Source of the DNA: Euglena gracilis
Lineage: Eukaryota
Length of the DNA: 64,000 nucleotides
Assembly: GCA_039621445.1 (NCBI GenBank)
Contig: CP154954.1
Location: 18,134,589 to 18,198,588 of the forward strand
Reading direction: 5' to 3'
Shown here: in pieces, positions 1 to 64,000 of the stretch
Numbering within the stretch: position 1 is the first letter of the stretch
Layout of the letters: each line of letters begins with the position of its first letter
The notes under the pieces: model-generated
Database searches by the model: none
Told to the model about the DNA's origin: nothing
Seen by the model: the letters and a program-made list of their open reading frames with translations, nothing else
Made by a program: the position numbers and the translations under genes

Positions 1-159
1 AAAAACATATTTTTTCTTAGGGGGTACTACCCCCGTGCCCCCACCCCAGTTACACCCCCGTGACCCCCCCGTGACCCGAGAATCGATCCTTCGCCATTCT
101 TTTTTTAAAAGCATTTTTTTTAAAAAAAACAATGCACTTTCATGTATCCTTGTCCGCCC

Positions 160-460
160 AATGCACCTTCACACCCAAAAATGGCCAAAAATCTTTTCCC
201 CTGAAAGAAGTGCCAAAAACTGGTGCATTTCCCCACCCAAAACGGAATTTTGTCAAAAATGGCCCAAACTTCATCCCAAAAACGTGTTGGTCAAGAAAAT
301 CCTAGCAAAATTCCCTTTCAAAAAATGACCAATTTTATCACGATGCCACGTCATGGATGTTGCCTCCCGGCTACCTGCAAAGTGTCATACTTCCCCCGTG
401 ACCCCCCCCCCCGCCCCGTGACCCCCCCCCATGACCCCCCGCGACCCGCACCACCCCCTT
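160..460 (+). repeat. Dispersed repeat copy; inverted homolog at ~62246-62700
   Basis: 'caccttcacacccaaaaatggccaaaa...caagaaaatcctagcaaaattccctttcaaaaaatgaccaattt' and the (CCCCGTGACCC)n end match the reverse complement of 62246-62700. Confidence 0.8.
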
Positions 461-603
461 AAAAAAGCATGTTTTTTTTGTTTCGAAAAAAACAAGCCGT
501 TTTTTTAAAAAAATTTCATCTGTCTCGGGGGGGTTGGAAGTGGGGGGGGAGGGGGGGGTCCCGGGAGGGGGGGGTTGGAACTGTACAGGGGGGGGGAGGG
601 GGG

Positions 604-1481
604 GGTACTTGTCTGTTAGTCGATCCACGGCAGTGCATCAAGTCTGTTAGTCGATCCACACCTATTTTTGGCCTGCTTTTGGTCACTGATAGACAGGGAA
701 AGTACAAAACAGGGTCAGAAGATACGGGTGTTGTGTCGGCACAGGGTTAGGGTTAGGTTTATGGTTAGGGTCAGGGTTAGGTTCAGGGCTAGGTTAGGGC
801 TACGTGACCCTAACCCTAACCCAAAACCCTAAGCCTATCCCTAACCCTATTTTTGGCCTACTTTGGGTCACTGATAGACAGGGAAAGCACAAAAAAAGGG
901 TCAGACCCTGTGCCGACACCAGCCGTGTCGGCACAGGGTCTACAGAGTTAGGGTTAGGTTCAGGGTTAGGATTAGGGTTATGGTCAGGGTTAGGTTTAGG
1001 GTTTGGGCCAGGGCTAGGTTAGGGCTACGTGACCCTGACCCTAACCCTAAACCCTAAGCCTATCCCTAACCTTATTTTTGGCCTACTTTGGGTCATTGAT
1101 GGACAGGGAAAGCACAAAAAAGGGTCAGAAGACGGCTGGTGTCAGCACAGTGTCTAGAGAGTGAGGGTTAGGGTCAGGGTTTAGGGTTAGGGTTAGGGAT
1201 AGGGTTTTGGGTTTGGGTTAGGGTTGGGGTTAGGGTTTGGGTTACGTAAACCCGAACCCAACCCTGAACCCAAACCCAGAGTCCTAACCCTGACCCTAAA
1301 CCCTAACCCTAACCTTAACCCTGACTCTCTAGACACTGTGCCGACACCAGCCGTATCTTCTGACCCTGTTTTGTGCTTTCCCTGTCTATCAGTGACCCAA
1401 AGTACATCAGTGACCCAAAGTAGGCCAAAAATAGGTGTGGATCGACCTGTTTTGCCGTGGATCGACTAACAGACAAGTACC
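604..1481. mobile_element. Non-autonomous foldback element (Mutator-like MITE) filled with degenerate TTAGGG/CCCTAA repeats
   Basis: TIR GGTACTTGTCTGTTAGTCGATCCACGGCA ... TGCCGTGGATCGACTAACAGACAAGTACC; 9-bp direct repeat GGAGGGGGG at 595-603 and 1482-1490; an uninterrupted version of the host site is at ~25972-26025. Confidence 0.85.
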
Positions 1482-1689
1482 GGAGGGGGGGGGTCCCAAG
1501 GTTTGACCAACTGTACTGCCTTGTCCCCAATGGCCAGGACAGGACTGCAAAGTGCGTCGCAGGATTATCGAAAGGGGGTCCGTCGCAGGATAACATGTCA
1601 GTGCAAAATTTAACCCCCTCCCCAATTGGTCATTTTGGTCAAAAACAAGGTCCCCAGAGGCCGTCCAAGGGTTGGGCAGTACAGGGGGA

Positions 1690-2004
1690 GGGGGCTGCGG
1701 ACCCCCCGGTGAACGTTCACTGGTGAACGTTCACCGGGGGGAAGGGCGGGGAACTTTCGGCGATGAAGTTCACGGGTGAAGTTCACTGGTGAACTTCACC
1801 GTTTTGATGGTTGGAGGTGAAATTTTGCTCCTTTTCCTCACAAAATGGTCATTTTGAGGTTGATGGTTCATGGAATTTTGTCGAAATTTCCGAAGGCTTG
1901 CCCAAAATGTCATTTTTGGCCATTTTTGGCCAAAACAGTGCTGGTGAACTTCACCGGGGGGGGGGGATGGGGTCCAAAATCCCAAAAGTTACCGCCTGAT
2001 CTCC
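1690..2004 (+). mobile_element. Partial copy of the GGTGAACTTCACC-rich MITE family
   Basis: Colinear with 26219-26665; ends in the family terminus GCCTGATCTCC; left end not resolved. Confidence 0.7.
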
Positions 2005-2482
2005 TGGGGGTGAGGGCATCCCTGGGCCCCCCTGGGGGGGGGGGCAGGCTGAGTCGGGCATTTTTGGGACTTGGGGTCCTATAAAATTTGCTTAAATTTT
2101 AAGACCTTTGCACACATGATTGCATTGAGGAGTGTCCATTTTGACCAGGAAGAAGTGGGGGGGGGGCTGTGGACCCCATGTGGATGACGGCAACAGGTCT
2201 GGTTAGTTCACCGTTTTTAGGGCTGGGGGTTGAAATTTTGACCACGTTCTGTCAGACGAAGCCTGCCGGCCTCGAAGGGATTTGCCTTTAACCCCTCTCC
2301 CCCAAAGTGTCCCCCCCCCCATTGGCCATTGGCCAGTGGCCATTTTGGATTCCCATAGTTCCTGGAGGGTGCTCACTTTGAGGGAGTGAGGTTCTTTTTT
2401 TTGTCCTTGCCACCTGTCGTCATGACCTATGGAGTCCCAGATTGGGGGGATTATTTGGTACTTGTTCGCTATCGACCCTCCC

Positions 2483-2739
2483 TTTTCTGCACACAAATCG
2501 TGGCTGAGCCCAGATTTCAGCTTGAAAACGTGTTCCGCAGGGGGGCCCCCTGAACACGTTTTCAGGCTGAAATCTGGGCTCAGCCACAATTTGGTTAAAA
2601 ACGTGTTCAGAGCCCGCCAAATGCCTGCCTTGAAATTCTGATCATGATTCACGCCAAGGGAAAAAAAACGCGAAAATGTGAAATTCGGACCGAAAAAAGA
2701 GCGCCATAATGGAAAACATGCCTTGCCACAGATGCCCTA
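2483..2739 (-). mobile_element. Hairpin end of the Helentron-like family (hairpin, subterminal IR, minisatellite), cut at a TA
   Basis: ~45-bp-arm hairpin (~2492-2592) and adjacent sequence match the reverse complement of ~60825-61095. Confidence 0.8.
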
Positions 2740-2763
2740 CCATGCCCCCCCCCATATAAGACC
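2740..2763 (+). mobile_element. TA-flanked terminal repeat CCATGCCCCCCCCCATATAAGACC (Tc1/mariner-like)
   Basis: Follows TA at 2738-2739. A partner copy follows TA at 26213-26214, and similar TA|CCATRCCCC termini bound 35649-35972. Confidence 0.65.
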
Positions 2764-2859
2764 AGGTTTTGAATAGTGCTTCGCTCTTAATAAGCGCTCA
2801 CCCACCCTTGACACCCCCATATAAACCGGCCCACTCCATGGAGCTCTGTCGACTGAAAT

Positions 2860-3436
2860 GCAAAGGTTTTGTGCCCGAAACAGGGCGCCGGGGGGGGGGG
2901 TGAAGAAACACTCATTTTTGGCTCAAAATACACCTTTTCCGGGTCTGGGGAGCCAAAAAAACAGCGTTTTGTTGTGTTTTTTTTTTGACCCGAAAATGAC
3001 CGAAAGTGAGTGAGTGGGTTGACAGCCCAGAACGGGGCGCTGGCGGGTCGAAAAACGCTCATTTTTCGGCCCAAAAACAGTTTTTCTGGGTCCGGTAGAC
3101 CAAGAAAAAACATCGTTTCGGGCAAAAAAATTTTCTCCGATTTTTTCCGACTTGTTTGACCCGAAAATGACCCAAAGTCAATGGGTTGTCAGCCCAAAAC
3201 AGGGCGCTGGCGGGTCGAAAACCGCCCATTTTCGGCCCAAAAACAGTTTTTCTGGGTTCAGGAGGCCAAAAAACATCGTTTCGGGCCAAAAAAATTTCTC
3301 GATTTTTTTTCGACTTTTTTTGACCCGGTTTTGACCCAAAGTCAATGGGTTGGCAGCCCAAAACGGGGCGGCGGGTCGAAAAACGCTCATTTTTGGCTCA
3401 AAAACAGTTTTTCTGGGTTCAGGAGGCCAAAAAACA
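2860..3436. repeat. Diverged ~165-bp tandem subrepeats
   Basis: 'gggttg(a/t/g)cagccca(g/a)aac(g/a)gggcg..gcgggtcgaaaa...ttttctgggt' recurs at ~3016, ~3183 and ~3347; the array unit begins with a further derivative. Confidence 0.75.
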
Positions 3437-6400
3437 CCGTTCTGGGCAAAATTTTTTTTCGATTTTTTTTTCGACTTTTTTGACCCATGATGCCCTTCCT
3501 GGGTCATGATGCGCATCATAGGTCATGATGGGCATCATGGCCATCACAGGTCATGATGGCCATGATGGTCGAAAAACGCCCATTTTCGGCTCGAAAACCC
3601 TTTTTCCGGGTCCGGGAGGCCAAAAAGCATGGTTTTGGGTAAAATTTTTTTCGATATTTTTCGCCTTTTTTGGCCGAAAGTCCACCAGTGGAAAAAGTGT
3701 ACAAAATGGCCAAAATCGGCCGAAAAACGGCCGTATCTCGGGCTACGCGAACAGTTGCGGGAAAATCAAAATACCAGTGGATGGGGCGTTCCAACAAGGG
3801 CTTCAAATTTGGTCTCTGGACATTTCCTTTGATTTTGCTTCATTTTGGAGATATTTTAAAAACGTGTTCAGCCCGCCAAATGCCTGCCCTGAAATTCGTG
3901 GTCATGAACACGTTTTCCATGAGGGCATCTGTGGCAATGACACGTTTTCCATTAAGGCATCTGTGGTCAGGCACGTTTTCCATTAAGGCATCTGTGGCAA
4001 TGACACGTTTTCCATTAGGGCATCTGTGGCAATGGCATGTTTTCCATTAGGGCATCTGTGGCAACGGCACGTTTTCCATTAGGGCATCTGTGGCAATCAC
4101 GTGTCGTCCGAAATCGTCCGAAAATGCATTTTGCGAAATCGATCGACGATCGCGAGCGGATCTCTGGCTGTGAAAGTTGTTCAGGAACAAACTCACCCCT
4201 CGATCGAAAACTCTTTTCATCAGACGACTAGTGGTGACGACCAAATTCAGCCACGCCGCTTGGTTCTTTTTCCCTCCCCCCCCCCCCCCCGAGCTGTCCC
4301 CCCCCCCCCGAGCTATTCCCATAGGGGGGACGGGAATAGCTCACTGTCATAGCACTTTTTATAAAGAACTTCCCAAAAAAGTGCTCAAAAATCGACGTTT
4401 TTGGGACAGCCATAGAAAAGGAAAGGTCTCCCCCCTCAGTTCTTAGTCTATGTCCTTAGTCCGTTCTGGGCAAATTTTTTTTCGATTTTTTTTCGACTTT
4501 TTTGACCCATGATGCCCTTCCTGGGTCATGATGCGCATCATAGGTCATGATGGGCATCATGGCCATCACGGGTCATGATGGCCATGATGGTCGAAAAACG
4601 CCCATTTTCGGCTCGAAAACCCTTTTTCCGGGTCCGGGAGGCCCAAAAGCATGGTTTTGGGGAAAAAATTTTTCGATATTTTTCGCCTTTTTTGGCCGAA
4701 AGTCCACCAGTGGAAAAAGTGTACAAAATGGCCAAAATCGGCCGAAAAACGGCCGTATCTCGGGCTACGCGAACAGTTGTGGGAAAATCAAAATACCAGT
4801 GGATGGGGCGTTCCAACAAGGGCTTCAAATTTGGTCTCTGGACATTTCCTTTGATTTTGCTTCATTTTGGAGATATTTTAAAAACGTGTTCAGCCCGCCA
4901 AATGCCTGCCCTGAAATTCGTGGTCATGAACACGTTTTCCATGAGGGCATCTGTGGCAATGACACGTTTTCCATTAAGGCATCTGTGGTCAGGCACGTTT
5001 TCCATTAAGGCATCTGTGGCAATGACACGTTTTCCATTAGGGCATCTGTGGCAATGGCATGTTTTCCATTAGGGCATCTGTGGCAACGGCACGTTTTCCA
5101 TTAGGGCATCTGTGGCAATCACGTGTCGTCCGAAATCGTCCGAAAATGCATTTTGCGAAATCGATCGACGATCGCGAGCGGATCTCTGGCTGTGAAAGTT
5201 GTTCAGGAACAAACTCACCCCTCGATCGAAAACTCTTTTCATCAGACGACTAGTGGTGACGACCAAATTCAGCCACGCCGCTTGGTACTCTTACCATCCC
5301 CCCCCCCGAGCTGTTCCCCCCCCCCCCCGAGCTATTCCCATAGGGGGGACGGGAATAGCTCACTGTCATAGCACTTTTTATAAAGAACTTCCCAAAAAAG
5401 TGCTCAAAAATCGACGTTTTTGGGACAGCCATAGAAAAGGAAAGGTCTCCCCCCTCAGTTCTTAGTCTATGTCCTTAGTCCGTTCTGGGCAATTTTTTTT
5501 TCGATTTTTTTTCGACTTTTTTGACCCATGATGCCCTTCCTGGGTCATGATGCGCATCATAGGTCATGATGGGCATCATGGCCATCACGGGTCATGATGG
5601 CCATGATGGTTGAAAAACGCCCATTTTCGGCTCGAAAACCCTTTTTCCGGGTCCGGGAGGCCCAAAAGCATGGTTTTGGGTAAAAAATTTTTCGATATTT
5701 TTCGCCTTTTTTGGCCGAAAGTCCACCAGTGGAAAAAGTGTACAAAATGGCCAAAATCGGCCGAAAAACGGCCGTATCTCGGGCTACGCGAACAGTTGCG
5801 GGAAAATCAAAATACCAGTGGATGGGGCGTTCCAACAAGGGCTTCAAATTTGGTCTCTGGACATTTCCTTTGATTTTGCTTCATTTTGGAGATATTTTAA
5901 AAACGTGTTCAGCCCGCCAAATGCCTGCCCTGAAATTCGTGGTCATGAACACGTTTTCCATGAGGGCATCTGTGGCAATGACACGTTTTCCATTAAGGCA
6001 TCTGTGGTCAGGCACGTTTTCCATTAAGGCATCTGTGGCAATGACACGTTTTCCATTAGGGCATCTGTGGCAATGGCATGTTTTCCATTAGGGCATCTGT
6101 GGCAACGGCACGTTTTCCATTAGGGCATCTGTGGCAATCACGTGTCGTCCGAAATCGTCCGAAAATGCATTTTGCGAAATCGATCGACGATCGCGAGCGG
6201 ATCTCTGGCTGTGAAAGTTGTTCAGGAACAAACTCACCCCTCGATCGAAAACTCTTTTCATCAGACGACTAGTGGTGACGACCAAATTCAGCCACGCCGC
6301 TTGGTACTCTTACCCCCCCCCCCCCCCGAGCTGTCCCCCCCCCCCCCGAGCTATTCCCATAGGGGGGACGGGAATAGCTCACTGTCATAGCACTTTTTAT

Positions 6401-9400
6401 AAAGAACTTCCCAAAAAAGTGCTCAAAAATCGACGTTTTTGGGACAGCCATAGAAAAGGAAAGGTCTCCCCCCTCAGTTCTTAGTCTATGTCCTTAGTCC
6501 GTTCTGGGCAAATTTTTTTTCGATTTTTTTTTGACTTTTTTGACCCATGATGCCCTTCCTGGGTCATGATGCGCATCATAGGTCATGATGGGCATCATGG
6601 CCATCACGGGTCATGATGGCCATGATGGTCGAAAAACGCCCATTTTCGGCTCGAAAACCCTTTTTCCGGGTCCGGGAGGCCCAAAAGCATGGTTTTGGGG
6701 AAAAATTTTTTCGATATTTTTCGCCTTTTTTGGCCGAAAGTCCACCAGTGGAAAAAGTGTACAAAATGGCCAAAATCGGCCGAAAAACGGCCGTATCTCG
6801 GGCTACGCGAACAGTTGTGGGAAAATCAAAATACCAGTGGATGGGGCGTTCCAACAAGGGCTTCAAATTTGGTCTCTGGACATTTCCTTTGATTTTGCTT
6901 CATTTTGGAGATATTTTAAAAACGTGTTCAGCCCGCCAAATGCCTGCCCTGAAATTCGTGGTCATGAACACGTTTTCCATGAGGGCATCTGTGGCAATGA
7001 CACGTTTTCCATTAAGGCATCTGTGGTCAGGCACGTTTTCCATTAAGGCATCTGTGGCAATGACACGTTTTCCATTAGGGCATCTGTGGCAATGGCATGT
7101 TTTCCATTAGGGCATCTGTGGCAACGGCACGTTTTCCATTAGGGCATCTGTGGCAATCACGTGTCGTCCGAAATCGTCCGAAAATGCATTTTGCGAAATC
7201 GATCGACGATCGCGAGCGGATCTCTGGCTGTGAAAGTTGTTCAGGAACAAACTCACCCCTCGATCGAAAACTCTTTTCATCAGACGACTAGTGGTGACGA
7301 CCAAATTCAGCCACGCCGCTTGGTACTCTTACCATTCCCCCCCCCCCCCCCCCCACCTTTCCCCCCCCCCCCCCCGAGCTATTCCCATAGGGGGGACGGG
7401 AATAGCTCACTGTCATAGCACTTTTTATAAAGAACTTCCCAAAAAAGTGCTCAAAAATCGACGTTTTTGGGACAGCCATAGAAAAGGAAAGGTCTCCCCC
7501 CTTAGTTCTTAGTCTATGTCCTTAGTCCGTTCTGGGCAAATTTTTTTTTCGATTTTTTTTCGACTTTTTTGACCCATGATGCCCTTCCTGGGTTATGATG
7601 CGCATCATAGGTCATGATGGGCATCATGGCCATCACGGGTCATGATGGCCATGATGGTTGAAAAACGCCCATTTTCGGCTCGAAAACCCTTTTTCCGGGT
7701 CCGGGAGGCCCAAAAGCATGGTTTTGGGTAAAAAATTTTTCGATATTTTTCGCCTTTTTTGGCCGAAAGTCCACCAGTGGAAAAAGTGTACAAAATGGCC
7801 AAAATCGGCCGAAAAACGGCCGTATCTCGGGCTACGCGAACAGTTGCGGGAAAATCAAAATACCAGTGGATGGGGCGTTCCAACAAGGGCTTCAAATTTG
7901 GTCTCTGGACATTTCCTTTGATTTTGCTTCATTTTGGAGATATTTTAAAAACGTGTTCAGCCCGCCAAATGCCTGCCCTGAAATTCGTGGTCATGAACAC
8001 GTTTTCCATGAGGGCATCTGTGGCAATGACACGTTTTCCATTAAGGCATCTGTGGTCAGGCACGTTTTCCATTAAGGCATCTGTGGCAATGACACGTTTT
8101 CCATTAGGGCATCTGTGGCAATGGCATGTTTTCCATTAGGGCATCTGTGGCAACGGCACGTTTTCCATTAGGGCATCTGTGGCAATCACGTGTCGTCCGA
8201 AATCGTCCGAAAATGCATTTTGCGAAATCGATCGACGATCGCGAGCGGATCTCTGGCTGTGAAAGTTGTTCAGGAACAAACTCACCCCTCGATCGAAAAC
8301 TCTTTTCATCAGACGACTAGTGGTGACGACCAAATTCAGCCACGCCGCTTGGTACTCTTCCCATCCCCCCCCCCCCGAGCTGTCCCCCCCCCCCCCGAGC
8401 TATTCCCATAGGGGGGACGGGAATAGCTCACTGTCATAGCACTTTTTATAAAGAACTTCCCAAAAAAGTGCTCAAAAATCGACGTTTTTGGGACAGCCAT
8501 AGAAAAGGAAAGGTCTCCCCCCTCAGTTCTTAGTCTATGTCCTTAGTCCGTTCTGGGCAAAATTTTTTTCGATTTTTTTTCGACTTTTTTGACCCATGAT
8601 GCCCTTCCTGGGTCATGATGCGCATCATAGGTCATGATGGGCATCATGGCCATCACGGGTCATGATGGCCATGATGGTCGAAAAACGCCCATTTTCGGCT
8701 CGAAAACCCTTTTTCCGGGTCCGGGAGGCCCAAAAGCATGGTTTTGGGGAAAAAATTTTTCGATATTTTTCGCCTTTTTTGGCCGAAAGTCCACCAGTGG
8801 AAAAAGTGTACAAAATGGCCAAAATCGGCCGAAAAACGGCCGTATCTCGGGCTACGCGAACAGTTGCGGGAAAATCAAAATACCAGTGGATGGGGCGTTC
8901 CAACAAGGGCTTCAAATTTGGTCTCTGGACATTTCCTTTGATTTTGCTTCATTTTGGAGATATTTTAAAAACGTGTTCAGCCCGCCAAATGCCTGCCCTG
9001 AAATTCGTGGTCATGAACACGTTTTCCATGAGGGCATCTGTGGCAATGACACGTTTTCCATTAAGGCATCTGTGGTCAGGCACGTTTTCCATTAAGGCAT
9101 CTGTGGCAATGACACGTTTTCCATTAGGGCATCTGTGGCAATGGCATGTTTTCCATTAGGGCATCTGTGGCAACGGCACGTTTTCCATTAGGGCATCTGT
9201 GGCAATCACGTGTCGTCCGAAATCGTCCGAAAATGCATTTTGCGAAATCGATCGACGATCGCGAGCGGATCTCTGGCTGTGAAAGTTGTTCAGGAACAAA
9301 CTCACCCCTCGATCGAAAACTCTTTTCATCAGACGACTAGTGGTGACGACCAAATTCAGCCACGCCGCTTGGTACTCTTACCATCCCCCCCCCCCGAGCT

Positions 9401-12400
9401 GTCCCCCCCCCCCCCGAGCTATTCCCATAGGGGGGACGGGAATAGCTCACTGTCATAGCACTTTTTATAAAGAACTTCCCAAAAAAGTGCTCAAAAATCG
9501 ACGTTTTTGGGACAGCCATAGAAAAGGAAAGGTCTCCCCCCTCAGTTCTTAGTCTATGTCCTTAGTCCGTTCTGGGCAAAATTTTTTTCGATTTTTTTTC
9601 GACTTTTTTGACCCATGATGCCCTTCCTGGGTCATGATGCGCATCATAGGTCATGATGGGCATCATGGCCATCACGGGTCATGATGGCCATGATGGTCGA
9701 AAAACGCCCATTTTCGGCTCGAAAACCCTTTTTCCGGGTCCGGGAGGCCCAAAAGCATGGTTTTGGGGAAAAAATTTTTCGATATTTTTCGCCTTTTTTG
9801 GCCGAAAGTCCACCAGTGGAAAAAGTGTACAAAATGGCCAAAATCGGCCGAAAAACGGCCGTATCTCGGGCTACGCGAACAGTTGTGGGAAAATCAAAAT
9901 ACCAGTGGATGGGGCGTTCCAACAAGGGCTTCAAATTTGGTCTCTGGACATTTCCTTTGATTTTGCTTCATTTTGGAGATATTTTAAAAACGTGTTCAGC
10001 CCGCCAAATGCCTGCCCTGAAATTCGTGGTCATGAACACGTTTTCCATGAGGGCATCTGTGGCAATGACACGTTTTCCATTAAGGCATCTGTGGTCAGGC
10101 ACGTTTTCCATTAAGGCATCTGTGGCAATGACACGTTTTCCATTAGGGCATCTGTGGCAATGGCATGTTTTCCATTAGGGCATCTGTGGCAACGGCACGT
10201 TTTCCATTAGGGCATCTGTGGCAATCACGTGTCGTCCGAAATCGTCCGAAAATGCATTTTGCGAAATCGATCGACGATCGCGAGCGGATCTCTGGCTGTG
10301 AAAGTTGTTCAGGAACAAACTCACCCCTCGATCGAAAACTCTTTTCATCAGACGACTAGTGGTGACGACCAAATTCAGCCACGCCGCTTGGTACTCTTAC
10401 CATCCCCCCCCCCCGAGCTGTTCCCCCCCCCCCGAGCTATTCCCATAGGGGGGACGGGAATAGCTCACTGTCATAGCACTTTTTATAAAGAACTTCCCAA
10501 AAAAGTGCTCAAAAATCGACGTTTTTGGGACAGCCATAGAAAAGGAAAGGTCTCCCCCCTCAGTTCTTAGTCTATGTCCTTAGTCCGTTCTGGGCAAATT
10601 TTTTTTCGATTTTTTTTCGACTTTTTTGACCCATGATGCCCTTCCTGGGTCATGATGCGCATCATAGGTCATGATGGGCATCATGGCCATCACGGGTCAT
10701 GATGGCCATGATGGTCGAAAAACGCCCATTTTCGGCTCGAAAACCCTTTTTCCGGGTCCGGGAGGCCCAAAAGCATGGTTTTGGGTAAAAAATTTTTCGA
10801 TATTTTTCGCCTTTTTTGGCCGAAAGTCCACCAGTGGAAAAAGTGTACAAAATGGCCAAAATCGGCCGAAAAACGGCCGTATCTCGGGCTACGCGAACAG
10901 TTGCGGGAAAATCAAAATACCAGTGGATGGGGCGTTCCAACAAGGGCTTCAAATTTGGTCTCTGGACATTTCCTTTGATTTTGCTTCATTTTGGAGATAT
11001 TTTAAAAACGTGTTCAGCCCGCCAAATGCCTGCCCTGAAATTCGTGGTCATGAACACGTTTTCCATGAGGGCATCTGTGGCAATGACACGTTTTCCATTA
11101 AGGCATCTGTGGTCAGGCACGTTTTCCATTAAGGCATCTGTGGCAATGACACGTTTTCCATTAGGGCATCTGTGGCAATGGCATGTTTTCCATTAGGGCA
11201 TCTGTGGCAACGGCACGTTTTCCATTAGGGCATCTGTGGCAATCACGTGTCGTCCGAAATCGTCCGAAAATGCATTTTGCGAAATCGATCGACGATCGCG
11301 AGCGGATCTCTGGCTGTGAAAGTTGTTCAGGAACAAACTCACCCCTCGATCGAAAACTCTTTTCATCAGACGACTAGTGGTGACGACCAAATTCAGCCCC
11401 GCCGCCTTGTTCCCTTCCCACCCCCCCCCCCCCCCCGAGCTGTTCCCCCCCCCCCGAGCTATTCCCATAGGGGGGACGGGAATAGCTCACTGTCATAGCA
11501 CTTTTTATAAAGAACTTCCCAAAAAAGTGCTCAAAAATCGACGTTTTTGGGACAGCCATAGAAAAGGAAAGGTCTCCCCCCTCAGTTCTTAGTCTATGTC
11601 CTTAGTCCGTTCTGGGCAAAATTTTTTTTCGATTTTTTTTCGACTTTTTTGACCCATGATGCCCTTCCTGGGTCATGATGCGCATCATAGGTCATGATGG
11701 GCATCATGGCCATCACGGGTCATGATGGCCATGATGGTCGAAAAACGCCCATTTTCGGCTCGAAAAACCCTTTTTTCCGGGTCCGGGAGGCCCAAAAGCA
11801 TGGTTTTGGGGAAAAATTTTTTCGATATTTTTCGCCTTTTTTGGCCGAAAGTCCACCAGTGGAAAAAGTGTACAAAATGGCCAAAATCGGCCGAAAAACG
11901 GCCGTATCTCGGGCTACGCGAACAGTTGTGGGAAAATCAAAATACCAGTGGATGGGGCGTTCCAACAAGGGCTTCAAATTTGGTCTCTGGACATTTCCTT
12001 TGATTTTGCTTCATTTTGGAGATATTTTAAAAACGTGTTCAGCCCGCCAAATGCCTGCCCTGAAATTCGTGGTCATGAACACGTTTTCCATGAGGGCATC
12101 TGTGGCAATGACACGTTTTCCATTAAGGCATCTGTGGTCAGGCACGTTTTCCATTAAGGCATCTGTGGCAATGACACGTTTTCCATTAGGGCATCTGTGG
12201 CAATGGCATGTTTTCCATTAGGGCATCTGTGGCAACGGCACGTTTTCCATTAGGGCATCTGTGGCAATCACGTGTCGTCCGAAATCGTCCGAAAATGCAT
12301 TTTGCGAAATCGATCGACGATCGCGAGCGGATCTCTGGCTGTGAAAGTTGTTCAGGAACAAACTCACCCCTCGATCGAAAACTCTTTTCATCAGACGACT

Positions 12401-15400
12401 AGTGGTGACGACCAAATTCAGCCACGCCGCTTGGTACTCTTACCATCCCCCCCCCGAGCTATTCCCATAGGGGGGACGGGAATAGCTCACTGTCATAGCA
12501 CTTTTTATAAAGAACTTCCCAAAAAAGTGCTCAAAAATCGACGTTTTTGGGACAGCCATAGAAAAGGAAAGGTCTCCCCCCTCAGTTCTTAGTCTATGTC
12601 CTTAGTCCGTTCTGGGCAAATTTTTTTTCGATTTTTTTTCGACTTTTTTGACCCATGATGCCCTTCCTGGGTCATGATGCGCATCATAGGTCATGATGGG
12701 CATCATGGCCATCACGGGTCATGATGGCCATGATGGTTGAAAAACGCCCATTTTCGGCTCGAAAACCCTTTTTCCGGGTCCGGGAGGCCCAAAAGCATGG
12801 TTTTGGGTAAAAAATTTTTCGATATTTTTCGCCTTTTTTGGCCGAAAGTCCACCAGTGGAAAAAGTGTACAAAATGGCCAAAATCGGCCGAAAAACGGCC
12901 GTATCTCGGGCTACGCGAACAGTTGCGGGAAAATCAAAATACCAGTGGATGGGGCGTTCCAACAAGGGCTTCAAATTTGGTCTCTGGACATTTCCTTTGA
13001 TTTTGCTTCATTTTGGAGATATTTTAAAAACGTGTTCAGCCCGCCAAATGCCTGCCCTGAAATTCGTGGTCATGAACACGTTTTCCATGAGGGCATCTGT
13101 GGCAATGACACGTTTTCCATTAAGGCATCTGTGGTCAGGCACGTTTTCCATTAAGGCATCTGTGGCAATGACACGTTTTCCATTAGGGCATCTGTGGCAA
13201 TGGCATGTTTTCCATTAGGGCATCTGTGGCAACGGCACGTTTTCCATTAGGGCATCTGTGGCAATCACGTGTCGTCCGAAATCGTCCGAAAATGCATTTT
13301 GCGAAATCGATCGACGATCGCGAGCGGATCTCTGGCTGTGAAAGTTGTTCAGGAACAAACTCACCCCTCGATCGAAAACTCTTTTCATCAGACGACTAGT
13401 GGTGACGACCAAATTCAGCCACGCCGCTTGGTACTCTTACCATCCCCCCCCCCCCCGAGCTGTCCCCCCCCCCCGAGCTATTCCCATAGGGGGGACGGGA
13501 ATAGCTCACTGTCATAGCACTTTTTATAAAGAACTTCCCAAAAAAGTGCTCAAAAATCGACGTTTTTGGGACAGCCATAGAAAAGGAAAGGTCTCCCCCC
13601 TCAGTTCTTAGTCTATGTCCTTAGTCCGTTCTGGGCAAAATTTTTTTTCGATTTTTTTTCGACTTTTTTGACCCATGATGCCCTTCCTGGGTCATGATGC
13701 GCATCATAGGTCATGATGGGCATCATGGCCATCACGGGTCATGATGGCCATGATGGTCGAAAAACGCCCATTTTCGGCTCGAAAACCCTTTTTTCGGGTC
13801 CGGGAGGCCCAAAAGCATGGTTTTGGGGAAAAAATTTTTCGATATTTTTCGCCTTTTTTGGCCGAAAGTCCACCAGTGGAAAAAGTGTACAAAATGGCCA
13901 AAATCGGCCGAAAAACGGCCGTATCTCGGGCTACGCGAACAGTTGTGGGAAAATCAAAATACCAGTGGATGGGGCGTTCCAACAAGGGCTTCAAATTTGG
14001 TCTCTGGACATTTCCTTTGATTTTGCTTCATTTTGGAGATATTTTAAAAACGTGTTCAGCCCGCCAAATGCCTGCCCTGAAATTCGTGGTCATGAACACG
14101 TTTTCCATGAGGGCATCTGTGGCAATGACACGTTTTCCATTAAGGCATCTGTGGTCAGGCACGTTTTCCATTAAGGCATCTGTGGCAATGACACGTTTTC
14201 CATTAGGGCATCTGTGGCAATGGCATGTTTTCCATTAGGGCATCTGTGGCAACGGCACGTTTTCCATTAGGGCATCTGTGGCAATCACGTGTCGTCCGAA
14301 ATCGTCCGAAAATGCATTTTGCGAAATCGATCGACGATCGCGAGCGGATCTCTGGCTGTGAAAGTTGTTCAGGAACAAACTCACCCCTCGATCGAAAACT
14401 CTTTTCATCAGACGACTAGTGGTGACGACCAAATTCAGCCACGCCGCTTGGTACTCTTACCATCCCCCCCCCCCCGAGCCCCCCCCCCCCCCCCCCCCAG
14501 CTATTCCCATAGGGGGGACGGGAATAGCTCACTGTCATGGACATTTTTATAAAGAACTTCCCAAAAAAGTGCTCAAAAATCGACGTTTTTGGGACAGCCA
14601 TAGAAAAGGAAAGGTCTCCCCCCTCAGTTCTTAGTCTATGTCCTTAGTCCGTTCTGGGCAAATTTTTTTTCGATTTTTTTTTCGACTTTTTTGACCCATG
14701 ATGCCCTTCCTGGGTCATGATGCGCATCATAGGTCATGATGGGCATCATGGCCATCACGGGTCATGATGGCCATGATGGTTGAAAAACGCCCATTTTCGG
14801 CTCGAAAACCCTTTTTCCGGGTCCGGGAGGCCCAAAAGCATGGTTTTGGGTAAAAAATTTTTCGATATATTTCGCACTTATTGGCCGAAAGTCCACCAGT
14901 GGAAAAAGTGTACAAAATGGCCAAAATCGGCCGAAAAACGGCCGTATCTCGGGCTACGCGAACAGTTGCGGGAAAATCAAAATACCAGTGGATGGGGCGT
15001 TCCAACAAGGGCTTCAAATTTGGTCTCTGGACATTTCCTTTGATTTTGCTTCATTTTGGAGATATTTTAAAAACGTGTTCAGCCCGCCAAATGCCTGCCC
15101 TGAAATTCGTGGTCATGAACACGTTTTCCATGAGGGCATCTGTGGCAATGACACGTTTTCCATTAAGGCATCTGTGGTCAGGCACGTTTTCCATTAAGGC
15201 ATCTGTGGCAATGACACGTTTTCCATTAGGGCATCTGTGGCAACGGCACGTTTTCCATTAGGGCATCTGCTGCAATCACGTGTCGTCCGAAATCGTCCGA
15301 AAATGCATTTTGCGAAATCGATCGACGATCGCGAGCGGATCTCTGGCTGTGAAAGTTGTTCAGGAACAAACTCACCCCTCGATCGAAAACTCTTTTCATC

Positions 15401-18400
15401 AGACGACTAGTGGTGACGACCAAATTCAGCCACGCCGCTTGGTACTCTTCCCCTCCCCCCCCCCCCCGAGCTGTTCCCCCCCCCCGAGCTATTCCCATAG
15501 GGGGAATAGGTATGTATATGTATATGTATATGTATATGTGTATATGTGCATATGTGGCCAGTGTATCTCTGGGGGGGTATTGAAGTGGACCCTTGGTTTG
15601 GCACGGCACCCTGGGGTTAGTGAAGGTGTAGGATCGGCCGGTCGGATTTCGCCCGCCTGCACTGCAAATCCCACCACCTTCTTTTTCAGAGTCACTCCAG
15701 AGGCAAATCACTGTCATAGCACTTTTTATAAAGAACTTCCCAAAAAAGTGCTCAAAAATCGACGTTTTTGGGACAGCCATAGAAAAGGAAAGGTCTCCCC
15801 CCTTAGTTCTTAGTCTATGTCCTTAGTCCGTTCTGGGCAAATTTTTTTTTCGATTTTTTTTCGACTTTTTTGACCCATGATGCCCTTCCTGGGTCATGAT
15901 GCGCATCATAGGTCATGATGGGCATCATGGCCATCACAGGTCATGATGGCCATGATGGTCGAAAAACGCCCATTTTCGGCTCGAAAACCCTTTTTCCGGG
16001 TCCGGGAGGCCAAAAAGCATGGTTTTGGGTAAAAAATTTTTCGATATTTTTCGCCTTTTTTGGCCGAAAGTCCACCAGTGGAAAAAGTGTACAAAATGGC
16101 CAAAATCGGCCGAAAAACGGCCGTATCTCGGGCTACGCGAACAGTTGCGGGAAAATCAAAATACCAGTGGATGGGGCGTTCCAACAAGGGCTTCAAATTT
16201 GGTCTCTGGACATTTCCTTTGATTTTGCTTCATTTTGGAGATATTTTAAAAACGTGTTCAGCCCGCCAAATGCCTGCCCTGAAATTCGTGGTCATGAACA
16301 CGTTTTCCATGAGGGCATCTGTGGCAATGACACGTTTTCCATTAAGGCATCTGTGGTCAGGCACGTTTTCCATTAAGGCATCTGTGGCAATGACACGTTT
16401 TCCATTAGGGCATCTGTGGCAATGGCATGTTTTCCATTAGGGCATCTGTGGCAACGGCACGTTTTCCATTAGGGCATCTGTGGCAATCACGTGTCGTCCG
16501 AAATCGTCCGAAAATGCATTTTGCGAAATCGATCGACGATCGCGAGCGGATCTCTGGCTGTGAAAGTTGTTCAGGAACAAACTCACCCCTCGATCGAAAA
16601 CTCTTTTCATCAGACGACTAGTGGTGACGACCAAATTCAGCCACGCCGCTTGGTACTCTTACCATTCCCCCCCCCCCCCGAGCTGTCCCCCCCACACCCC
16701 CCGAGCTATTCCACTAGGAAGGACGGGAATAGCTCACTGTCATAGCACTTTTTATAAAGAACTTCCCAAAAAAGTGCTCAAAAATCGACGTTTTTGGGAC
16801 AGCCATAGAAAAGGAAAGGTCTCCCCCCTCAGTTCTTAGTCTATGTCCTTAGTCCGTTCTGGGCAAAATTTTTTTCGATTTTTTTTCGACTTTTTTGACC
16901 CATGATGCCCTTCCTGGGTCATGATGCGCATCATAGGTCATGATGGGCATCATGGCCATCACGGGTCATGATGGCCATGATGGTCGAAAAACGCCCATTT
17001 TCGGCTCGAAAACCCTTTTTCCGGGTCCGGGAGGCCCAAAAGCATGGTTTTGGGGAAAAAATTTTTCGATATTTTTCGCCTTTTTTGGCCGAAAGTCCAG
17101 TGGAAAAAGTGTACAAAATGGCCAAAATCGGCCGAAAAACGGCCGTATCTCGGGCTACGCGAACAGTTGTGGGAAAATCAAAATACCAGTGGATGGGGCG
17201 TTCCAACAAGGGCTTCAAATTTGGTCTCTGGACATTTCCTTTGATTTTGCTTCATTTTGGAGATATTTTAAAAACGTGTTCAGCCCGCCAAATGCCTGCC
17301 CTGAAATTCGTGGTCATGAACACGTTTTCCATGAGGGCATCTGTGGCAATGACACGTTTTCCATTAAGGCATCTGTGGTCAGGCACGTTTTCCATTAAGG
17401 CATCTGTGGCAATGACACGTTTTCCATTAGGGCATCTGTGGCAATGGCATGTTTTCCATTAGGGCATCTGTGGCAACGGCACGTTTTCCATTAGGGCATC
17501 TGTGGCAATCACGTGTCGTCCGAAATCGTCCGAAAATGCATTTTGCGAAATCGATCGACGATCGCGAGCGGATCTCTGGCTGTGAAAGTTGTTCAGGAAC
17601 AAACTCACCCCTCGATCGAAAACTCTTTTCATCAGACGACTAGTGGTGACGACCAAATTCAGCCACGCCGCTTGGTACTCTTACCATCCCCCCCCCCGAG
17701 CTGTTCCCCCCCCCCCCCGAGCTATTCCCATAGGGGGGACGGGAATAGCTCACTGTCATAGCACTTTTTATAAAGAACTTCCCAAAAAAGTGCTCAAAAA
17801 TCGACGTTTTTGGGACAGCCATAGAAAAGGAAAGGTCTCCCCCTCAGTTCTTAGTCTATGTCCTTAGTCCGTTCTGGGCAAATTTTTTTCGGGTTTTTTT
17901 TCGACTTTTTTGACCCATGATGCCCTTCCTGGGTCATGATGCGCATCATAGGTCATGATGGGCATCATGGCCATCACGGGTCATGATGGCCATGATGGTT
18001 GAAAAACGCCCATTTTCGGCTCGAAAACCCTTTTTCCGGGTCCGGGAGGCCCAAAAGCATGGTTTTGGGTAAAAATTTTTCGATATTTTTCGCCTTTTTT
18101 GGCCGAAAGTCCACCAGTGGAAAAAGTGTACAAAATGGCCAAAATCGGCCGAAAAACGGCCGTATCTCGGGCTACGCGAACAGTTGCGGGAAAATCAAAA
18201 TACCAGTGGATGGGGCGTTCCAACAAGGGCTTCAAATTTGGTCTCTGGACATTTCCTTTGATTTTGCTTCATTTTGGAGATATTTTAAAAACGTGTTCAG
18301 CCCGCCAAATGCCTGCCCTGAAATTCGTGGTCATGAACACGTTTTCCATGAGGGCATCTGTGGCAATGACACGTTTTCCATTAAGGCATCTGTGGCAATG

Positions 18401-21400
18401 ACACGTTTTCCATTAGGGCATCTGTGGCAATGGCATGTTTTCCATTAGGGCATCTGTGGCAACGGCACGTTTTCCATTAGGGCATCTGTGGCAATCACGT
18501 GTCGTCCGAAATCGTCCGAAAATGCATTTTGCGAAATCGATCGACGATCGCGAGCGGATCTCTGGCTGTGAAAGTTGTTCAGGAACAAACTCACCCCTCG
18601 ATCGAAAACTCTTTTCATCAGACGACTAGTGGTGACGACCAAATTCAGCCACGCCGCTTGGTACTCTTCCCAACCCCCCCCCCCCCCGAGCTGTTCCCCC
18701 CCCCCCCGAGCTATTCCCATAGGGGGAATAGGTATGTATATGTATATGTATATGTGTATATGTGCATATGTGGCCAGTGTATCTCTGGGGGGGTATTGAA
18801 GTGGACCCTTGGTTTGGCACGGCACCCTGGGGTTAGTGAAGGTGTAGGATCGGCCGGTCGGATTTCGCCCGCCTGCACTGCAAATCCCACCACCTTCTTT
18901 TTCAGAGTCACTCCAGAGGCAAATCACTGTCATAGCACTTTTTATAAAGAACTTCCCAAAAAAGTGCTCAAAAATCGACGTTTTTGGGACAGCCATAGAA
19001 AAGGAAAGGTCTCCCCCCTTAGTTCTTAGTCTATGTCCTTAGTCCGTTCTGGGCAAATTTTTTTTTCGATTTTTTTTCGACTTTTTTGACCCATGATGCC
19101 CTTCCTGGGTCATGATGCGCATCATAGGTCATGATGGGCATCATGGCCATCACGGGTCATGATGGCCATGATGGTCGAAAAACGCCCATTTTCGGCTCGA
19201 AAACCCTTTTTCCGGGTCCGGGAGGCCCAAAAGCATGGTTTTGGGTAAAAAATTTTTCGATATTTTTCGCCTTTTTTGGCCGAAAGTCCACCAGTGGAAA
19301 AAGTGTACAAAATGGCCAAAATCGGCCGAAAAACGGCCGTATCTCGGGCTACGCGAACAGTTGCGGGAAAATCAAAATACCAGTGGATGGGGCGTTCCAA
19401 CAAGGGCTTCAAATTTGGTCTCTGGACATTTCCTTTGATTTTGCTTCATTTTGGAGATATTTTAAAAACGTGTTCAGCCCGCCAAATGCCTGCCCTGAAA
19501 TTCGTGGTCATGAACACGTTTTCCATGAGGGCATCTGTGGCAATGACACGTTTTCCATTAAGGCATCTGTGGTCAGGCACGTTTTCCATTAAGGCATCTG
19601 TGGCAATGACACGTTTTCCATTAGGGCATCTGTGGCAATGGCATGTTTTCCATTAGGGCATCTGTGGCAACGGCACGTTTTCCATTAGGGCATCTGTGGC
19701 AATCACGTGTCGTCCGAAATCGTCCGAAAATGCATTTTGCGAAATCGATCGACGATCGCGAGCGGATCTCTGGCTGTGAAAGTTGTTCAGGAACAAACTC
19801 ACCCCTCGATCGAAAACTCTTTTCATCAGACGACTAGTGGTGACGACCAAATTCAGCCACGCCGCTTGGTACTCTTCCCACCCCCCCCCCCCCCGAGCTG
19901 TTCCCCCCCCCCCCCGAGCTATTCCCATAGGGGGGACGGGAATAGCTCACTGTCATAGCACTTTTTATAAAGAACTTCCCAAAAAAGTGCTCAAAAATCG
20001 ACGTTTTTGGGACAGCCATAGAAAAGGAAAGGTCTCCCCCCTCAGTTCTTAGTCTATGTCCTTAGTCCGTTCTGGGCAAATTTTTTTTCGATTTTTTTTC
20101 GACTTTTTTGACCCATGATGCCCTTCCTGGGTCATGATGCGCATCATAGGTCATGATGGGCATCATGGCCATCACGGGTCATGATGGCCATGATGGTTGA
20201 AAAACGCCCATTTTCGGCTCGAAAACCCTTTTTCCGGGTCCGGGAGGCCCAAAAGCATGGTTTTGGGTAAAAATTTTTCGATATTTTTCGCCTTTTTTGG
20301 CCGAAAGTCCACCAGTGGAAAAAGTGTACAAAATGGCCAAAATCGGCCGAAAAACGGCCGTATCTCGGGCTACGCGAACAGTTGCGGGAAAATCAAAATA
20401 CCAGTGGATGGGGCGTTCCAACAAGGGCTTCAAATTTGGTCTCTGGACATTTCCTTTGATTTTGCTTCATTTTGGAGATATTTTAAAAACGTGTTCAGCC
20501 CGCCAAATGCCTGCCCTGAAATTCGTGGTCATGAACACGTTTTCCATGAGGGCATCTGTGGCAATGACACGTTTTCCATTAAGGCATCTGTGGCAATGAC
20601 ACGTTTTCCATTAGGGCATCTGTGGCAATGGCATGTTTTCCATTAGGGCATCTGTGGCAACGGCACGTTTTCCATTAGGGCATCTGTGGCAATCACGTGT
20701 CGTCCGAAATCGTCCGAAAATGCATTTTGCGAAATCGATCGACGATCGCGAGCGGATCTCTGGCTGTGAAAGTTGTTCAGGAACAAACTCACCCCTCGAT
20801 CGAAAACTCTTTTCATCAGACGACTAGTGGTGACGACCAAATTCAGCCACGCCGCTTGGTACTCTTACCATCCCCCCCCCCCCCGAGCTGTTCCCCCCCC
20901 CCCGAGCTATTCCCATAGGGGGAATAGGTATGTATATGTATATGTATATGTGTATATGTGCATATGTGGCCAGTGTATCTCTGGGGGGGTATTGAAGTGG
21001 ACCCTTGGTTTGGCACGGCACCCTGGGGTTAGTGAAGGTGTAGGATCGGCCGGTCGGATTTCGCCCGCCTGCACTGCAAATCCCACCACCTTCTTTTTCA
21101 GAGTCACTCCAGAGGCAAATCACTGTCATAGCACTTTTTATAAAGAACTTCCCAAAAAAGTGCTCAAAAATCGACGTTTTTGGGACAGCCATAGAAAAGG
21201 AAAGGTCTCCCCCCTTAGTTCTTAGTCTATGTCCTTAGTCCGTTCTGGGCAAATTTTTTTTTCGATTTTTTTTCGACTTTTTTGACCCATGATGCCCTTC
21301 CTGGGTCATGATGCGCATCATAGGTCATGATGGGCATCATGGCCATCACGGGTCATGATGGCCATGATGGTCGAAAAACGCCCATTTTCGGCTCGAAAAC

Positions 21401-22248
21401 CCTTTTTTTTTTTTTTTTAGGCCCAAAAGCATGGTTTTGGGTAAAAAATTTTTCGATATTTTTCGCCTTTTTTGGCCGAAAGTCCACCAGTGGAAAAAGT
21501 GTACAAAATGGCCAAAATCGGCCGAAAAACGGCCGTATCTCGGGCTACGCGAACAGTTGCGGGAAAATCAAAATACCAGTGGATGGGGCGTTCCAACAAG
21601 GGCTTCAAATTTGGTCTCTGGACATTTCCTTTGATTTTGCTTCATTTTGGAGATATTTTAAAAACGTGTTCAGCCCGCCAAATGCCTGCCCTGAAATTCG
21701 TGGTCATGAACACGTTTTCCATGAGGGCATCTGTGGCAATGACACGTTTTCCATTAAGGCATCTGTGGTCAGGCACGTTTTCCATTAAGGCATCTGTGGC
21801 AATGACACGTTTTCCATTAGGGCATCTGTGGCAATGGCATGTTTTCCATTAGGGCATCTGTGGCAACGGCACGTTTTCCATTAGGGCATCTGTGGCAATC
21901 ACGTGTCGTCCGAAATCGTCCGAAAATGCATTTTGCGAAATCGATCGACGATCGCGAGCGGATCTCTGGCTGTGAAAGTTGTTCAGGAACAAACTCACCC
22001 CTCGATCGAAAACTCTTTTCATCAGACGACTAGTGGTGACGACCAAATTCAGCCACGCCGCTTGGTACTCTTACCACCCCCCCCCCCCCCCCCCGAGCTA
22101 TTCCCATAGGGGGGACGGGAATAGCTCACTGTCATAGCACTTTTTATAAAGAACTTCCCAAAAAAGTGCTCAAAAATCGACGTTTTTGGGACAGCCATAG
22201 AAAAGGAAAGGTCTCCCCCCTTAGTTCTTGTTCTATGTCCTTAGTCCA
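3437..22248. repeat. Tandem array of 18 near-identical ~1.02-kb units (three ~1.17-kb variants)
   Basis: Unit start CCGTTCTGGGCAA at about 3437, 4461, 5480, 6499, 7527, 8548, 9567, 10585, 11607, 12607, 13626, 14649, 15828, 16854, 17869, 19044, 20067 and 21240. Each unit holds 5-6 copies of a 32-bp minisatellite (GACACGTTTTCCATTAGGGCATCTGTGGCAAT). Confidence 0.97.
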
Positions 22249-22496
22249 AAGAGGACACAAATTGTTTGGTTTCAGCAAATCCATTCAGAAGGGGGAAAAT
22301 ACACAAGGCAATGCATTTTAGGTCCACATTGAGGGGAAACGGGCTGGCCCAGCAGTCCAACTGCAAAGAAACATCGGACACTTTTTCAGATTTGGGGAGT
22401 TGGATCCAATGTGCACAACGTAAAGCTATCTAACCGGTATAAAATGAACTCTGGAACGGTTCAAGAATCGAGGGGTGGTACCTTTGCCGGCCTGGA

Positions 22497-22644
22497 ACCC
22501 TTGTGTTATCGTTGGTGCCGGCCATCGTCATATGGGTGGTGTTCATGGATCTAATGACGTCGTCCGTGGACCTGCTGCGCAGCACCACCCACGACTCGAT
22601 GGACGTCATGGCACAAAGAATATATATATTCAGCAGTTGCTGAT
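22497..22644 (+). pseudogene. Frameshifted first-TM exon of a paralog of the receptor adenylate cyclase
   Basis: Reads TLVLSLVPAIVIWVVFMDLMTSSVDLLRSTTHDSMDVMAQ/IQQLLM, close to the exon at 61212-61356. It has 8 extra nt in an AT run at ~22617-22630 and the same intron start (GTCCAGGTTGA vs GTACAGGTTGA). Confidence 0.8.
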
Positions 22645-22973
22645 GTCCAGGTTGAGGTCTTTTTGCTCTTTGCAACTTTTGGTGCATGGCTTGATCCCCC
22701 CGCGGGGGGGGTTGGTTTGTACTCTGGAGCAGTGGTTTACCCCTTTTTTTGATGTTTAATTTGCCAAATGATGGAGGAAGGGAAGGAAGGGAGGAAGGGA
22801 ATGAAGTGAATGCCAAAATGTCATTTTGGAGGAATTTGGGGGGCTTTGTACCTCTTGATAACCAACCACCCAAGTTGCGGTGTTCAAGAGTGAATTTGAA
22901 TTTGGACCCACAGCAGTGCGGGAAAAAAAGAACTTCCCCAAATTTTGTCCAACATTGGAGAAAGGGGGTTGAG

Positions 22974-23491
22974 CAGGGGGGGGGGGAAAATTGATATCCG
23001 CAATTTTTCCGCAATTTCCGCAATTTTCCGCAATTTCCGCAATTTTCCGCAATTTTTCCGCAATTTCCGCAATTTTTCCGCAATTTTTTCCCATTTTTTT
23101 TCCCGCAGAATTTTTTCCCCACCACCGAAGATGGAAGATGCAATGAGTTCAAGCCATTCTTCAAATGGATCAACAGGTGTGCTATTGTGCTTTGTTGTTT
23201 TTTTCCCCCCCAGTTTACCAATTTTTCTCACAGGTGCACCACTGGTTACAGAATTGGGTGCGTCCCACCTGTGCAAAAAACATCAAGCGTGTTGATTTGT
23301 GCTCGCCTGCATCGACGTGGGTGTTGCGGTGTTCTGAACCTCACAATTGAAAAATTTCTAAGTCCCCTCAGACAGAAATGTGTATACCCGATATCAATTT
23401 TTCCGCAATTTTTCCGCAATTTCCGCAATTTTTCCGCAATTTTTCCGCAATTTTTCCGAAGGCCTCCGATATCAATTATTCCCCCCCCCTG
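22974..23491. mobile_element. MITE with CAG(G)n..AATTGATATC termini and internal (GCAATTTTTCC)n repeats
   Basis: TIR CAG(G)nAAAATTGATATC / GATATCAATTATT(C)nTG; flanking direct repeat GGTTGAG (7 bp, or 9 bp GGGTTGAGC if the ends are AG..CT). Confidence 0.85.
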
Positions 23492-23577
23492 GGTTGAGCG
23501 AAAAGCTGGGGAACCCCCAACTCATACATTTACTTCCAACCCCTTTCCCACCCCCTCCCCCAATGGATTTCATTCTT

Positions 23578-23645
23578 GAGGTTCTGGAGGAATTTGACTG
23601 CTTGGCATCCAGATTCTGAAATGGAAATCATTCAAGCAAAAAGAC
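23578..23645 (+). pseudogene. Degenerate second exon of the cyclase paralog
   Basis: EVLEEFD-(19 nt)-EMEIIQ aligns to EAIEQFD-ARLSEG(18 nt)-EMEMTE of exon 59569-59668, implying a 1-nt frameshift. Confidence 0.55.
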
Positions 23646-24136
23646 AATTGGAACCTGAAACCTGTTGGTGTATCAAGCGATTGAAAAGTTTGACACCCAC
23701 ATCACGGAGGGCGAGAGGGAGTTTTCAAAAATCACTTTTTGACAAATGTGCTTAAAAATGACCATTTTTTGCGAACATCCAAAAAAAGTTGCCAAAAATG
23801 ACCCCCTTGGGGTTGCCCGAGGGTCGGGTATGGGAATAGCTCGGGGGGGGGGACCTAGGTCCCCCCCCCCAAGCTGTCCCGGGGACGGGAGTAGCTCGGG
23901 GGGGGGGGTATGGTATTTCCTGTCACTGGGAAATCCTAATTTCACAATTCTTGTACCTCCCTGGACCCCAGATGCCCTCGATTCGAAGACAAAAATCGCT
24001 TCTGTATGGTTTGTTAAGCATTTTAAACCAAGCAGCCCCAAAAACCACCACAAATTTCGACTAAGATTCTGGCCGATCCGACGATTGTGAGCGTATCTCG
24101 GGCTTCGTGCAACGTTAGGGCTCCGAGCGGAAAATT

Positions 24137-24566
24137 GGCCATGGAACTTTTGGTGGTCGCTAGCGACCGAATTCTGGCGACCGGTCGCTAGCGACCGTTG
24201 GTGGTCGGAGAGACCGGTCGCTAGCGACCACCAATAATTCGACCACCCCCCCCCCCCCCCCCTCTCAGAAGATTTTTAAGCCCCCCCCCCCCTGCGAAGG
24301 AAAAATTTCCCTCAGAGAAAAACATGAAATTTTATATCAAAAATTCCTTTTTCTGCTTTTAGGATCTTGCACGAAATCAGACAATGTTTACGTTACTTTG
24401 TCAAGAGGGCGGTACGGGGGTCCGGGGGGGGGGGGGTGGGCGACAGCGGGGGGGCGCTAGCGACCGGTCGCTAGCGACCACCAATGGTCGGTCGACCGTG
24501 ACCAACGGTCGCTAGCGACCGGTCGCTAGCGACCGGTCGCTAGCGACCACCAAAAGTTCCACGGCC
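24137..24566. mobile_element. MITE with multiple GGTCGCTAGCGACC palindromes
   Basis: TIR GGCCATGGAACTTTTGGTGGTCGCTAGCGACC / GGTCGCTAGCGACCACCAAAAGTTCCACGGCC; about eight full or partial copies of the 14-bp palindrome; TSD unclear (ATT/AAT). Confidence 0.85.
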
Positions 24567-24679
24567 AATAATCCGCAATGAGCCCAACGTTAGGGTACCA
24601 AGTTACCCCTCGATCGAAAGCTCTTTTCAACAGACGGCCAGCGGTGGTCATCAGATTTTTCCACGCTTCACGGTGCTCA

Positions 24680-25098
24680 CAAAGTTTGCCGTGCGTTTAG
24701 GTATGGGGGGAGGGGTAACACGTTTTCCATTAGGGCATCTGTGGCAATGACACGTTTTCCATTAAGGCATCTGTGGTCAGGCACGTTTTCCATTAAGGCA
24801 TCTGTGGCAATGACACATCTTCCATTAAGGCATCTGTGGTCAGGCACGTTTTCCATTAGGGCGCCGTTTTTTGGGTCTGAATTTCATATTTTCGCGTTAT
24901 TTATTTTCGCCTTGCGTGACTCATGACCATGAATTTCAGGGCAGGCATTTGGCGGGCTCTGAACACGTTTTTAAACAAATTGTGGTTGAGCCCAGATTTC
25001 AGCCTGAAAACGTGTTCAGGGGGTCCCCTTCAGGAGCCCCCTCCTGAACACGTTTTCAGGCTGAAATCTGGGCTCAGCCACAATTTGTGTGTAGAAAA
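24680..25098 (+). mobile_element. Hairpin end of the Helentron-like family
   Basis: 32-bp minisatellite, subterminal IR ending GAACACGTTTTTAA, hairpin ~24975-25088 and terminal GTGTAGAAAA; colinear with 60720-61095. Confidence 0.85.
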
Positions 25099-25449
25099 TT
25101 GACATTTTTTGGCCGAAATGGCAGAGTCCAAAGGGGGGGGGGGGCGGGCCAATCCTACCCAGTTTGGACCCCTTCGCGCGTGAATAACTCGGGCCTGGCG
25201 GGGAGTTGGGGGTCAAACCCAGGTTTTCAGAAAATTCAGAAACTAGAAATCCAGTCGCTCGCGACTGAAAATTTTTTTTTCCGGAACGGGGCCGGGATCA
25301 TGGTGATAATCCGCCGGTTCCCGAGGTGGCCCTGAGGGGGGGGGGGTCGGGGGGGGGGTCCCCCGGTGGTAAGCTTCGCTCTTACCCTAAAGGGATAAGA
25401 GCTCAGGGACCCCCCATATAAGACCCCCTGGGATTTTGGCTCCCGAGGG

Positions 25450-26214
25450 AGGGTCAACCTTCGGCTTCTCAGCATCTTGCTGGTACACCGCAAGAGCAGC
25501 CAGGAACACTTCCGTCTTAGGGGGAGGTGGCAAAAGGCCATTCACAAAGTTTGCCGTGCGTTTGGCCATGGGGGGAGGGCTGTGCGGGAAAAAAGGGGGG
25601 TAACACGTTTTCCATTGGAGATCAGGCGGTGAACTTTGGGTTTTTCGGGCGGGACCCCCCCCCCCTCTTCATTGGAAATACATGGACGAACTTCACCGGT
25701 GGAGCTTTGGCAGGGGGGGGGGAGGGGGGGTCCCGAGGACAGTTTTTTTTTTTGCATTTTTTGGCACTTTTTGCTGTACTGTCTCAACACAGGGGGGGGG
25801 GAGGGTCCTGGTAAACTGCCAACCCCCCCCTCAAAAATTGGCCAAAAACCGGCGCCGGAAAAAAATTTTAGGGCCTTTTTTTGGTCTAAAAAGGCCATTT
25901 TTGGTGACAAAATGTTCATCTGTCTCGGGGGGGTCGGCACTAGGACTAGGGGGGGGGGTCCCAAAAATCCCAACTGTACAGGGGGGGGGGAGGGGGGGGT
26001 CCCCAAAAAACCCCAACTGTACTGCCGTCGCCCCGGTGAACTTCACCGGTGAACTTCACCGGTGAAGTTCACCGGTGAGGTTTCTCCATGAAATTCCTTT
26101 AGGGGCGGGGCCCCCAACCCCCCCCCCCCACCCCTGCCTAACCTCGATTAGGGCATCTGTGGCAATGACACGTTTTCCATCAGGGCATCTGTGGCAATGA
26201 CATGTTTTCCATTA
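25450..26214 (+). mobile_element. Inverted middle piece of a split Helentron-like copy (N-terminal part of the PHD ORF on the minus strand, plus minisatellite)
   Basis: Minus strand encodes MAKRTANFVNGLLPPPPKTEVFLAALAVYQQDAEKPKVDP, nearly identical to 60747-60630. Confidence 0.8.
25617..26146 (-). mobile_element. 3-bp-TSD MITE (PIF/Harbinger-like) inserted in a minisatellite unit
   Basis: Ends GGAGATCAGGCG ... CTGCCTAACCTCG; TSD ATT; removing it restores TTTTCCATTAGGGCATCTG. Confidence 0.85.
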
Positions 26215-26218
26215 CCAT

Positions 26219-26665
26219 GGAGGTTAGGCAGGGGTGGGGGGGGGCTGTGGACCCCCCCGGTGAGAGTTCACCGGTGAACATTCACCGGGGGGGAGGGGGG
26301 GGTACTTTCGGCGGTGAAGTTCACCGGTGAAGTTCACCGGTGAACTTCACCGTTTTGATGGTTGGGGGTGAAATTTTCACTGGTACAATTTTGCTCCTTT
26401 CCTCTCAAAATGGTCATTTTGAGGTTGATGCTTCATGGAATTTTATCGAAATTTCCGAAAACTTGCCCAAAGTGCCATTTTTGGCCATTTTTGGCCAAAA
26501 AAGTACTCTCTTGGTGAACTTCACTGGTGAAATTCACCGATGGGTTAGGGAGGGGGGGGGGGGGGGGGGGCTGTGGACCCCCCCGGTGAACTTTCAAACG
26601 GTGAACTTCACCATAGGGGGGGGGGAGGGGAGGTCAAAATGACCAAAGTCTACTGCCTGATCTCC
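26219..26665 (+). mobile_element. 3-bp-TSD MITE (PIF/Harbinger-like), GGTGAACTTCACC-rich
   Basis: Ends GGAGGTTAGGCAG ... CTGCCTGATCTCC; TSD CAT; removing it restores TACCATGCCCCCCCC as seen at 2738. Confidence 0.9.
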
Positions 26666-26687
26666 CATGCCCCCCCCATATAAGACC

Positions 26688-27113
26688 GCACCTTGCTGGC
26701 ACAGGGCAACACGAAGAAAAAGTCTGGCTCCGTAGGTGCAGAGCTTGCTGTTGCCAACTGTTTGGAGTTCGCCAAACTGTGTCAACATCGGCAAGCATCT
26801 TATCCTGAGCTGGATGATTTCTTTGTTGCCTTGACGAGATGGGAGCTGGAACCCAGCCTGTTGTTCGATGAGGCGAGCGTCATTGAACAATGTGTGGCTC
26901 AATGTGAGCAGCAGTCGGGAACTATGTTCGTTTCAGGGAATCGTTCACAACCTCTTTTCATACATACGTGAATGCCCTCGCTCGGGCATTCCGCAAAACC
27001 ACGACCGAGGGAGTTGTGTTGCCTTCTGCAGAGTGTTTACAGATGCCCTAATGGAAAACGTGTTCATGATCACGAATTTCAGGGCAGGCATTTGGCGGGC
27101 TGAACACATTTTT
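26688..27113 (-). mobile_element. Remaining piece of the split Helentron-like copy (middle of the PHD ORF on the plus strand, plus terminal IR)
   Basis: Plus strand encodes LLAQGNTKKKSGSVGAELAVANCLEFAKLCQHRQASYPELDDFFV...EQQSG, as in 60615-60385; ends GGCGGGCTGAACACATTTTTAA. Confidence 0.8.
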
Positions 27114-27739
27114 AACAAGTCGGTTGCTTTGAGTCCAGAAACCAAACACCCCATAAAGCCGCGTTTCTGGACTCAAGGCAGACCGACTTATGGGGGGGGG
27201 GGGAAGGTCGAAGCGAACAAGTGCCGATTTTTCAGCTGTTTTCTTGGAGGGTGCCAGATTCTAAAATTTGGTTGAAAATGGGGGGAGATCGGGATGGCGC
27301 TGTATTGCTGTCTGTTTTCCCCGTTCAGGGTGGCATTTCCTGTCCTTTCTTGACCCCTGAAACCGTGTATGGGGGCTCCACCCAAACCGGTGTCCCAGAC
27401 ACCGGTTCGGGTGGGGCGAGGTACGCGGGGGACGTCCAGGCGATTGGCTTCTGTGATCGTTGCGGCTGTGGCACAACAGTGCTTGCCTAGCATTTCCTCC
27501 ACTCATTCATGCATTCATGTCCCTGTTCTTTGGAAATGACTCCCAGCCAGGGACACAGACCCGGGCGGGAAATTTCTGCTCGAGTCTGTGCCCCAGACAC
27601 AGGCTCGGGCGTGAGTCTAGAGACTCAAAAAATGTGTCCCAGACGCTGGTTCAGGTGTGAAGGCGTGGACACATTAATTGATCAATTGGGTTGATTGATT
27701 CATTGATTAACTGATTGAGTTTCACCTTCTCAGGGCATC

Positions 27740-27990
27740 AAATATTTATTGAGCAGCAAGCTCACATTGCCATGGCACGGGGTCCCTTGTGGGCTGAGTT
27801 CTCAGAGAAGTTGGAAGACTTCAAAAATGCCGAAAAGAACGCAAGGGTGTTGTTGCTGCAAGGGCAGAGATGTGCCTTCTTTGCTCTGAAGTTGGCTGTG
27901 CCGCAAACTTTGACTTTCACAGCACCCAGTATCCAAGAACGAAGATTGATGGATCTTTTTTGCAATGCTGCACTGGACACTAAAATGAGA
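27740..27990 (+). CDS. Candidate exon, hypothetical protein
   Basis: Unique, homopolymer-poor open stretch (IEQQAHIAMARGPLWAEFSEKLEDFKNAEKNARVLLL...); junctions not resolved. Confidence 0.3.
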
Positions 27991-29602
27991 TACTGTGCGC
28001 GTGTGCGTGTGTCTGTGGTGCGCTGTGTGCAAATCCTTGGTATGACCCACTTGGGCGATCCTGCCCCTTGGGGAAGGGGGTTTTGTTCCTCAGGGGAAGG
28101 GGATTTTGTTCTTCATTTCAAAACATTGTTAGTTCAAGGTTTGATTTTCCCTCGCCTCACAAAGTTTTTTTAACCCCCAAAGACTCCATCCATTGGCCTT
28201 TGCATTCGAAGCAGCGCACAATGCAATGAAATCCCGACATGCGGCATTTGAAGCACGCCTTGAAGCTAAACAGGCAACAGACCATCGATTGCATCTGGAC
28301 ATGAGCTTTGCAGCCAGTGGTCAAAAGCCCTTCATTTGTGGACTGGAGTGAGAATGTGTTCGCAGTCACATCCATATCAACAACATATTTCCCTCCATTG
28401 TTGTGGTCAGGGGTCCGGTGAGAAAGGTTGGCCGGAAATAAAGGGGGGGGGAGTTTGTTGACTCTCTGTTGAAACGTGGTAAATTTGATGGAGTTTTTGG
28501 AACCTCCACACAAACTTACCAAACTCTAAGCACAATTTGAGCTCGGGCATAACAGATTTTCAATATTTTTTTTACCAAACCTCACAATTCAAAAGCGGGT
28601 CAAACACCTGAAAAAACTCAGAAATGAAAAACCTGGGGGGTAAGGAAAGTGGTATTTACCCCCTAGTTTTCAAGAAATTTCCAAAAAAAATGGCCAAAAA
28701 ATGAGGCATAAACCCAGACTCATGCCCGAGCCGGGGTCTTGGACCCGTACTCGGGCGGGAATTTCTCACCCAAGTCCGGGTCCTAGATCCCGGCTCTGGC
28801 GTGAGTCTGGGGTTGAGGGAATTCCTTCCAAATGTGTCCGAGGACAGTTTCAAAAATACCAAAAATGCCACATTTTGTTTACAAAAGTGCCAAAATCCCA
28901 AGAGCCAACCCCAAAATTCATTGTGCCCCAAATGCCAAAGTTTATTTTCCCAAAGTGCCAAAAAAAAGCTAAATGTTGGTTACTAAAGTGCCATCAATGC
29001 CGAACTTTGGTTGCCATTGCTAAAAATGCAAAATGTTGGTTGTGAAAGTGCTGGAAATGCAAATACCAAAGAGATTTTTGGTTACCAAAGTGTCCAAACC
29101 GGCACTTTGTTCACGACAAAATGCCAAGATTATTTCCCCAAAGTGCCAAAAATGACAAACTTGGTCATTTTCCATTTCCAGCTTGCTCACAAATTTTGAG
29201 TCCGTTCCAATTTCGCGACCTGAAGGGTCTTAACTCTTTGCCCTAAACAGGGACTCAGACCAGAACAGTGCCTAGGCCAAGGTTTTAGGGGGCACGGCGC
29301 TTTCGGCTTCTCAGGGGAGCGCTCCCCTAACTCTTGACCTAAACACAGTTCTTGACATAAAGACCTCTGCCAATTTTACCAAACTCACAACTTTGAGATC
29401 CCACAGCCCCCTCCCCTCCCCTGGGGGGGGGTTGGCGACAAAAAAATGTGATGAATTTTTCTCCACTGACCACAATCCCCCTGAAAAACAAAGGGACAAA
29501 AAAATCGCCAGGACATCCTAAACAACCCCTCTCCCCAAGTTTTGGACACACTGCATTTTGGGTGCATGCAAACTTGCCACGACCCCAAGTTTTGGACCCT
29601 GC

Positions 29603-29720
29603 CAGTGGCGGAAACACTGGTGGAAGCTGTTGTTACGGAGGCTTTTCAGGCAGTCTGGTCTGAAGCTTTGCAGCGCGATCTCTGGCAGTTGAAGGAGGTG
29701 GAGGACCAGGAGAGTTCAGG
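29603..29720 (+). CDS. Candidate exon, hypothetical protein
   Basis: Helical-looking frame VAETLVEAVVTEAFQAVWSEALQRDLWQLKEVEDQE, preceded by a CCCTG. Confidence 0.4.
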
Positions 29721-32700
29721 GTTGCTTGGGACGCCTTCTTCCTTCATCCCCCCAGGGAGGCATTTGTTGGGGAGGGAGCAGTTGGCCCTCCCCCCCACTC
29801 ACAAGAAAGAGTGGACCCCCCGATTCCCAGGCTCCATCACGTTTGATGTCAGAATTGGGTTTGGGTCAGGGTTGGGATTAGCGATCAGGGTTCTGGGGTT
29901 TAGGCCCAAATTAGGCCTAATTTGGTCCAAATGGTGCCCCAAAATGAAAATGGATTCCAAACCCTACCTCCTGGAATTAACCCGAATCTTACCCGAAACA
30001 GGTGAACTTGCCCCACACAAGTGGCCCCACCCTGGCAGCACACCACCTACTCTCCCCCCCAGGTTACCCAGAGGCAGGGGCTGCTGAAAAAAGCTTGCCC
30101 CTGGTGCCCCCACCAGATTGGCCGCCCCTTGGGCGGCCTCGGACCCCCAAATGGCCAATCTGGGGGGGGGGACAATCTTGCACGTTCACCATTTTTGACC
30201 AAAATGGCCGATTTGGGAAGTACACCAGATTGTCCCCCCCCTCGAGATTGGCCTTTTGGGTTTTGTAAGATACCCAGGCCAAATTGGCCGTTTGGTATTC
30301 GGAAATTTACCGTGCCAAATTGGCCGTTTTTTGTCATTTTTATACCCGTGAATTGGCCAAAAATTGGGGGGAAAACTTGGAAAAAGTTTTACCCCCCCCC
30401 CATTGTCCATTTATTTTCTTTCAAGCATTGGCGACCAATGAATTGCCATTCCTTCTTTTCCAGGGCCAGTGGACAGTTGATGGCAAAGAATGAGCTGACA
30501 ATTTTGCCACGTGACTTTTTTGGACAAAGGTTGGGCATGGCAGTTCTTTTCTGACCTGAAATGCTGAAATAGTAAGGGGGGACGCCAGTAACATCGAGTT
30601 CCTGTTCAGCTTCTCTTTTTTTCAGTAAGCTCACACCCTGCAGCATCCCCTGGTTTTATGGGCACACAGGGTGGGGGTGGTATTTCAAACCCCCAGGGTG
30701 GGATTTTGGATTTTTTTTTGTGTTTTTGGGTGTTTGGCAAAATTTGTCTTCTTTTGTGTTCATTTGTGTGTTTTTGTGTTTCCCCCCCCCCGGCAATTTC
30801 TCCGTTTCTGCAAGGATTTTTTTTTACTCAGAAAATTCTGCATTTTTATTCCGCCCCGATTTTCCCTCAGGCGAAAACGGTTTCTCATTTTTTGTTTTTA
30901 TCGTGATTTTTTAAGTATGTGAGCAAAATCGAATTAACATTCATCTTAAAAATAGAATTCTTGTTTCAAAAAAAGCAAAAAGAATTTGTTTTTTGGATGT
31001 TTTACATTTTTTTTGCTGTTTTGATCATGCCTTTTCTTTTTTGGAGGAAGAAGAGTGTCCAAAACATGCCACTATGCATAACAATGTTTTTGAAAACATT
31101 TCAACAACTCTGTCAAAAAAGCTCCAAAAACCTTGTTCGTTGGAGTTTTATTCAAAGTATCAATCCGTTTCAACAACAGGGGCATTTGATGTATTTGGCT
31201 ATAATCGCCAGATGTTTCATATGCAAGTAGCCCAAGTATTTCCCCTCTCTTCCTCCCCCCCCAGAATTTCCCTCCCATGAAACCCTGAGGGTGGCAAGCA
31301 TTGGTGGATGAGGAGGAGTCGATGCGCAGGCTCAATGGTTTGCCATTGCCATTGCTTTATTTTGTTTCCAAAGTCTTCAAGACCAGGCCAAAAAGACACT
31401 TTGACAACGAGCACCATCTCATTTCTCTGTGTTTTCTCCGATTGTTATTCATAGGAGGGGTGATTGTGCACCACTTCCTGCTTGATCAGCTTGAGTTTTG
31501 TGAGTCTGAATGACATCGCTCTTGCAGAGTTTTTATTACCGAATTTAATTCAACTTCATTGAATTATTTTTCTTTTGGCCACGAGCAACACCACACACAC
31601 ACGCACAGCCACCCACACCCAACACACAACCATACATGTTCAAGCCGGCACTTTGAGGAGACCAGAAAAGATCTGCCAGGGTGGACACCACCCATACCCC
31701 CCCCCCCCATAAAGCGACCCCCAACCCGGACATTGGTCCAAAAAAGGCCAAATTTTGACGGAGCCTTCAAAATAACCCAATTTCAGATTCTTTTCCGATC
31801 TGTTCACAAAGAGCTCTCTGAGATCTTTCTAAAAATGCATAAGAAGTTGGCCCAAAACTACTAGGTATCTTCCAACCACCATACCCCCCTGATTGACCAG
31901 GTTTGCAGAAGTGCTGAGCTCTTTGCATAAAATGGCAATCTGGGGTGATGATGCCTGCAGGCTCTTGCTTGAGCGTTCGCGGTACCCCACCCCCGGGGGG
32001 CATTGAGCTGCAGCTAGTCCGAATTTGGTCAGTGGAATTCCTAGTGGACCCTCCGGGGGGTATGTTAATGGAATTACACCAGAGTTAATTACACCAATTT
32101 ACTCACCTGGCCAGGCGGAGCAACAACAAAGCACTGGTGTGAGGGGCACTCACTGGGCACCAGGCCACTCACCACACAGCAAACTGGGCCAGAAGTGAAG
32201 CTAGCACCGGCCATAAACAGACAAGAAGCCTTAGTGCAACTAAGGGTCTCTAAAATTTTGACTCCCAAAACTTGCCGAAAATGCCCATTTTTGGCCATTT
32301 TTGGTATTTTTTTTTTGGAGCAGAATCATCCAAAAAATAAATATTAAAAATCTCATTTTCCCACTGCCGGAGGAATTGTTTTTCCCAGTTGGGGGATCCC
32401 TGGACCCCTCCCCCTGGGGGGGGGGTCCGGAGTGTAGAGGGGGGGGTTCAGCACAAGTGGTTGGTTTTCGCGTTAAGTGAGATATTTTGGGGCATTTTGG
32501 TGGCAGTTTCTGGATCAAAAATTGATCTTTCCCAAGAATCTGGAAAATGAAGCAGAACCAAAGGAAATGTCCGGCAAATGAGGCCATTGGAACGCCCATC
32601 TAACCGTATTTTTACTTTCCCGTAACTCCGTACCAAGCCGGAGTGATGGCCATATTTATGCATTTGTTTATTTTATTTTTTTGTTTCTTTTATGGTCACG

Positions 32701-33359
32701 CGGCCCACCTTTTTTTGCCTGTTTTGAATTAACCGTTCATCAGCCATTTTAGGACAAAAAAATCGCCCCCCCCCCCAAATGTCTCGAAAATGATGGAATC
32801 ACTGGAGACCTAAAATATAGCCCTGGAGACCCTTTATCACCCCGCCGTGTAGGCCTCCAGGGCCAGCTGCACACTTTGTTTTTCTTTGTTAGTTGTTGTT
32901 TATTTGAGATTAATTTTTTTTGTATTCTTTATATTTTTAACACACAATTTTATTATTGAACCTTTTTCATTTATTTTTTTTTGCTTTTTTCCCCTGATGT
33001 TTTTATTTTGCATTTTTTTGCTTCAATTTGTCTGCCATTCTTTGTATCAGTTTTGATTTTCCTCCTTTTTTTTCAAATTTCAGGGTTTGAATTGTGGTTG
33101 TGCTTTTGACACGTATCTGTTGCCCCCCACTGAGACACTGCACAACCCAACGACCTCATTGTCTAACACCCAGGCGTTTGTCAAGGGCCCCGGGGAGTCA
33201 CTGGCTAGCCACTAGAAGTGACTAGACACTGGCAAAAAGCCACTGACACCAAGCATTGAATTCTCACAAAGGAAAAATTTGGGGCATTGTTTCAAGCTGT
33301 TTCTCACCTCCCCAAACCTTTGCAGTAACATCCCAGGTTGACAAGGCAGAAGTTGAAAG

Positions 33360-33562
33360 CAGGGGTTTTTTTTTTTAAAGCCGTAGACCCCCCGGGGGGG
33401 GTAGGGTGGGTGGGTTCGGCCGGATATACTATTTTTTTTGGCATTTTTTTGTGATTTTTGGCCATTTTTGGGGGAAAAGTGGGTGCCCCCCGGGACCCCC
33501 CCCCCAAGAGGATGGGTGGGTCGGGGGGACCCCCCCTTCCCCCGGTCTTAAAAAAACCCCTG
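33360..33562. mobile_element. MITE with CAGGGGTTTTT..AAAAACCCCTG ends
   Basis: Inverted termini; interior related to 43437-43750; no clean TSD. Confidence 0.7.
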
Positions 33563-33849
33563 GAAGGTCTCAAACACGCATTCTGGGGGTTATGCATCCT
33601 GTATGTTGTGGTGACACATCTTAGGCACCCCAACTGACATCCCTGCTCGTCCTGGGGCACTGGATCACACCCTGATTGCATTATTTGGGTTTCGGGAGCC
33701 TGGTATTGCAATTTTCCCAAAAAATTGACGATGTCCGCATTTGCGCACACGGACAAATCCTTAATCCTTAAGTGCGAGTGACACCGTCTAAGATTTAGGA
33801 ATAGCCCGAGCTGATCACAAAGTGAGTGATAGTCTGTCCAGTGCCACTG

Positions 33850-33977
33850 CAATGGTCTTGCAGAGGCAGTGGGGGGTACCGCTGCTCGCCGAGCGCTGCA
33901 TCTCCACCGAGCGGAACTGAGCCGCAAATATGCACAGCGCGCCATGCAAGCAGAAAGGGAGGAGCGGTTGTCCAAAG
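33850..33977 (+). CDS. Candidate exon, hypothetical protein
   Basis: NGLAEAVGGTAARRALHLHRAELSRKYAQRAMQAEREERLSK, followed by GTTCAG (CAG at +4). Confidence 0.5.
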
Positions 33978-35068
33978 TTCAGAGCCAAGCCTCTCTGATT
34001 CCTGAAGGAAAGGGAGAATGAAGACGGTCCAGTCTTACAGCCCTGAAGAAATTTGGTCTTCTGTTTGCAATTTTGAAATGCTGAACTGCGTTTCATGGGG
34101 TCAGATGGTTTAGGTGCGCCTGAGTGGGGGGGGGCGAGTGGTTGGGTTTTCCAGTCCCTCTGCCCCGGGGGGGGGGCACCACAGGCGAGAAGTGCAGCGA
34201 GAAGTGATGACAAAATGATGACAGGCCATAAGCTGACAAGAAGCCTTAGTGCAACTAAAGGGGTGGGGAATTACAAAAACCCCAGAAGCATCAAAAATAT
34301 ATTTACTCCCTCCTCATTTGGGCATCGGACCACATTTGCTTGCCCATGCGGGCCAGCTATATTTTTTCAAATTGAAATTTGAAATGCTTTTATGTCAGTA
34401 TTTGAATGAGAAACAAGCAGGGTTGGGTTCAAGGATTTTCCCCACATGGGAAGGTGCTCCGACACATTTTGTCATTATTTGGGAATTTGGGACATAACTT
34501 TTGTACGCATTCCATTAGGAATGTATGGATTTGCTCTTTGAGGTCAAAATCAAATGGGTGGTTTGCATCTGAAAGGGATGAAATGCAATTATTTCCTTTG
34601 GAGCTGAGAACAAAGCCAAAAAATAGTCTATATTTTTATTCTGATTGTGCTCTCACAATTGCTTGCTTGTATGTTTATCTGGTGAATCTTTTTTTTTTTC
34701 ATGAAGTGATGGTGTACATGATGTATGCTCCTGATCTTTTGCAAAAAATGCAACCTGGCTCTGCATCAGACTTTGCTATTCAAATGTGGAACCAGGCTTT
34801 TCCATTGGGTGCCAAGCAATGATGTATTTGCTCAAGTCTCGTAGTGCAACTTTGTATTCTTCTGCTTGGTGAAGGCCATTCTTTTTGCATTTCATGGCTT
34901 TTACGAAATTTTACCTCAGTTTCTGCAAATTTTTATCATTTTCCCCATTTCAGCACATTTTTCTGTGCAGTTTTTGGACCCCCCATATCTGCCCTTGGGC
35001 GTCCACTGCATCTTGACAGCAGGTTCAGACGTTAGGTCAAGGAATTCCACAGATGGACGGATTGTGAC

Positions 35069-35268
35069 CTAACCCCCCCAAATAACCCCCCAAAAAGCAC
35101 CCCCCCCCCTCAGGGGCCAATTTCAATTGCGCCCAAATAACACCCCCTGTTTTCCTTTGGTTTTCAATGTAAAAATACCCCCCCCCCCAATAACACCCCC
35201 CCCTGGCACCCCAGTTCGGGTGCCCAAATAACACACTGGGGGTGTTATTTGGGTGGGGGGGGGTTACG
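35069..35268. mobile_element. MITE with TAACCCCCCC-AAATAAC type termini
   Basis: Inverted ends (..TAACCCCCCCAAATAAC / GTTATTTGGG..GGGGTTACG); related pieces at ~42187-42265 and 57707-58139. Confidence 0.65.
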
Positions 35269-35648
35269 TTGTTCAGGCCACCAACAGATGTTGCTCCTGT
35301 TGTTCAGGAGTGTGGCCTTGAAAAAGGCTACAGCATGAGCAATCCCGGGGTTCTAAATATCTGGTGTTCGATGATTTTCGGCAACTTGCAGGTTCGAAAA
35401 CTTCCGGAACGCAGTGTGTGTGTGCATACATTCTAAACATACATCCACACATCATCATCATCATCATCATCATCACAACCGCATCCACACACCATCAGCA
35501 ATCGCATTACCCCCCTTCTTTGAAATTTATGCTCCCCCCAATTTGATTCAGTAAATTTGACTCAAAATGCATGGAAACACTTTGGAATGACCTTGAAACT
35601 GTCAAAAAACGTCACATATTCAAAAAATTTTCACCCCCGCCCAAAATA

Positions 35649-35972
35649 CCATACCCCCCCCCCTCAGTTAGTCACCCCTTGGGAGGGGAATTTGGCCAAG
35701 GGTGACTAATAGGGGAGGGTGACTAATTCGGGGGGGGGGGGCAATTTATGCCCAAATTTTGCCCCCTGCCCCAAGTCTTGGGGTTTCAAGGTTGTTTTTG
35801 GGCATTCCAGGGCACTTTTCATGGATGGCAACCAGCAAAAAATTCTGACGACCAAATTCGGCTTTTTTTTAAGAAAAATATTTTCCTTCGGAAAAAATTG
35901 TTTTTGCCTGGGGGCCCAAAGATGACTTATAGGGGGGGGGGGGCGACTAACTGAGGGGGGGGGAGGGCATGA
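35649..35972. mobile_element. TA-flanked Tc1/mariner-like MITE
   Basis: TA|CCATA(C)nTCAGTTAGTCACCCC ... GGGGCGACTAACTGA(G)nAGGGCATGA|TA. Confidence 0.8.
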
Positions 35973-36248
35973 TAACCAAATCCCCTTGTGTGTGCCAGGC
36001 AAGGATGGCCACAGGTAAACGTCTAATGAACTCAGTGGGCCTACGGGGGGGGGGTGCTGCCCCCGGACCCCCCCGCCCAAAATAACAAAATCCTTTTGTG
36101 CGTGCAAGGCATGGATGGCCACGGGTAACCGTTCTAATGAACTTAGTCGGCCTACGGCCTCCTCCGAGGGGGGGGCAGCTCCCCCCCGCCGTACCCCCCG
36201 CCCAAAATAATCCGCAGCAGCTGTGTCAACACGTACCCGCACACCAAG

Positions 36249-36745
36249 GTGCGCGCAGACAGGTGCGTCCAGTGCCAATTTGACATGAATCTGCCCGCGT
36301 CGTTTGTGGCGAAGCCTGCTGGTGACTTGAATGCTGAAGAGGCCGCAGCCCGGCGCCAGATAATGGCGGAGGAGCGGCTGGCCATGGCTAAGGCGCGCCA
36401 CTCCGAGCTGCAGGCGTTCAAGGCACAAACCACCCGGCCATCAGCGATTCGGCAACCAGAACCGACGTTTAACAGCGTGGCGTTCACACGTGTACCTTTG
36501 CCAGATTGCAGGTGAAGTATTCTCCCTTCCCAAAAGGTCAACTGCATTATAGACTAAACCCTGCTGTCTTGAGTTGCCAGGCACACAAAGGGCCACGCCC
36601 CATCAGTGACATGGTGGGGGCGGTGGAGGTGTTCACTGCCCAGCGGCAGCAGCAGTCCCGCTTGCTGGCAAACCGGCTCAAGGCGGAGGAGGCTGCAAAG
36701 CGCCAGTTGCAAATCAGGCTGAATACAAGGATGCCCCCCCCCTAG
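36249..36745 (+). CDS. GC-rich coding-like segment in two overlapping frames, hypothetical
   Basis: DLNAEEAAARRQIMAEERLAMAKARHSELQAF and QRQQQSRLLANRLKAEEAAKRQLQ read as coiled-coil; frame change near 36510 is unexplained. Confidence 0.45.
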
Positions 36746-37149
36746 TCTGACTCCCCGGGGTGTGGGGAAGGACACAAGGCCCAGCTGACTCAGTGCCAAT
36801 GGCACCGGAAGCCCGGAAAAGACCCATTTCCTGCAAATTCTGTTCATTTTCCCCCATAATGGGCCATTTTTCAATTCTGTGCATTTTCTTGTGTTTCTTC
36901 GGCTTTTTTGGTTCATATATGACGTTTGTATTTCTTCCCTCTGATTTGGGCACCTTCATGCCATTCACTTCAGGCGGCAAAATCACTTATTTCCACTGAT
37001 TTTTCTGCTTTTTTGGAGTTTATTCTCACTTATTTTGCCGCTTATTTTGGGGAGATTTTTGCGCTTATCCCCCCCCCCCTCAGGTGGAATTCCTCTTGCC
37101 AGGGTGGTCCGTAAGGGACGGGATATATATGTATATATATTTTTATTTA

Positions 37150-37610
37150 AGGACCGCCCCCTTAAAGACCGCCCCCCCCCCAATACACAAAAACCCGAAA
37201 AATTGGACCCGAAAATTTTTTTCCGGCGCCTTCAACGCCGGCTTTTTTTGACCCATTTTGGGACCCATATGGGAGGTAAAACTAAAAACCCCTCAAAATC
37301 CCATTTTTTTCACACCTTTCAAAAGTTCAACATTTTCTCAAAAATTTAATTTTGAGAGTTTTTTGAAGCAAAAAAAGCCATTGAAAATTTCCAAGAGAAA
37401 AAATGGTACACTTTTTTTTCGACCTTCGTTATTTTCCACCCCCCTCCAAAAAATTACCAAATTTAACCCTGAAATCTTTGAGATTTTTTGTGAAAAAAAT
37501 GTGGGATTCCATCAAAAAATCATTCACTTTTCAAAAAATATTTCAAAATTTTTTTCGGCCCAAATCCCCTTTTTCCCGAATTTGGTTTTTTCTTGAAATT
37601 TTGAAATTTT
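37150..37610 (+). repeat. Dispersed repeat family, three copies (also ~38630-39000 and ~42350-42880)
   Basis: Shared 'cccatt(t)tgggacccatat(a/g)ggaggt...ccatcaaaaaatcat...cggccc/caaaatccc...ttttcc' blocks. Confidence 0.8.
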
Positions 37611-39034
37611 GTTGAAATTGAAGTTTGCCAAAAATCTTTTGGCCACTTTGGGGGGGGTTGCCCTTTGAGGGGGGGTGAGGGTATTTCAATGTCCAAAATT
37701 CAAAAAGTTGAACTCACAAAAAGCATCGATTGGACGATCCTCTCTTGTAAAATTTCCTCGAAGGCACGTTTGGAAGGTTTATGTCAATTTACAACACACC
37801 TGGGTTGTAAACGAGAAAAAAATGTGTGGGTTGATGATTTAAAGCTTGAGATAAACAACCAATTGCCCAATTTTTGAAAATGACCCATCAACCTCAAAAT
37901 GATCATTTTGAGAGGAAAAAGAGCACGGGGGGGGGGAGAAAGTTGCGCCGTGCAATTTTTGCAATTTTGTGCAATTTTCGATTTTCCTGAAAGGCAATTT
38001 TTTTTGCAATTTTGTGCAATTAATTGCACATGGCCGCTGGATGATGAACAAATTCAGGATGAATGGCGTAAGCATTGCCATCGCATATTGCCACGGCTGA
38101 TTGTGTTGCAACTTTTTGGGCGAACCGACCAGGTAAATTGGCAGAATATGCAGCTTTTCTGGTTTCTGGTATCTCTTTTCTGGTATGTGCAATTTTGTGC
38201 AATTTTGTGAATTTTGTGCAATTTCACCTCTAACCATCAAAACGGTGAAGTTCCCGGTGGTCCAAAAAATTGGTGCCACCAAAACAACGGGAAGAGGGTG
38301 GTGGTGGGGGGGGGTCGACCCCCCCACCCACCTGCACACGGGCCGGTGAAAAACTGCACTGGGAATATCTTGCAAATAAGAAAACCCTTCTTGCTCTTTG
38401 AAGCCTTTGGCTTGTGTGACATTTGGCCACAATGCTTGGGGCAAGGCCCAATCTTCTTCAGGCGCTTGTGCTCCTTTGCGGCACCACGAATTTCGAAATC
38501 CTCAACTCCAACTTCAACCAAAATTTGCAACAAAAAAACAACAGTTTTTGTATTTTGTCCCTAGGAATCCCAACATAAATAGTTGAATCTGCTCATCCTC
38601 AGGAGGGGCGACCCTTGGCCGGTGAACCGGTGAAGTTCCAAAAATTTTCCCCAGCGTCTTCGGCAATGGGTGTATTTTAGACCCATTTTGGGACCCATAT
38701 AGGAGGTCCCACAAACCCCCCCCAAAAATGCTATTGAAAATCCATCAGATTTCCAAAGAGAAAAAATCTAAGTAAAATTTGAATGTTCCAAAATTTGGTC
38801 CCATTTTTTTGATCTGATTTTTTTGACCCCCCTCCTAAGAACTAACAATTTTCAACCCTTAATTTTTGGATATTTTTTGGGGGAAAATGTGGTTTTCCAT
38901 CAAAAAATCATGTATTTTGGGGTCATTTTTCAAAATAATTTTCAAGAATTTTCCCCGGCCAAAATCCCCGTTTTCCCAAAATTGTGTGTTGGGACAGAAT
39001 TTTTTTTTTAGTTAGGGACCCTCCTGCAAGAGGC

Positions 39035-39162
39035 TGGGATTTCGCCGAAATTGGCCTGTTGCTGATGCAAAGGTTTGCGTCGGAACGGTCCGCAATGCTG
39101 AAGCAGATGCTCGGTCATGGGTTTCTTCAGGCTGTTGTGTACCCCTTTCAAGAGGCAGCAAC
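39035..39162 (+). CDS. Candidate exon, hypothetical protein
   Basis: DFAEIGLLLMQRFASERSAMLKQMLGHGFLQAVVYPFQEAA; CCTG shortly upstream and ACCAGG just downstream. Confidence 0.4.
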
Positions 39163-40950
39163 CAGGTCTCTACTATTCAGCCTCTAAATTTCTTTGCTTG
39201 CGGAGGGTTTTACTCTTCCTCCTCAAAGTTTCAAAAAGGAGCATTTCATGTTCCTTTGTCTGAAGATTTTTCAAAAAAAACAGAATTAGGGCGTCACTTA
39301 AGCCGAAGGGCACCCCATCCCCTGGGGGGGGTCGAGCCAACCATTTTTTGACAAAGGGTTAAAAAACCCCGATTTTTTGGATGGTTAATTGGCTGTTTTT
39401 TTTTTTTTGCGTAATTGGCTGCTTTTGTTGACATTTTTGCAGTTTCGATTTTTTTGGCACCCGGTTCGACCCCCGGTCAGACCCAGTTCCAGTAAGGGGG
39501 ACCCCTTTGGCGGAGGCAGCCTTTTCCCGCCAGCCCAAATTTCCAACCTCGAAGCTGGACCTCCCCTGGGGGGTTGCCATGCGACGCCATGTTTGAAACA
39601 AAACCCCTTTGACCCTGTGTTCCTGCAGCGACCCTCTATTTTGGGACCTCGTCATTTTCCACTGTTGAGACTCAGGGAACAGACCCAACCTTGGTGTTTT
39701 TTGGCCTGTGCGCCTTTTCGGGCAACAGAAATGGCCCGAGTTGTGGCCATTTTACAGTGGCTTGCCTCCAAGTGCTGCACACTTGGGATGGTTTGACTTT
39801 GCGTTTTTTGGGACCATTTTGGGGGTCAAGGAATCAGATTTTTCAATTTCTGTGTGCATTTGTGTTTTGGTGGTGACTTTTTTTGCTCACTGCTGGCAAT
39901 AGCTTGATCCGAAAATTGTTTTTCAGATTTATTTTATTTTGTGATTAATGTTTTGTTTTGTTTTGACATTTTTGTGTTCTTTTTGGGACCAGGAAGTTCA
40001 AAAAGTGCAAATGCTGTTGTTCGGATATTCGATCACCCAGGTACCGAAAATGGATTTAATTGAACTTGTGCTTTTTTCTCTTGCACTATTTCCATGTATT
40101 TCTGATTTTTTTTGCATTTTTTTCATGTCGCATTTTGGAGAGTCCCTTATCGCGTCCCTGATGAGAACGCTAAACAGGATGAGGAATGAAATAATCATGA
40201 TGATGACAGTGACCATCGATGGAGGGACCCATGGGGACGTTGCCGAGGCTAAGTTGTTGGATGCAGACAGAGCTGTGACGTTTTTCTGGATGTTTGGGTT
40301 GTTTCTCACTTCTGTCAAGCCAGTGGTAGCAGCAGTGCGTGACTGACTGAACATTTTCGACTTTTTGATTTACCCCCCCCCCCATTTAGTACGACCAATG
40401 AAATTTTTTGAAAATGACCCCCCCATTTCTTACGACCACCTTTGGATTTTCCACCAACTCAAAAAGGTAAACAATTTTTTCCTTACAGCGTGCTTGTTGT
40501 TTTTTGAACCCTCGGGTTTTTTTTTTTTGCTGCCTAGGGAGAGGGGGGATAAGCAGGGCTATGGGAATCTTGGAAACACGGCTGAATTACGCACCCATAT
40601 CTGTTGGCAGCCCCCCCCCCCCTGGGGGGTGCTGCCAGCCCTGCCAGCCAGCCCCCTTTTGGGGGGTCCAGCCAAAAATTTTGTTGTGTTCAAAAAATGG
40701 CCAAAAATAATGTTTTGGGCGTGCCCTTTTTTTGGAGGGGGGTGTGGGTGGTACGGGGGTCGGGTGGGGGGGAAGGCATTCCAGGGTTGAAAGGCCTTCT
40801 CTAGAGAGGTTTCAACGTGTTCCGGGGGGGGGGGGAGCGCACAGACAAAAGGGCCAGAGGCGAACAACAGCACCAGGCCAGAAGAAGGGATAAAAGGCAC
40901 CAAAAAACAGCCACAGTGCACACAGGGGGGGGGAGCGCTGGGGCACCCAC

Positions 40951-41122
40951 CGTGCAGTCCGGCCGGCTCTGGCCCCGTGCGCCGCCCACCGGGTCGCCGC
41001 GGCGCACCGCGCGGCCGCGCTGGAGCGGGCCACTGCCCAGCTCGTCCACGCCGCGCTGCGGCAGGCGGTGGCGGAGGCGGCGGCGGAGGCGCGGGCCCGG
41101 GACATGAGCCCGCCGAAGCGCG
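40951..41122 (+). CDS. Exon of plus-strand hypothetical gene (start approximate)
   Basis: Very GC-rich frame RAVRPALAPCAAHRVAAAHRAAALERATAQLVHAALRQAVAEAAAEARARDMSPPKR; following intron GCACAGCCA...TGGCTGCCCCT (41123-41584). Confidence 0.65.
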
Positions 41123-41584
41123 GCACAGCCAGCCGCCTTTGGCTGCCCACCAACGCCTGTCAGTGGATCTTCTGTTGGTGAGTGGGGGAAGGGTTCGGCA
41201 GTGTTGGTAATGAACCAAATGCCACAGCAATTTTTCTTTGCTTGCTGGTCTTTGGTGGCTTGAATTATTTGTATCTGAAACCACACCAACCTCACCTGCC
41301 AGGACCATGGACTCTCTGGCATAAATCTAAATTTTCTAAATAATCCAAATTTTCTTTTGGTGTTTTGCACCAGTTTATCATATTGTTCCCCAGAAAAAAA
41401 GTTAGGAAAGTGCCAGCAAGCACACTTTCTGGTTGATCCGGGCGGGAAAATTCTGGCCTTGGGCGAAAACCAGTCTTCATCCCCATTTGAAAACGCTTTC
41501 TGGACCAGCAGTAGTCTGGATCGGGAACAAATTCTGTTGCGCTGTCAATGTGATGAGCGTCAAAGAGAAGGATTGGCTGCCCCT

Positions 41585-41666
41585 TCTTGGGCAACAGAAA
41601 ATCACTGTACTGTGGTGGAGTTGTGTGGGCGTTGCTGCTCCCCCGGGTGACCCCCTCCATCGTCGA
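41585..41666 (+). CDS. Exon of plus-strand hypothetical gene
   Basis: In-frame continuation VLGNRKSLYCGGVVWALLLPRVTPSIVD after the +4/-6 stem junction. Confidence 0.5.
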
Positions 41667-41918
41667 CTGCAGGTCCTTGTCCTTCCCCGTCACATGCAAA
41701 CTTGGCCCCCCTACAGTTGGCCTTCAGCCTTAACTTTCAGCCTTGACCCTATTATTCGGCTTACCTTGACCACTTTGTGCATGGCCCGCTGAAAGTTGGT
41801 TGGCCACCTGGCCTGGCCTTACCTTGACTCGTGGCCCAGCCAAGCGCCCCCGGGAGGGGGAGGTCAGCTGCTTCTCGATGGGGGCGGCCATAAGATCGCC
41901 TTAATCAGTTATGTTCTC

Positions 41919-42126
41919 CGGGCAGTTTGAGCGCCCATCCGTCCATGGGCCGCTGTGGCCGTCCTTGCGCCTGCGGCCGGAGGTGGTTCGGGAGGTGGCG
42001 GAGCAGCACGCCGTCACGGTGTCGCCGGTGAAGGCGGCCCCGCCCGCCCCGCCCCCCCAGGCGGTGCGGCCGGGGGAGGCCCGGCCGGAAAAGACGGGCC
42101 GCCGGGTTTTCATCCGCCGGCAGGGC
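41919..42126 (+). CDS. Exon of plus-strand hypothetical gene
   Basis: GQFERPSVHGPLWPSLRLRPEVVREVAEQHAV...RRVFIRRQG; followed by intron GCACAGGAGC...GCTCCTGCGGCC (42127-43774). Confidence 0.7.
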
Positions 42127-43436
42127 GCACAGGAGCCGCTGGTTTTTTTTTGGAGTGAAGGCGTATTCCAAAATCACGTAGAATCACGTAACCCCCCCCC
42201 CCCACATAACCCCCCCCCCCCCCGGGGGTAGCAAACCCCCCTGTTTTCCTTTAGTTTTCCATGTATCAATAACACACCCTTATGGCTAGGATTCTAGGCC
42301 TGACGTTTGGCATAGACGCGGGGCTGAAGTGGGGCTTAAAGTGGCCTTCGCTTAAAGACCCCCGGGGCAGGGCAGAACGGGAAGCGGCCAAACAGCCAGG
42401 GTGGTGGGTGGGGGGGTCGACCCCCACCTCTTCCCGTATTTCCGGAAGGACCAATTTTTGGACCCGAAAATTTTTTTCCTTCAACGCCGGGTGTTTTTTT
42501 GAGCCATTTCGGGACCCATATAGGAGGTCCCCCCAAAAAACCCCCAAACCCCATTTTTTTCACACCTTCCAAATTTGAGCATTTTCTCAAAATTTTGCTT
42601 TTGAGAGTTTTTGAAGCAAACAGTGCCATTGAAAATGCAAAAAAATTCAAAGAAAGAAAATGTCAGTAAAATTTGACTGTGCCAAAATTTGGTCCATTTT
42701 TTGACCTTTGTTTTTTCACCCTCCTCCTAAAAACTACCAATTTATAAACCTGAAAATTTTGAGATTTTTTTTTGTGAAAAAAAATGTGTTTTTCCATCAA
42801 AAAATCATTCATTTGAGTTCAATTTTTTAAAAAAAATTCAAAAAACTTCCCCGGCCAACATCCGTTTTCCCAAAATTGGTGACAATGCTGTGGTGGGTGG
42901 GGGGGGGTCGACCCCACCCCCCTCCTCCCAGGTGGGGGGGCGACCCCCCCCCCAACCAGTCCTTCCCATTCTGCCCCTGGGGGGTTCCACTGGACTGAAC
43001 TTTCCACTGGCTGGGGAAAAAGCCACCAGCTATCCCCCCCGGGAGGGGGGGTCCCAGCGTCCACCCACCAGGCCTTCCCTTTTTCAGGTCAAATTATCCT
43101 TCGGCGCCGAAGGAATTTTCTTTGCGCCGGTGCCAATGGTGGGAGGGGGAGGTCGACCCCCTGGACCTCCCGGGTGGGGACCCCCCCCCCCACCAGACCT
43201 TCCCATACAGCCCTGCCAATCGCCCCCAAAATTGACCCCCGGGGGATATGGTTGCTGTGGGGGGCACCCATACGCAAAGCACCCCTTGGGACAAAGAAGC
43301 TGGCTCCCACCTCATGTTCTCCAGAGCCCCAACAGAACAGCTTTGGGGAGCGTTGCATTTCCATCTGGACGGAGCAACCCTGCCCCCCCCCCCCAGTTCG
43401 ACATGTGTGGCCACCCGATGGGAAAAGCGTCCCCAG

Positions 43437-43750
43437 CAGGGGTTTTTTTTTTTAGTCTTGGACCCGGGGGGGGGGGTAGGGTGGGTGGGTCTGGCCGGAC
43501 CCACCCACCGGCGGGTACCTTTTTTTGGCTGGTGGGTGCCCGGCACCGAAGGCGCCGGATTTTTTTTTTTTGACCAGCGCCAAAGGCGCCGATTGCATGC
43601 ATTTTCTTTGTCGCGCCTCTCGACCCCCCCCCCCCCTAAAAGTGGGTCGGGACACCCCCGGGGGGGGGTCCCGACCACTTTTAGGTCCGACCGTCAGGGG
43701 GTGGGTGGGGGGGGGGACCCCTCCCCCGGTCTGTTTTAAAAAAATGCCTG
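43437..43750. mobile_element. Intronic MITE with CAGG..CCTG ends
   Basis: CAGGGGTTTTTTT ... AAAAAAATGCCTG; flanks TCCCCAG / TCCCCAA (6 of 7 match). Confidence 0.8.
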
Positions 43751-43774
43751 TCCCCAACACCAGCTCCTGCGGCC

Positions 43775-43910
43775 GAGCGGCTCCGGAAGCAGCGGGAGGA
43801 GGCGGCCGGGGGCCTGTGGTCCGCCAAAGACCTGTCCCTGCTGCGGAAACAGCAGGCCGTGGGCCGAACGATGGTAAACCCGAATGCGCTGACGTTGCCG
43901 CCTTCCCAGA
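43775..43910 (+). CDS. Exon of plus-strand hypothetical gene (3' edge uncertain)
   Basis: In-frame ERLRKQREEAAGGLWSAKDLSLLRKQQAVGRTMVNPNALTLPP after a 7-bp perfect stem junction. Confidence 0.7.
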
Positions 43911-44621
43911 GATGGGCTCGCAACCCCCGAGGGAATGGGGCGTGGGCGTGCTCTAAGCCCCCTTCCTATTCATGTCTGGTTCCATGGGTGAACCCTAATT
44001 TAACCATCACCTTAAGCTCGCCCTAAACCTTCCCCAAACCCTATTTTGGCAGCGAGCACCCTGTGTTGGACGAATGGTGGACACCACAGTTCTGGTGTTG
44101 TCTCTTTGGTGATGGGGATGTAGGGGGATCAAAAGTTTTAAGGGGAGGTTCATATTTGGTTGGAGGGGGGATTGAGTTTCATGAAACCCACATTATGTTG
44201 CTGAGCTTGCACCTTAGTTTTTGTTCTGTAAGTGCTGGTTTCAGGAAAAGACGCTCATTTTGCAATAAATGCACATTCAAGGGGTCAAAATTTTGGGATA
44301 TGCTGGTGCAGATCTGAGGGGAGGTCTTATTTAGGTTTTTTCTGTATGCTGCATTGTGTGTTGCCGGTGGTGGGAAAGTTTAGTCGCAAATGGCAGAACT
44401 TTTTTGTTGGCCATTTATGAAAGAACTGCTTTAACCCCCCCCCCAAATACCTACCCCCCCCCCCCCGGGAAACTGTTACCTGACAGGTTGGCCAGTACCC
44501 GGGACCCTGACAACTTCCTATCATGACAGGTTGGCCGGTACCAGGGACCCTGACAGTTTCCCGGGCGGGACCCTGACAGTTTCCCGGGTAGGAAATTTCA
44601 AGGGAAAGTCAATAAAAAAAT

Positions 44622-44634
44622 NNNNNNNNNNNNN
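44622..44634. other. Assembly gap (13 N)
   Basis: Run of N. Confidence 1.
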
Positions 44635-44727
44635 GCCCCCCCCGGGCACTCGAACAGTTTCATATGTTGCGCGATTAGCTTGCAAAAGAGGTCCGTGATT
44701 AAGATGAGGTTTATTTTGGGGGTTATT

Positions 44728-44777
44728 GGGGTATGGGGTATGGGGTATGGGGTATGGGGTATGGGGTATGGGGTATG
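44728..44777. repeat. (GGGGTAT)n microsatellite
   Basis: Seven tandem GGGGTAT units. Confidence 0.95.
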
Positions 44778-44927
44778 GGGGCCCCACTTTGTGCCATGAC
44801 TCCATGTGTTGGGATGACAACACAAAAATCGAGGGAGGACAATATTCAACATAAAAACGACATAAATGAGTAAAATGGGTCAGGCACAGGTGGGTGGGGT
44901 CGAATTCATCTCAAAATTCAACCTGGT

Positions 44928-45179
<252 letters not shown>

Positions 45180-45195
45180 GGGACGTGCCCTGCAC

Positions 45196-45273
45196 ATCTT
45201 GCATCGCCAGCGATGCAGCCACAGCGTCCTTCTCATGGTTGGGCAGTGCCTCCGGCGCATTCCACAGCGCCAT
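45196..45273 (-). CDS. Adenylate cyclase exon 18 (MALWNAPEALPNHEKDAVAASLAMQD)
   Basis: Continues the IGDCI motif; followed by GTGCAGGG (CAG at +4). Confidence 0.9.
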
Positions 45274-48200
45274 GGCACAGCCCTGCAGTGGGACGCTCAC
45301 GTGTGACCTTTGCAGCAATGGGGTTGTGTCGGGTTTCCCACAAAGTCACCCGGCGCAAAGTGCCAGGAAGAAATTTTCCTGGGATTTTTCTCCCTTGAAT
45401 TTCAGCCATTCCCAAAAGCAACATTAATTCCCCAACAGGATGGGAAAGACAATGTATTCATCAATCAGTACACATTGTGTGCGTACACATTGTGGATGTG
45501 TCCACATTGTGTGTGCATCGATGTGCATGAAAAAATTAGGGGAGGGGGGTTGCAGAAAATGCTCTTCTCCCAAGAGTGGGCCTCCCACAACAAATGAACA
45601 AAAGCTTCCCGTTCCAATTCGTTTCGCAGGACGTTCACCAGCGCCACAGAAACGTCTGATGGCATAATAAAATAATAATAATAATTTTCTTCAATTAATT
45701 TCTTGTGGCTGAAACAGAAGCATTAAAAAGGGTGAACACATTACAAAGCATCGTTAAATGGGGAAAAAAAGCAAAAGCAAGAAACAAAGAGCCCTACGCA
45801 CAAATCCCACTGAAAAGCTGTTGATGCAGTCACCGATGAACTTGTCGATGGTGCCGTTGTGCTGCACAATGTTGGAGCTGGGCTTCTCTTCTGAGTAGCG
45901 TTGTGCAGACCACTACCTGAAGGACGTGGGGGAGCTGTTTGGGACTGGCAAAAGTTTGGCTGGACACCTCCCAGAGGCGAGCAAAAAAAATCCAGCAAAT
46001 GCGCAGCACCCATATCCAGCTGGGGGGACATTGACCCAACAGCTGCGGCCAAAATTTGAACGAAAACATGAAGACACCGTTCTCAAAATCAGGATCTTGA
46101 ACCGCTTTGGCCATTTCCCCCAATTGTGCCAAGTGCTTCGCACCTTGGCACTGAGGTGCGGCACAGCACCACCCAGCCCAAACACTATCCCCCCCAGAGA
46201 TACACTTCCTGAAGAAAAGTAAACCACACCGGAAACTCTCGGGGCGCATAACCCCCCATGACTACACCAACCGAATCTCCCCTGGCTGGTCCAACCGGTT
46301 GAAAGACACCCGACCAAGGTTTGGGCGGCCAAAACGCTGATGGGGACCGAGCGGCCCAGGGGGCTGCACATCGCCTCGAAGTACTCCGTGCACACTGCCA
46401 CCAGCACGGCCGGGAATTCGGCCTCGCAGATGGCGGAGAAGCCCTCGATGTCCGCAAACATGACGGTCAGGGTCCTGGGGGCAGGCGTCGTCAGATTGGT
46501 TCAATGAAACACTCATTGCTCATTGAAGCATTGCTAGAGCATGACCAAAAACACCCAGACTCCCATAATACCAATGCAACCTTCAGCGCCGGTCTTGCAC
46601 TTGAGAGGTGTGAGAGGTGGCTGGCGTGGGCCAGTTGCAGAATTGCGAATGGTGTGTTGAATAAGGGACTTCCTAAACGACCAGCCCCCTTGTATAACCA
46701 CTGCCCCCCCTCCCCCGGGGAGGCCAGTAGATAGCTGCAGCCATTAAAACACTTTCAACGCCATGGACCGTTGTACACCGCCTGTTTGGGATACATTTCG
46801 TCGTTCGCCATTTTGCCAGCAATCAAAGCCAGCCTCCAAGCCTCTTGGATGATGAGTCACTGTTCAAACAGGACGGTGCAGAACAACCCAATGACAACGT
46901 CCAGCCGAGAGGGTGGAAAGTTTGGGTTGGCTGGAAAAAAGCCAATGGCTGAACCGCTGTGGGAAGGGGTTCAGCCATTAATTATTTTCCAGCCAACCCT
47001 AAAATTCTCCGGCCGTTGCATACTCCCCCCTGCTGCATTACAGCACCTTTTAGGAAATAGGAAGTGGTTGTTTTTCAATGAATTGCGCTTTGCCAGTTAG
47101 CTGGAAAATGTTTTTCATATGTGAGTGACACTGAGATTTATGGCTTTCAAGATTTTATTAAAACCTTTTGGGACATGTCGCTCACTTAAGTTGGAGGGGA
47201 TTCCACCCTCGAGGTTCCAGCCAACCAGCAGTTTTTCCCCCCCAGCCCCGTCCCGTCCCCCCCCCCCCATGCATGAGGCTAAATTTTGTTCAACAGCCCT
47301 ATGGGCCACTGCAAGGCTATGTAGTTTTTTTAAAAAAAAATCCTTTTCCATTTTGGGTGCCAAAAAAGGCCGAAAATTGTGCGAATTGCCCAGCTCATTT
47401 TTGGTTGAAAAACCAATTTGCATTATCTGTTTTGATTTTTGGGCCTTTTTGCAGTTGCATGTCGTTGAATTAGCTGCCAAAAAAACACAGCTATGTTGCA
47501 TTTTGGCCGCGCATGCCAAAATTCTGCAAAACCTACTGAAAAAAGAATGTGTATATGAATTATTTCGACAGGAGAACTCGATGGGTAGAATTTTCCACTT
47601 GACTAGAGTGGCTCCCAGAAGAGCGATAGCCTCGCGAGGGTGAGACCGCTTTCTGTGGGTGGTGGGGGGGCTCCCCAATGCAGCAATCCTGTGATTCAGC
47701 TCCGGGCTGCCCAGCACCTTCACCACCGCCTGGGGAACGAACTTCCCGAACGCCCGCAGCCCGCGCTCCATCTGGACGAAGGAGGCCTGGAAGCGGTGCA
47801 GCTCCTGGAACAGGGTGGGCTTCGTGGCGGTGGTCGCGAACTGCAACTGCGCGATGCGGTCCATTGGCGGCAGAGCCCCCGCCCAATCCAACTGAATGAA
47901 ACTGACTTTGAGGAACCCCCTTTTGGGGGCCCCATACGGGCCCGAAAACGGTCCGGAGGGGCCGGGGGTATGTGGGGTGTATACAGTGTACACAGGGGGT
48001 CCCCCATGGTTGGTTTGGGTCCCCGGGTGGGTCCGTGCAGTTCCCCATCGGTTTCGGGCATTTTTGGAAAAATCGATTTTTTGACCCCTGTAAGGCGGTC
48101 ACAGGCTGCACGGCGCTGAAAACGCAGTCCTCAAATTTGGGGTCCAACCCCCAGTTACACCCACCTACGTGTGCAGTCGCGACCCGGGACCCATGCCATC

Positions 48201-51200
48201 CAACGGAGGGACCCCCCTGTGGAGAGTTTCACTTCAGATCAGGTCGACCGACTGTCATATCCCGGGAAAAATTCTTTATTATTATTTGTACCTTTAGTAG
48301 TGATACTACCACTGCTGCTGCTGCTGCTGCTGCTACTAATTTACTAAATTAGAAAAACACAAAAAAAACGGTCATGTTGTTTCCTCCCCTTGCGCAGGGT
48401 ATGGATGAGACCCTGCGCCCCCTTGCCAGGGTGTACAGCCGTGCCGCCAGCCAGAGGCCCACGCTGAGGGGCAGCACCACTGCGAGGGCGCTCACCACCC
48501 CCAGGATGGCGAACCCCGGCGGAGGGCTGCCGATGGTGACCAATTCAGAATAAACACCCTGCATCCCAGTCGATGGCATTCCCCCCCCCCCGTTTTTTTA
48601 AGGTGGTGGTGGGGGGGGTGCCTGCCTGGGCAGGCACTCCAAGGCACTCCTGATCCGACTCCCCCCTTGGGGGGGGGGCACACGGCCAAAAGTGCCCTAG
48701 CACAGACCCCGGCGCCTTCGCAAAAGAGGTGTTTGGACCTGGCAAACCTGTCTGGGGACGTGGTGGCCACCCCGGAGACATGACCCGGGAAGGGGGGGGG
48801 TGGACCTCAGACCTCACTGAGCGGGACTTCATAAGCACAACTGGAATAAATATACTGGAAAAAATGTGCAAAAATCCTTTTCGGAAAATGACTGCGTTGA
48901 CCACAAAAAGAAAAAAAAACACTCAAAAACACCCTTTTTGACAATTATTGGCCATCTTTTTTCAAAAAAAATGGTCACATATGCAGTGCTCTGCACCAAA
49001 AACAATTCCATGTATCCCCACCAAAAATGGATTGGAAGCAAAACCCTGTGGGAGTGCTGCTGTGGATGAGCTGGGCCAAAATTGGGGGTGGCGCCACCTG
49101 CCCCCCCCCCCCCCCGACAGGCTGAACGAGGAGGCCTGGTGCGGGGGCGGATTTCCCCACCTGGGAGGTGGGGTTCTGACTCCCCCCGCCCACCACACCA
49201 CAGACAGTGCAAGGAGGAATCCTTCGACACTGAAGGCATCCGAGGAAAATTTTGACCTCTGCGCCACAGAAACATGGGGAAGGGGGGGTTGGTGGGACCC
49301 TGCCCCGCCATCCATAGGGTTTTGGGGGGTTCCTGGCGAACCCTGCCCACCGGGGCCGCAAAACAAAGGATGCACAGCCAGCATCAAAACAAGCAAAACC
49401 CCACCAGTGCCTCGAAAATTCAAACAACCGACCATGGAGACTGAGAAAATCTGCCGGACACCGACACCGACGCATCACTGTCAACCCCCCGGCTGTGACC
49501 CCCTTCTTGTCCGACATGGACTGGTCCACGTGCCCGTTGCTGGCGTCGATGCTGCCCATCACCGACGCCCGGTTCTTCAGCATAAGGACTGTGCACTGCA
49601 GGCTGTGGCCGGGCTGGGGATGAGTGGCTCCCAGCCAGGGTTCAAAGTAAGAACAAGGTGGGGGTCGACCCTTGCCCCTGCCTCGACATCTTCCGCTCCA
49701 AAGCGAAATAAAAACTTTTTTCCTTTCCTGGAGGTAAAAAGAAAATTAAAAATGGATTAATAATTAAAAAGTAAAAAATAAAAACTTTTTGGAGGAAAAA
49801 TTTCAACTCACACAGGTGTCATTTTCTCCTTATCCCACCTCTCGCCTTAATCCCTTTCCGACCCCATCGCCTGCCCGAACACCAGTACTGTAGCCCGTTG
49901 CCACCCAATACTGCTGGCCAGAAAGCACCGCTTCATTTGTCGACTCAGGGATGGCTGTCCAGGACTGAGGGCACAGGAAGGCGCAACAATAATTCAAAAC
50001 GAGAAACCAGTAGCCGAAAAAAATATTTTTGTGCACCAGAGATTTGGCTGCTATGCCAGCAGGTGTCAAATTGTTGCTGGCAAATGTATGCAGTTGCATT
50101 TTTTTTTTATTGCATGGCAGCTGATAGAACTCTGAAAGGTATTTTGAAAAATGGAAGCTTCTTCCTCTGGCCGGTATTTGCTGTACAACTGCTGGCAAGC
50201 CTCGGCAATCAGGGCATCATCGCTCTGCAGGCATGTCCACAGGCTGTACGCGCTGACGTTGATGGGGTTCAGCAGGGGGTTGATATACCGAGGGTCCACG
50301 TCGCTGTGGCTGAAATACTTCCCGTGAGAGGACACGGCAACGGTGGCTCTCCAAAATATTTCAAGAGTTTCCCAGCTTGCTGCCAGTTTGCTCAGATGCT
50401 GCAAGCTCCATTTGATTTTCAACTGATGTGCTTCTCCACAGCGTTCGATCCACCAAAAGAATAATTTCATTCATTTTTGTGGCAAACAATTCACTCGAAG
50501 TGGCCACGCTCCCAGCAGAGCCCATATTTTCGCTTTATCCATTAGCAAAGATGATTTCATTCCAAGCATGAACTGCAAGAACCATCAACAGACATCTGAC
50601 AGGCTGAATACGCGTGGCGCTTCTGACACCACAAAAAAAATGAAAACCTGCAATCAGGATCACAAAGAAAGGCACAAACCAAAGACTTCCAAACCACCCC
50701 TGGGTGCTATCATGAAGCCATGGGGTTGGCGGAAAAAGAGAACCAGCCGGTCCAATGCAAGACCGCCCCGAAATCTGCCTGTGATACAACAACTCTTGAA
50801 AAGGCGTAGAAAAAGAAGCAAAGCTAGATAGATATAGGGAACAATGCACGGGGAAATGAAAAAAATATGAAATTGGGAGTTGCCTTCTGCTTTGGGTTCC
50901 ACTCAGGTGTTAAAAACAAAAATATTGACAACTCGAGGTAAATGTATATATTATACCTGCATATATATTGTATTATATCATATTATCCTATCCTATCATA
51001 TCATAAATAGAGATGCACATTGTCTCTCTCTGTATATAAAAAAGAATTAAACAACCCATGGTGCTCCCAATGATGCCCTCCTTGTCCCAGCAAATGGGTT
51101 ACAATATGTATTGCAAAAGCTTTTTTATGATTTTTTATCGAGTGGAAAAATTTTGGGCTGAAATTGGTCCTCCAAAAAAGTGTATTTTGAAATAACTCCC

Positions 51201-54200
51201 CCTTCCTCGAGGCAAGCGTTGACAGTTGCTGTGCCTGCCAACGGTGTCAAAAAAAAGAGAGAGAAACCCCCAAAGGGGGTTTTCCCTGCCGACCAAGCCA
51301 ATTTTCATTGAAAATGGTCATTTTCAGGGGGGGGTGCCATAGCACTCCCCACCCCAGAACACCCCCCACCCTGGGGGGGGTCAAAAATGCCTGACCCTTG
51401 CTTGAAACTGGTGGAATTTGAGCAAAATGAGTGCAAAGTTGTATTGGGGAAAGGTTGGACTTTTGATCTGGGAGTTTGATTAAAAAATTTTCCCACCCAA
51501 GTATAAACCCCAAACATTAAACCTTCCTGAGGGGGCCTCCTCCCAAATATGAAAGGCGGGGGGATTTGCTGGATCCTAAATCCACAACAGATTTTTCTTA
51601 CCAGGCTTCTGTCCACCAACCCAGGGGGAGGGTGCCTGTTCATGGGATGCCTGTACATAGCAGACACCCCCCCAGGGGGGCAGGGTCAGTGTTGACCCCA
51701 ATGCATACCAACCAAGCCAAGTTTCCAATGAAAATGGCCATTTTTAGGTCCCGGGGCCTTCAGTGACCGGGGTGTGCTACAGCAAAACCCACCCCAAAAC
51801 CCGACCTGAAATGGCTTTAACCCCCTGCCTGCCCACAGCACCTCCGGGGGGGGGGGGGTGCAACTTTCCTTAACAAGAAGCCCGTTTCTCACCCATTATT
51901 GGCAGTTTTTTTTTGGCCAATTTCGGACCAAATAAAAATAGAAATTTAGAAGATCTCAAAAAAAGAAGAGACAATTTCAATCAAAGACAATTTCCGGAAA
52001 TCTGCACTCTTGTTGAAAAGTATTCTCGTTTGCCGTGTTTCCCATGTATTTTTCAAGGTTTGATGAAATTATTCTCTCAAAAAGTGTTGCAGACTCCTGA
52101 CTCTGCCGTTTTCAGTCATATTTGGCATATTTGGGTCAAAGAATCATTTTTTCGAATTTCTAAAAAAAGAGGGGAATGAGAGTAAACGTTGGCGCTGTGA
52201 AGAACAGTTTCTGGGACCCAAGACACCGCTCAGGTCGTTGTACAACCAACACTCTTTCTGCATTCTGCATTGGCGTTGCATATTTTCCATAAATTTCTCT
52301 TTTCATCATCGTTTCTGTTGATCAAAGAAAGGCAAAAAGAAATACATGTCAATCCAAGATCTTACTTTTATGGTCATGGGCATGAGATTTTAAATTTACA
52401 TGCAGACATTCTTTGCCTTCTTTTCGAACGAACAGATGATGAGAGAGAAACTCATGGGAAATGTGCGGCAGGATGCAGAAAGAGAGTATGGTGAACTGTT
52501 AAAATGGTGCACAGACAGCATGCACACCCACCACAACCAAGATTTCTCCGAGATGTCACTCATGGTCCCTCCGCCTTGCAGGTCACCAGCATTAATTGCA
52601 TGTCTATCCCCAGGTGTGCTAATGTTTATTTGATTTATTTGTTTATTAAATTTGTTCAGTTTCAATTATAAAAAGTTTCTCCTATTTTGGATTTTTAATG
52701 TTGACATCTTTTATATATTTTATGCAATTTTTATTTCCTTTTGTTTATCAACATTTTTTCTTCATTTTTTTCATTTTCATTTATTTTGATTTTGATTTTC
52801 CTTTTTCAAAAAATCTTTCATTCCGTTCAATGTATTCAAGGGTGACAACTTCCCAGGGTGAGGAGGTTTTGTGCATGTATACCACACAGGGGCGAATACA
52901 TGTTCAAATCCGGTTAGGGAGAATAAAAGCACCAGAAAAGAGAAAACAATAAACAAACAATAGCCCATCAAAAAAATGCTAAAAATCAAAATAGTTTTAA
53001 GAATCCTAAAATTCTAAAAGAACAGAGAGAACAGAGTGAATGAAAAGAACAAATGTTTGTCCTTGCGAGAAAGCGACCTCCCTCGAGGCTTTCAGGACGT
53101 GCTTGACCCTGCGGAAACCCGTCCAACTGGCTCCGCAATTCATCGCTGAGGGTTGCTGCCGCTATATTGATTGTTAACAGTATCCACGTCCCGTTCTGGG
53201 CGGGAAACCCGCCTCACGAGGTCGCCTGCAGCAGCCGATGAGGCCACATTGTAACCAAGGGTCGAAAAATACGCACTACACATTCTACTGTGGGGCACAA
53301 CCTCAACAAAAACAACAACCAAAATGTATGCTGATCCGTGTAGCTGCACCGAAAATAATCAATCAACCAGACATTGCAGGAGATCCCCTGGTCTCTGCCG
53401 ACGGACTAACGCCACCTGCCCAGTGAAACGGTTGAATGCCATCGTCGTGAGCCACCCATTTACCCATTTTGGCACTTTGGAGGCCGGCCCCACGCTGTCA
53501 TCGGACCAATAACACTCACAGTGACCATTGAAACTGCTCAACCCCCCAAATGAGACCACAGAATACCCCCCCCCAAACATAAGACCCCCAAAATAAGACC
53601 CCCCAAAAAAGATTCCCCTCCCAACTTTCAGCAGAAATCCTACAAATAAACACCAAAAAGGCAGCACCTTTAATTCACTCCGTCTCAATTATGATGCCCG
53701 CTTGTCTGTCCGGTGCTCAAGCAGATGGGGGGGGGACTTCAGCAGCCAACCTTGCACCTAAGCAAGATTCTGGTCCAATTGCAAAAATTCACAATATTCT
53801 ATTCTGTTGATATTCCAGGATCCCGGTTGTTGCCGCTCATTGCTGGTTACACACCAGCCCAGCCCTCCAGCCCTCCAGTTATGCGCAACCAGAGAAAGGT
53901 CAATTTTAGTGTTTTTTGGCCCTCCACAACCTGGGTTTAACCCCCAAAATGAGAAATGACCCGAAAATACAAAAAACATCAGATCCTTCCACCCTGCATT
54001 TCCTGCGTGGGCAACTGGAACCACCAGGTGATGTCGGTGCAATTTGAAGTCAGTCAAGAAAAGAATGCCCTCTTGTTGGGGATTTATTTGACAAAGAATT
54101 TCAAATTTCCCTCCCCCCCTCCAATAGTGTTACCCCCAGATATCTTTCGAAGTCTCATAGGACCCAAAATACACCCAAAACCCCACTTTGGGGTCATTTA

Positions 54201-55293
54201 TTGTACTTTCTCATGAAACTTGGCATTTTTGGAGGCCAGATGATCCAGAAAAAGGTGTACATGGCCCCCCAAAAATTGGTGCATTGAACCTCCCCCCCCC
54301 CAATGACACCCTGAGCCTTTTTTTGTCTTTCTGGGGGGACATTCTTTTGGACTTTGCTGAAAATTTTGGCAGCCTTCCCTCGGGAGGGTCCAAAATAGGT
54401 CCAAAAGAAATCTTTCACGATGAACAAAATTGTTCCAAAAAATGCCAGCACTGGATGAGGAGGTATGCTGACTTTCACAGAAGAAATTTACTTTTTAGGA
54501 AGTGAATCAAAATCAAAAAAAATCTGCCTCGAATGGTGAGTTCAGAGTGTGGGCATCTGGATGGGGCGTTCCTGTCTGCATTGGGCTGCATAACACGCCA
54601 GGAACTGACGGTGAATTTTGCAGTGGACCATTTCAGATCAGCTTATCAAAAGTGAATTCCAAGTCTTTTCCCTCTTGAAAGATTTCCGGCAAGGGCCTTC
54701 AGGGCACGGCCGGTCGAAATAGGCAGCAGGTGCAGTTTGGTTTGAAAGCAGACGCACGGGCTTGCCTGTGATCTGGTCAACCTGCGAGATGTTGGCTTGG
54801 GGGCCCTCTTCTGTCGCAGTCCATGCCCCACAATTAAAGTTTGTTCAAGCTGGGAAAATGGTGGTGAATTGGGAATCACAGGCCAGAAGTGAAGACAACG
54901 AGGATGAGCAGGCGCATCACACATTTCAAATAAAAAAAACAGTGTGTTGTTATCATCAGAGGATGTGAAACCTTAAATGCAATGCATCCATCCATCCAGC
55001 AAAAAAAGAAAGCAGAAATATTAGAGAGTCCCCAGCTCAGGGTGGACACCTTCTCGTTGCGGGCCATCATCAATGGGGTGCTGTACAGTGTGTGGGTCCC
55101 ATAGGTGTTGTTGAGGTCATAGAAGAGTGCAACCCACGTTACCCAGAAGGTGGGGATGAAGAAACTGGGAGGGCAGGGGCGGCATATGAACATGTCGAAA
55201 AGACTGAAAAGGCCCTCACTCACTCGACGAATGAAATGCAAGTTGCGAGTCGAGCAGCCTAAAGGCCATTGCTACGTAACCCCCCCCAAAAAA

Positions 55294-55328
<35 letters not shown>

Positions 55329-58300
55329 AAAGCCCCCCCCAGCTCGACATTTGGGTGGGATTTCAAAACTCTCAAGAAAGCTTTATAATTGAACGGGGGC
55401 CTCTGCGAACTCTCACTTCCTTCAACTCCACTCAAATACCAATATTACACCAAAGTTCCTCCCAGTTTGCACCTCCCAGTTTTCCCCGAGATCCGCAATC
55501 CTTGCCAAAATCCTTTCATCTTGCAAAAAATGGACACACATGGGGTTTCCAGATTCATTGTGGTTCCCTCAGCAATTGTATTTAACGGATGGATGGATGT
55601 GTGGTTGGATAATTTTGTTGGTGGATTTGTGCTTTGGGGTGAAGGGAGCACAGGACATGCGCTGTGTCTTCCTCCTCAAACGAGTCTAAGCCAGGTGGCG
55701 ACCTGATGTCTTTAAAAGACACTGGATTTTTGCTTTGGCCAAACGGCGGCCAAAAGGCTGGGCTCGAGCAGGGAATGAAAACGGAAAAAAAACACATCTT
55801 TTTTGTTGTGTGGGGATGGGCGATTTTTCAAGGATTCCAGAAATCTTTCTTCCTTGATGTCAACCTGTTTTAACCAAGAAATTCTCGAGCTTTCTGTCCA
55901 TTTTACTGGTTGAATTTGCCAGTGTTTTTTACCTTCAGGACCTGTCCTTGGTGGCATAGGTTCCAAGGGAAATTATTTCATGCCATTTTATCATTTTTCC
56001 CACATAATTTGCCAAAATGTGAGATGAACCTGATATCTTTCTGAATACCCCCCCCCCATGGAAAGCCCCCAGAGGGTTTGATTTTGCCACCAAATATAAA
56101 ATCCCTCCCTCAACACAAAACCACCTTGAGGGTGCCATTCAGGGCAAAACATAATTTTTTTGGGTCGAGAGAAGCCAAATGGTTGTTTCTTTTCTGAAAA
56201 CCAGAAGACTCTGCCAAGCCGCAAAGATGGAGGGCGTTTTGGCACCCCTGGTCCTCGGTGGGATCCAGGAAACACCCGATCAGGGCCACCTGGGAGAAGA
56301 CGGGGTGGCCCTTCATCATGGTGAAGGTCTGGCCAGTGAAGGGGGCCGCTGGCACCCCTGCCCTTGCCACCACCAAAAATCTTGGAAACGATACTTTTGT
56401 CACGTTGGCGGAAACCTGTCCATCAATACTTGGCCGCTCCGAATCTATCCACCATATCCGGAGGGTTCTTTCCCTGCATTTTCCCCACCCCGATCCTTTT
56501 TTTTTTACGCCCAATGTCGACTCCGTGATAAGGAACAAAGAACAGGGCATGCGTGAATGGATAGGAACTCCACACCGACCCAAAGGGACTGATTTCGAAC
56601 TAAAGATGCGTTTGAAGATAAAATGCAAATTGCATACGTTGTGTAAACTTTGCTATTTTTAAAAAAAAATCACAATACATGGAATAAACATCACAATTTC
56701 TGGACACAAAATTCAAAACATACTTAGATGTCATCGGCTGCCCCAGTACCATGGGACGAAAGCAAGGTCTTTCTTAATTGGGAAATTTGGGTACAAATGC
56801 CTCCGAAACACCCCAGGTGCAGCATGTCTTTTTGCAGAATGCCCAACATCTGCTTCATCAAAGGAGTACGTCGAGGGGACGTTTTTGGTCGAGTGAAACC
56901 AAATTCCACACCATAACATACACACACATGCATGTACATATGGTTCCCAATTTGATTTTGAAAAATCGTTGGTGCTCTTGCCCAATTGCAAAAACAGTTT
57001 GAAAAGCTGTCAATTTAAACATTTGTGTGCTCAGGCATCCAAATTAAAATCGTTGAAGCGTTTGGACAATCGTGCAAATGTTTCATTGAAATGTTGCACT
57101 TGTGCAATTGTCCAAATGCATCATTGGAATGAAGCACTTGCACAATTGTGCAAATGCTCCATTCAAACTTGTGCAACGGTGCAAATGTCTAAACAGATTA
57201 AAACCTTTTATTGAAAAAAAGCAAATTGACCTGCCTTTTGGGCCCAAACTTGGGCATTTGAGCCTGTGAGAAACCATTTCTGACACCAATGGGCTCAAAA
57301 AAACGCCCGTGAAAGGCCTAAACCCCAGAAAAAATGAGTTGAAAAATGCTCTTCATCCTGGTTTTCAGAAATGAAATCAGCATGTTGGCTGTGAATATGT
57401 GTATTTGACAAATTTCAAACCTTGGCGTACGTGGAGGGGGTTGGAGAAACACCCTGACATGCTGCCTTCCACCATCGAGTTGTATATATATGCATGTTCC
57501 ACAACATATTGGACGTCGTGGACGCTGCGTCTCCACTCTGCTCTTTTTTCCAAAATCGATAAAGGCTTCAGAAAATAAAGCATTTGCACAATGCAAGAAA
57601 AGAGGTATGTCGCTAAACTCCCACAGAACTGAACTGGTGGCAGTCCTACTGCATTGTTTTCCCCTGCCATTTGTGGGTTGATGCCAGACTTCTGCTTCGG
57701 GGTTTTCAGTAAACTCCCCCAAATAACCCCCCCCCCCCGGGTATTATTTGGTATTATTCTTTCGCCCGAAGTCATGGCCCGAGGGGGGGGGTATTATTTG
57801 GGGGGGGGGCATTTTTTTCCCAAAATTTTCGAAATTTTTCGAAGTCCCATAAAACCCAAAATAGCACCCAAAACCCTCCTTTGGTGTCATTTTTTGCACT
57901 TTCTTGTGAAATTTACCATTTTTTGGAGGTCAGATGAGCCAGAAAAATTGATTTTTTTTCGTAATTTGTTGTCAGAATATTGTGATTTTTACCTACATTT
58001 TCAAGTAAAAATCCGGGCCTTTGGCCCGAAACCGGGGGGGGGGGGTATTATTTCGGCGGCCGAAGTCGGACCCCAAGGGGGGGGGGGTATTATTTGGGGG
58101 GTATTATTGGGGGGGGGTATTATTTGGGGGGGTTTACCCTGGGGGGCTCGACTACGCCAATCCATTTGGGGGGTCTGCTAGCAGGGATAATTATTGAATA
58201 TTGTTCCCCAATGACCGGTGTGAAGCGGCAAAAATTTTTGAAACCCCCAAAACCTGCCAGAAACCTGCCCATTTTGGCTTTTTGGGTTTTTTTTTGGAAC

Positions 58301-61300
58301 AAAATCAGACAAAGGAGACCAGGCAGTAGACTTTGGTCATTTTGACCCCCCCTCCCCCCCCCCCTATGGTGAAGTTCACCGTTTGAAAGTTCACCGGGGG
58401 GTTCCGGACCCCCTCCCCCCCCCCTCTGCCTAACCCATCGGTGAACTTCACTGGTGAAGTTCACCAAGAGAGTACTTTTTTGGCCAAAAATGGCCAAAAA
58501 TGGCATTTTGGGCAAGTTTTTGGAAATTTCGCTAAAATTCCATGAAGCATCAACCTCAAAATGACCATTTTGAGAGGAAAGGAACAAAATTTTACCCATG
58601 AAAATTTCACCCCCAACCATCAAAACGGTGAAGTTCACCGGTGAACTTCACCGGTGAACTTCACCGCCGAAAGTACCCCCCCCTCCCCCCCGGTGAATGT
58701 TCACCGGTGAACTCTCACCGGGGGGTCCACAGCCCCCCCCCCACCCCTGCCTAACCTCCAAAGGTGCTGAACACCTCCCCCATCTGACCAATGCAGGGTG
58801 GGGGGATGTTGACCATTGAAAATTCCCAAATAAGATAATTTATCACTAAATTAATTATTATTATGGAATAAAACTATGTTAGAAAATGCTCTTTTCCAAA
58901 TCGAATCTGGAATCAAGGGAAATGCATTCAGAGAATAGTGGTCTCTTTAGGAAGGAAAAATATTATTGGAGATTTTTTTTGCAACAATTTCTCCACCCAG
59001 GGAGAGAGTCCTCCAACTGGTGGATGTTGAACAAACTCCTCTGAAAAAAAAGTTGGAGAAATTAACCAAAAAATTGAGGGTTCGTTAGAAACCCAACATT
59101 GGCCTGCCATATGCCGGCATTCTCTTTTAGCCGTGGCCAGAACGTGCCCTGAAGACCTCAACCATGTTGCTGATGAAACCAGCACTTCATTTTGGTTACA
59201 TTCTCATTAATTCACAATTATTTGGAAGAGTTGTGTTGTGCTGTGTGCGGGGCAGGCAAGAGTGGGCAGACCCAACCGTGGGATATCGAATCGTGAGGGA
59301 TGAAGGTCGATGCCAAGCAGCTCTTGAGCAACGGTATCTTTTGGGCAACAAAACCATCCAATGACTCAAAGGAAGAACTTTGACAAAAACCTTCCAGACA
59401 TTATCCCTTTTCCCAAAGACCCTCCAAAGCTCTTCGGGTATCCCCAAAATCCAGCATTCAAACAAAGCATCGTGCTGCGTTTCCCCACTCCATCAAAATC
59501 AGCTAATCACCGTTCCCCCGGAATGAATTGGTTCTGCCCAGGTTGGGTGACGTCAGGCACACTTGGGCGTAGGCAAGCACCCCACTCCCTTGCACCATCA
59601 AAGACACCTCCGTCATCTCCATCTCCCCCTCCGACAATCGTGCATCGAACTGTTCTATCGCTTCACTCAAACACAGGGTGGAGAATTGGGAGTTCAAGCG
59701 CATGTGCAGAATCCATTTAACATCCAAGAGATTGATTTGATGAAGAAACTGTATGAAGATTATGTCACAAAAAACTAAATTGGTGTGTGACATATTCACT
59801 TTCTTCATGTCATTAAAAACGTGTTCAGCCCGCCAAATGCCTGCCCTGAAATTCGTGGTCATGAACACGTTTTCCATGAGGGCATTTGTGGCAATGACAC
59901 GTTTTCCATTATGGCATCTGTGGCATTGACACGTTTTCCATTAGGGCATCTGTGGCAATGACACATTTTCCATTACGGCATCTGTGGCATTGCATTAGGG
60001 CATCTGTGGCAATGACACGTTTTCCATTACGGCATCTGTGGCAATCAAGTGTAAGATGGAAAAAACGCTAGCATGAAAATTCGGCGACAAGTTGAGAGGC
60101 CAGGGTGGTCCTCAACGGGCGAGGCGGGTCGGGGGCACTCTACAACACAAGAAACGACCAGAAGTTGCCTTGGAGCACAACGACAAGCAGTGGGAGACGT
60201 CACGGAAGACGACACGCTTTACACACAAAAAAGAGCCATACTTTGGTGGCCGCCGCAAATCTTAGCAATGAAAATGATATGCCAAACCGCAGGCGTCACA
60301 CACAACTTTGTTCAGCTCGACATAATTTGGATTTTTGGGAATGGCAACACCACAAAAACCACATTTGTCCTGTTGTATAGGCAGTCCCGACTGCTGCTCA
60401 CGTTGAGCCACACATTGTTCAATGACGCTCGCCTCATCGAACAACAGGCTGGGTTCCAGCTCCCATCCCGTCCAGGCAACAAAGAAATCATCCAGCTCAG
60501 GATAAGATGCTTGCCGATGTTGACACAGTTTGGCGAACTCCAAACAGTTGGCAACAGCAGCAAGCTCTGCACCTACGGTGCCAGACTTTTTCTTCGTGTT
60601 GCCCTGTGCCAGCAAGGGGCCATGAAGGGGGTCAACCTTCGGCTTCTTGGCATCTTGCTGGTATACCGCAAGAGCAGCCAGGAACAGTTCCGCCCTGGGG
60701 GGAGGTGGCAAAAGACCATTCACGAAGTTTGCCGTGCGTTTAGCCATAGTGGGAGGGCTGCTAAAAAAGGGGGGGTAACACGTTTTCCATCACGGCATCT
60801 GTGGCAATGACACGTTTTCCATTACGGCATCTGTGGTAAGGCACGTTTTCCATTAAGGCTCCTTTTTTTCGGTCCAAATTTCACATTTTCGCGATTTTTT
60901 TTTCCCTTGGCGTGAATCATGACCACGAATTTCAGGGCAGGCATTTGGCGGGCTCTGAACACGTTTTTAAACAAATTGTGGCTGAGCCCAGATTTCAGCC
61001 TGAAAACGTGTTCAGGGGGCCCCCTTCGGGGGCCCCCCTGCTGAACATGTTTTTAGGCTGAATTTGTTTTTAGGCCACAATTTGTGTGTAGAAAAATGTG
61101 TGGAAAATGGGTAAAATAACTCGTTCACTGGGCTCCATGCAGAGCAGAGGGTGACAATCGGAAAGAATGTGGCGGCAACACACCCATGGAATGATTCACT
61201 TCAACCTGTACATCAACAATTGCACAATGTTCTGTACTACGACGTCCATGGAGTCCCGTGTCGTGCTCTTCAGCAGGTCCACAGAGGACGTCATGAGGTC

Positions 61301-61356
61301 CATGAACACCACCCAGATGATGATGGCGGGCACCAGCGACAGGGCAAGGGTCGATG
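45196..61356 (-). CDS. Multi-exon receptor-type class III adenylate cyclase (partial: first exon(s) and C-terminal exons not found)
   Basis: 18 exons join in frame: TM1, extracellular region, TM2, HAMP-like linker, then TLTVMFADIEGFS...GTIDKFIGDCIMALWNAP. Both metal-binding Asp are present, and Lys occupies the purine-specifying position (KFIGD). Confidence 0.92.
45823..45873 (-). CDS. Adenylate cyclase exon 17 (NIVQHNGTIDKFIGDCI)
   Basis: Class III cyclase second-Asp motif. Confidence 0.93.
46363..46476 (-). CDS. Adenylate cyclase exon 16 (RTLTVMFADIEGFSAICE...EYFEAMCS)
   Basis: Class III cyclase first-Asp motif; high GC3. Confidence 0.95.
46788..46824 (-). CDS. Adenylate cyclase exon 15 (IAGKMANDEMYP), 37 nt
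   Basis: Both flanking introns have the exact CAG(+4)/CTG(-8) register and the frame is restored. Confidence 0.88.
47713..47865 (-). CDS. Adenylate cyclase exon 14 (MDRIAQLQF...MERGLRAFGKFVPQAVVKVL)
   Basis: HAMP-like segment and the FGKFVP pre-cyclase linker. Confidence 0.92.
48419..48514 (-). CDS. Adenylate cyclase exon 13 (TM2: FAILGVVSALAVVLPLSVGLWLAARLYTLARG)
   Basis: Hydrophobic helix; exact stem junctions on both sides. Confidence 0.9.
49495..49604 (-). CDS. Adenylate cyclase exon 12 (SLQCTVLMLKNRASVMGSIDAS...KKGVT)
   Basis: In-frame joins with CGG/CCG stems. Confidence 0.85.
49881..49966 (-). CDS. Adenylate cyclase exon 11 (QSWTAIPESTNEAVLSGQQYWVATGYSTG)
   Basis: In-frame joins with stem junctions. 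Confidence 0.85.
50173..50333 (-). CDS. Adenylate cyclase exon 10 (SSHGKYFSHSDVDPRYINPLLNP...ACQQLYSKY)
   Basis: Open, protein-like frame; stems at both junctions. Confidence 0.85.
50706..50752 (-). CDS. Adenylate cyclase exon 9 (DRLVLFFRQPHGFMIA)
   Basis: In-frame; CAA/TTG stem upstream and CAGGGGTGG/CCACCGTTG stem downstream. Confidence 0.8.
53109..53209 (-). CDS. Adenylate cyclase exon 8 (FPAQNGTWILLTINIAAATLSDELRSQLDGFPQ)
   Basis: In-frame; 5' edge uncertain by 1 nt. Confidence 0.78.
53400..53496 (-). CDS. Adenylate cyclase exon 7 (SVGPASKVPKWVNGWLTTMAFNRFTGQVALVR)
   Basis: In-frame after intron GACCGG...CCGATGAC. Confidence 0.75.
54716..54794 (-). CDS. Adenylate cyclase exon 6 (NISQVDQITGKPVRLLSNQTAPAAYF)
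   Basis: In-frame; 5' edge approximate. Confidence 0.72.
55039..55169 (-). CDS. Adenylate cyclase exon 5 (SFFIPTFWVTWVALFYDLNNTYGTHTLYSTPLMMARNEKVSTL)
   Basis: High GC3 open frame; CAGGGG/CCCCTG stem upstream; edges approximate. Confidence 0.78.
56254..56343 (-). CDS. Adenylate cyclase exon 4 (PFTGQTFTMMKGHPVFSQVALIGCFLDPTE)
   Basis: High GC3 open frame; edges approximate. Confidence 0.78.
57707..58139. mobile_element. Intronic MITE with GTAAAC(C)nAAATAA termini
   Basis: GTAAACTCCCCCAAATAA ... TTATTTGGGGGGGTTTAC; repeated GGGTATTATTT motifs. Confidence 0.75.
58314..58759 (-). mobile_element. 3-bp-TSD MITE, inverted copy of 26219-26665
   Basis: GGAGACCAGGCAG ... CTGCCTAACCTCC; TSD AAA. Confidence 0.9.
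59273..59308 (-). CDS. Adenylate cyclase exon 3 (DLHPSRFDIPRL; 3' edge uncertain)
   Basis: In-frame after intron GCCCAAGT...GCTTGGCATC. Confidence 0.65.
59569..59668 (-). CDS. Adenylate cyclase exon 2 (SEAIEQFDARLSEGEMEMTEVSLMVQGSGVLAY)
   Basis: Exact +4/-6 stems at both junctions. Confidence 0.82.
59815..61095 (+). mobile_element. Intact-structure Helentron/Helitron2-like element inside a cyclase intron
   Basis: TT|AAAAACGTGTTCA with a short fold-back, 32-bp minisatellites at both ends, ~50-bp subterminal IR (60918-60970), terminal hairpin (~60971-61085), end GTGTAGAAAA|T; no TSD seen. Confidence 0.75.
60200..60747 (-). pseudogene. Element-borne ~180-aa ORF ending in a PHD finger; one stop codon and one frameshift
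   Basis: CGFC...CDAC-GLAY-HFHC*DLRRPPKYGS/FVCKACRLP gives a C4HC3 pattern once the TAA at 60262-60264 and a T-run slip near 60227-60232 are allowed. Confidence 0.8.
61212..61356 (-). CDS. Adenylate cyclase exon 1 of those found (TM1: STLALSLVPAIIIWVVFMDLMTSSVDLL...QLLM)
   Basis: Hydrophobic helix, high GC3, conserved in the paralog at 22497; 5' edge approximate. Confidence 0.87.
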
Positions 61357-62245
61357 TGTGGCAGAGATGAGTGACACTTCCAGTATTAATCGGTTGAGCA
61401 ACATCTTATAACAAATATTGAACTGCACAATAAACTTAACAAAACTCAAAAAAAACAACTTTTGTCTGGAGTGCGTCAGCCATTGCGTTCCTCGAAAGAT
61501 AAAAGTAAACGTGTTCCATGCCAGGTTTGGAGTAGACGTTTTGGGGGGGGTTAGGGACCCACATTTGGGGGGGGGGTCAATTTTTGGTGAAATATTTTGG
61601 GTGCTTCGTGCCGAAAATAGAGACCTCTCCCCTTCAGAGGGTGCCCACTTGGCCCGACCTACTGGGTGGGAATACCCACCCAGTAACCCCACGTGGGTGA
61701 TCAAAATTTTTTATTTCTATTCTCTTTGGCTGAACGACCCATTGCATTTTAAAGCCACTAGTATGGGTCAAGGGATGAAGCCACTGCCAACGAACAATAG
61801 AGAAATTGCGGATTGCAGTATGCATTTCCCCCCCTTGCATTCTCAGGGCCCTGCCAAGGTACAAGGGTCAGAACAAAGGTGAATGAGATTCGGAACTCCA
61901 TTGAAAGAGACTGATGGGAGGAAATAAAAGATGGTGGGAAATTCAAAAATACTTGGACACATAACAATTTGAGTATAAACCGATCAAAATAAGAATGTTA
62001 CTAGCTCGAGTGAGCACTTTGAGGGGGCCCAGGTCCCATATTTGGGGTCATCTATGCGTGTGTCTGCGTGCGTTTGCATGACAGGAATGGCCCATCCCAC
62101 ATTAATGTCCGCCCTCCTACAGGGTATCACTGCGGACTACCTCAGAAGGCACAGTCACATGGTGAGGTCGTGGCCCAGCACGATGCTTGGTGGAAGACCG
62201 GCACATGGTGTTTGGCATTATTATTCAACCGAATGATGAAACTTT

Positions 62246-62700
62246 GGGGGTGGTGCGGGTCACGGGGGGGTCACGGGGGGGGGGGGTCACGGGGGGGTCA
62301 CGGGGGAAATATGCCACTTTGGAGGTAGTCGGGGGTAGCATCCATCATGTTGCATCCCATCACGAGAAGGGCGGCACGCATCCAAAAAATCGGTGATTCT
62401 CAGGCCCAAAAAGTGGTCATTTTGAATCAGTTTTGGGCAATTTTTGAACACAAAAAAAAAACGCTTTTTTGGACCGAAAATGGTCATTTTGGGGTAATTT
62501 TTTATGTCTGAAATTGGTCATTTTTTTCATTTTTGAAAGGGAATTTTGTTAGGATTTTCTTGACCATCACATTTTTTGGGATTCATTTTGGGCCATTTTT
62601 TGACAAATTCTGTTTTGGGTATGGAAAAGCACCAATTTTTGGCACTTTTTTTAGGGGACAAGATTTTTGGCCATTTTTGGTGTGAAGGTGCGTTGGGCGT
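62246..62700 (-). repeat. Dispersed repeat, inverted homolog of 160-460
   Basis: (GGGTCACGGGG)n end and colinear body. Confidence 0.8.
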
Positions 62701-63023
62701 TGGGTGCCAAAAAGGGGTTTGGTTGTCCAAATGGAAGGTGGGGTGAGGACAATTCTTTTCTGTTTTTTTGGGGGGTGATCTTCCACACAAATCTCATGTC
62801 CCCTCCCCCCTTCTTGCCATGAAATTCTTTCCTACTTGCACAATATCCTCTTTTGCCAATGGACATATTTTGGGCCAAATTGACACAAATAAAAAAAATT
62901 AAATTCCTACACCAAAAAAGCGCCCTTGTTTGGGTCGAAAATTTTTTCACCTCAAATCTTGGCATTTCCTTCCATTTTTTGACCATGTGAAAGCAAATTT
63001 TCGCTGGTTTCTGATACGAAAAT

Positions 63024-63135
63024 TGTGTCCAGAACGCCGGTTCGGGCGTGAAGCCGTGTTCCAGAACGAACGGGCGGCAGCCCGAACCGGCGTTCTGGAA
63101 CACGGCTTCACGCCCGAACCGGCGTTCTGGACACA
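63024..63135. repeat. Hairpin with 45-bp perfect arms
   Basis: TGTGTCCAGAACGCCGGTTCGGGCGTGAAGCCGTGTTCCAGAACG and its exact reverse complement ending at 63135. Confidence 0.92.
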
Positions 63136-63230
63136 GTTGTTGAAACCGTGTATTAGGGGCTCTGGCTTCCCGCCCGTTCATGGACGCATGGTCATTTGTG
63201 TTGTGACTCCTCTATGCAGATTTCTTCTAA

Positions 63231-63590
63231 ATGAACGCCGGTCAGGTTGCTACCGTTTGCACCAGTGCACTGCCCCAACCCCCCACACCAGCTGAATTCT
63301 TTGCTGGCCTTGAGGCTGCCGACGCACCTCGGAAAACAGCAGAAGGCCATAAAAAAAATTTTTGGGGATACGTTTGTCGACAGTTGCCCCACTGGTGGAT
63401 TGGCAAAAAACAAAATAGTGGCTCTTGCAGTTGCGCGGGATTTCCAAAAGGTTTGCGAACTACGTGGGGCAACGTTTGACTTTCTGGATGACTGGCTGGT
63501 GGCATTTGCCTTCTGGACGGTAAAAGTCACGTGCCTTTTTGATCACGGTGACGAGAAGCAACAGGCAGCCGCCGTCCAGCGAAACAAAAA
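63231..63590 (+). pseudogene. Frameshifted distant homolog of the element-borne ORF at 60200-60747
   Basis: LPQPPTPAEFFAGL ~ LPPPPRAELFLAAL; DFQKVCELRGATFDFLDDWLVAFAFWTVKVTCLFD ~ EFAKLCQHRQASYPELDDFFVAWTGWELEPSLLFD. Confidence 0.7.
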
Positions 63591-64000
63591 CCAAAACAAA
63601 AAGCGTAACAGTGCAATCAACAGAATGCCAAGCAACCGCTCCGGGAGCAGCTTATGCTGCCCCGTGACAACCCCAAAATTTGTGGGGTGGAGACATGGCA
63701 GCGGCAACTGGCACTGCTGCCAGATGCCGCTAATCCCTCCTTACCATTCTGGTGCTCCTGCAAAATTATCTGCAAAATTCCGGTCCCGTCAAGGCATAGT
63801 GGGCCGGCCTGTTTTTTTTGACGTTGTTTTGTTTTGTTTTTTTAATTTTAACAATGTTTTTTTTAAAAAAAACAAAAAAACGCCCACTAGGTTTTGCATG
63901 GAAAATTTTTTGAATGAACATTTTCAATCATTTTTGGCAATTTCTGGGTAATTTCTGCCAAAAACTTCCTTCCACAAAAATGAAAAAAAAGTCATAAAAT

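Follow-up and report, generated by a model that had tools for sequence, protein, structure and literature searches.

Nonconventional introns with paired ends in a Euglena gracilis cyclase gene

Introduction

Euglena genes mix conventional and nonconventional introns, and the trans-acting machinery for the latter is still described as unknown in the part of Nomura et al. (2025, PMC12501133) cited here. Terminal pairing has been reported genome-wide in E. gracilis, where introns without terminal pairing energy make up 2.9-3.7% of the nonconventional class vs 35% of GT-AG introns (Gao et al., 2024, PMC11170887), and the most conserved feature is CA/TG at +4,+5/-7,-6 (Milanowski et al., 2014, PMC3935182). 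Nomura et al. proposed the code 5'-N3CDG-/-CH'GN5-6^R (^, 3' cut) together with mutagenesis: in knock-ins, a single substitution in CAG or CTG abolished splicing, and of the middle-position changes that kept pairing, CTG-CAG alone retained splicing. No 5' spacer length other than 3 nt was tolerated, splicing was lowered when the 3' spacer measured 4 or 7 nt, and a purine was favoured at position +1 of the downstream exon. Statements from the literature, here and below, refer to excerpts of the cited papers.

Results

The gene studied here encodes a membrane-bound class III adenylate/guanylate cyclase of E. gracilis. The gene is read from the minus strand, and the window (the whole 64,000-nt stretch of DNA that was analysed) carries its 5' two-thirds. 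An exon used as query matched, at 100% identity, the 813-aa transcript-derived protein EG_transcript_1461 (P0001, from EukProt), whose naming is that used by the E. gracilis transcriptome paper (PMC6366073). Using tblastn and a check of the spliced model, we placed P0001 residues 1-581 on the first 19 exons of the gene, from 61901 to 45196 (Table 1). The spliced model comprises 1743 nt with 0 stops and agrees with P0001 at 579 of 581 residues over 19 collinear exons; the two substitutions, R440H and L444S, are both in exon 15. The preliminary description of this DNA had also recognised a cyclase gene, and the catalytic domain matches Pfam PF00211 (E 3.6e-21). Exons measure 37-161 nt and the 18 complete introns 184-2920 nt.

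Residues 582-813 are encoded by exons outside the window, as is the 3' end of intron 19, and a contig of run X1 continues past 45196 into sequence coding for residues 582 onward. The missing 3' third of the gene adjoins a gap, a run of N at 44621-44634. At the other end, a C-rich pyrimidine tract with CAG ending at 61911 is a possible spliced-leader acceptor.

Transcript joints came from four runs, two of raw RNA-seq reads and two of contigs; that X1 and X2 are RNA is only a guess. Among the 15 joints listed (34 more fall outside the listing), 14 of the 18 introns are represented, with a slide of 0-4 nt, and all 14 joints are crossed by raw reads of at least 95% likeness whose shorter side reaches up to 74 nt. 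Short direct repeats let 11 of these 14 cuts slide, those of introns 5, 10 and 12 being fixed. The other four introns (1, 13, 14 and 15) are absent from the joints listed, and their cuts were placed from P0001 alone, within 1-5 nt. Reads from paralogues pile up at exon 18, with loose ends at 45822 and 45852.

Table 1. Exons and introns of the cyclase gene in the window. Exons 2-19 were placed by the P0001 map and the model check; every RNA joint given was found in 4/4 runs. Intron ends are written 5' end .. 3' end^first base of the next exon; N3/N5 and the like give the 5' and 3' spacers; "code" marks introns that fit the published code.
Feature	Position	Strand	Length (nt)	Basis	Remarks
Exon 1	61860..61901	-	42	tblastn of P0001 (100%), model check	ATG 61901-61899; residues 1-14
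Intron 1	61352..61859	-	508	P0001; alternative cut 61353-61860	CCT TGGCAG .. CTGCCA CACATCG^A; 6-bp helix, 3' spacer 7
Exon 2	61212..61351	-	140
Intron 2	59669..61211	-	1543	59667>61211, slide 2	GTA CAG .. CTG TGTTT^G; N3/N5; code
Exon 3	59569..59668	-	100
Intron 3	59309..59568	-	260	59307>59568	GCC CAA .. TTG GCATC^G; N3/N5; third motif base departs from code
Exon 4	59268..59308	-	41
Intron 4	56348..59267	-	2920	56346>59267	GCC CAC .. GTG CCAGC^G; N3/N5; 11-pair helix incl. G-U
Exon 5	56254..56347	-	94
Intron 5	55167..56253	-	1087	55166>56254, slide 0	GAC CAGGGG .. CCCCTG CCCTCCC^A; N3/N7
Exon 6	55037..55166	-	130
Intron 6	54793..55036	-	244	54792>55037	GCT GGG .. CCC AAGCCA^A; N3/N6
Exon 7	54716..54792	-	77
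Intron 7	53479..54715	-	1237	53478>54716	GAC CGGCC .. GGCCG GCCTCC^A; N3/N6; code
Exon 8	53394..53478	-	85
Intron 8	53210..53393	-	184	53208>53393	GAC CAGGGG .. CCTCGTG AGGCG^G; in-register pairs +4,+5/-7,-6 only, then bulge
Exon 9	53109..53209	-	101
Intron 9	50753..53108	-	2356	50751>53108	GGT CAAG .. CTTG CATTG^G; N3/N5
Exon 10	50706..50752	-	47
Intron 10	50334..50705	-	372	50333>50706, slide 0	ACC CAG GGGTGG .. CCACC G TTG CCGT^G; N3/N4; one G-U pair, one mismatch
Exon 11	50173..50333	-	161
Intron 11	49967..50172	-	206	49966>50173	GGC CAG AG GAAG .. CTTC CTG TGCCCTC^A; CAG/CTG, 3' spacer 7
Exon 12	49881..49966	-	86
Intron 12	49605..49880	-	276	49604>49881, slide 0	GTT CGGGC .. GCCCG GCCAC^A; N3/N5; code
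Exon 13	49495..49604	-	110
Intron 13	48515..49494	-	980	P0001	AGC CGG .. CCG CCGGG^G; N3/N5; code
Exon 14	48419..48514	-	96		hydrophobic stretch
Intron 14	47866..48418	-	553	P0001	GCG CAG .. CTG CCGCC^A; N3/N5; code
Exon 15	47713..47865	-	153
Intron 15	46825..47712	-	888	P0001	GGG CAGCC .. GGCTG GCTTT^G; N3/N5; code
Exon 16	46788..46824	-	37
Intron 16	46477..46787	-	311	46475>46787, slide 4	AAA CAGGCG .. CGCCTG CCCCC^A; N3/N5; code
Exon 17	46363..46476	-	114	also Pfam	cyclase catalytic domain begins
Intron 17	45874..46362	-	489	45873>46363	CCC CTGGGC .. GCCCAG CTCC^A; CTG/CAG, N3/N4
Exon 18	45823..45873	-	51
Intron 18	45274..45822	-	549	45272>45822	AAC AGC .. GCT GTGCC^A; N3/N5; or CAGC/GCTG at slid cut 45275-45823
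Exon 19	45196..45273	-	78		last residue 581
Intron 19, start only	45000..45195	-			GTG CAG GGC ..; runs into simple repeats

At no cut allowed by RNA or protein does any of the 18 introns have GT-AG, GC-AG or AT-AC ends, and the earlier observation that none ends in AG holds for the full set. The ends pair instead. Watson-Crick pairing of +4..+6 with -8..-6 at an allowed cut occurs in 10 of the 18 introns vs 31 of 306 mismatched combinations of 5' and 3' ends, which served as the control (binomial P 2.3e-6); when -9..-7 is also allowed, the counts are 12 of 18 vs 54 of 306 (P 5.8e-6), so that the control pairs at a rate of 10-18%. The preliminary description had placed the helix at +4..+6/-8..-6. 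Six introns lie off this register even when -9..-7 is allowed, all of them departing from an N3/N5-6 arrangement: the 3' spacer is 7 nt in introns 1, 5 and 11 and 4 nt in introns 10 and 17, and intron 8 has a bulge. The triplets covary, as had been proposed, the 12 in-register introns comprising CAG/CTG (4), CGG/CCG (3), CAA/TTG (2), CAC/GTG (1), GGG/CCC (1) and AGC/GCT (1). Duplexes between the first 20 nt and the last 22 nt average -18.8 kcal/mol for true end pairs vs -11.8 for mismatched ones, a gain of 7 kcal/mol (Mann-Whitney P 5.8e-8). Of the 18 introns, 15 have their ends closed in the minimum free energy fold of the whole intron, vs 31 of 72 decoy windows (Fisher P 0.002), a weak test. 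At all 18 chosen cuts the downstream exon begins with a purine, the three fixed cuts of introns 5, 10 and 12 included.

Within 20 nt of the junctions, 190 of 10055 in-frame decoy cuts also fit the 3-bp rule. With about 10 such decoys per intron, the rule alone cannot fix a junction, and the features counted here therefore give no unique prediction of the cut.

The preliminary description had listed ten introns. Its quoted end strings are all found on the minus strand at the coordinates given, and nine of the ten introns agree with a transcript-compatible cut: introns 2, 3, 9, 11 (its case with one mismatch), 12 and 16 are joints in all four runs, and introns 13-15 follow from P0001 alone. The exception, given as 53497-54715, is intron 7, whose acceptor is placed 18 nt further on by both reads and P0001; the true acceptor forms an end duplex of -21.6 kcal/mol vs -8.7 for the one proposed. 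The ten introns had also been said to restore the reading frame, which is so in the 3' block only, the proposed exons 54716-59308, 53109-53496 and 50173-50752 having stops in every frame. Eight complete introns had been overlooked (1, 4, 5, 6, 8, 10, 17 and 18, of which intron 1 sits above the span described), as had the start of intron 19.

Description of the introns as transposon-filled comes down to introns 2, 4 and 7, which contain DNA that recurs elsewhere in the window. A segment of intron 4 (58314-58760) is 95% identical to 26218-26665, and intron 2 carries a minisatellite of six 32-bp units at 59865-60045. A Pfam search of 7 intron ORFs gave no match, and so no transposase or reverse-transcriptase domain.

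Discussion

The introns of this gene are real and belong to a known type already well described in euglenids; the preliminary description had recognised the nonconventional signature, and non-GT-AG introns with paired ends match published accounts. They share with that type a CAG/CTG-type helix at +4..+6/-8..-6, a wide length range, a 5' spacer of 3 nt, a 3' spacer of 5-6 nt, a purine at exon +1 and short direct repeats that allow the cut to slide, and we see no difference in kind. The proportions differ: only 7 of 18 introns obey the published code strictly vs 61.2% reported for E. agilis, and nonconventional introns make up 18 of 18 here vs 71.8% for E. agilis and, by the quoted counts, roughly 57% for E. 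gracilis (PMC12501133, PMC11170887).

Several other systems invite comparison. A GT start combined with a terminal helix is seen in introns 2 and 12, in intron 9 at one slide and in the partial intron 19, and recalls the intermediate introns of euglenids (PMC4770533); unlike those, no intron here has an AG 3' end. Transposon-derived introns (introners, MITE-like; PMC11282704) likewise have terminal inverted repeats and short direct repeats at the junctions resembling target-site duplications, whereas the introns of this gene have in common only a 117-bp segment (introns 4 and 7), and the 7 intron ORFs searched gave no transposase or reverse-transcriptase domain. The introns of tRNA and archaeal genes are alike in principle, an RNA helix rather than an snRNA-read consensus setting the cuts (PMC3935182). 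We rejected membership in that splicing-endonuclease class, the conformation being described as unlike that of tRNA or self-splicing introns (PMC6221363); according to the excerpt of PMC3935182, no splicing endonuclease orthologue had been found. The protein fits the expanded nucleotidyl cyclase III family of E. gracilis (PMC6366073) in its single PF00211 domain, its many paralogues and its hydrophobic segments, N-terminal and ahead of the catalytic domain; we read the stretch in exon 14 as a predicted second membrane helix. It differs in that no HAMP or Cache domain was found in P0001 (Pfam, E <= 0.01).

How the cuts are chosen admits more than one reading. Base pairing alone might fix them, any complementary triplet at +4..+6/-8..-6 serving whatever its bases, a reading we consider rather unlikely. 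Six complementary triplet pairs do occur in register within this one gene, and CAA/TTG, CAC/GTG, GGG/CCC and AGC/GCT lie outside CDG/CH'G at joints confirmed by RNA (introns 3, 4, 6, 9 and 18 among them); true end pairs are also much the stabler, and in intron 7 the true acceptor outdoes its nearby decoy through a longer helix. The published knock-ins, however, show effects of the motif, the 5' spacer and the exon +1 purine (PMC12501133), and so sequence and spacing matter in addition to pairing. With six introns off register, many in-frame decoys fitting the 3-bp rule and one rule-chosen acceptor wrong, the earlier proposal that the junction is defined by pairing and not by sequence goes too far.

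It is very improbable that these are spliceosomal introns with odd borders, U12-type or degenerate U2-type, whose terminal complementarity is an incidental remnant of inverted repeats. Conventional introns do coexist with nonconventional ones in Euglena genes (PMC12501133), and the GT starts noted above would suit such an origin; the absence of spliceosomal end pairs at every allowed cut, the covarying pairing, whose register is fixed with respect to the cuts, and the published scarcity of unpaired ends in nonconventional relative to GT-AG introns (PMC11170887) argue against it. Slightly less probable still is a match to a paralogue or a mis-assembled locus with junctions foreign to the window DNA. 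In its favour, the family is a large one in which 16 more cyclase proteins were matched, paralogue reads accumulate at exon 18, the 3' third is absent beside the gap and two residues differ from P0001, but the near-complete identity over collinear exons compares with 68-77% for the nearest other family member, and highly similar raw reads cross 14 joints.

Very probably, then, this is a Euglena cyclase gene in which every intron is of the euglenid nonconventional type, recognised by a terminal helix, a CAG/CTG-like motif and fixed spacers and cut at measured distances. In each intron the two ends form a helix, which begins about 3 nt in from the 5' cut and about 5 nt (range 4-7) in from the 3' cut; in the most likely mechanism, the published one, the machinery would recognise this helix together with the motif and the spacer lengths, and would then cut at measured distances from it. 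The present analysis shows the junctions, the lack of GT-AG ends and the pairing with its register and covariation. From the literature we infer this measuring mechanism, as well as independence from the spliceosome and release of the intron, probably as a circle.

The first 19 exons of a cyclase gene

Querying protein databases with one exon of the minus strand returned 17 proteins, of which the best, P0001 (eukprot EG_transcript_1461, a transcript-derived protein of 813 residues annotated PF00211), is 100% identical to the exon; the EG_transcript names follow the Euglena gracilis transcriptome paper (PMC6366073). Using tblastn and exhaustive junction enumeration, we placed P0001 residues 1–581 on 19 collinear exons, giving a fully resolved gene model whose spliced form has 1743 nt and zero stops. 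The model differs from P0001 only by R440H and L444S, both in exon 15, which may mark a different allele or strain, or a second copy that is nearly identical. Its 18 complete introns, numbered 5' to 3', range from 184 to 2920 nt and total 14,963 nt. The identity of the gene, proposed in a preliminary description from sequence alone, is borne out by the PF00211 catalytic domain at P0001 residues 502–677 (76 bits, cut-off 21.9, E = 3.6e-21), a match that places the protein among the class III adenylate/guanylate cyclases and of which the window encodes residues 502–581 only. That the host is a euglenid follows from the identity to EG_transcript_1461 and from the spliced form being found in RNA runs of one species.

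Across the whole window, tblastn gave no credible match to P0001 residues 582–813. After exon 19 come GTG CAG GGC and simple repeats, with a run of N beyond them. A contig from sequencing run X1 extends from 45196 onward into sequence encoding residues 582 and following, so the gene continues into DNA missing from the window; no exons for the final 232 residues are present, which points to a gap or misjoin of the assembly within the partial intron 19. At the other end of the gene, a pyrimidine tract upstream of the ATG resembles the conventional type of 3' splice site and is a candidate site of spliced-leader addition.

Features of the cyclase gene and its surroundings (window positions)
Feature	Coordinates	Strand	Description
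Candidate spliced-leader acceptor	61902–61930	−	C-rich pyrimidine tract and CAG ending at 61911, 9 nt upstream of ATG
Cyclase gene, exons 1–19	61901–45196	−	exons of 37–161 nt, beginning with ATG
Intron 2 minisatellite	59865–60045		32 bp, six copies
Intron 4 repeated segment	58314–58760		95% identical to 26218–26665
Intron 7	53479–54715	−	acceptor at 53479
Exon used as query	50174–50467	−	
Exon 15	47713–47865	−	both differences from P0001
Exon 18	45822–45873	−	
Simple repeats	45000–45180		(CCCA)n, (CACG)n, (CA)n
N run	44621–44634		
Second minisatellite copy	24718–24862		same repeat as in intron 2
Paralogous cyclase fragment	22497–22622, 23659–23739	+	two pieces; frame broken near 22615
Higher-order tandem array	3800–22000		~18 units of ~1.02 kb, each with the 32-bp, six-copy minisatellite
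Tandem repeat	2981–3486		161-bp unit, 3.1 copies

RNA support for the junctions

RNA evidence was gathered over 45181–62200 from four runs of one species, two of raw RNA-seq reads and two of contigs tentatively taken to be RNA. Of 49 joints 15 were listed, and 14 of these are introns 2–12 and 16–18 exactly, each in all four runs and with a slide of 0–4 nt. The fifteenth, 45863>46363, appears in contigs of one run only, is incompatible with P0001 and is probably paralogous in origin. Introns 1, 13, 14 and 15 lie outside the 15 listed joints and are placed by P0001 alone, to within 1–5 nt. No back-joined reads, the mark of intron circles, occur among these 15 joints. Many RNA reads match the conserved exon 18 and then diverge into other sequence; in run X21, 74 reads end loose at 45822 and 27 at 45852. 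Three-way base differences occur at 45832. All this likely stems from transcripts of paralogous cyclases.

The preliminary description had listed ten introns whose removal was said to restore the reading frame. The intron-end strings it quoted all lie on the minus strand at their coordinates, and nine of the ten introns are correct (six confirmed by RNA, three through the transcript protein), showing that euglenid nonconventional introns can be recognised from sequence without tools; eight complete introns and the partial intron 19 were absent from that list. The one error was the acceptor of intron 7, drawn as 53497–54715, for which both reads and protein give 53479. Either acceptor has a CCG at a plausible distance, and the true acceptor gives a helix of 5 bp with spacers of N3 and N6 from the cuts (−21.6 kcal/mol) against 3 bp (−8.7) for the other. 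Restoration of the frame holds only in a 3' block, ~50350–46363, which ends in the class III cyclase motif; the supposed exons 54716–59308, 53109–53496 and 50173–50752 contain stops in all frames.

Borders, pairing and register

At no cut permitted by RNA or P0001 does any of the 18 introns have GT/GC-AG borders, as had been claimed for the shorter list. Conventional spliceosomal introns were considered and rejected, since GT/GC-AG or AT-AC ends occur in 0 of 18. Ten of the 18 have Watson-Crick pairing of +4..+6 with −8..−6 at a permitted cut, and 12 when −9..−7 is included. As a control that keeps motif composition, each 5' end was combined with every 3' end but its own, and such pairing was found in 31 and 54 of 306 combinations, respectively (binomial P = 2.3e-6 and 5.8e-6). 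The 12 in-register introns carry CAG/CTG (4), CGG/CCG (3), CAA/TTG (2), CAC/GTG, GGG/CCC and AGC/GCT (1 each). Because these amount to six complementary pairs, the triplet covariation described earlier is real, and it stands with the junctions and the register as direct observation. The other six introns fall out of register through a 3' spacer of 7 nt (introns 1, 5 and 11), a spacer of 4 nt (10 and 17) or a bulge after two pairs (8). At all 18 chosen cuts, including those of the three introns that do not slide (A, G and A), the downstream exon opens with a purine.

Nonconventional introns are characterised by pairing of their ends, which brings the splice sites together, and such pairing is also evident in duplex energies. 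Duplexes of the first 20 nt with the last 22 nt average −18.8 kcal/mol for true pairs versus −11.8 for mismatched ones (P = 5.8e-8), and in 15 introns the true partner is among the three best of 18. Minimum free energy folding of whole introns, a weak test, pairs the ends of 15 of the 18 versus 31 of 72 decoy windows (Fisher P = 0.002; 8, 10, 8 and 5 of 18 in the trimmed or shifted decoys).

The position of the cut is not predicted by a ruler based on a contiguous helix: for most introns, decoys no more than 20 nt away have helices as long as the true one or longer. Among 10,055 in-frame decoy cuts at up to 20 nt, 190 meet the 3-bp rule, or ~10 per intron.

Relation to the published splicing code

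The intron anatomy of this gene is that of euglenid nonconventional introns as portrayed in the literature. Their most conserved feature is given as +4,+5/−7,−6 (CA/TG; PMC3935182), CAG/CTG at +4..+6/−8..−6 is stated in PMC11282704, and terminal pairing has been reported over 16,151 nonconventional E. gracilis introns (PMC11170887). Such introns are excised after conventional introns and freed as full-length circles, and their junction repeats resemble target-site duplications (PMC11282704). Knock-in mutagenesis yielded the code 5'-N3CDG-/-CH'GN5-6|R, which just 61.2% of the nonconventional introns carry. Splicing is lost upon single substitutions in CAG or CTG and requires a 5' spacer of 3 nt; the 3' spacer tolerates one extra nt, with lower efficiency at +2 or −1 (PMC12501133). 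The same source reports that pairing past the motif is needed, that CTG-CAG alone is spliced among pairing-preserving variants of the middle position, and that the trans-acting factors are still unknown; in its Results we saw no account of compensatory changes at the first or third motif positions.

In the cyclase gene, seven of the 18 introns obey the strict code (2, 7, 12, 13, 14, 15 and 16). The other 11 fall outside it, with CAA/TTG, CAC/GTG, GGG/CCC, TGG/CCA or AGC/GCT triplets or with 3' spacers of 4 or 7 nt, and every one of them keeps a stable terminal helix. The preliminary description proposed that pairing rather than sequence defines the junction. The duplex energies support the part played by pairing, but "rather than sequence" is overstated: because of the motif and spacer mutagenesis in PMC12501133, we favour a mechanism that would measure the cut from an anchoring helix with added sequence preferences. 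The chemistry and machinery of excision would, judging from the cited papers, be those of the class, in which full-length circles are released by a machinery distinct from the spliceosome.

A stronger reading would have the machinery read helix position and stability more than CAG/CTG identity, with the published code as its commonest solution. Conditional on the off-code introns being spliced efficiently, this pairing-dominant reading is a tentative one that we consider doubtful. A second hint is that all 18 complete introns between 45196 and 61901 are nonconventional, against ~57% in E. gracilis (from counts in PMC11170887) and 71.8% in E. agilis. Were intron types independent, such an outcome would be unlikely at the published shares; it suggests clustering of intron types by gene, the pattern that repeated, recent intron gain during expansion of a gene family would yield.

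Repeats in the introns and a paralogous fragment

The introns had been called transposon-filled; what is shown is repeated DNA in introns 2, 4 and 7, and none of seven intron ORFs examined matches a Pfam family. The minisatellite of intron 2 recurs at 24.7 kb and in each unit of the ~1.02-kb tandem array, and other segments of intron 2 are 88–97% identical to 24.7–26.9 kb; introns 4 and 7 have 117 bp in common. A further tandem repeat, with a 161-bp unit, lies at 2981–3486.

Over residues 14–56 the paralogous fragment shares 95% identity with P0005 (EG_transcript_6004), and it extends halfway through the following exon; its frame is interrupted by a TA-rich insertion. The intron between its two pieces has the position of intron 2 and keeps GTC CAG .. 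CTG TTGGT|G. Other exons belonging to this copy were not found in the window.

Implications

The intron class has been published, and so have its +4..+6/−8..−6 signature, its sequence code and its spread across the genome; nothing here is categorically new. EG_transcript_1461 and the introns of its gene are unmentioned in the papers searched, though they may appear in intron tables supplementing PMC11170887 and PMC12501133; among the papers searched, only the 2019 genome paper combines Euglena, nonconventional introns and adenylate cyclase. The residual value lies in a natural set of off-code, accurately spliced introns with RNA or transcript support. Together with the decoy acceptor 18 nt from the true one in intron 7, these introns could serve as test cases for what the excision machinery measures, and, were the pairing-dominant reading true, the gene would offer a small natural collection of compensatory variants for testing the first and third positions of the motif.

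What the first reader, a model, noticed from the sequence alone, without database searches (positions are those of the whole stretch)
59815..61095. Hairpin-ended Helentron-like element that carries its own small PHD-finger gene
Seen: asymmetric ends (a terminal IR that also folds back on TGAACACGTTTT about 35 nt inside; a partner IR placed before a ~45-bp-arm hairpin; TT before the element; no TSD), 32-bp minisatellites, and an uninterrupted-looking ~180-codon ORF (helical domain + C4HC3 PHD finger) starting beside the minisatellite and reading away from the hairpin. Pieces of the same ORF occur in other copies (25450-25570, 26690-26920, trace at ~24680). Established: this end structure matches Helitron2/Helentron/DINE-1 elements, and PHD fingers commonly read histone H3 tails. 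Inference: a rolling-circle transposon family with a dedicated chromatin-reader accessory gene (targeting or anti-silencing); I do not recognise the protein.
Basis: partly seen in the sequence, partly recalled or inferred. Interest (0 to 1): 0.85.

Follow-up and report, generated by a model that had tools for sequence, protein, structure and literature searches.

The report
Hairpin-ended transposon built around a tyrosine recombinase
This 1.3-kb repeat is a dead copy of a very abundant mobile element whose small gene is the DNA-binding front end of a Cre-like tyrosine recombinase joined to a PHD zinc finger, so the element probably moves by site-specific recombination, not by the rolling-circle route first proposed.

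Summary
There is a 52-54-nt inverted repeat, two 32-bp minisatellites, a 45-49-nt-arm palindrome with a 14-nt tail, TT at the left edge and no target duplication.

The ORF needs correction. In this copy it stops after 161 codons inside the zinc finger (TAA plus two extra bases). Reads from the same species show nearly all other copies have a Gln codon there, and over half lack the extra bases, giving 181 codons ending in a C4HC3 PHD-type finger.

The "unrecognised helical domain" is now recognised. It has 65 relatives. The full-length ones (about 400-490 aa) fold like Cre/Xer/Tn1549 tyrosine recombinases (VIA Z 18.6).

Three observations tie the recombinase to the element. Another copy in the window continues into the recombinase body. 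A second, diverged family at 63.0-63.8 kb shows the same tail-palindrome-repeat-recombinase layout. No Rep/helicase was found.

The Helentron assignment is therefore not supported. The end geometry fits Helitron2/Helentron and a DIRS-type internal complementary region equally well.

Best reading: a non-autonomous, thousands-of-copies derivative of an undescribed tyrosine-recombinase transposon lineage. Its closest named relative is a Euglena gracilis transcript. Mobility mechanism and ORF function remain inferred.

The parts
59813..59864 (+). Left terminal segment 'a' (TT + AAAAACGTGTTCAG...), one arm of the long inverted repeat
   Evidence: RNA loose ends begin at 59813 (table 7)
59862..59879 (+). 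Fold-back partner of the left tip (inverted copy of the 13-nt motif, 1 mismatch)
59865..60045 (+). 32-bp minisatellite, 6.0 copies; each unit carries a degenerate copy of the terminal motif
60200..60384 (-). PHD-finger module. In this copy it is broken by TAA at 60262-60264 and by 2 extra bases near 60221. The family-wide stop lies at 60200-60202
60385..60747 (-). [quoted passage not shown]
60778..60859 (+). Second 32-bp minisatellite, 2.6 copies, same orientation as the first
60917..61022 (+). Internal segment (inverted repeat a' plus left palindrome arm). It is the reverse complement of the element's two ends joined, apart from the 14-nt tail
60971..61085 (+). Palindrome; each arm holds one copy of the 13-nt motif
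61086..61099 (+). Right terminal tail shared by the 3 right ends in the window
26681..27115 (+). Reversed sister copy. Its N-domain (from aa 43) runs on, after a frameshift, into the next conserved recombinase helix instead of the PHD module, then into one minisatellite unit and the left end
24677..25098 (+). Right-end fragment with the best-kept palindrome (49-nt arms, 96%)
2483..2740 (-). Right-end fragment, reversed
3437..22250 (+). Tandem array of 18 units (about 1019-1179 bp). Each holds a solo left end plus minisatellite but no right end
63010..63800 (+). Second, diverged family: tail, 48-nt-arm palindrome (63021-63138), repeat-like segment, then a frameshifted recombinase remnant from ATG 63231

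Best explanation
The stretch 59813-61099 is a dead, non-autonomous copy of a very abundant transposon family. The family's own gene is a Cre-like tyrosine recombinase.

Shown:
- The internal ORF is an in-frame fusion of the first ~121 residues of that recombinase (the start of its N-terminal DNA-binding domain) to a ~60-residue PHD-type finger.
- The recombinase part after residue ~121 is missing.
- The junction (60385/60386) is the same point at which two other arrangements in the genome diverge, with a 2-nt overlap.

Inferred:
- Full-length relatives elsewhere in the genome supply the recombinase in trans.
- The recombinase recognises the 13-nt motif AAAACGTGTTCAG. This motif sits at the left tip, in the fold-back partner, at the inner repeat and in both palindrome arms, and occurs in degenerate form in every minisatellite unit.
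- The two ends are brought together. The joined ends plus the internal complement form a palindrome of about 2 x 105 nt.
- Strand exchange then excises and inserts the element without a target duplication.

Open: whether this happens on DNA alone (Crypton or conjugative-transposon style) or on a cDNA whose ends are rebuilt on the internal complement (DIRS style).

The fusion protein lacks the catalytic domain. If made, it could only bind. The most likely roles are occupying the element's own sites as a regulator, or tethering them to chromatin through the finger.
For: Recombinase identity:
- 65 of 66 library hits match ORF residues 1-~125 (E down to 3e-26).
- The long hits share Arg, Lys, Arg-Arg and Tyr columns (invariant in 6 of 6).
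- The P0021 model has pLDDT 83.9.
- The listed Foldseek PDB hits at E<=1e-3 (43 in all) are tyrosine recombinases.
- VIA-align gives Cre Z 18.6 with 289 residues aligned, model 25-420 against Cre 23-337, so both domains match.
- The nearest ESM-Atlas cluster is eukaryotic ALOG + Phage_integrase, score 0.98.

The gene belongs to the element:
- Copy 26681-27033 continues into the next conserved recombinase helix (56% identity to P0025 124-148).
- 19 contigs of run X1 show that same continuation at 60385.
- The second family at 63.0-63.8 kb is not alignable by blastn. Yet its tail, palindrome and repeat segment align colinearly with family 1: score 52 against 20 +/- 3 for shuffles, maximum 33-37. 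A recombinase remnant starts 92 nt after its palindrome.

Sites: the 13-mer occurs 49 times in the window against 0.11 expected, all inside family copies, and 5 times in this copy.

Abundance: summed DNA word depth is 2.6e5-9.4e5 over the ORF, against 44 and 103 in the flanks.

PHD module:
- The C4HC3 spacing is complete in P0001.
- Pfam PHD_2 E 7e-4 and PHD E 5e-3, both below the curated cut-offs.
- All ten best named ESM clusters are PHD families.
- The same N-domain + PHD order occurs in the diverged P0059, whose finger is 21/50 identical to P0001's (E 2e-11).
Against: - No full-length autonomous copy with these ends was seen, so the link between recombinase and mobility is by association.
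- No genome is held for this window, and both metagenome scans found nothing.
- No empty site or circle junction was recovered from two DNA runs.
- Known DNA-only tyrosine-recombinase transposons (Cryptons) lack inverted repeats (passages of PMC13465315).
- DIRS elements carry their ORFs on the strand that puts the internal complement near the 3' end. Here the ORF is on the other strand.
- The end anatomy resembles HINE/DINE-1 point for point: subterminal repeat, nearby fold-back, central tandem repeats, 3' palindrome and TT (passages of PMC4067079).
- The box-II His of classical recombinases is not conserved in this family (Lys/Asp instead), so catalytic competence is unproven.
- The N-domain model on its own has no significant structural match.
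Confidence: 0.65

Rival explanations
1. Helentron/Helitron2-type rolling-circle element. Its internal region happens to hold a captured fragment of a tyrosine-recombinase gene fused to a PHD exon. A Rep/helicase encoded elsewhere nicks at the TT-flanked 5' end and terminates at the 3' palindrome.
For: - The layout matches published HINE/DINE-1 features: subterminal inverted repeats, a short fold-back beside the 5' repeat, central tandem repeats, a 3' palindrome a few nt from the end, a TT preference and no duplication (passages of PMC4067079).
- The two minisatellites are in direct, not inverted, orientation, so the element is strand-asymmetric.
- Helitron-like elements are known for gene capture (recalled).
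Against: - No Rep/helicase in 29 long ORFs of the window.
- Two families too diverged for blastn both place a recombinase start just inside the palindrome. This argues for inheritance, not two captures.
- The repeat (52-54 nt) and palindrome arms (45-49 nt) are several times longer than the published 12-15 bp and 5-10 bp.
- Only 1 of 3 right ends is followed directly by T after the shared tail (2 of 3 if the tail of the complete copy is read one A longer).
- The ORF reads away from the palindrome, whereas most Helentron genes read towards it (passages of PMC4067079).
Confidence: 0.12
2. Non-autonomous DIRS-like retroelement. The element is transcribed and copied into cDNA by a reverse transcriptase supplied in trans. 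The internal segment 60917-61022 acts as an internal complementary region on which the two ends are aligned and joined, and the tyrosine recombinase integrates the circle. This is a special case of the best explanation, listed because it predicts different intermediates.
For: - The internal segment is the reverse complement of the joined ends. In DIRS-1 the ICR is complementary to 33 nt of one end and 55 nt of the other and is essential for mobility (passages of PMC7192593).
- The nearest ESM-Atlas cluster is the ALOG + integrase class, which was derived from DIRS1-type elements (passages of PMC3537659).
- DIRS-like elements are reported in Euglena gracilis (passages of bioRxiv 10.64898/2026.05.21.726589).
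- The family is transcribed at a low level on both strands.
Against: - No RT/RNase H in the window's long ORFs and none in the 66 relatives (contigs up to 2.9 kb).
- The ORF lies on the strand opposite to that expected from DIRS-1.
- There are no long inverted LTRs: the two true termini share only the 13-nt motif.
- The deletion junction has neither GT nor AG, so it is not a conventional spliced-RNA copy (read from the sequence).
Confidence: 0.2
3. Cut-and-paste (DDE, piggyBac/Kolobok-like) element running only from repeat to repeat (59813-60970). The TTAA on each side would be a target duplication, and the palindrome a separate neighbouring repeat.
For: The 16-nt perfect repeat tips begin and end with TTAA (59813-59816 and 60967-60970).
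Against: - 3 of 3 right ends carry the same palindrome and tail, while the 3 kinds of left flank differ.
- Family 2 has the same palindrome-then-repeat order.
- The coding remnant is a recombinase, not a DDE transposase.
- No DDE domain was found in the window's long ORFs.
Confidence: 0.04

Closest known systems
Helentron non-autonomous elements (HINE, DINE-1) and Helitron2
   Same: Asymmetric ends: a terminal repeat whose partner lies just before a 3' palindrome, a short fold-back beside the 5' repeat, internal tandem repeats, TT at the boundary, no target duplication, very high copy number (passages of PMC4067079).
   Different: The repeat and palindrome are 4-9 times longer. The coding remnant is a tyrosine recombinase, not Rep/helicase. 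The ORF reads away from the palindrome. No Rep/helicase was seen.
DIRS-1-type tyrosine-recombinase retrotransposons
   Same: Tyrosine recombinase; an internal segment exactly complementary to the two joined extremities (ICR geometry); no target duplication (passages of PMC7192593 and PMC13465315).
   Different: No RT/RNase H or methyltransferase was seen. There are no long inverted LTRs. Here the internal complement abuts the right end, so the two form a hairpin. The gene is on the opposite strand.
Cryptons (DNA transposons with a tyrosine recombinase only)
   Same: A small element whose only recognisable enzyme is a tyrosine recombinase. The relatives are single ~400-490-aa proteins on contigs of up to 2.9 kb.
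   Different: Cryptons are described as lacking inverted repeats and as flanked by 4-6-bp direct repeats (passages of PMC13465315). This element has a 52-nt inverted repeat, a terminal palindrome and no flanking repeat.
ALOG-domain proteins (stand-alone N-terminal DNA-binding domain of DIRS1-type recombinases)
   Same: A recombinase N-terminal DNA-binding domain living on without the catalytic domain (abstract and passages of PMC3537659). The nearest ESM-Atlas cluster carries ALOG + Phage_integrase.
   Different: No Pfam ALOG hit was found. Here the domain is cut after ~121 residues, fused to a PHD finger and still inside a transposon.
Cre, XerH/XerA, Tn1549 and lambda integrases
   Same: Two-domain fold of the full-length relatives (VIA Z 18.6-13), and short inverted binding motifs flanking a spacer.
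   Different: About 12-14% sequence identity; an extra ~60-residue N-terminal elaboration; the box-II His is not conserved.

Membership tests
Helentron / HINE (rolling-circle) | Autonomous partner encodes Rep/helicase (+ endonuclease) | tested here: inconclusive
   None in 29 long ORFs of the window. The internal remnant is a tyrosine recombinase. The genome could not be searched.
Helentron / HINE (rolling-circle) | 12-15-bp subterminal inverted repeats, 2-4 nt from the 5' end and 38-60 bp from the 3' end; a 5-10-bp palindrome 8-35 bp from the 3' end | tested here: inconclusive
   The order of parts is the same. The sizes are not: repeat 52-54 nt at 0-2 nt and 129 nt from the ends; palindrome arms 45-49 nt, 14 nt from the end.
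Helentron / HINE (rolling-circle) | Insertion within TT, no target duplication, confirmed by empty sites | tested here: inconclusive
   TT precedes 3 of 3 kinds of left flank. T directly follows the shared tail in 1 of 3 right ends (2 of 3 if one more A is counted as tail). No duplication at the one complete copy. No empty site in runs X1 and X9.
Tyrosine recombinase superfamily (the encoded protein) | Two-domain Cre/Xer-like fold with catalytic Arg, Lys, Arg and Tyr | tested here: met
   Met for the full-length relatives. The window ORF holds only the first ~121 residues of the N-terminal domain and no catalytic domain.
DIRS-like retrotransposons | Reverse transcriptase / RNase H | tested here: inconclusive
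   Not found in the window's long ORFs or in the relatives' short contigs. An autonomous copy was not available.
DIRS-like retrotransposons | Inverted terminal repeats plus an internal complementary region matching both extremities | tested here: inconclusive
   The internal complement of the joined ends is present. Long inverted terminal repeats are absent, and the true termini share only the 13-nt motif.
Crypton | No inverted repeats; short direct repeats at the insertion | tested here: not met
   A 52-54-nt inverted repeat and a terminal palindrome are present. There is no flanking direct repeat.
PHD finger | C4HC3 ligand pattern and a profile match | tested here: inconclusive
   The pattern is complete in P0001 and in most family copies but truncated in this copy. 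Pfam PHD_2 scores 19.4 bits (cut-off 28) and PHD 17.3 bits (cut-off 24). The ESM-Atlas neighbours are all PHD families.

The most novel reading that the evidence does not exclude
This is an undescribed superfamily of eukaryotic tyrosine-recombinase transposons that has arrived at the same end design as Helitron2/Helentrons: a terminal repeat, its partner, and a terminal palindrome that together mirror the joined ends. Its thousands of short members express a recombinase-DNA-binding-domain-PHD fusion. That protein binds the element's own 13-nt and minisatellite sites and a histone H3 tail state, steering integration or shielding copies from silencing. If so, some 'Helentron-like' repeats classified by end structure alone in poorly studied protists may be recombinase elements.
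Probability: 0.2. Interest if true: 0.8.

Novelty: new variant of a known kind. Interest (0 to 1): 0.55.

Why it matters
Transposons without a recognisable enzyme are usually classified from their ends. Here an end design taken as diagnostic of rolling-circle Helentrons travels with a Cre-like tyrosine recombinase in two diverged families. End geometry alone can therefore misassign a mechanism.

The lineage has relatives in a Euglena gracilis transcriptome and in many unnamed assemblies. Its combination of terminal palindrome, internal complement of the joined ends and 13-nt motif gives a concrete, testable recombination-site model for eukaryotic tyrosine-recombinase elements, whose sites are poorly known.

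The recombinase-DBD-PHD fusion recurs in a diverged relative. It is a candidate transposon-encoded chromatin tether or self-regulator, parallel to the ALOG domain's origin from a recombinase DNA-binding domain.

Tried and rejected
- Own-genome search: no genome is held for this window.
- Word-based protein search with the ORF: only P0001 among 35 candidates.
- Word-based searches with P0001: the PHD part against longer proteins found none; the whole protein found only itself among 135 candidates.
- Profile of the family against PDB sequences: nothing relevant (best E 0.16, a taste receptor).
- Fold searches with the 161-aa ORF model alone: Foldseek best E 3.3, with Cre at rank 3 (E 3.5); VIA wide best Z 5.2, generic helices. 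Neither is informative.
- Metagenome scans: the first alignment was too loose to search with. The six-protein alignment gave 35 pattern matches, none confirmed. The 26-nt repeat pattern gave 0 matches.
- Rfam on 58500-64000: 0 matches.
- Earlier findings of this scan: nothing by place, sequence or words.
- Pfam on the 251-codon antisense frame (60055-60810, + strand): nothing. I take this frame as a by-product of the coding strand.
- I suspected that P0001's N-terminus resembles the N-terminal extension of P0042. BLASTP does not support this (E 3.4-6), so the idea is dropped.
- I looked for a circle or head-to-tail junction among the joints. None is among the 15 of 47 joints shown, which proves nothing.
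- Literature searches for a tyrosine-recombinase element with a palindrome or PHD finger in euglenids returned no such description. Only the open-access library was searched, and supplements were closed.
Full report
WHAT IS THERE

The window is eukaryote-like, repeat-rich DNA, and no genome is held for it.

- A long inverted repeat: 59827-59864 pairs with 60917-60954 (38 nt, 100%) and 59813-59828 with 60955-60970 (16 nt, 100%).
- A weak fold-back of the left tip on 59862-59879 (DNA fold z -2.8).
- Two 32-bp minisatellites in the same orientation: 59865-60045 (6.0 copies) and 60778-60859 (2.6 copies).
- A palindrome at 60971-61085 (z -10.1, 0 of 200 shuffles fold as well).

The window holds three right ends: 2483-2740 (reversed), 24708-25098 and 60779-61099. 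All three keep the repeat, the palindrome and a ~14-nt tail, and diverge only after the tail. The three kinds of left flank differ from each other, and each ends in TT before AAAAACG. So the palindrome is part of the mobile unit, the unit runs from about 59813 to 61099, and the one complete copy has no target duplication.

A 13-nt motif (AAAACGTGTTCAG, up to 1 mismatch) occurs 49 times in the window against 0.11 expected. Every occurrence lies inside a copy of this family. This copy has five: the left tip, the fold-back partner, the inner repeat and both palindrome arms.

THE ORF

On the minus strand an ATG at 60747 opens 161 codons, which end at TAA 60262-60264. The zinc finger is cut after its sixth ligand (C-x2-C-x17-C-x2-C-x4-H-x2-C).

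Protein P0001 (196 aa, from an unnamed JGI contig) matches ORF residues 120-161 at 38 of 42 positions. It then runs on through a Gln, 13 more residues and a final C-x2-C.

I laid two RNA and two DNA runs of the same species label on 59100-61800. The results were:
- At 60264 essentially all DNA depth and 53 of 54 RNA reads carry G, which makes a Gln codon on the coding strand.
- 54-63% of the DNA depth lacks two bases near 60221.

So this copy carries a private stop and a frameshift. The family at large has a 181-codon frame that ends three codons after a complete C4HC3 finger.

The finger scores below Pfam's cut-offs: PHD_2 E 7e-4 and PHD E 5e-3 on P0001. The truncated form gives only Prok-RING_1 at E 0.057. 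The ligand spacing and all ten best named ESM-Atlas neighbours are PHD families.

ABUNDANCE AND EXPRESSION

Summed contig word depth over the ORF is 2.6e5-5.4e5 in run X9 and 5.1e5-9.4e5 in X1. The single-copy flanks give 44 and 103. The tool warns that this measure is not a copy number, but it points to thousands of copy-equivalents and rules out a single-copy host gene.

RNA coverage is low. 334 reads of X21 and 243 of X24 were laid, from about 5-6% of each run, and 308 and 195 of them fit only partly. Reads fall on both strands. In the stranded run X24 most first mates lie on the + strand. The neighbouring exon at 61193-61374 also has only + first mates, and its plausible frame is on the minus strand. 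From this I infer that most element RNA is sense to the ORF.

WHAT THE 'HELICAL DOMAIN' IS

A full HMMER scan of 1.84 billion representatives found 66 proteins at E<=1e-3, of which 33 reach E<=1e-10. Sixty-five match ORF residues 1 to about 125, at 28-51% identity; the other is P0001, through the finger.

The long members are 377-491 aa. They share conserved blocks after the N-domain, including invariant Arg, Lys-Asn, Lys-Asp-x-x-Arg-Arg and Tyr columns in 6 of 6 full-length sequences.

An AlphaFold model of P0021, built with 24 sequences, has pLDDT 83.9. Its structural matches are:
- Foldseek gives 43 PDB hits at E<=1e-3. Those listed are tyrosine recombinases: Cre, XerH, XerA, and the Tn1549 and integron integrases.
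- VIA-align gives Cre Z 18.6, rmsd 5.9 and 289 aligned residues, model 25-420 against Cre 23-337, so both domains match.

The nearest ESM-Atlas cluster is a eukaryotic ALOG + Phage_integrase family, score 0.98. That is a lead only, because Pfam found no ALOG hit.

The ORF's own model is a confident helical domain over residues 1-120 (pLDDT 86-97), with the cut finger unfolded. On its own it finds no significant structural match. The assignment therefore rests on sequence homology to proteins whose whole fold is Cre-like.

Named relatives are a Euglena gracilis transcript (P0002, 48% identity) and a protein on a 1.9-kb contig filed under the plant Genlisea aurea. I suspect the latter comes from a protist contaminant, but that is my guess.

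IS THE RECOMBINASE THE ELEMENT'S OWN GENE?

Three observations say yes.

First, the reversed sister copy at 26681-27115 carries the N-domain from residue 43. After a frameshift it continues into the next conserved recombinase helix and not into the finger: 56% identity to P0025 124-148, with 12 family members matching. It then jumps to one minisatellite unit and the left end. Nineteen contigs of run X1 show that same continuation at 60385.

Second, 23 contigs of X1 and 13 RNA reads of X24 join the finger module at 60386 to a different upstream sequence. Read in frame, that sequence is P0001's residues just before the finger. Twelve RNA reads also show P0001's own C-terminus and stop (my reading of the loose-end consensus). 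So three arrangements meet within 2 nt of one point, with a 2-nt overlap and no GT/AG. The ORF here is most simply an in-frame deletion or recombination product joining the recombinase front end to a finger module that also exists elsewhere in the genome.

Third, tblastn found a second, much more diverged family member at 63196-63800 (31-35% identity, frameshifted, internally deleted). Ninety-two nt upstream of its ATG lies a 48-nt-arm palindrome (98% complementary, z -17). The two families share no blastn hit. Yet their tail, palindrome and repeat segments align colinearly: score 52, against 20 +/- 3 for shuffles with a maximum of 33-37. The palindrome arms differ between families but stay complementary within each. 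Two independent captures of the same gene at the same place beside a palindrome are much less likely than common descent.

Twenty-nine long ORFs elsewhere in the window gave no Rep/helicase, reverse transcriptase or DDE domain.

END GEOMETRY

The internal segment 60917-61022 (inner repeat plus left palindrome arm) is the reverse complement of the element's right end joined to its left end, apart from the 14-nt tail.

Published passages describe subterminal repeats, a nearby fold-back, central tandem repeats, a 3' palindrome and TT (PMC4067079). It is equally the design of the DIRS-1 internal complementary region, which is complementary to 33 nt of one extremity and 55 nt of the other and is essential for mobility (passages of PMC7192593).

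Cryptons, by contrast, are described as lacking inverted repeats (passages of PMC13465315). Geometry therefore does not choose between rolling-circle and recombinase mechanisms; the coding content does.

MECHANISM (INFERRED)

- A full-length recombinase supplied in trans binds the 13-nt motifs.
- The ends are joined or synapsed. The joined ends and the internal complement then form a palindrome of about 2 x 105 nt.
- Strand exchange integrates the element without a duplication.

Whether a cDNA step intervenes is open. Minimal derivatives consisting of little more than the two repeats and the palindrome exist in both DNA runs (joints 59866 to 60923), which suggests the cis requirements lie in the ends.

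The fusion protein has no catalytic domain. It could compete for the sites as a regulator, or tether them to chromatin through the finger.

Evidence that the protein matters is mixed:
- The diverged relative P0059 has the same N-domain-then-finger order. Its finger is 21/50 identical to P0001's (E 2e-11), although its last Cys pair is missing.
- Differences between this copy and the family majority are 9 synonymous to 8 non-synonymous, counting the stop.
- Within the window the counts are 6:4 for one fragment and 0:5 for another.

VERDICT

It is probably wrong about the mechanism: the family belongs with tyrosine-recombinase elements, as a variant that fits none of DIRS, Crypton or Helentron cleanly.
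- I found no description of such an element in the open-access library. Supplements were closed, and Repbase-type libraries could not be consulted.

Noticed in passing
window 3437-22250: Eighteen tandem units of about 1019 bp (some about 1175 bp), 97% alike. Each contains a solo left end of the element plus its minisatellite, but no inner repeat or palindrome. It looks like a macro-satellite seeded by a truncated copy, not head-to-tail whole elements. A related 161-bp repeat precedes it at 2981-3486.
   Followed up: partly
window 1132-1354: A 107-nt-arm palindrome (84% complementary) whose centre is made of degenerate TTAGGG-type telomere-like repeats lying head to head, flanked by inverted unique sequence.
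   Followed up: no
window about 2735-2760, 25405-25425, 26660-26685: The same short motif (a C-run followed by ATATAAGACC) sits at three places where copies of the element are cut off. This suggests the end of another repeat family that inserts into, or recombines with, this one.
   Followed up: no
window 61193-61374 and 22490-22620: A short exon (about 61271-61342 by the RNA loose ends), expressed in RNA and encoding a hydrophobic stretch, recurs in similar form at 22.5 kb. Its DNA depth is 5-40 times that of the flanks. It is either a multi-copy gene family or another repeat. The element lies between this exon and expressed patches at 59191-59736, so it may sit in an intron.
   Followed up: partly
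window 63010-64000: A second, diverged tyrosine-recombinase element (palindrome 63021-63138, frameshifted remnant from 63231, internal deletion). It runs towards the end of the window, and its far end was not seen.
   Followed up: partly
window 24100-24560: Clustered palindromic repeats of a GC-rich unit (GGTCGCTAGCGACC) in inverted arrays beside long G and C runs. Homopolymer G/C runs are frequent throughout the window.
   Followed up: no
protein P0001 (unnamed JGI contig) and loose ends at 60386 and 60223: A 196-aa protein shares only the PHD module with the element's ORF. It is present in many contigs of the DNA runs and in RNA of the same species label. Its 135-residue N-terminal part has no relative in the word-based searches.
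   Followed up: partly
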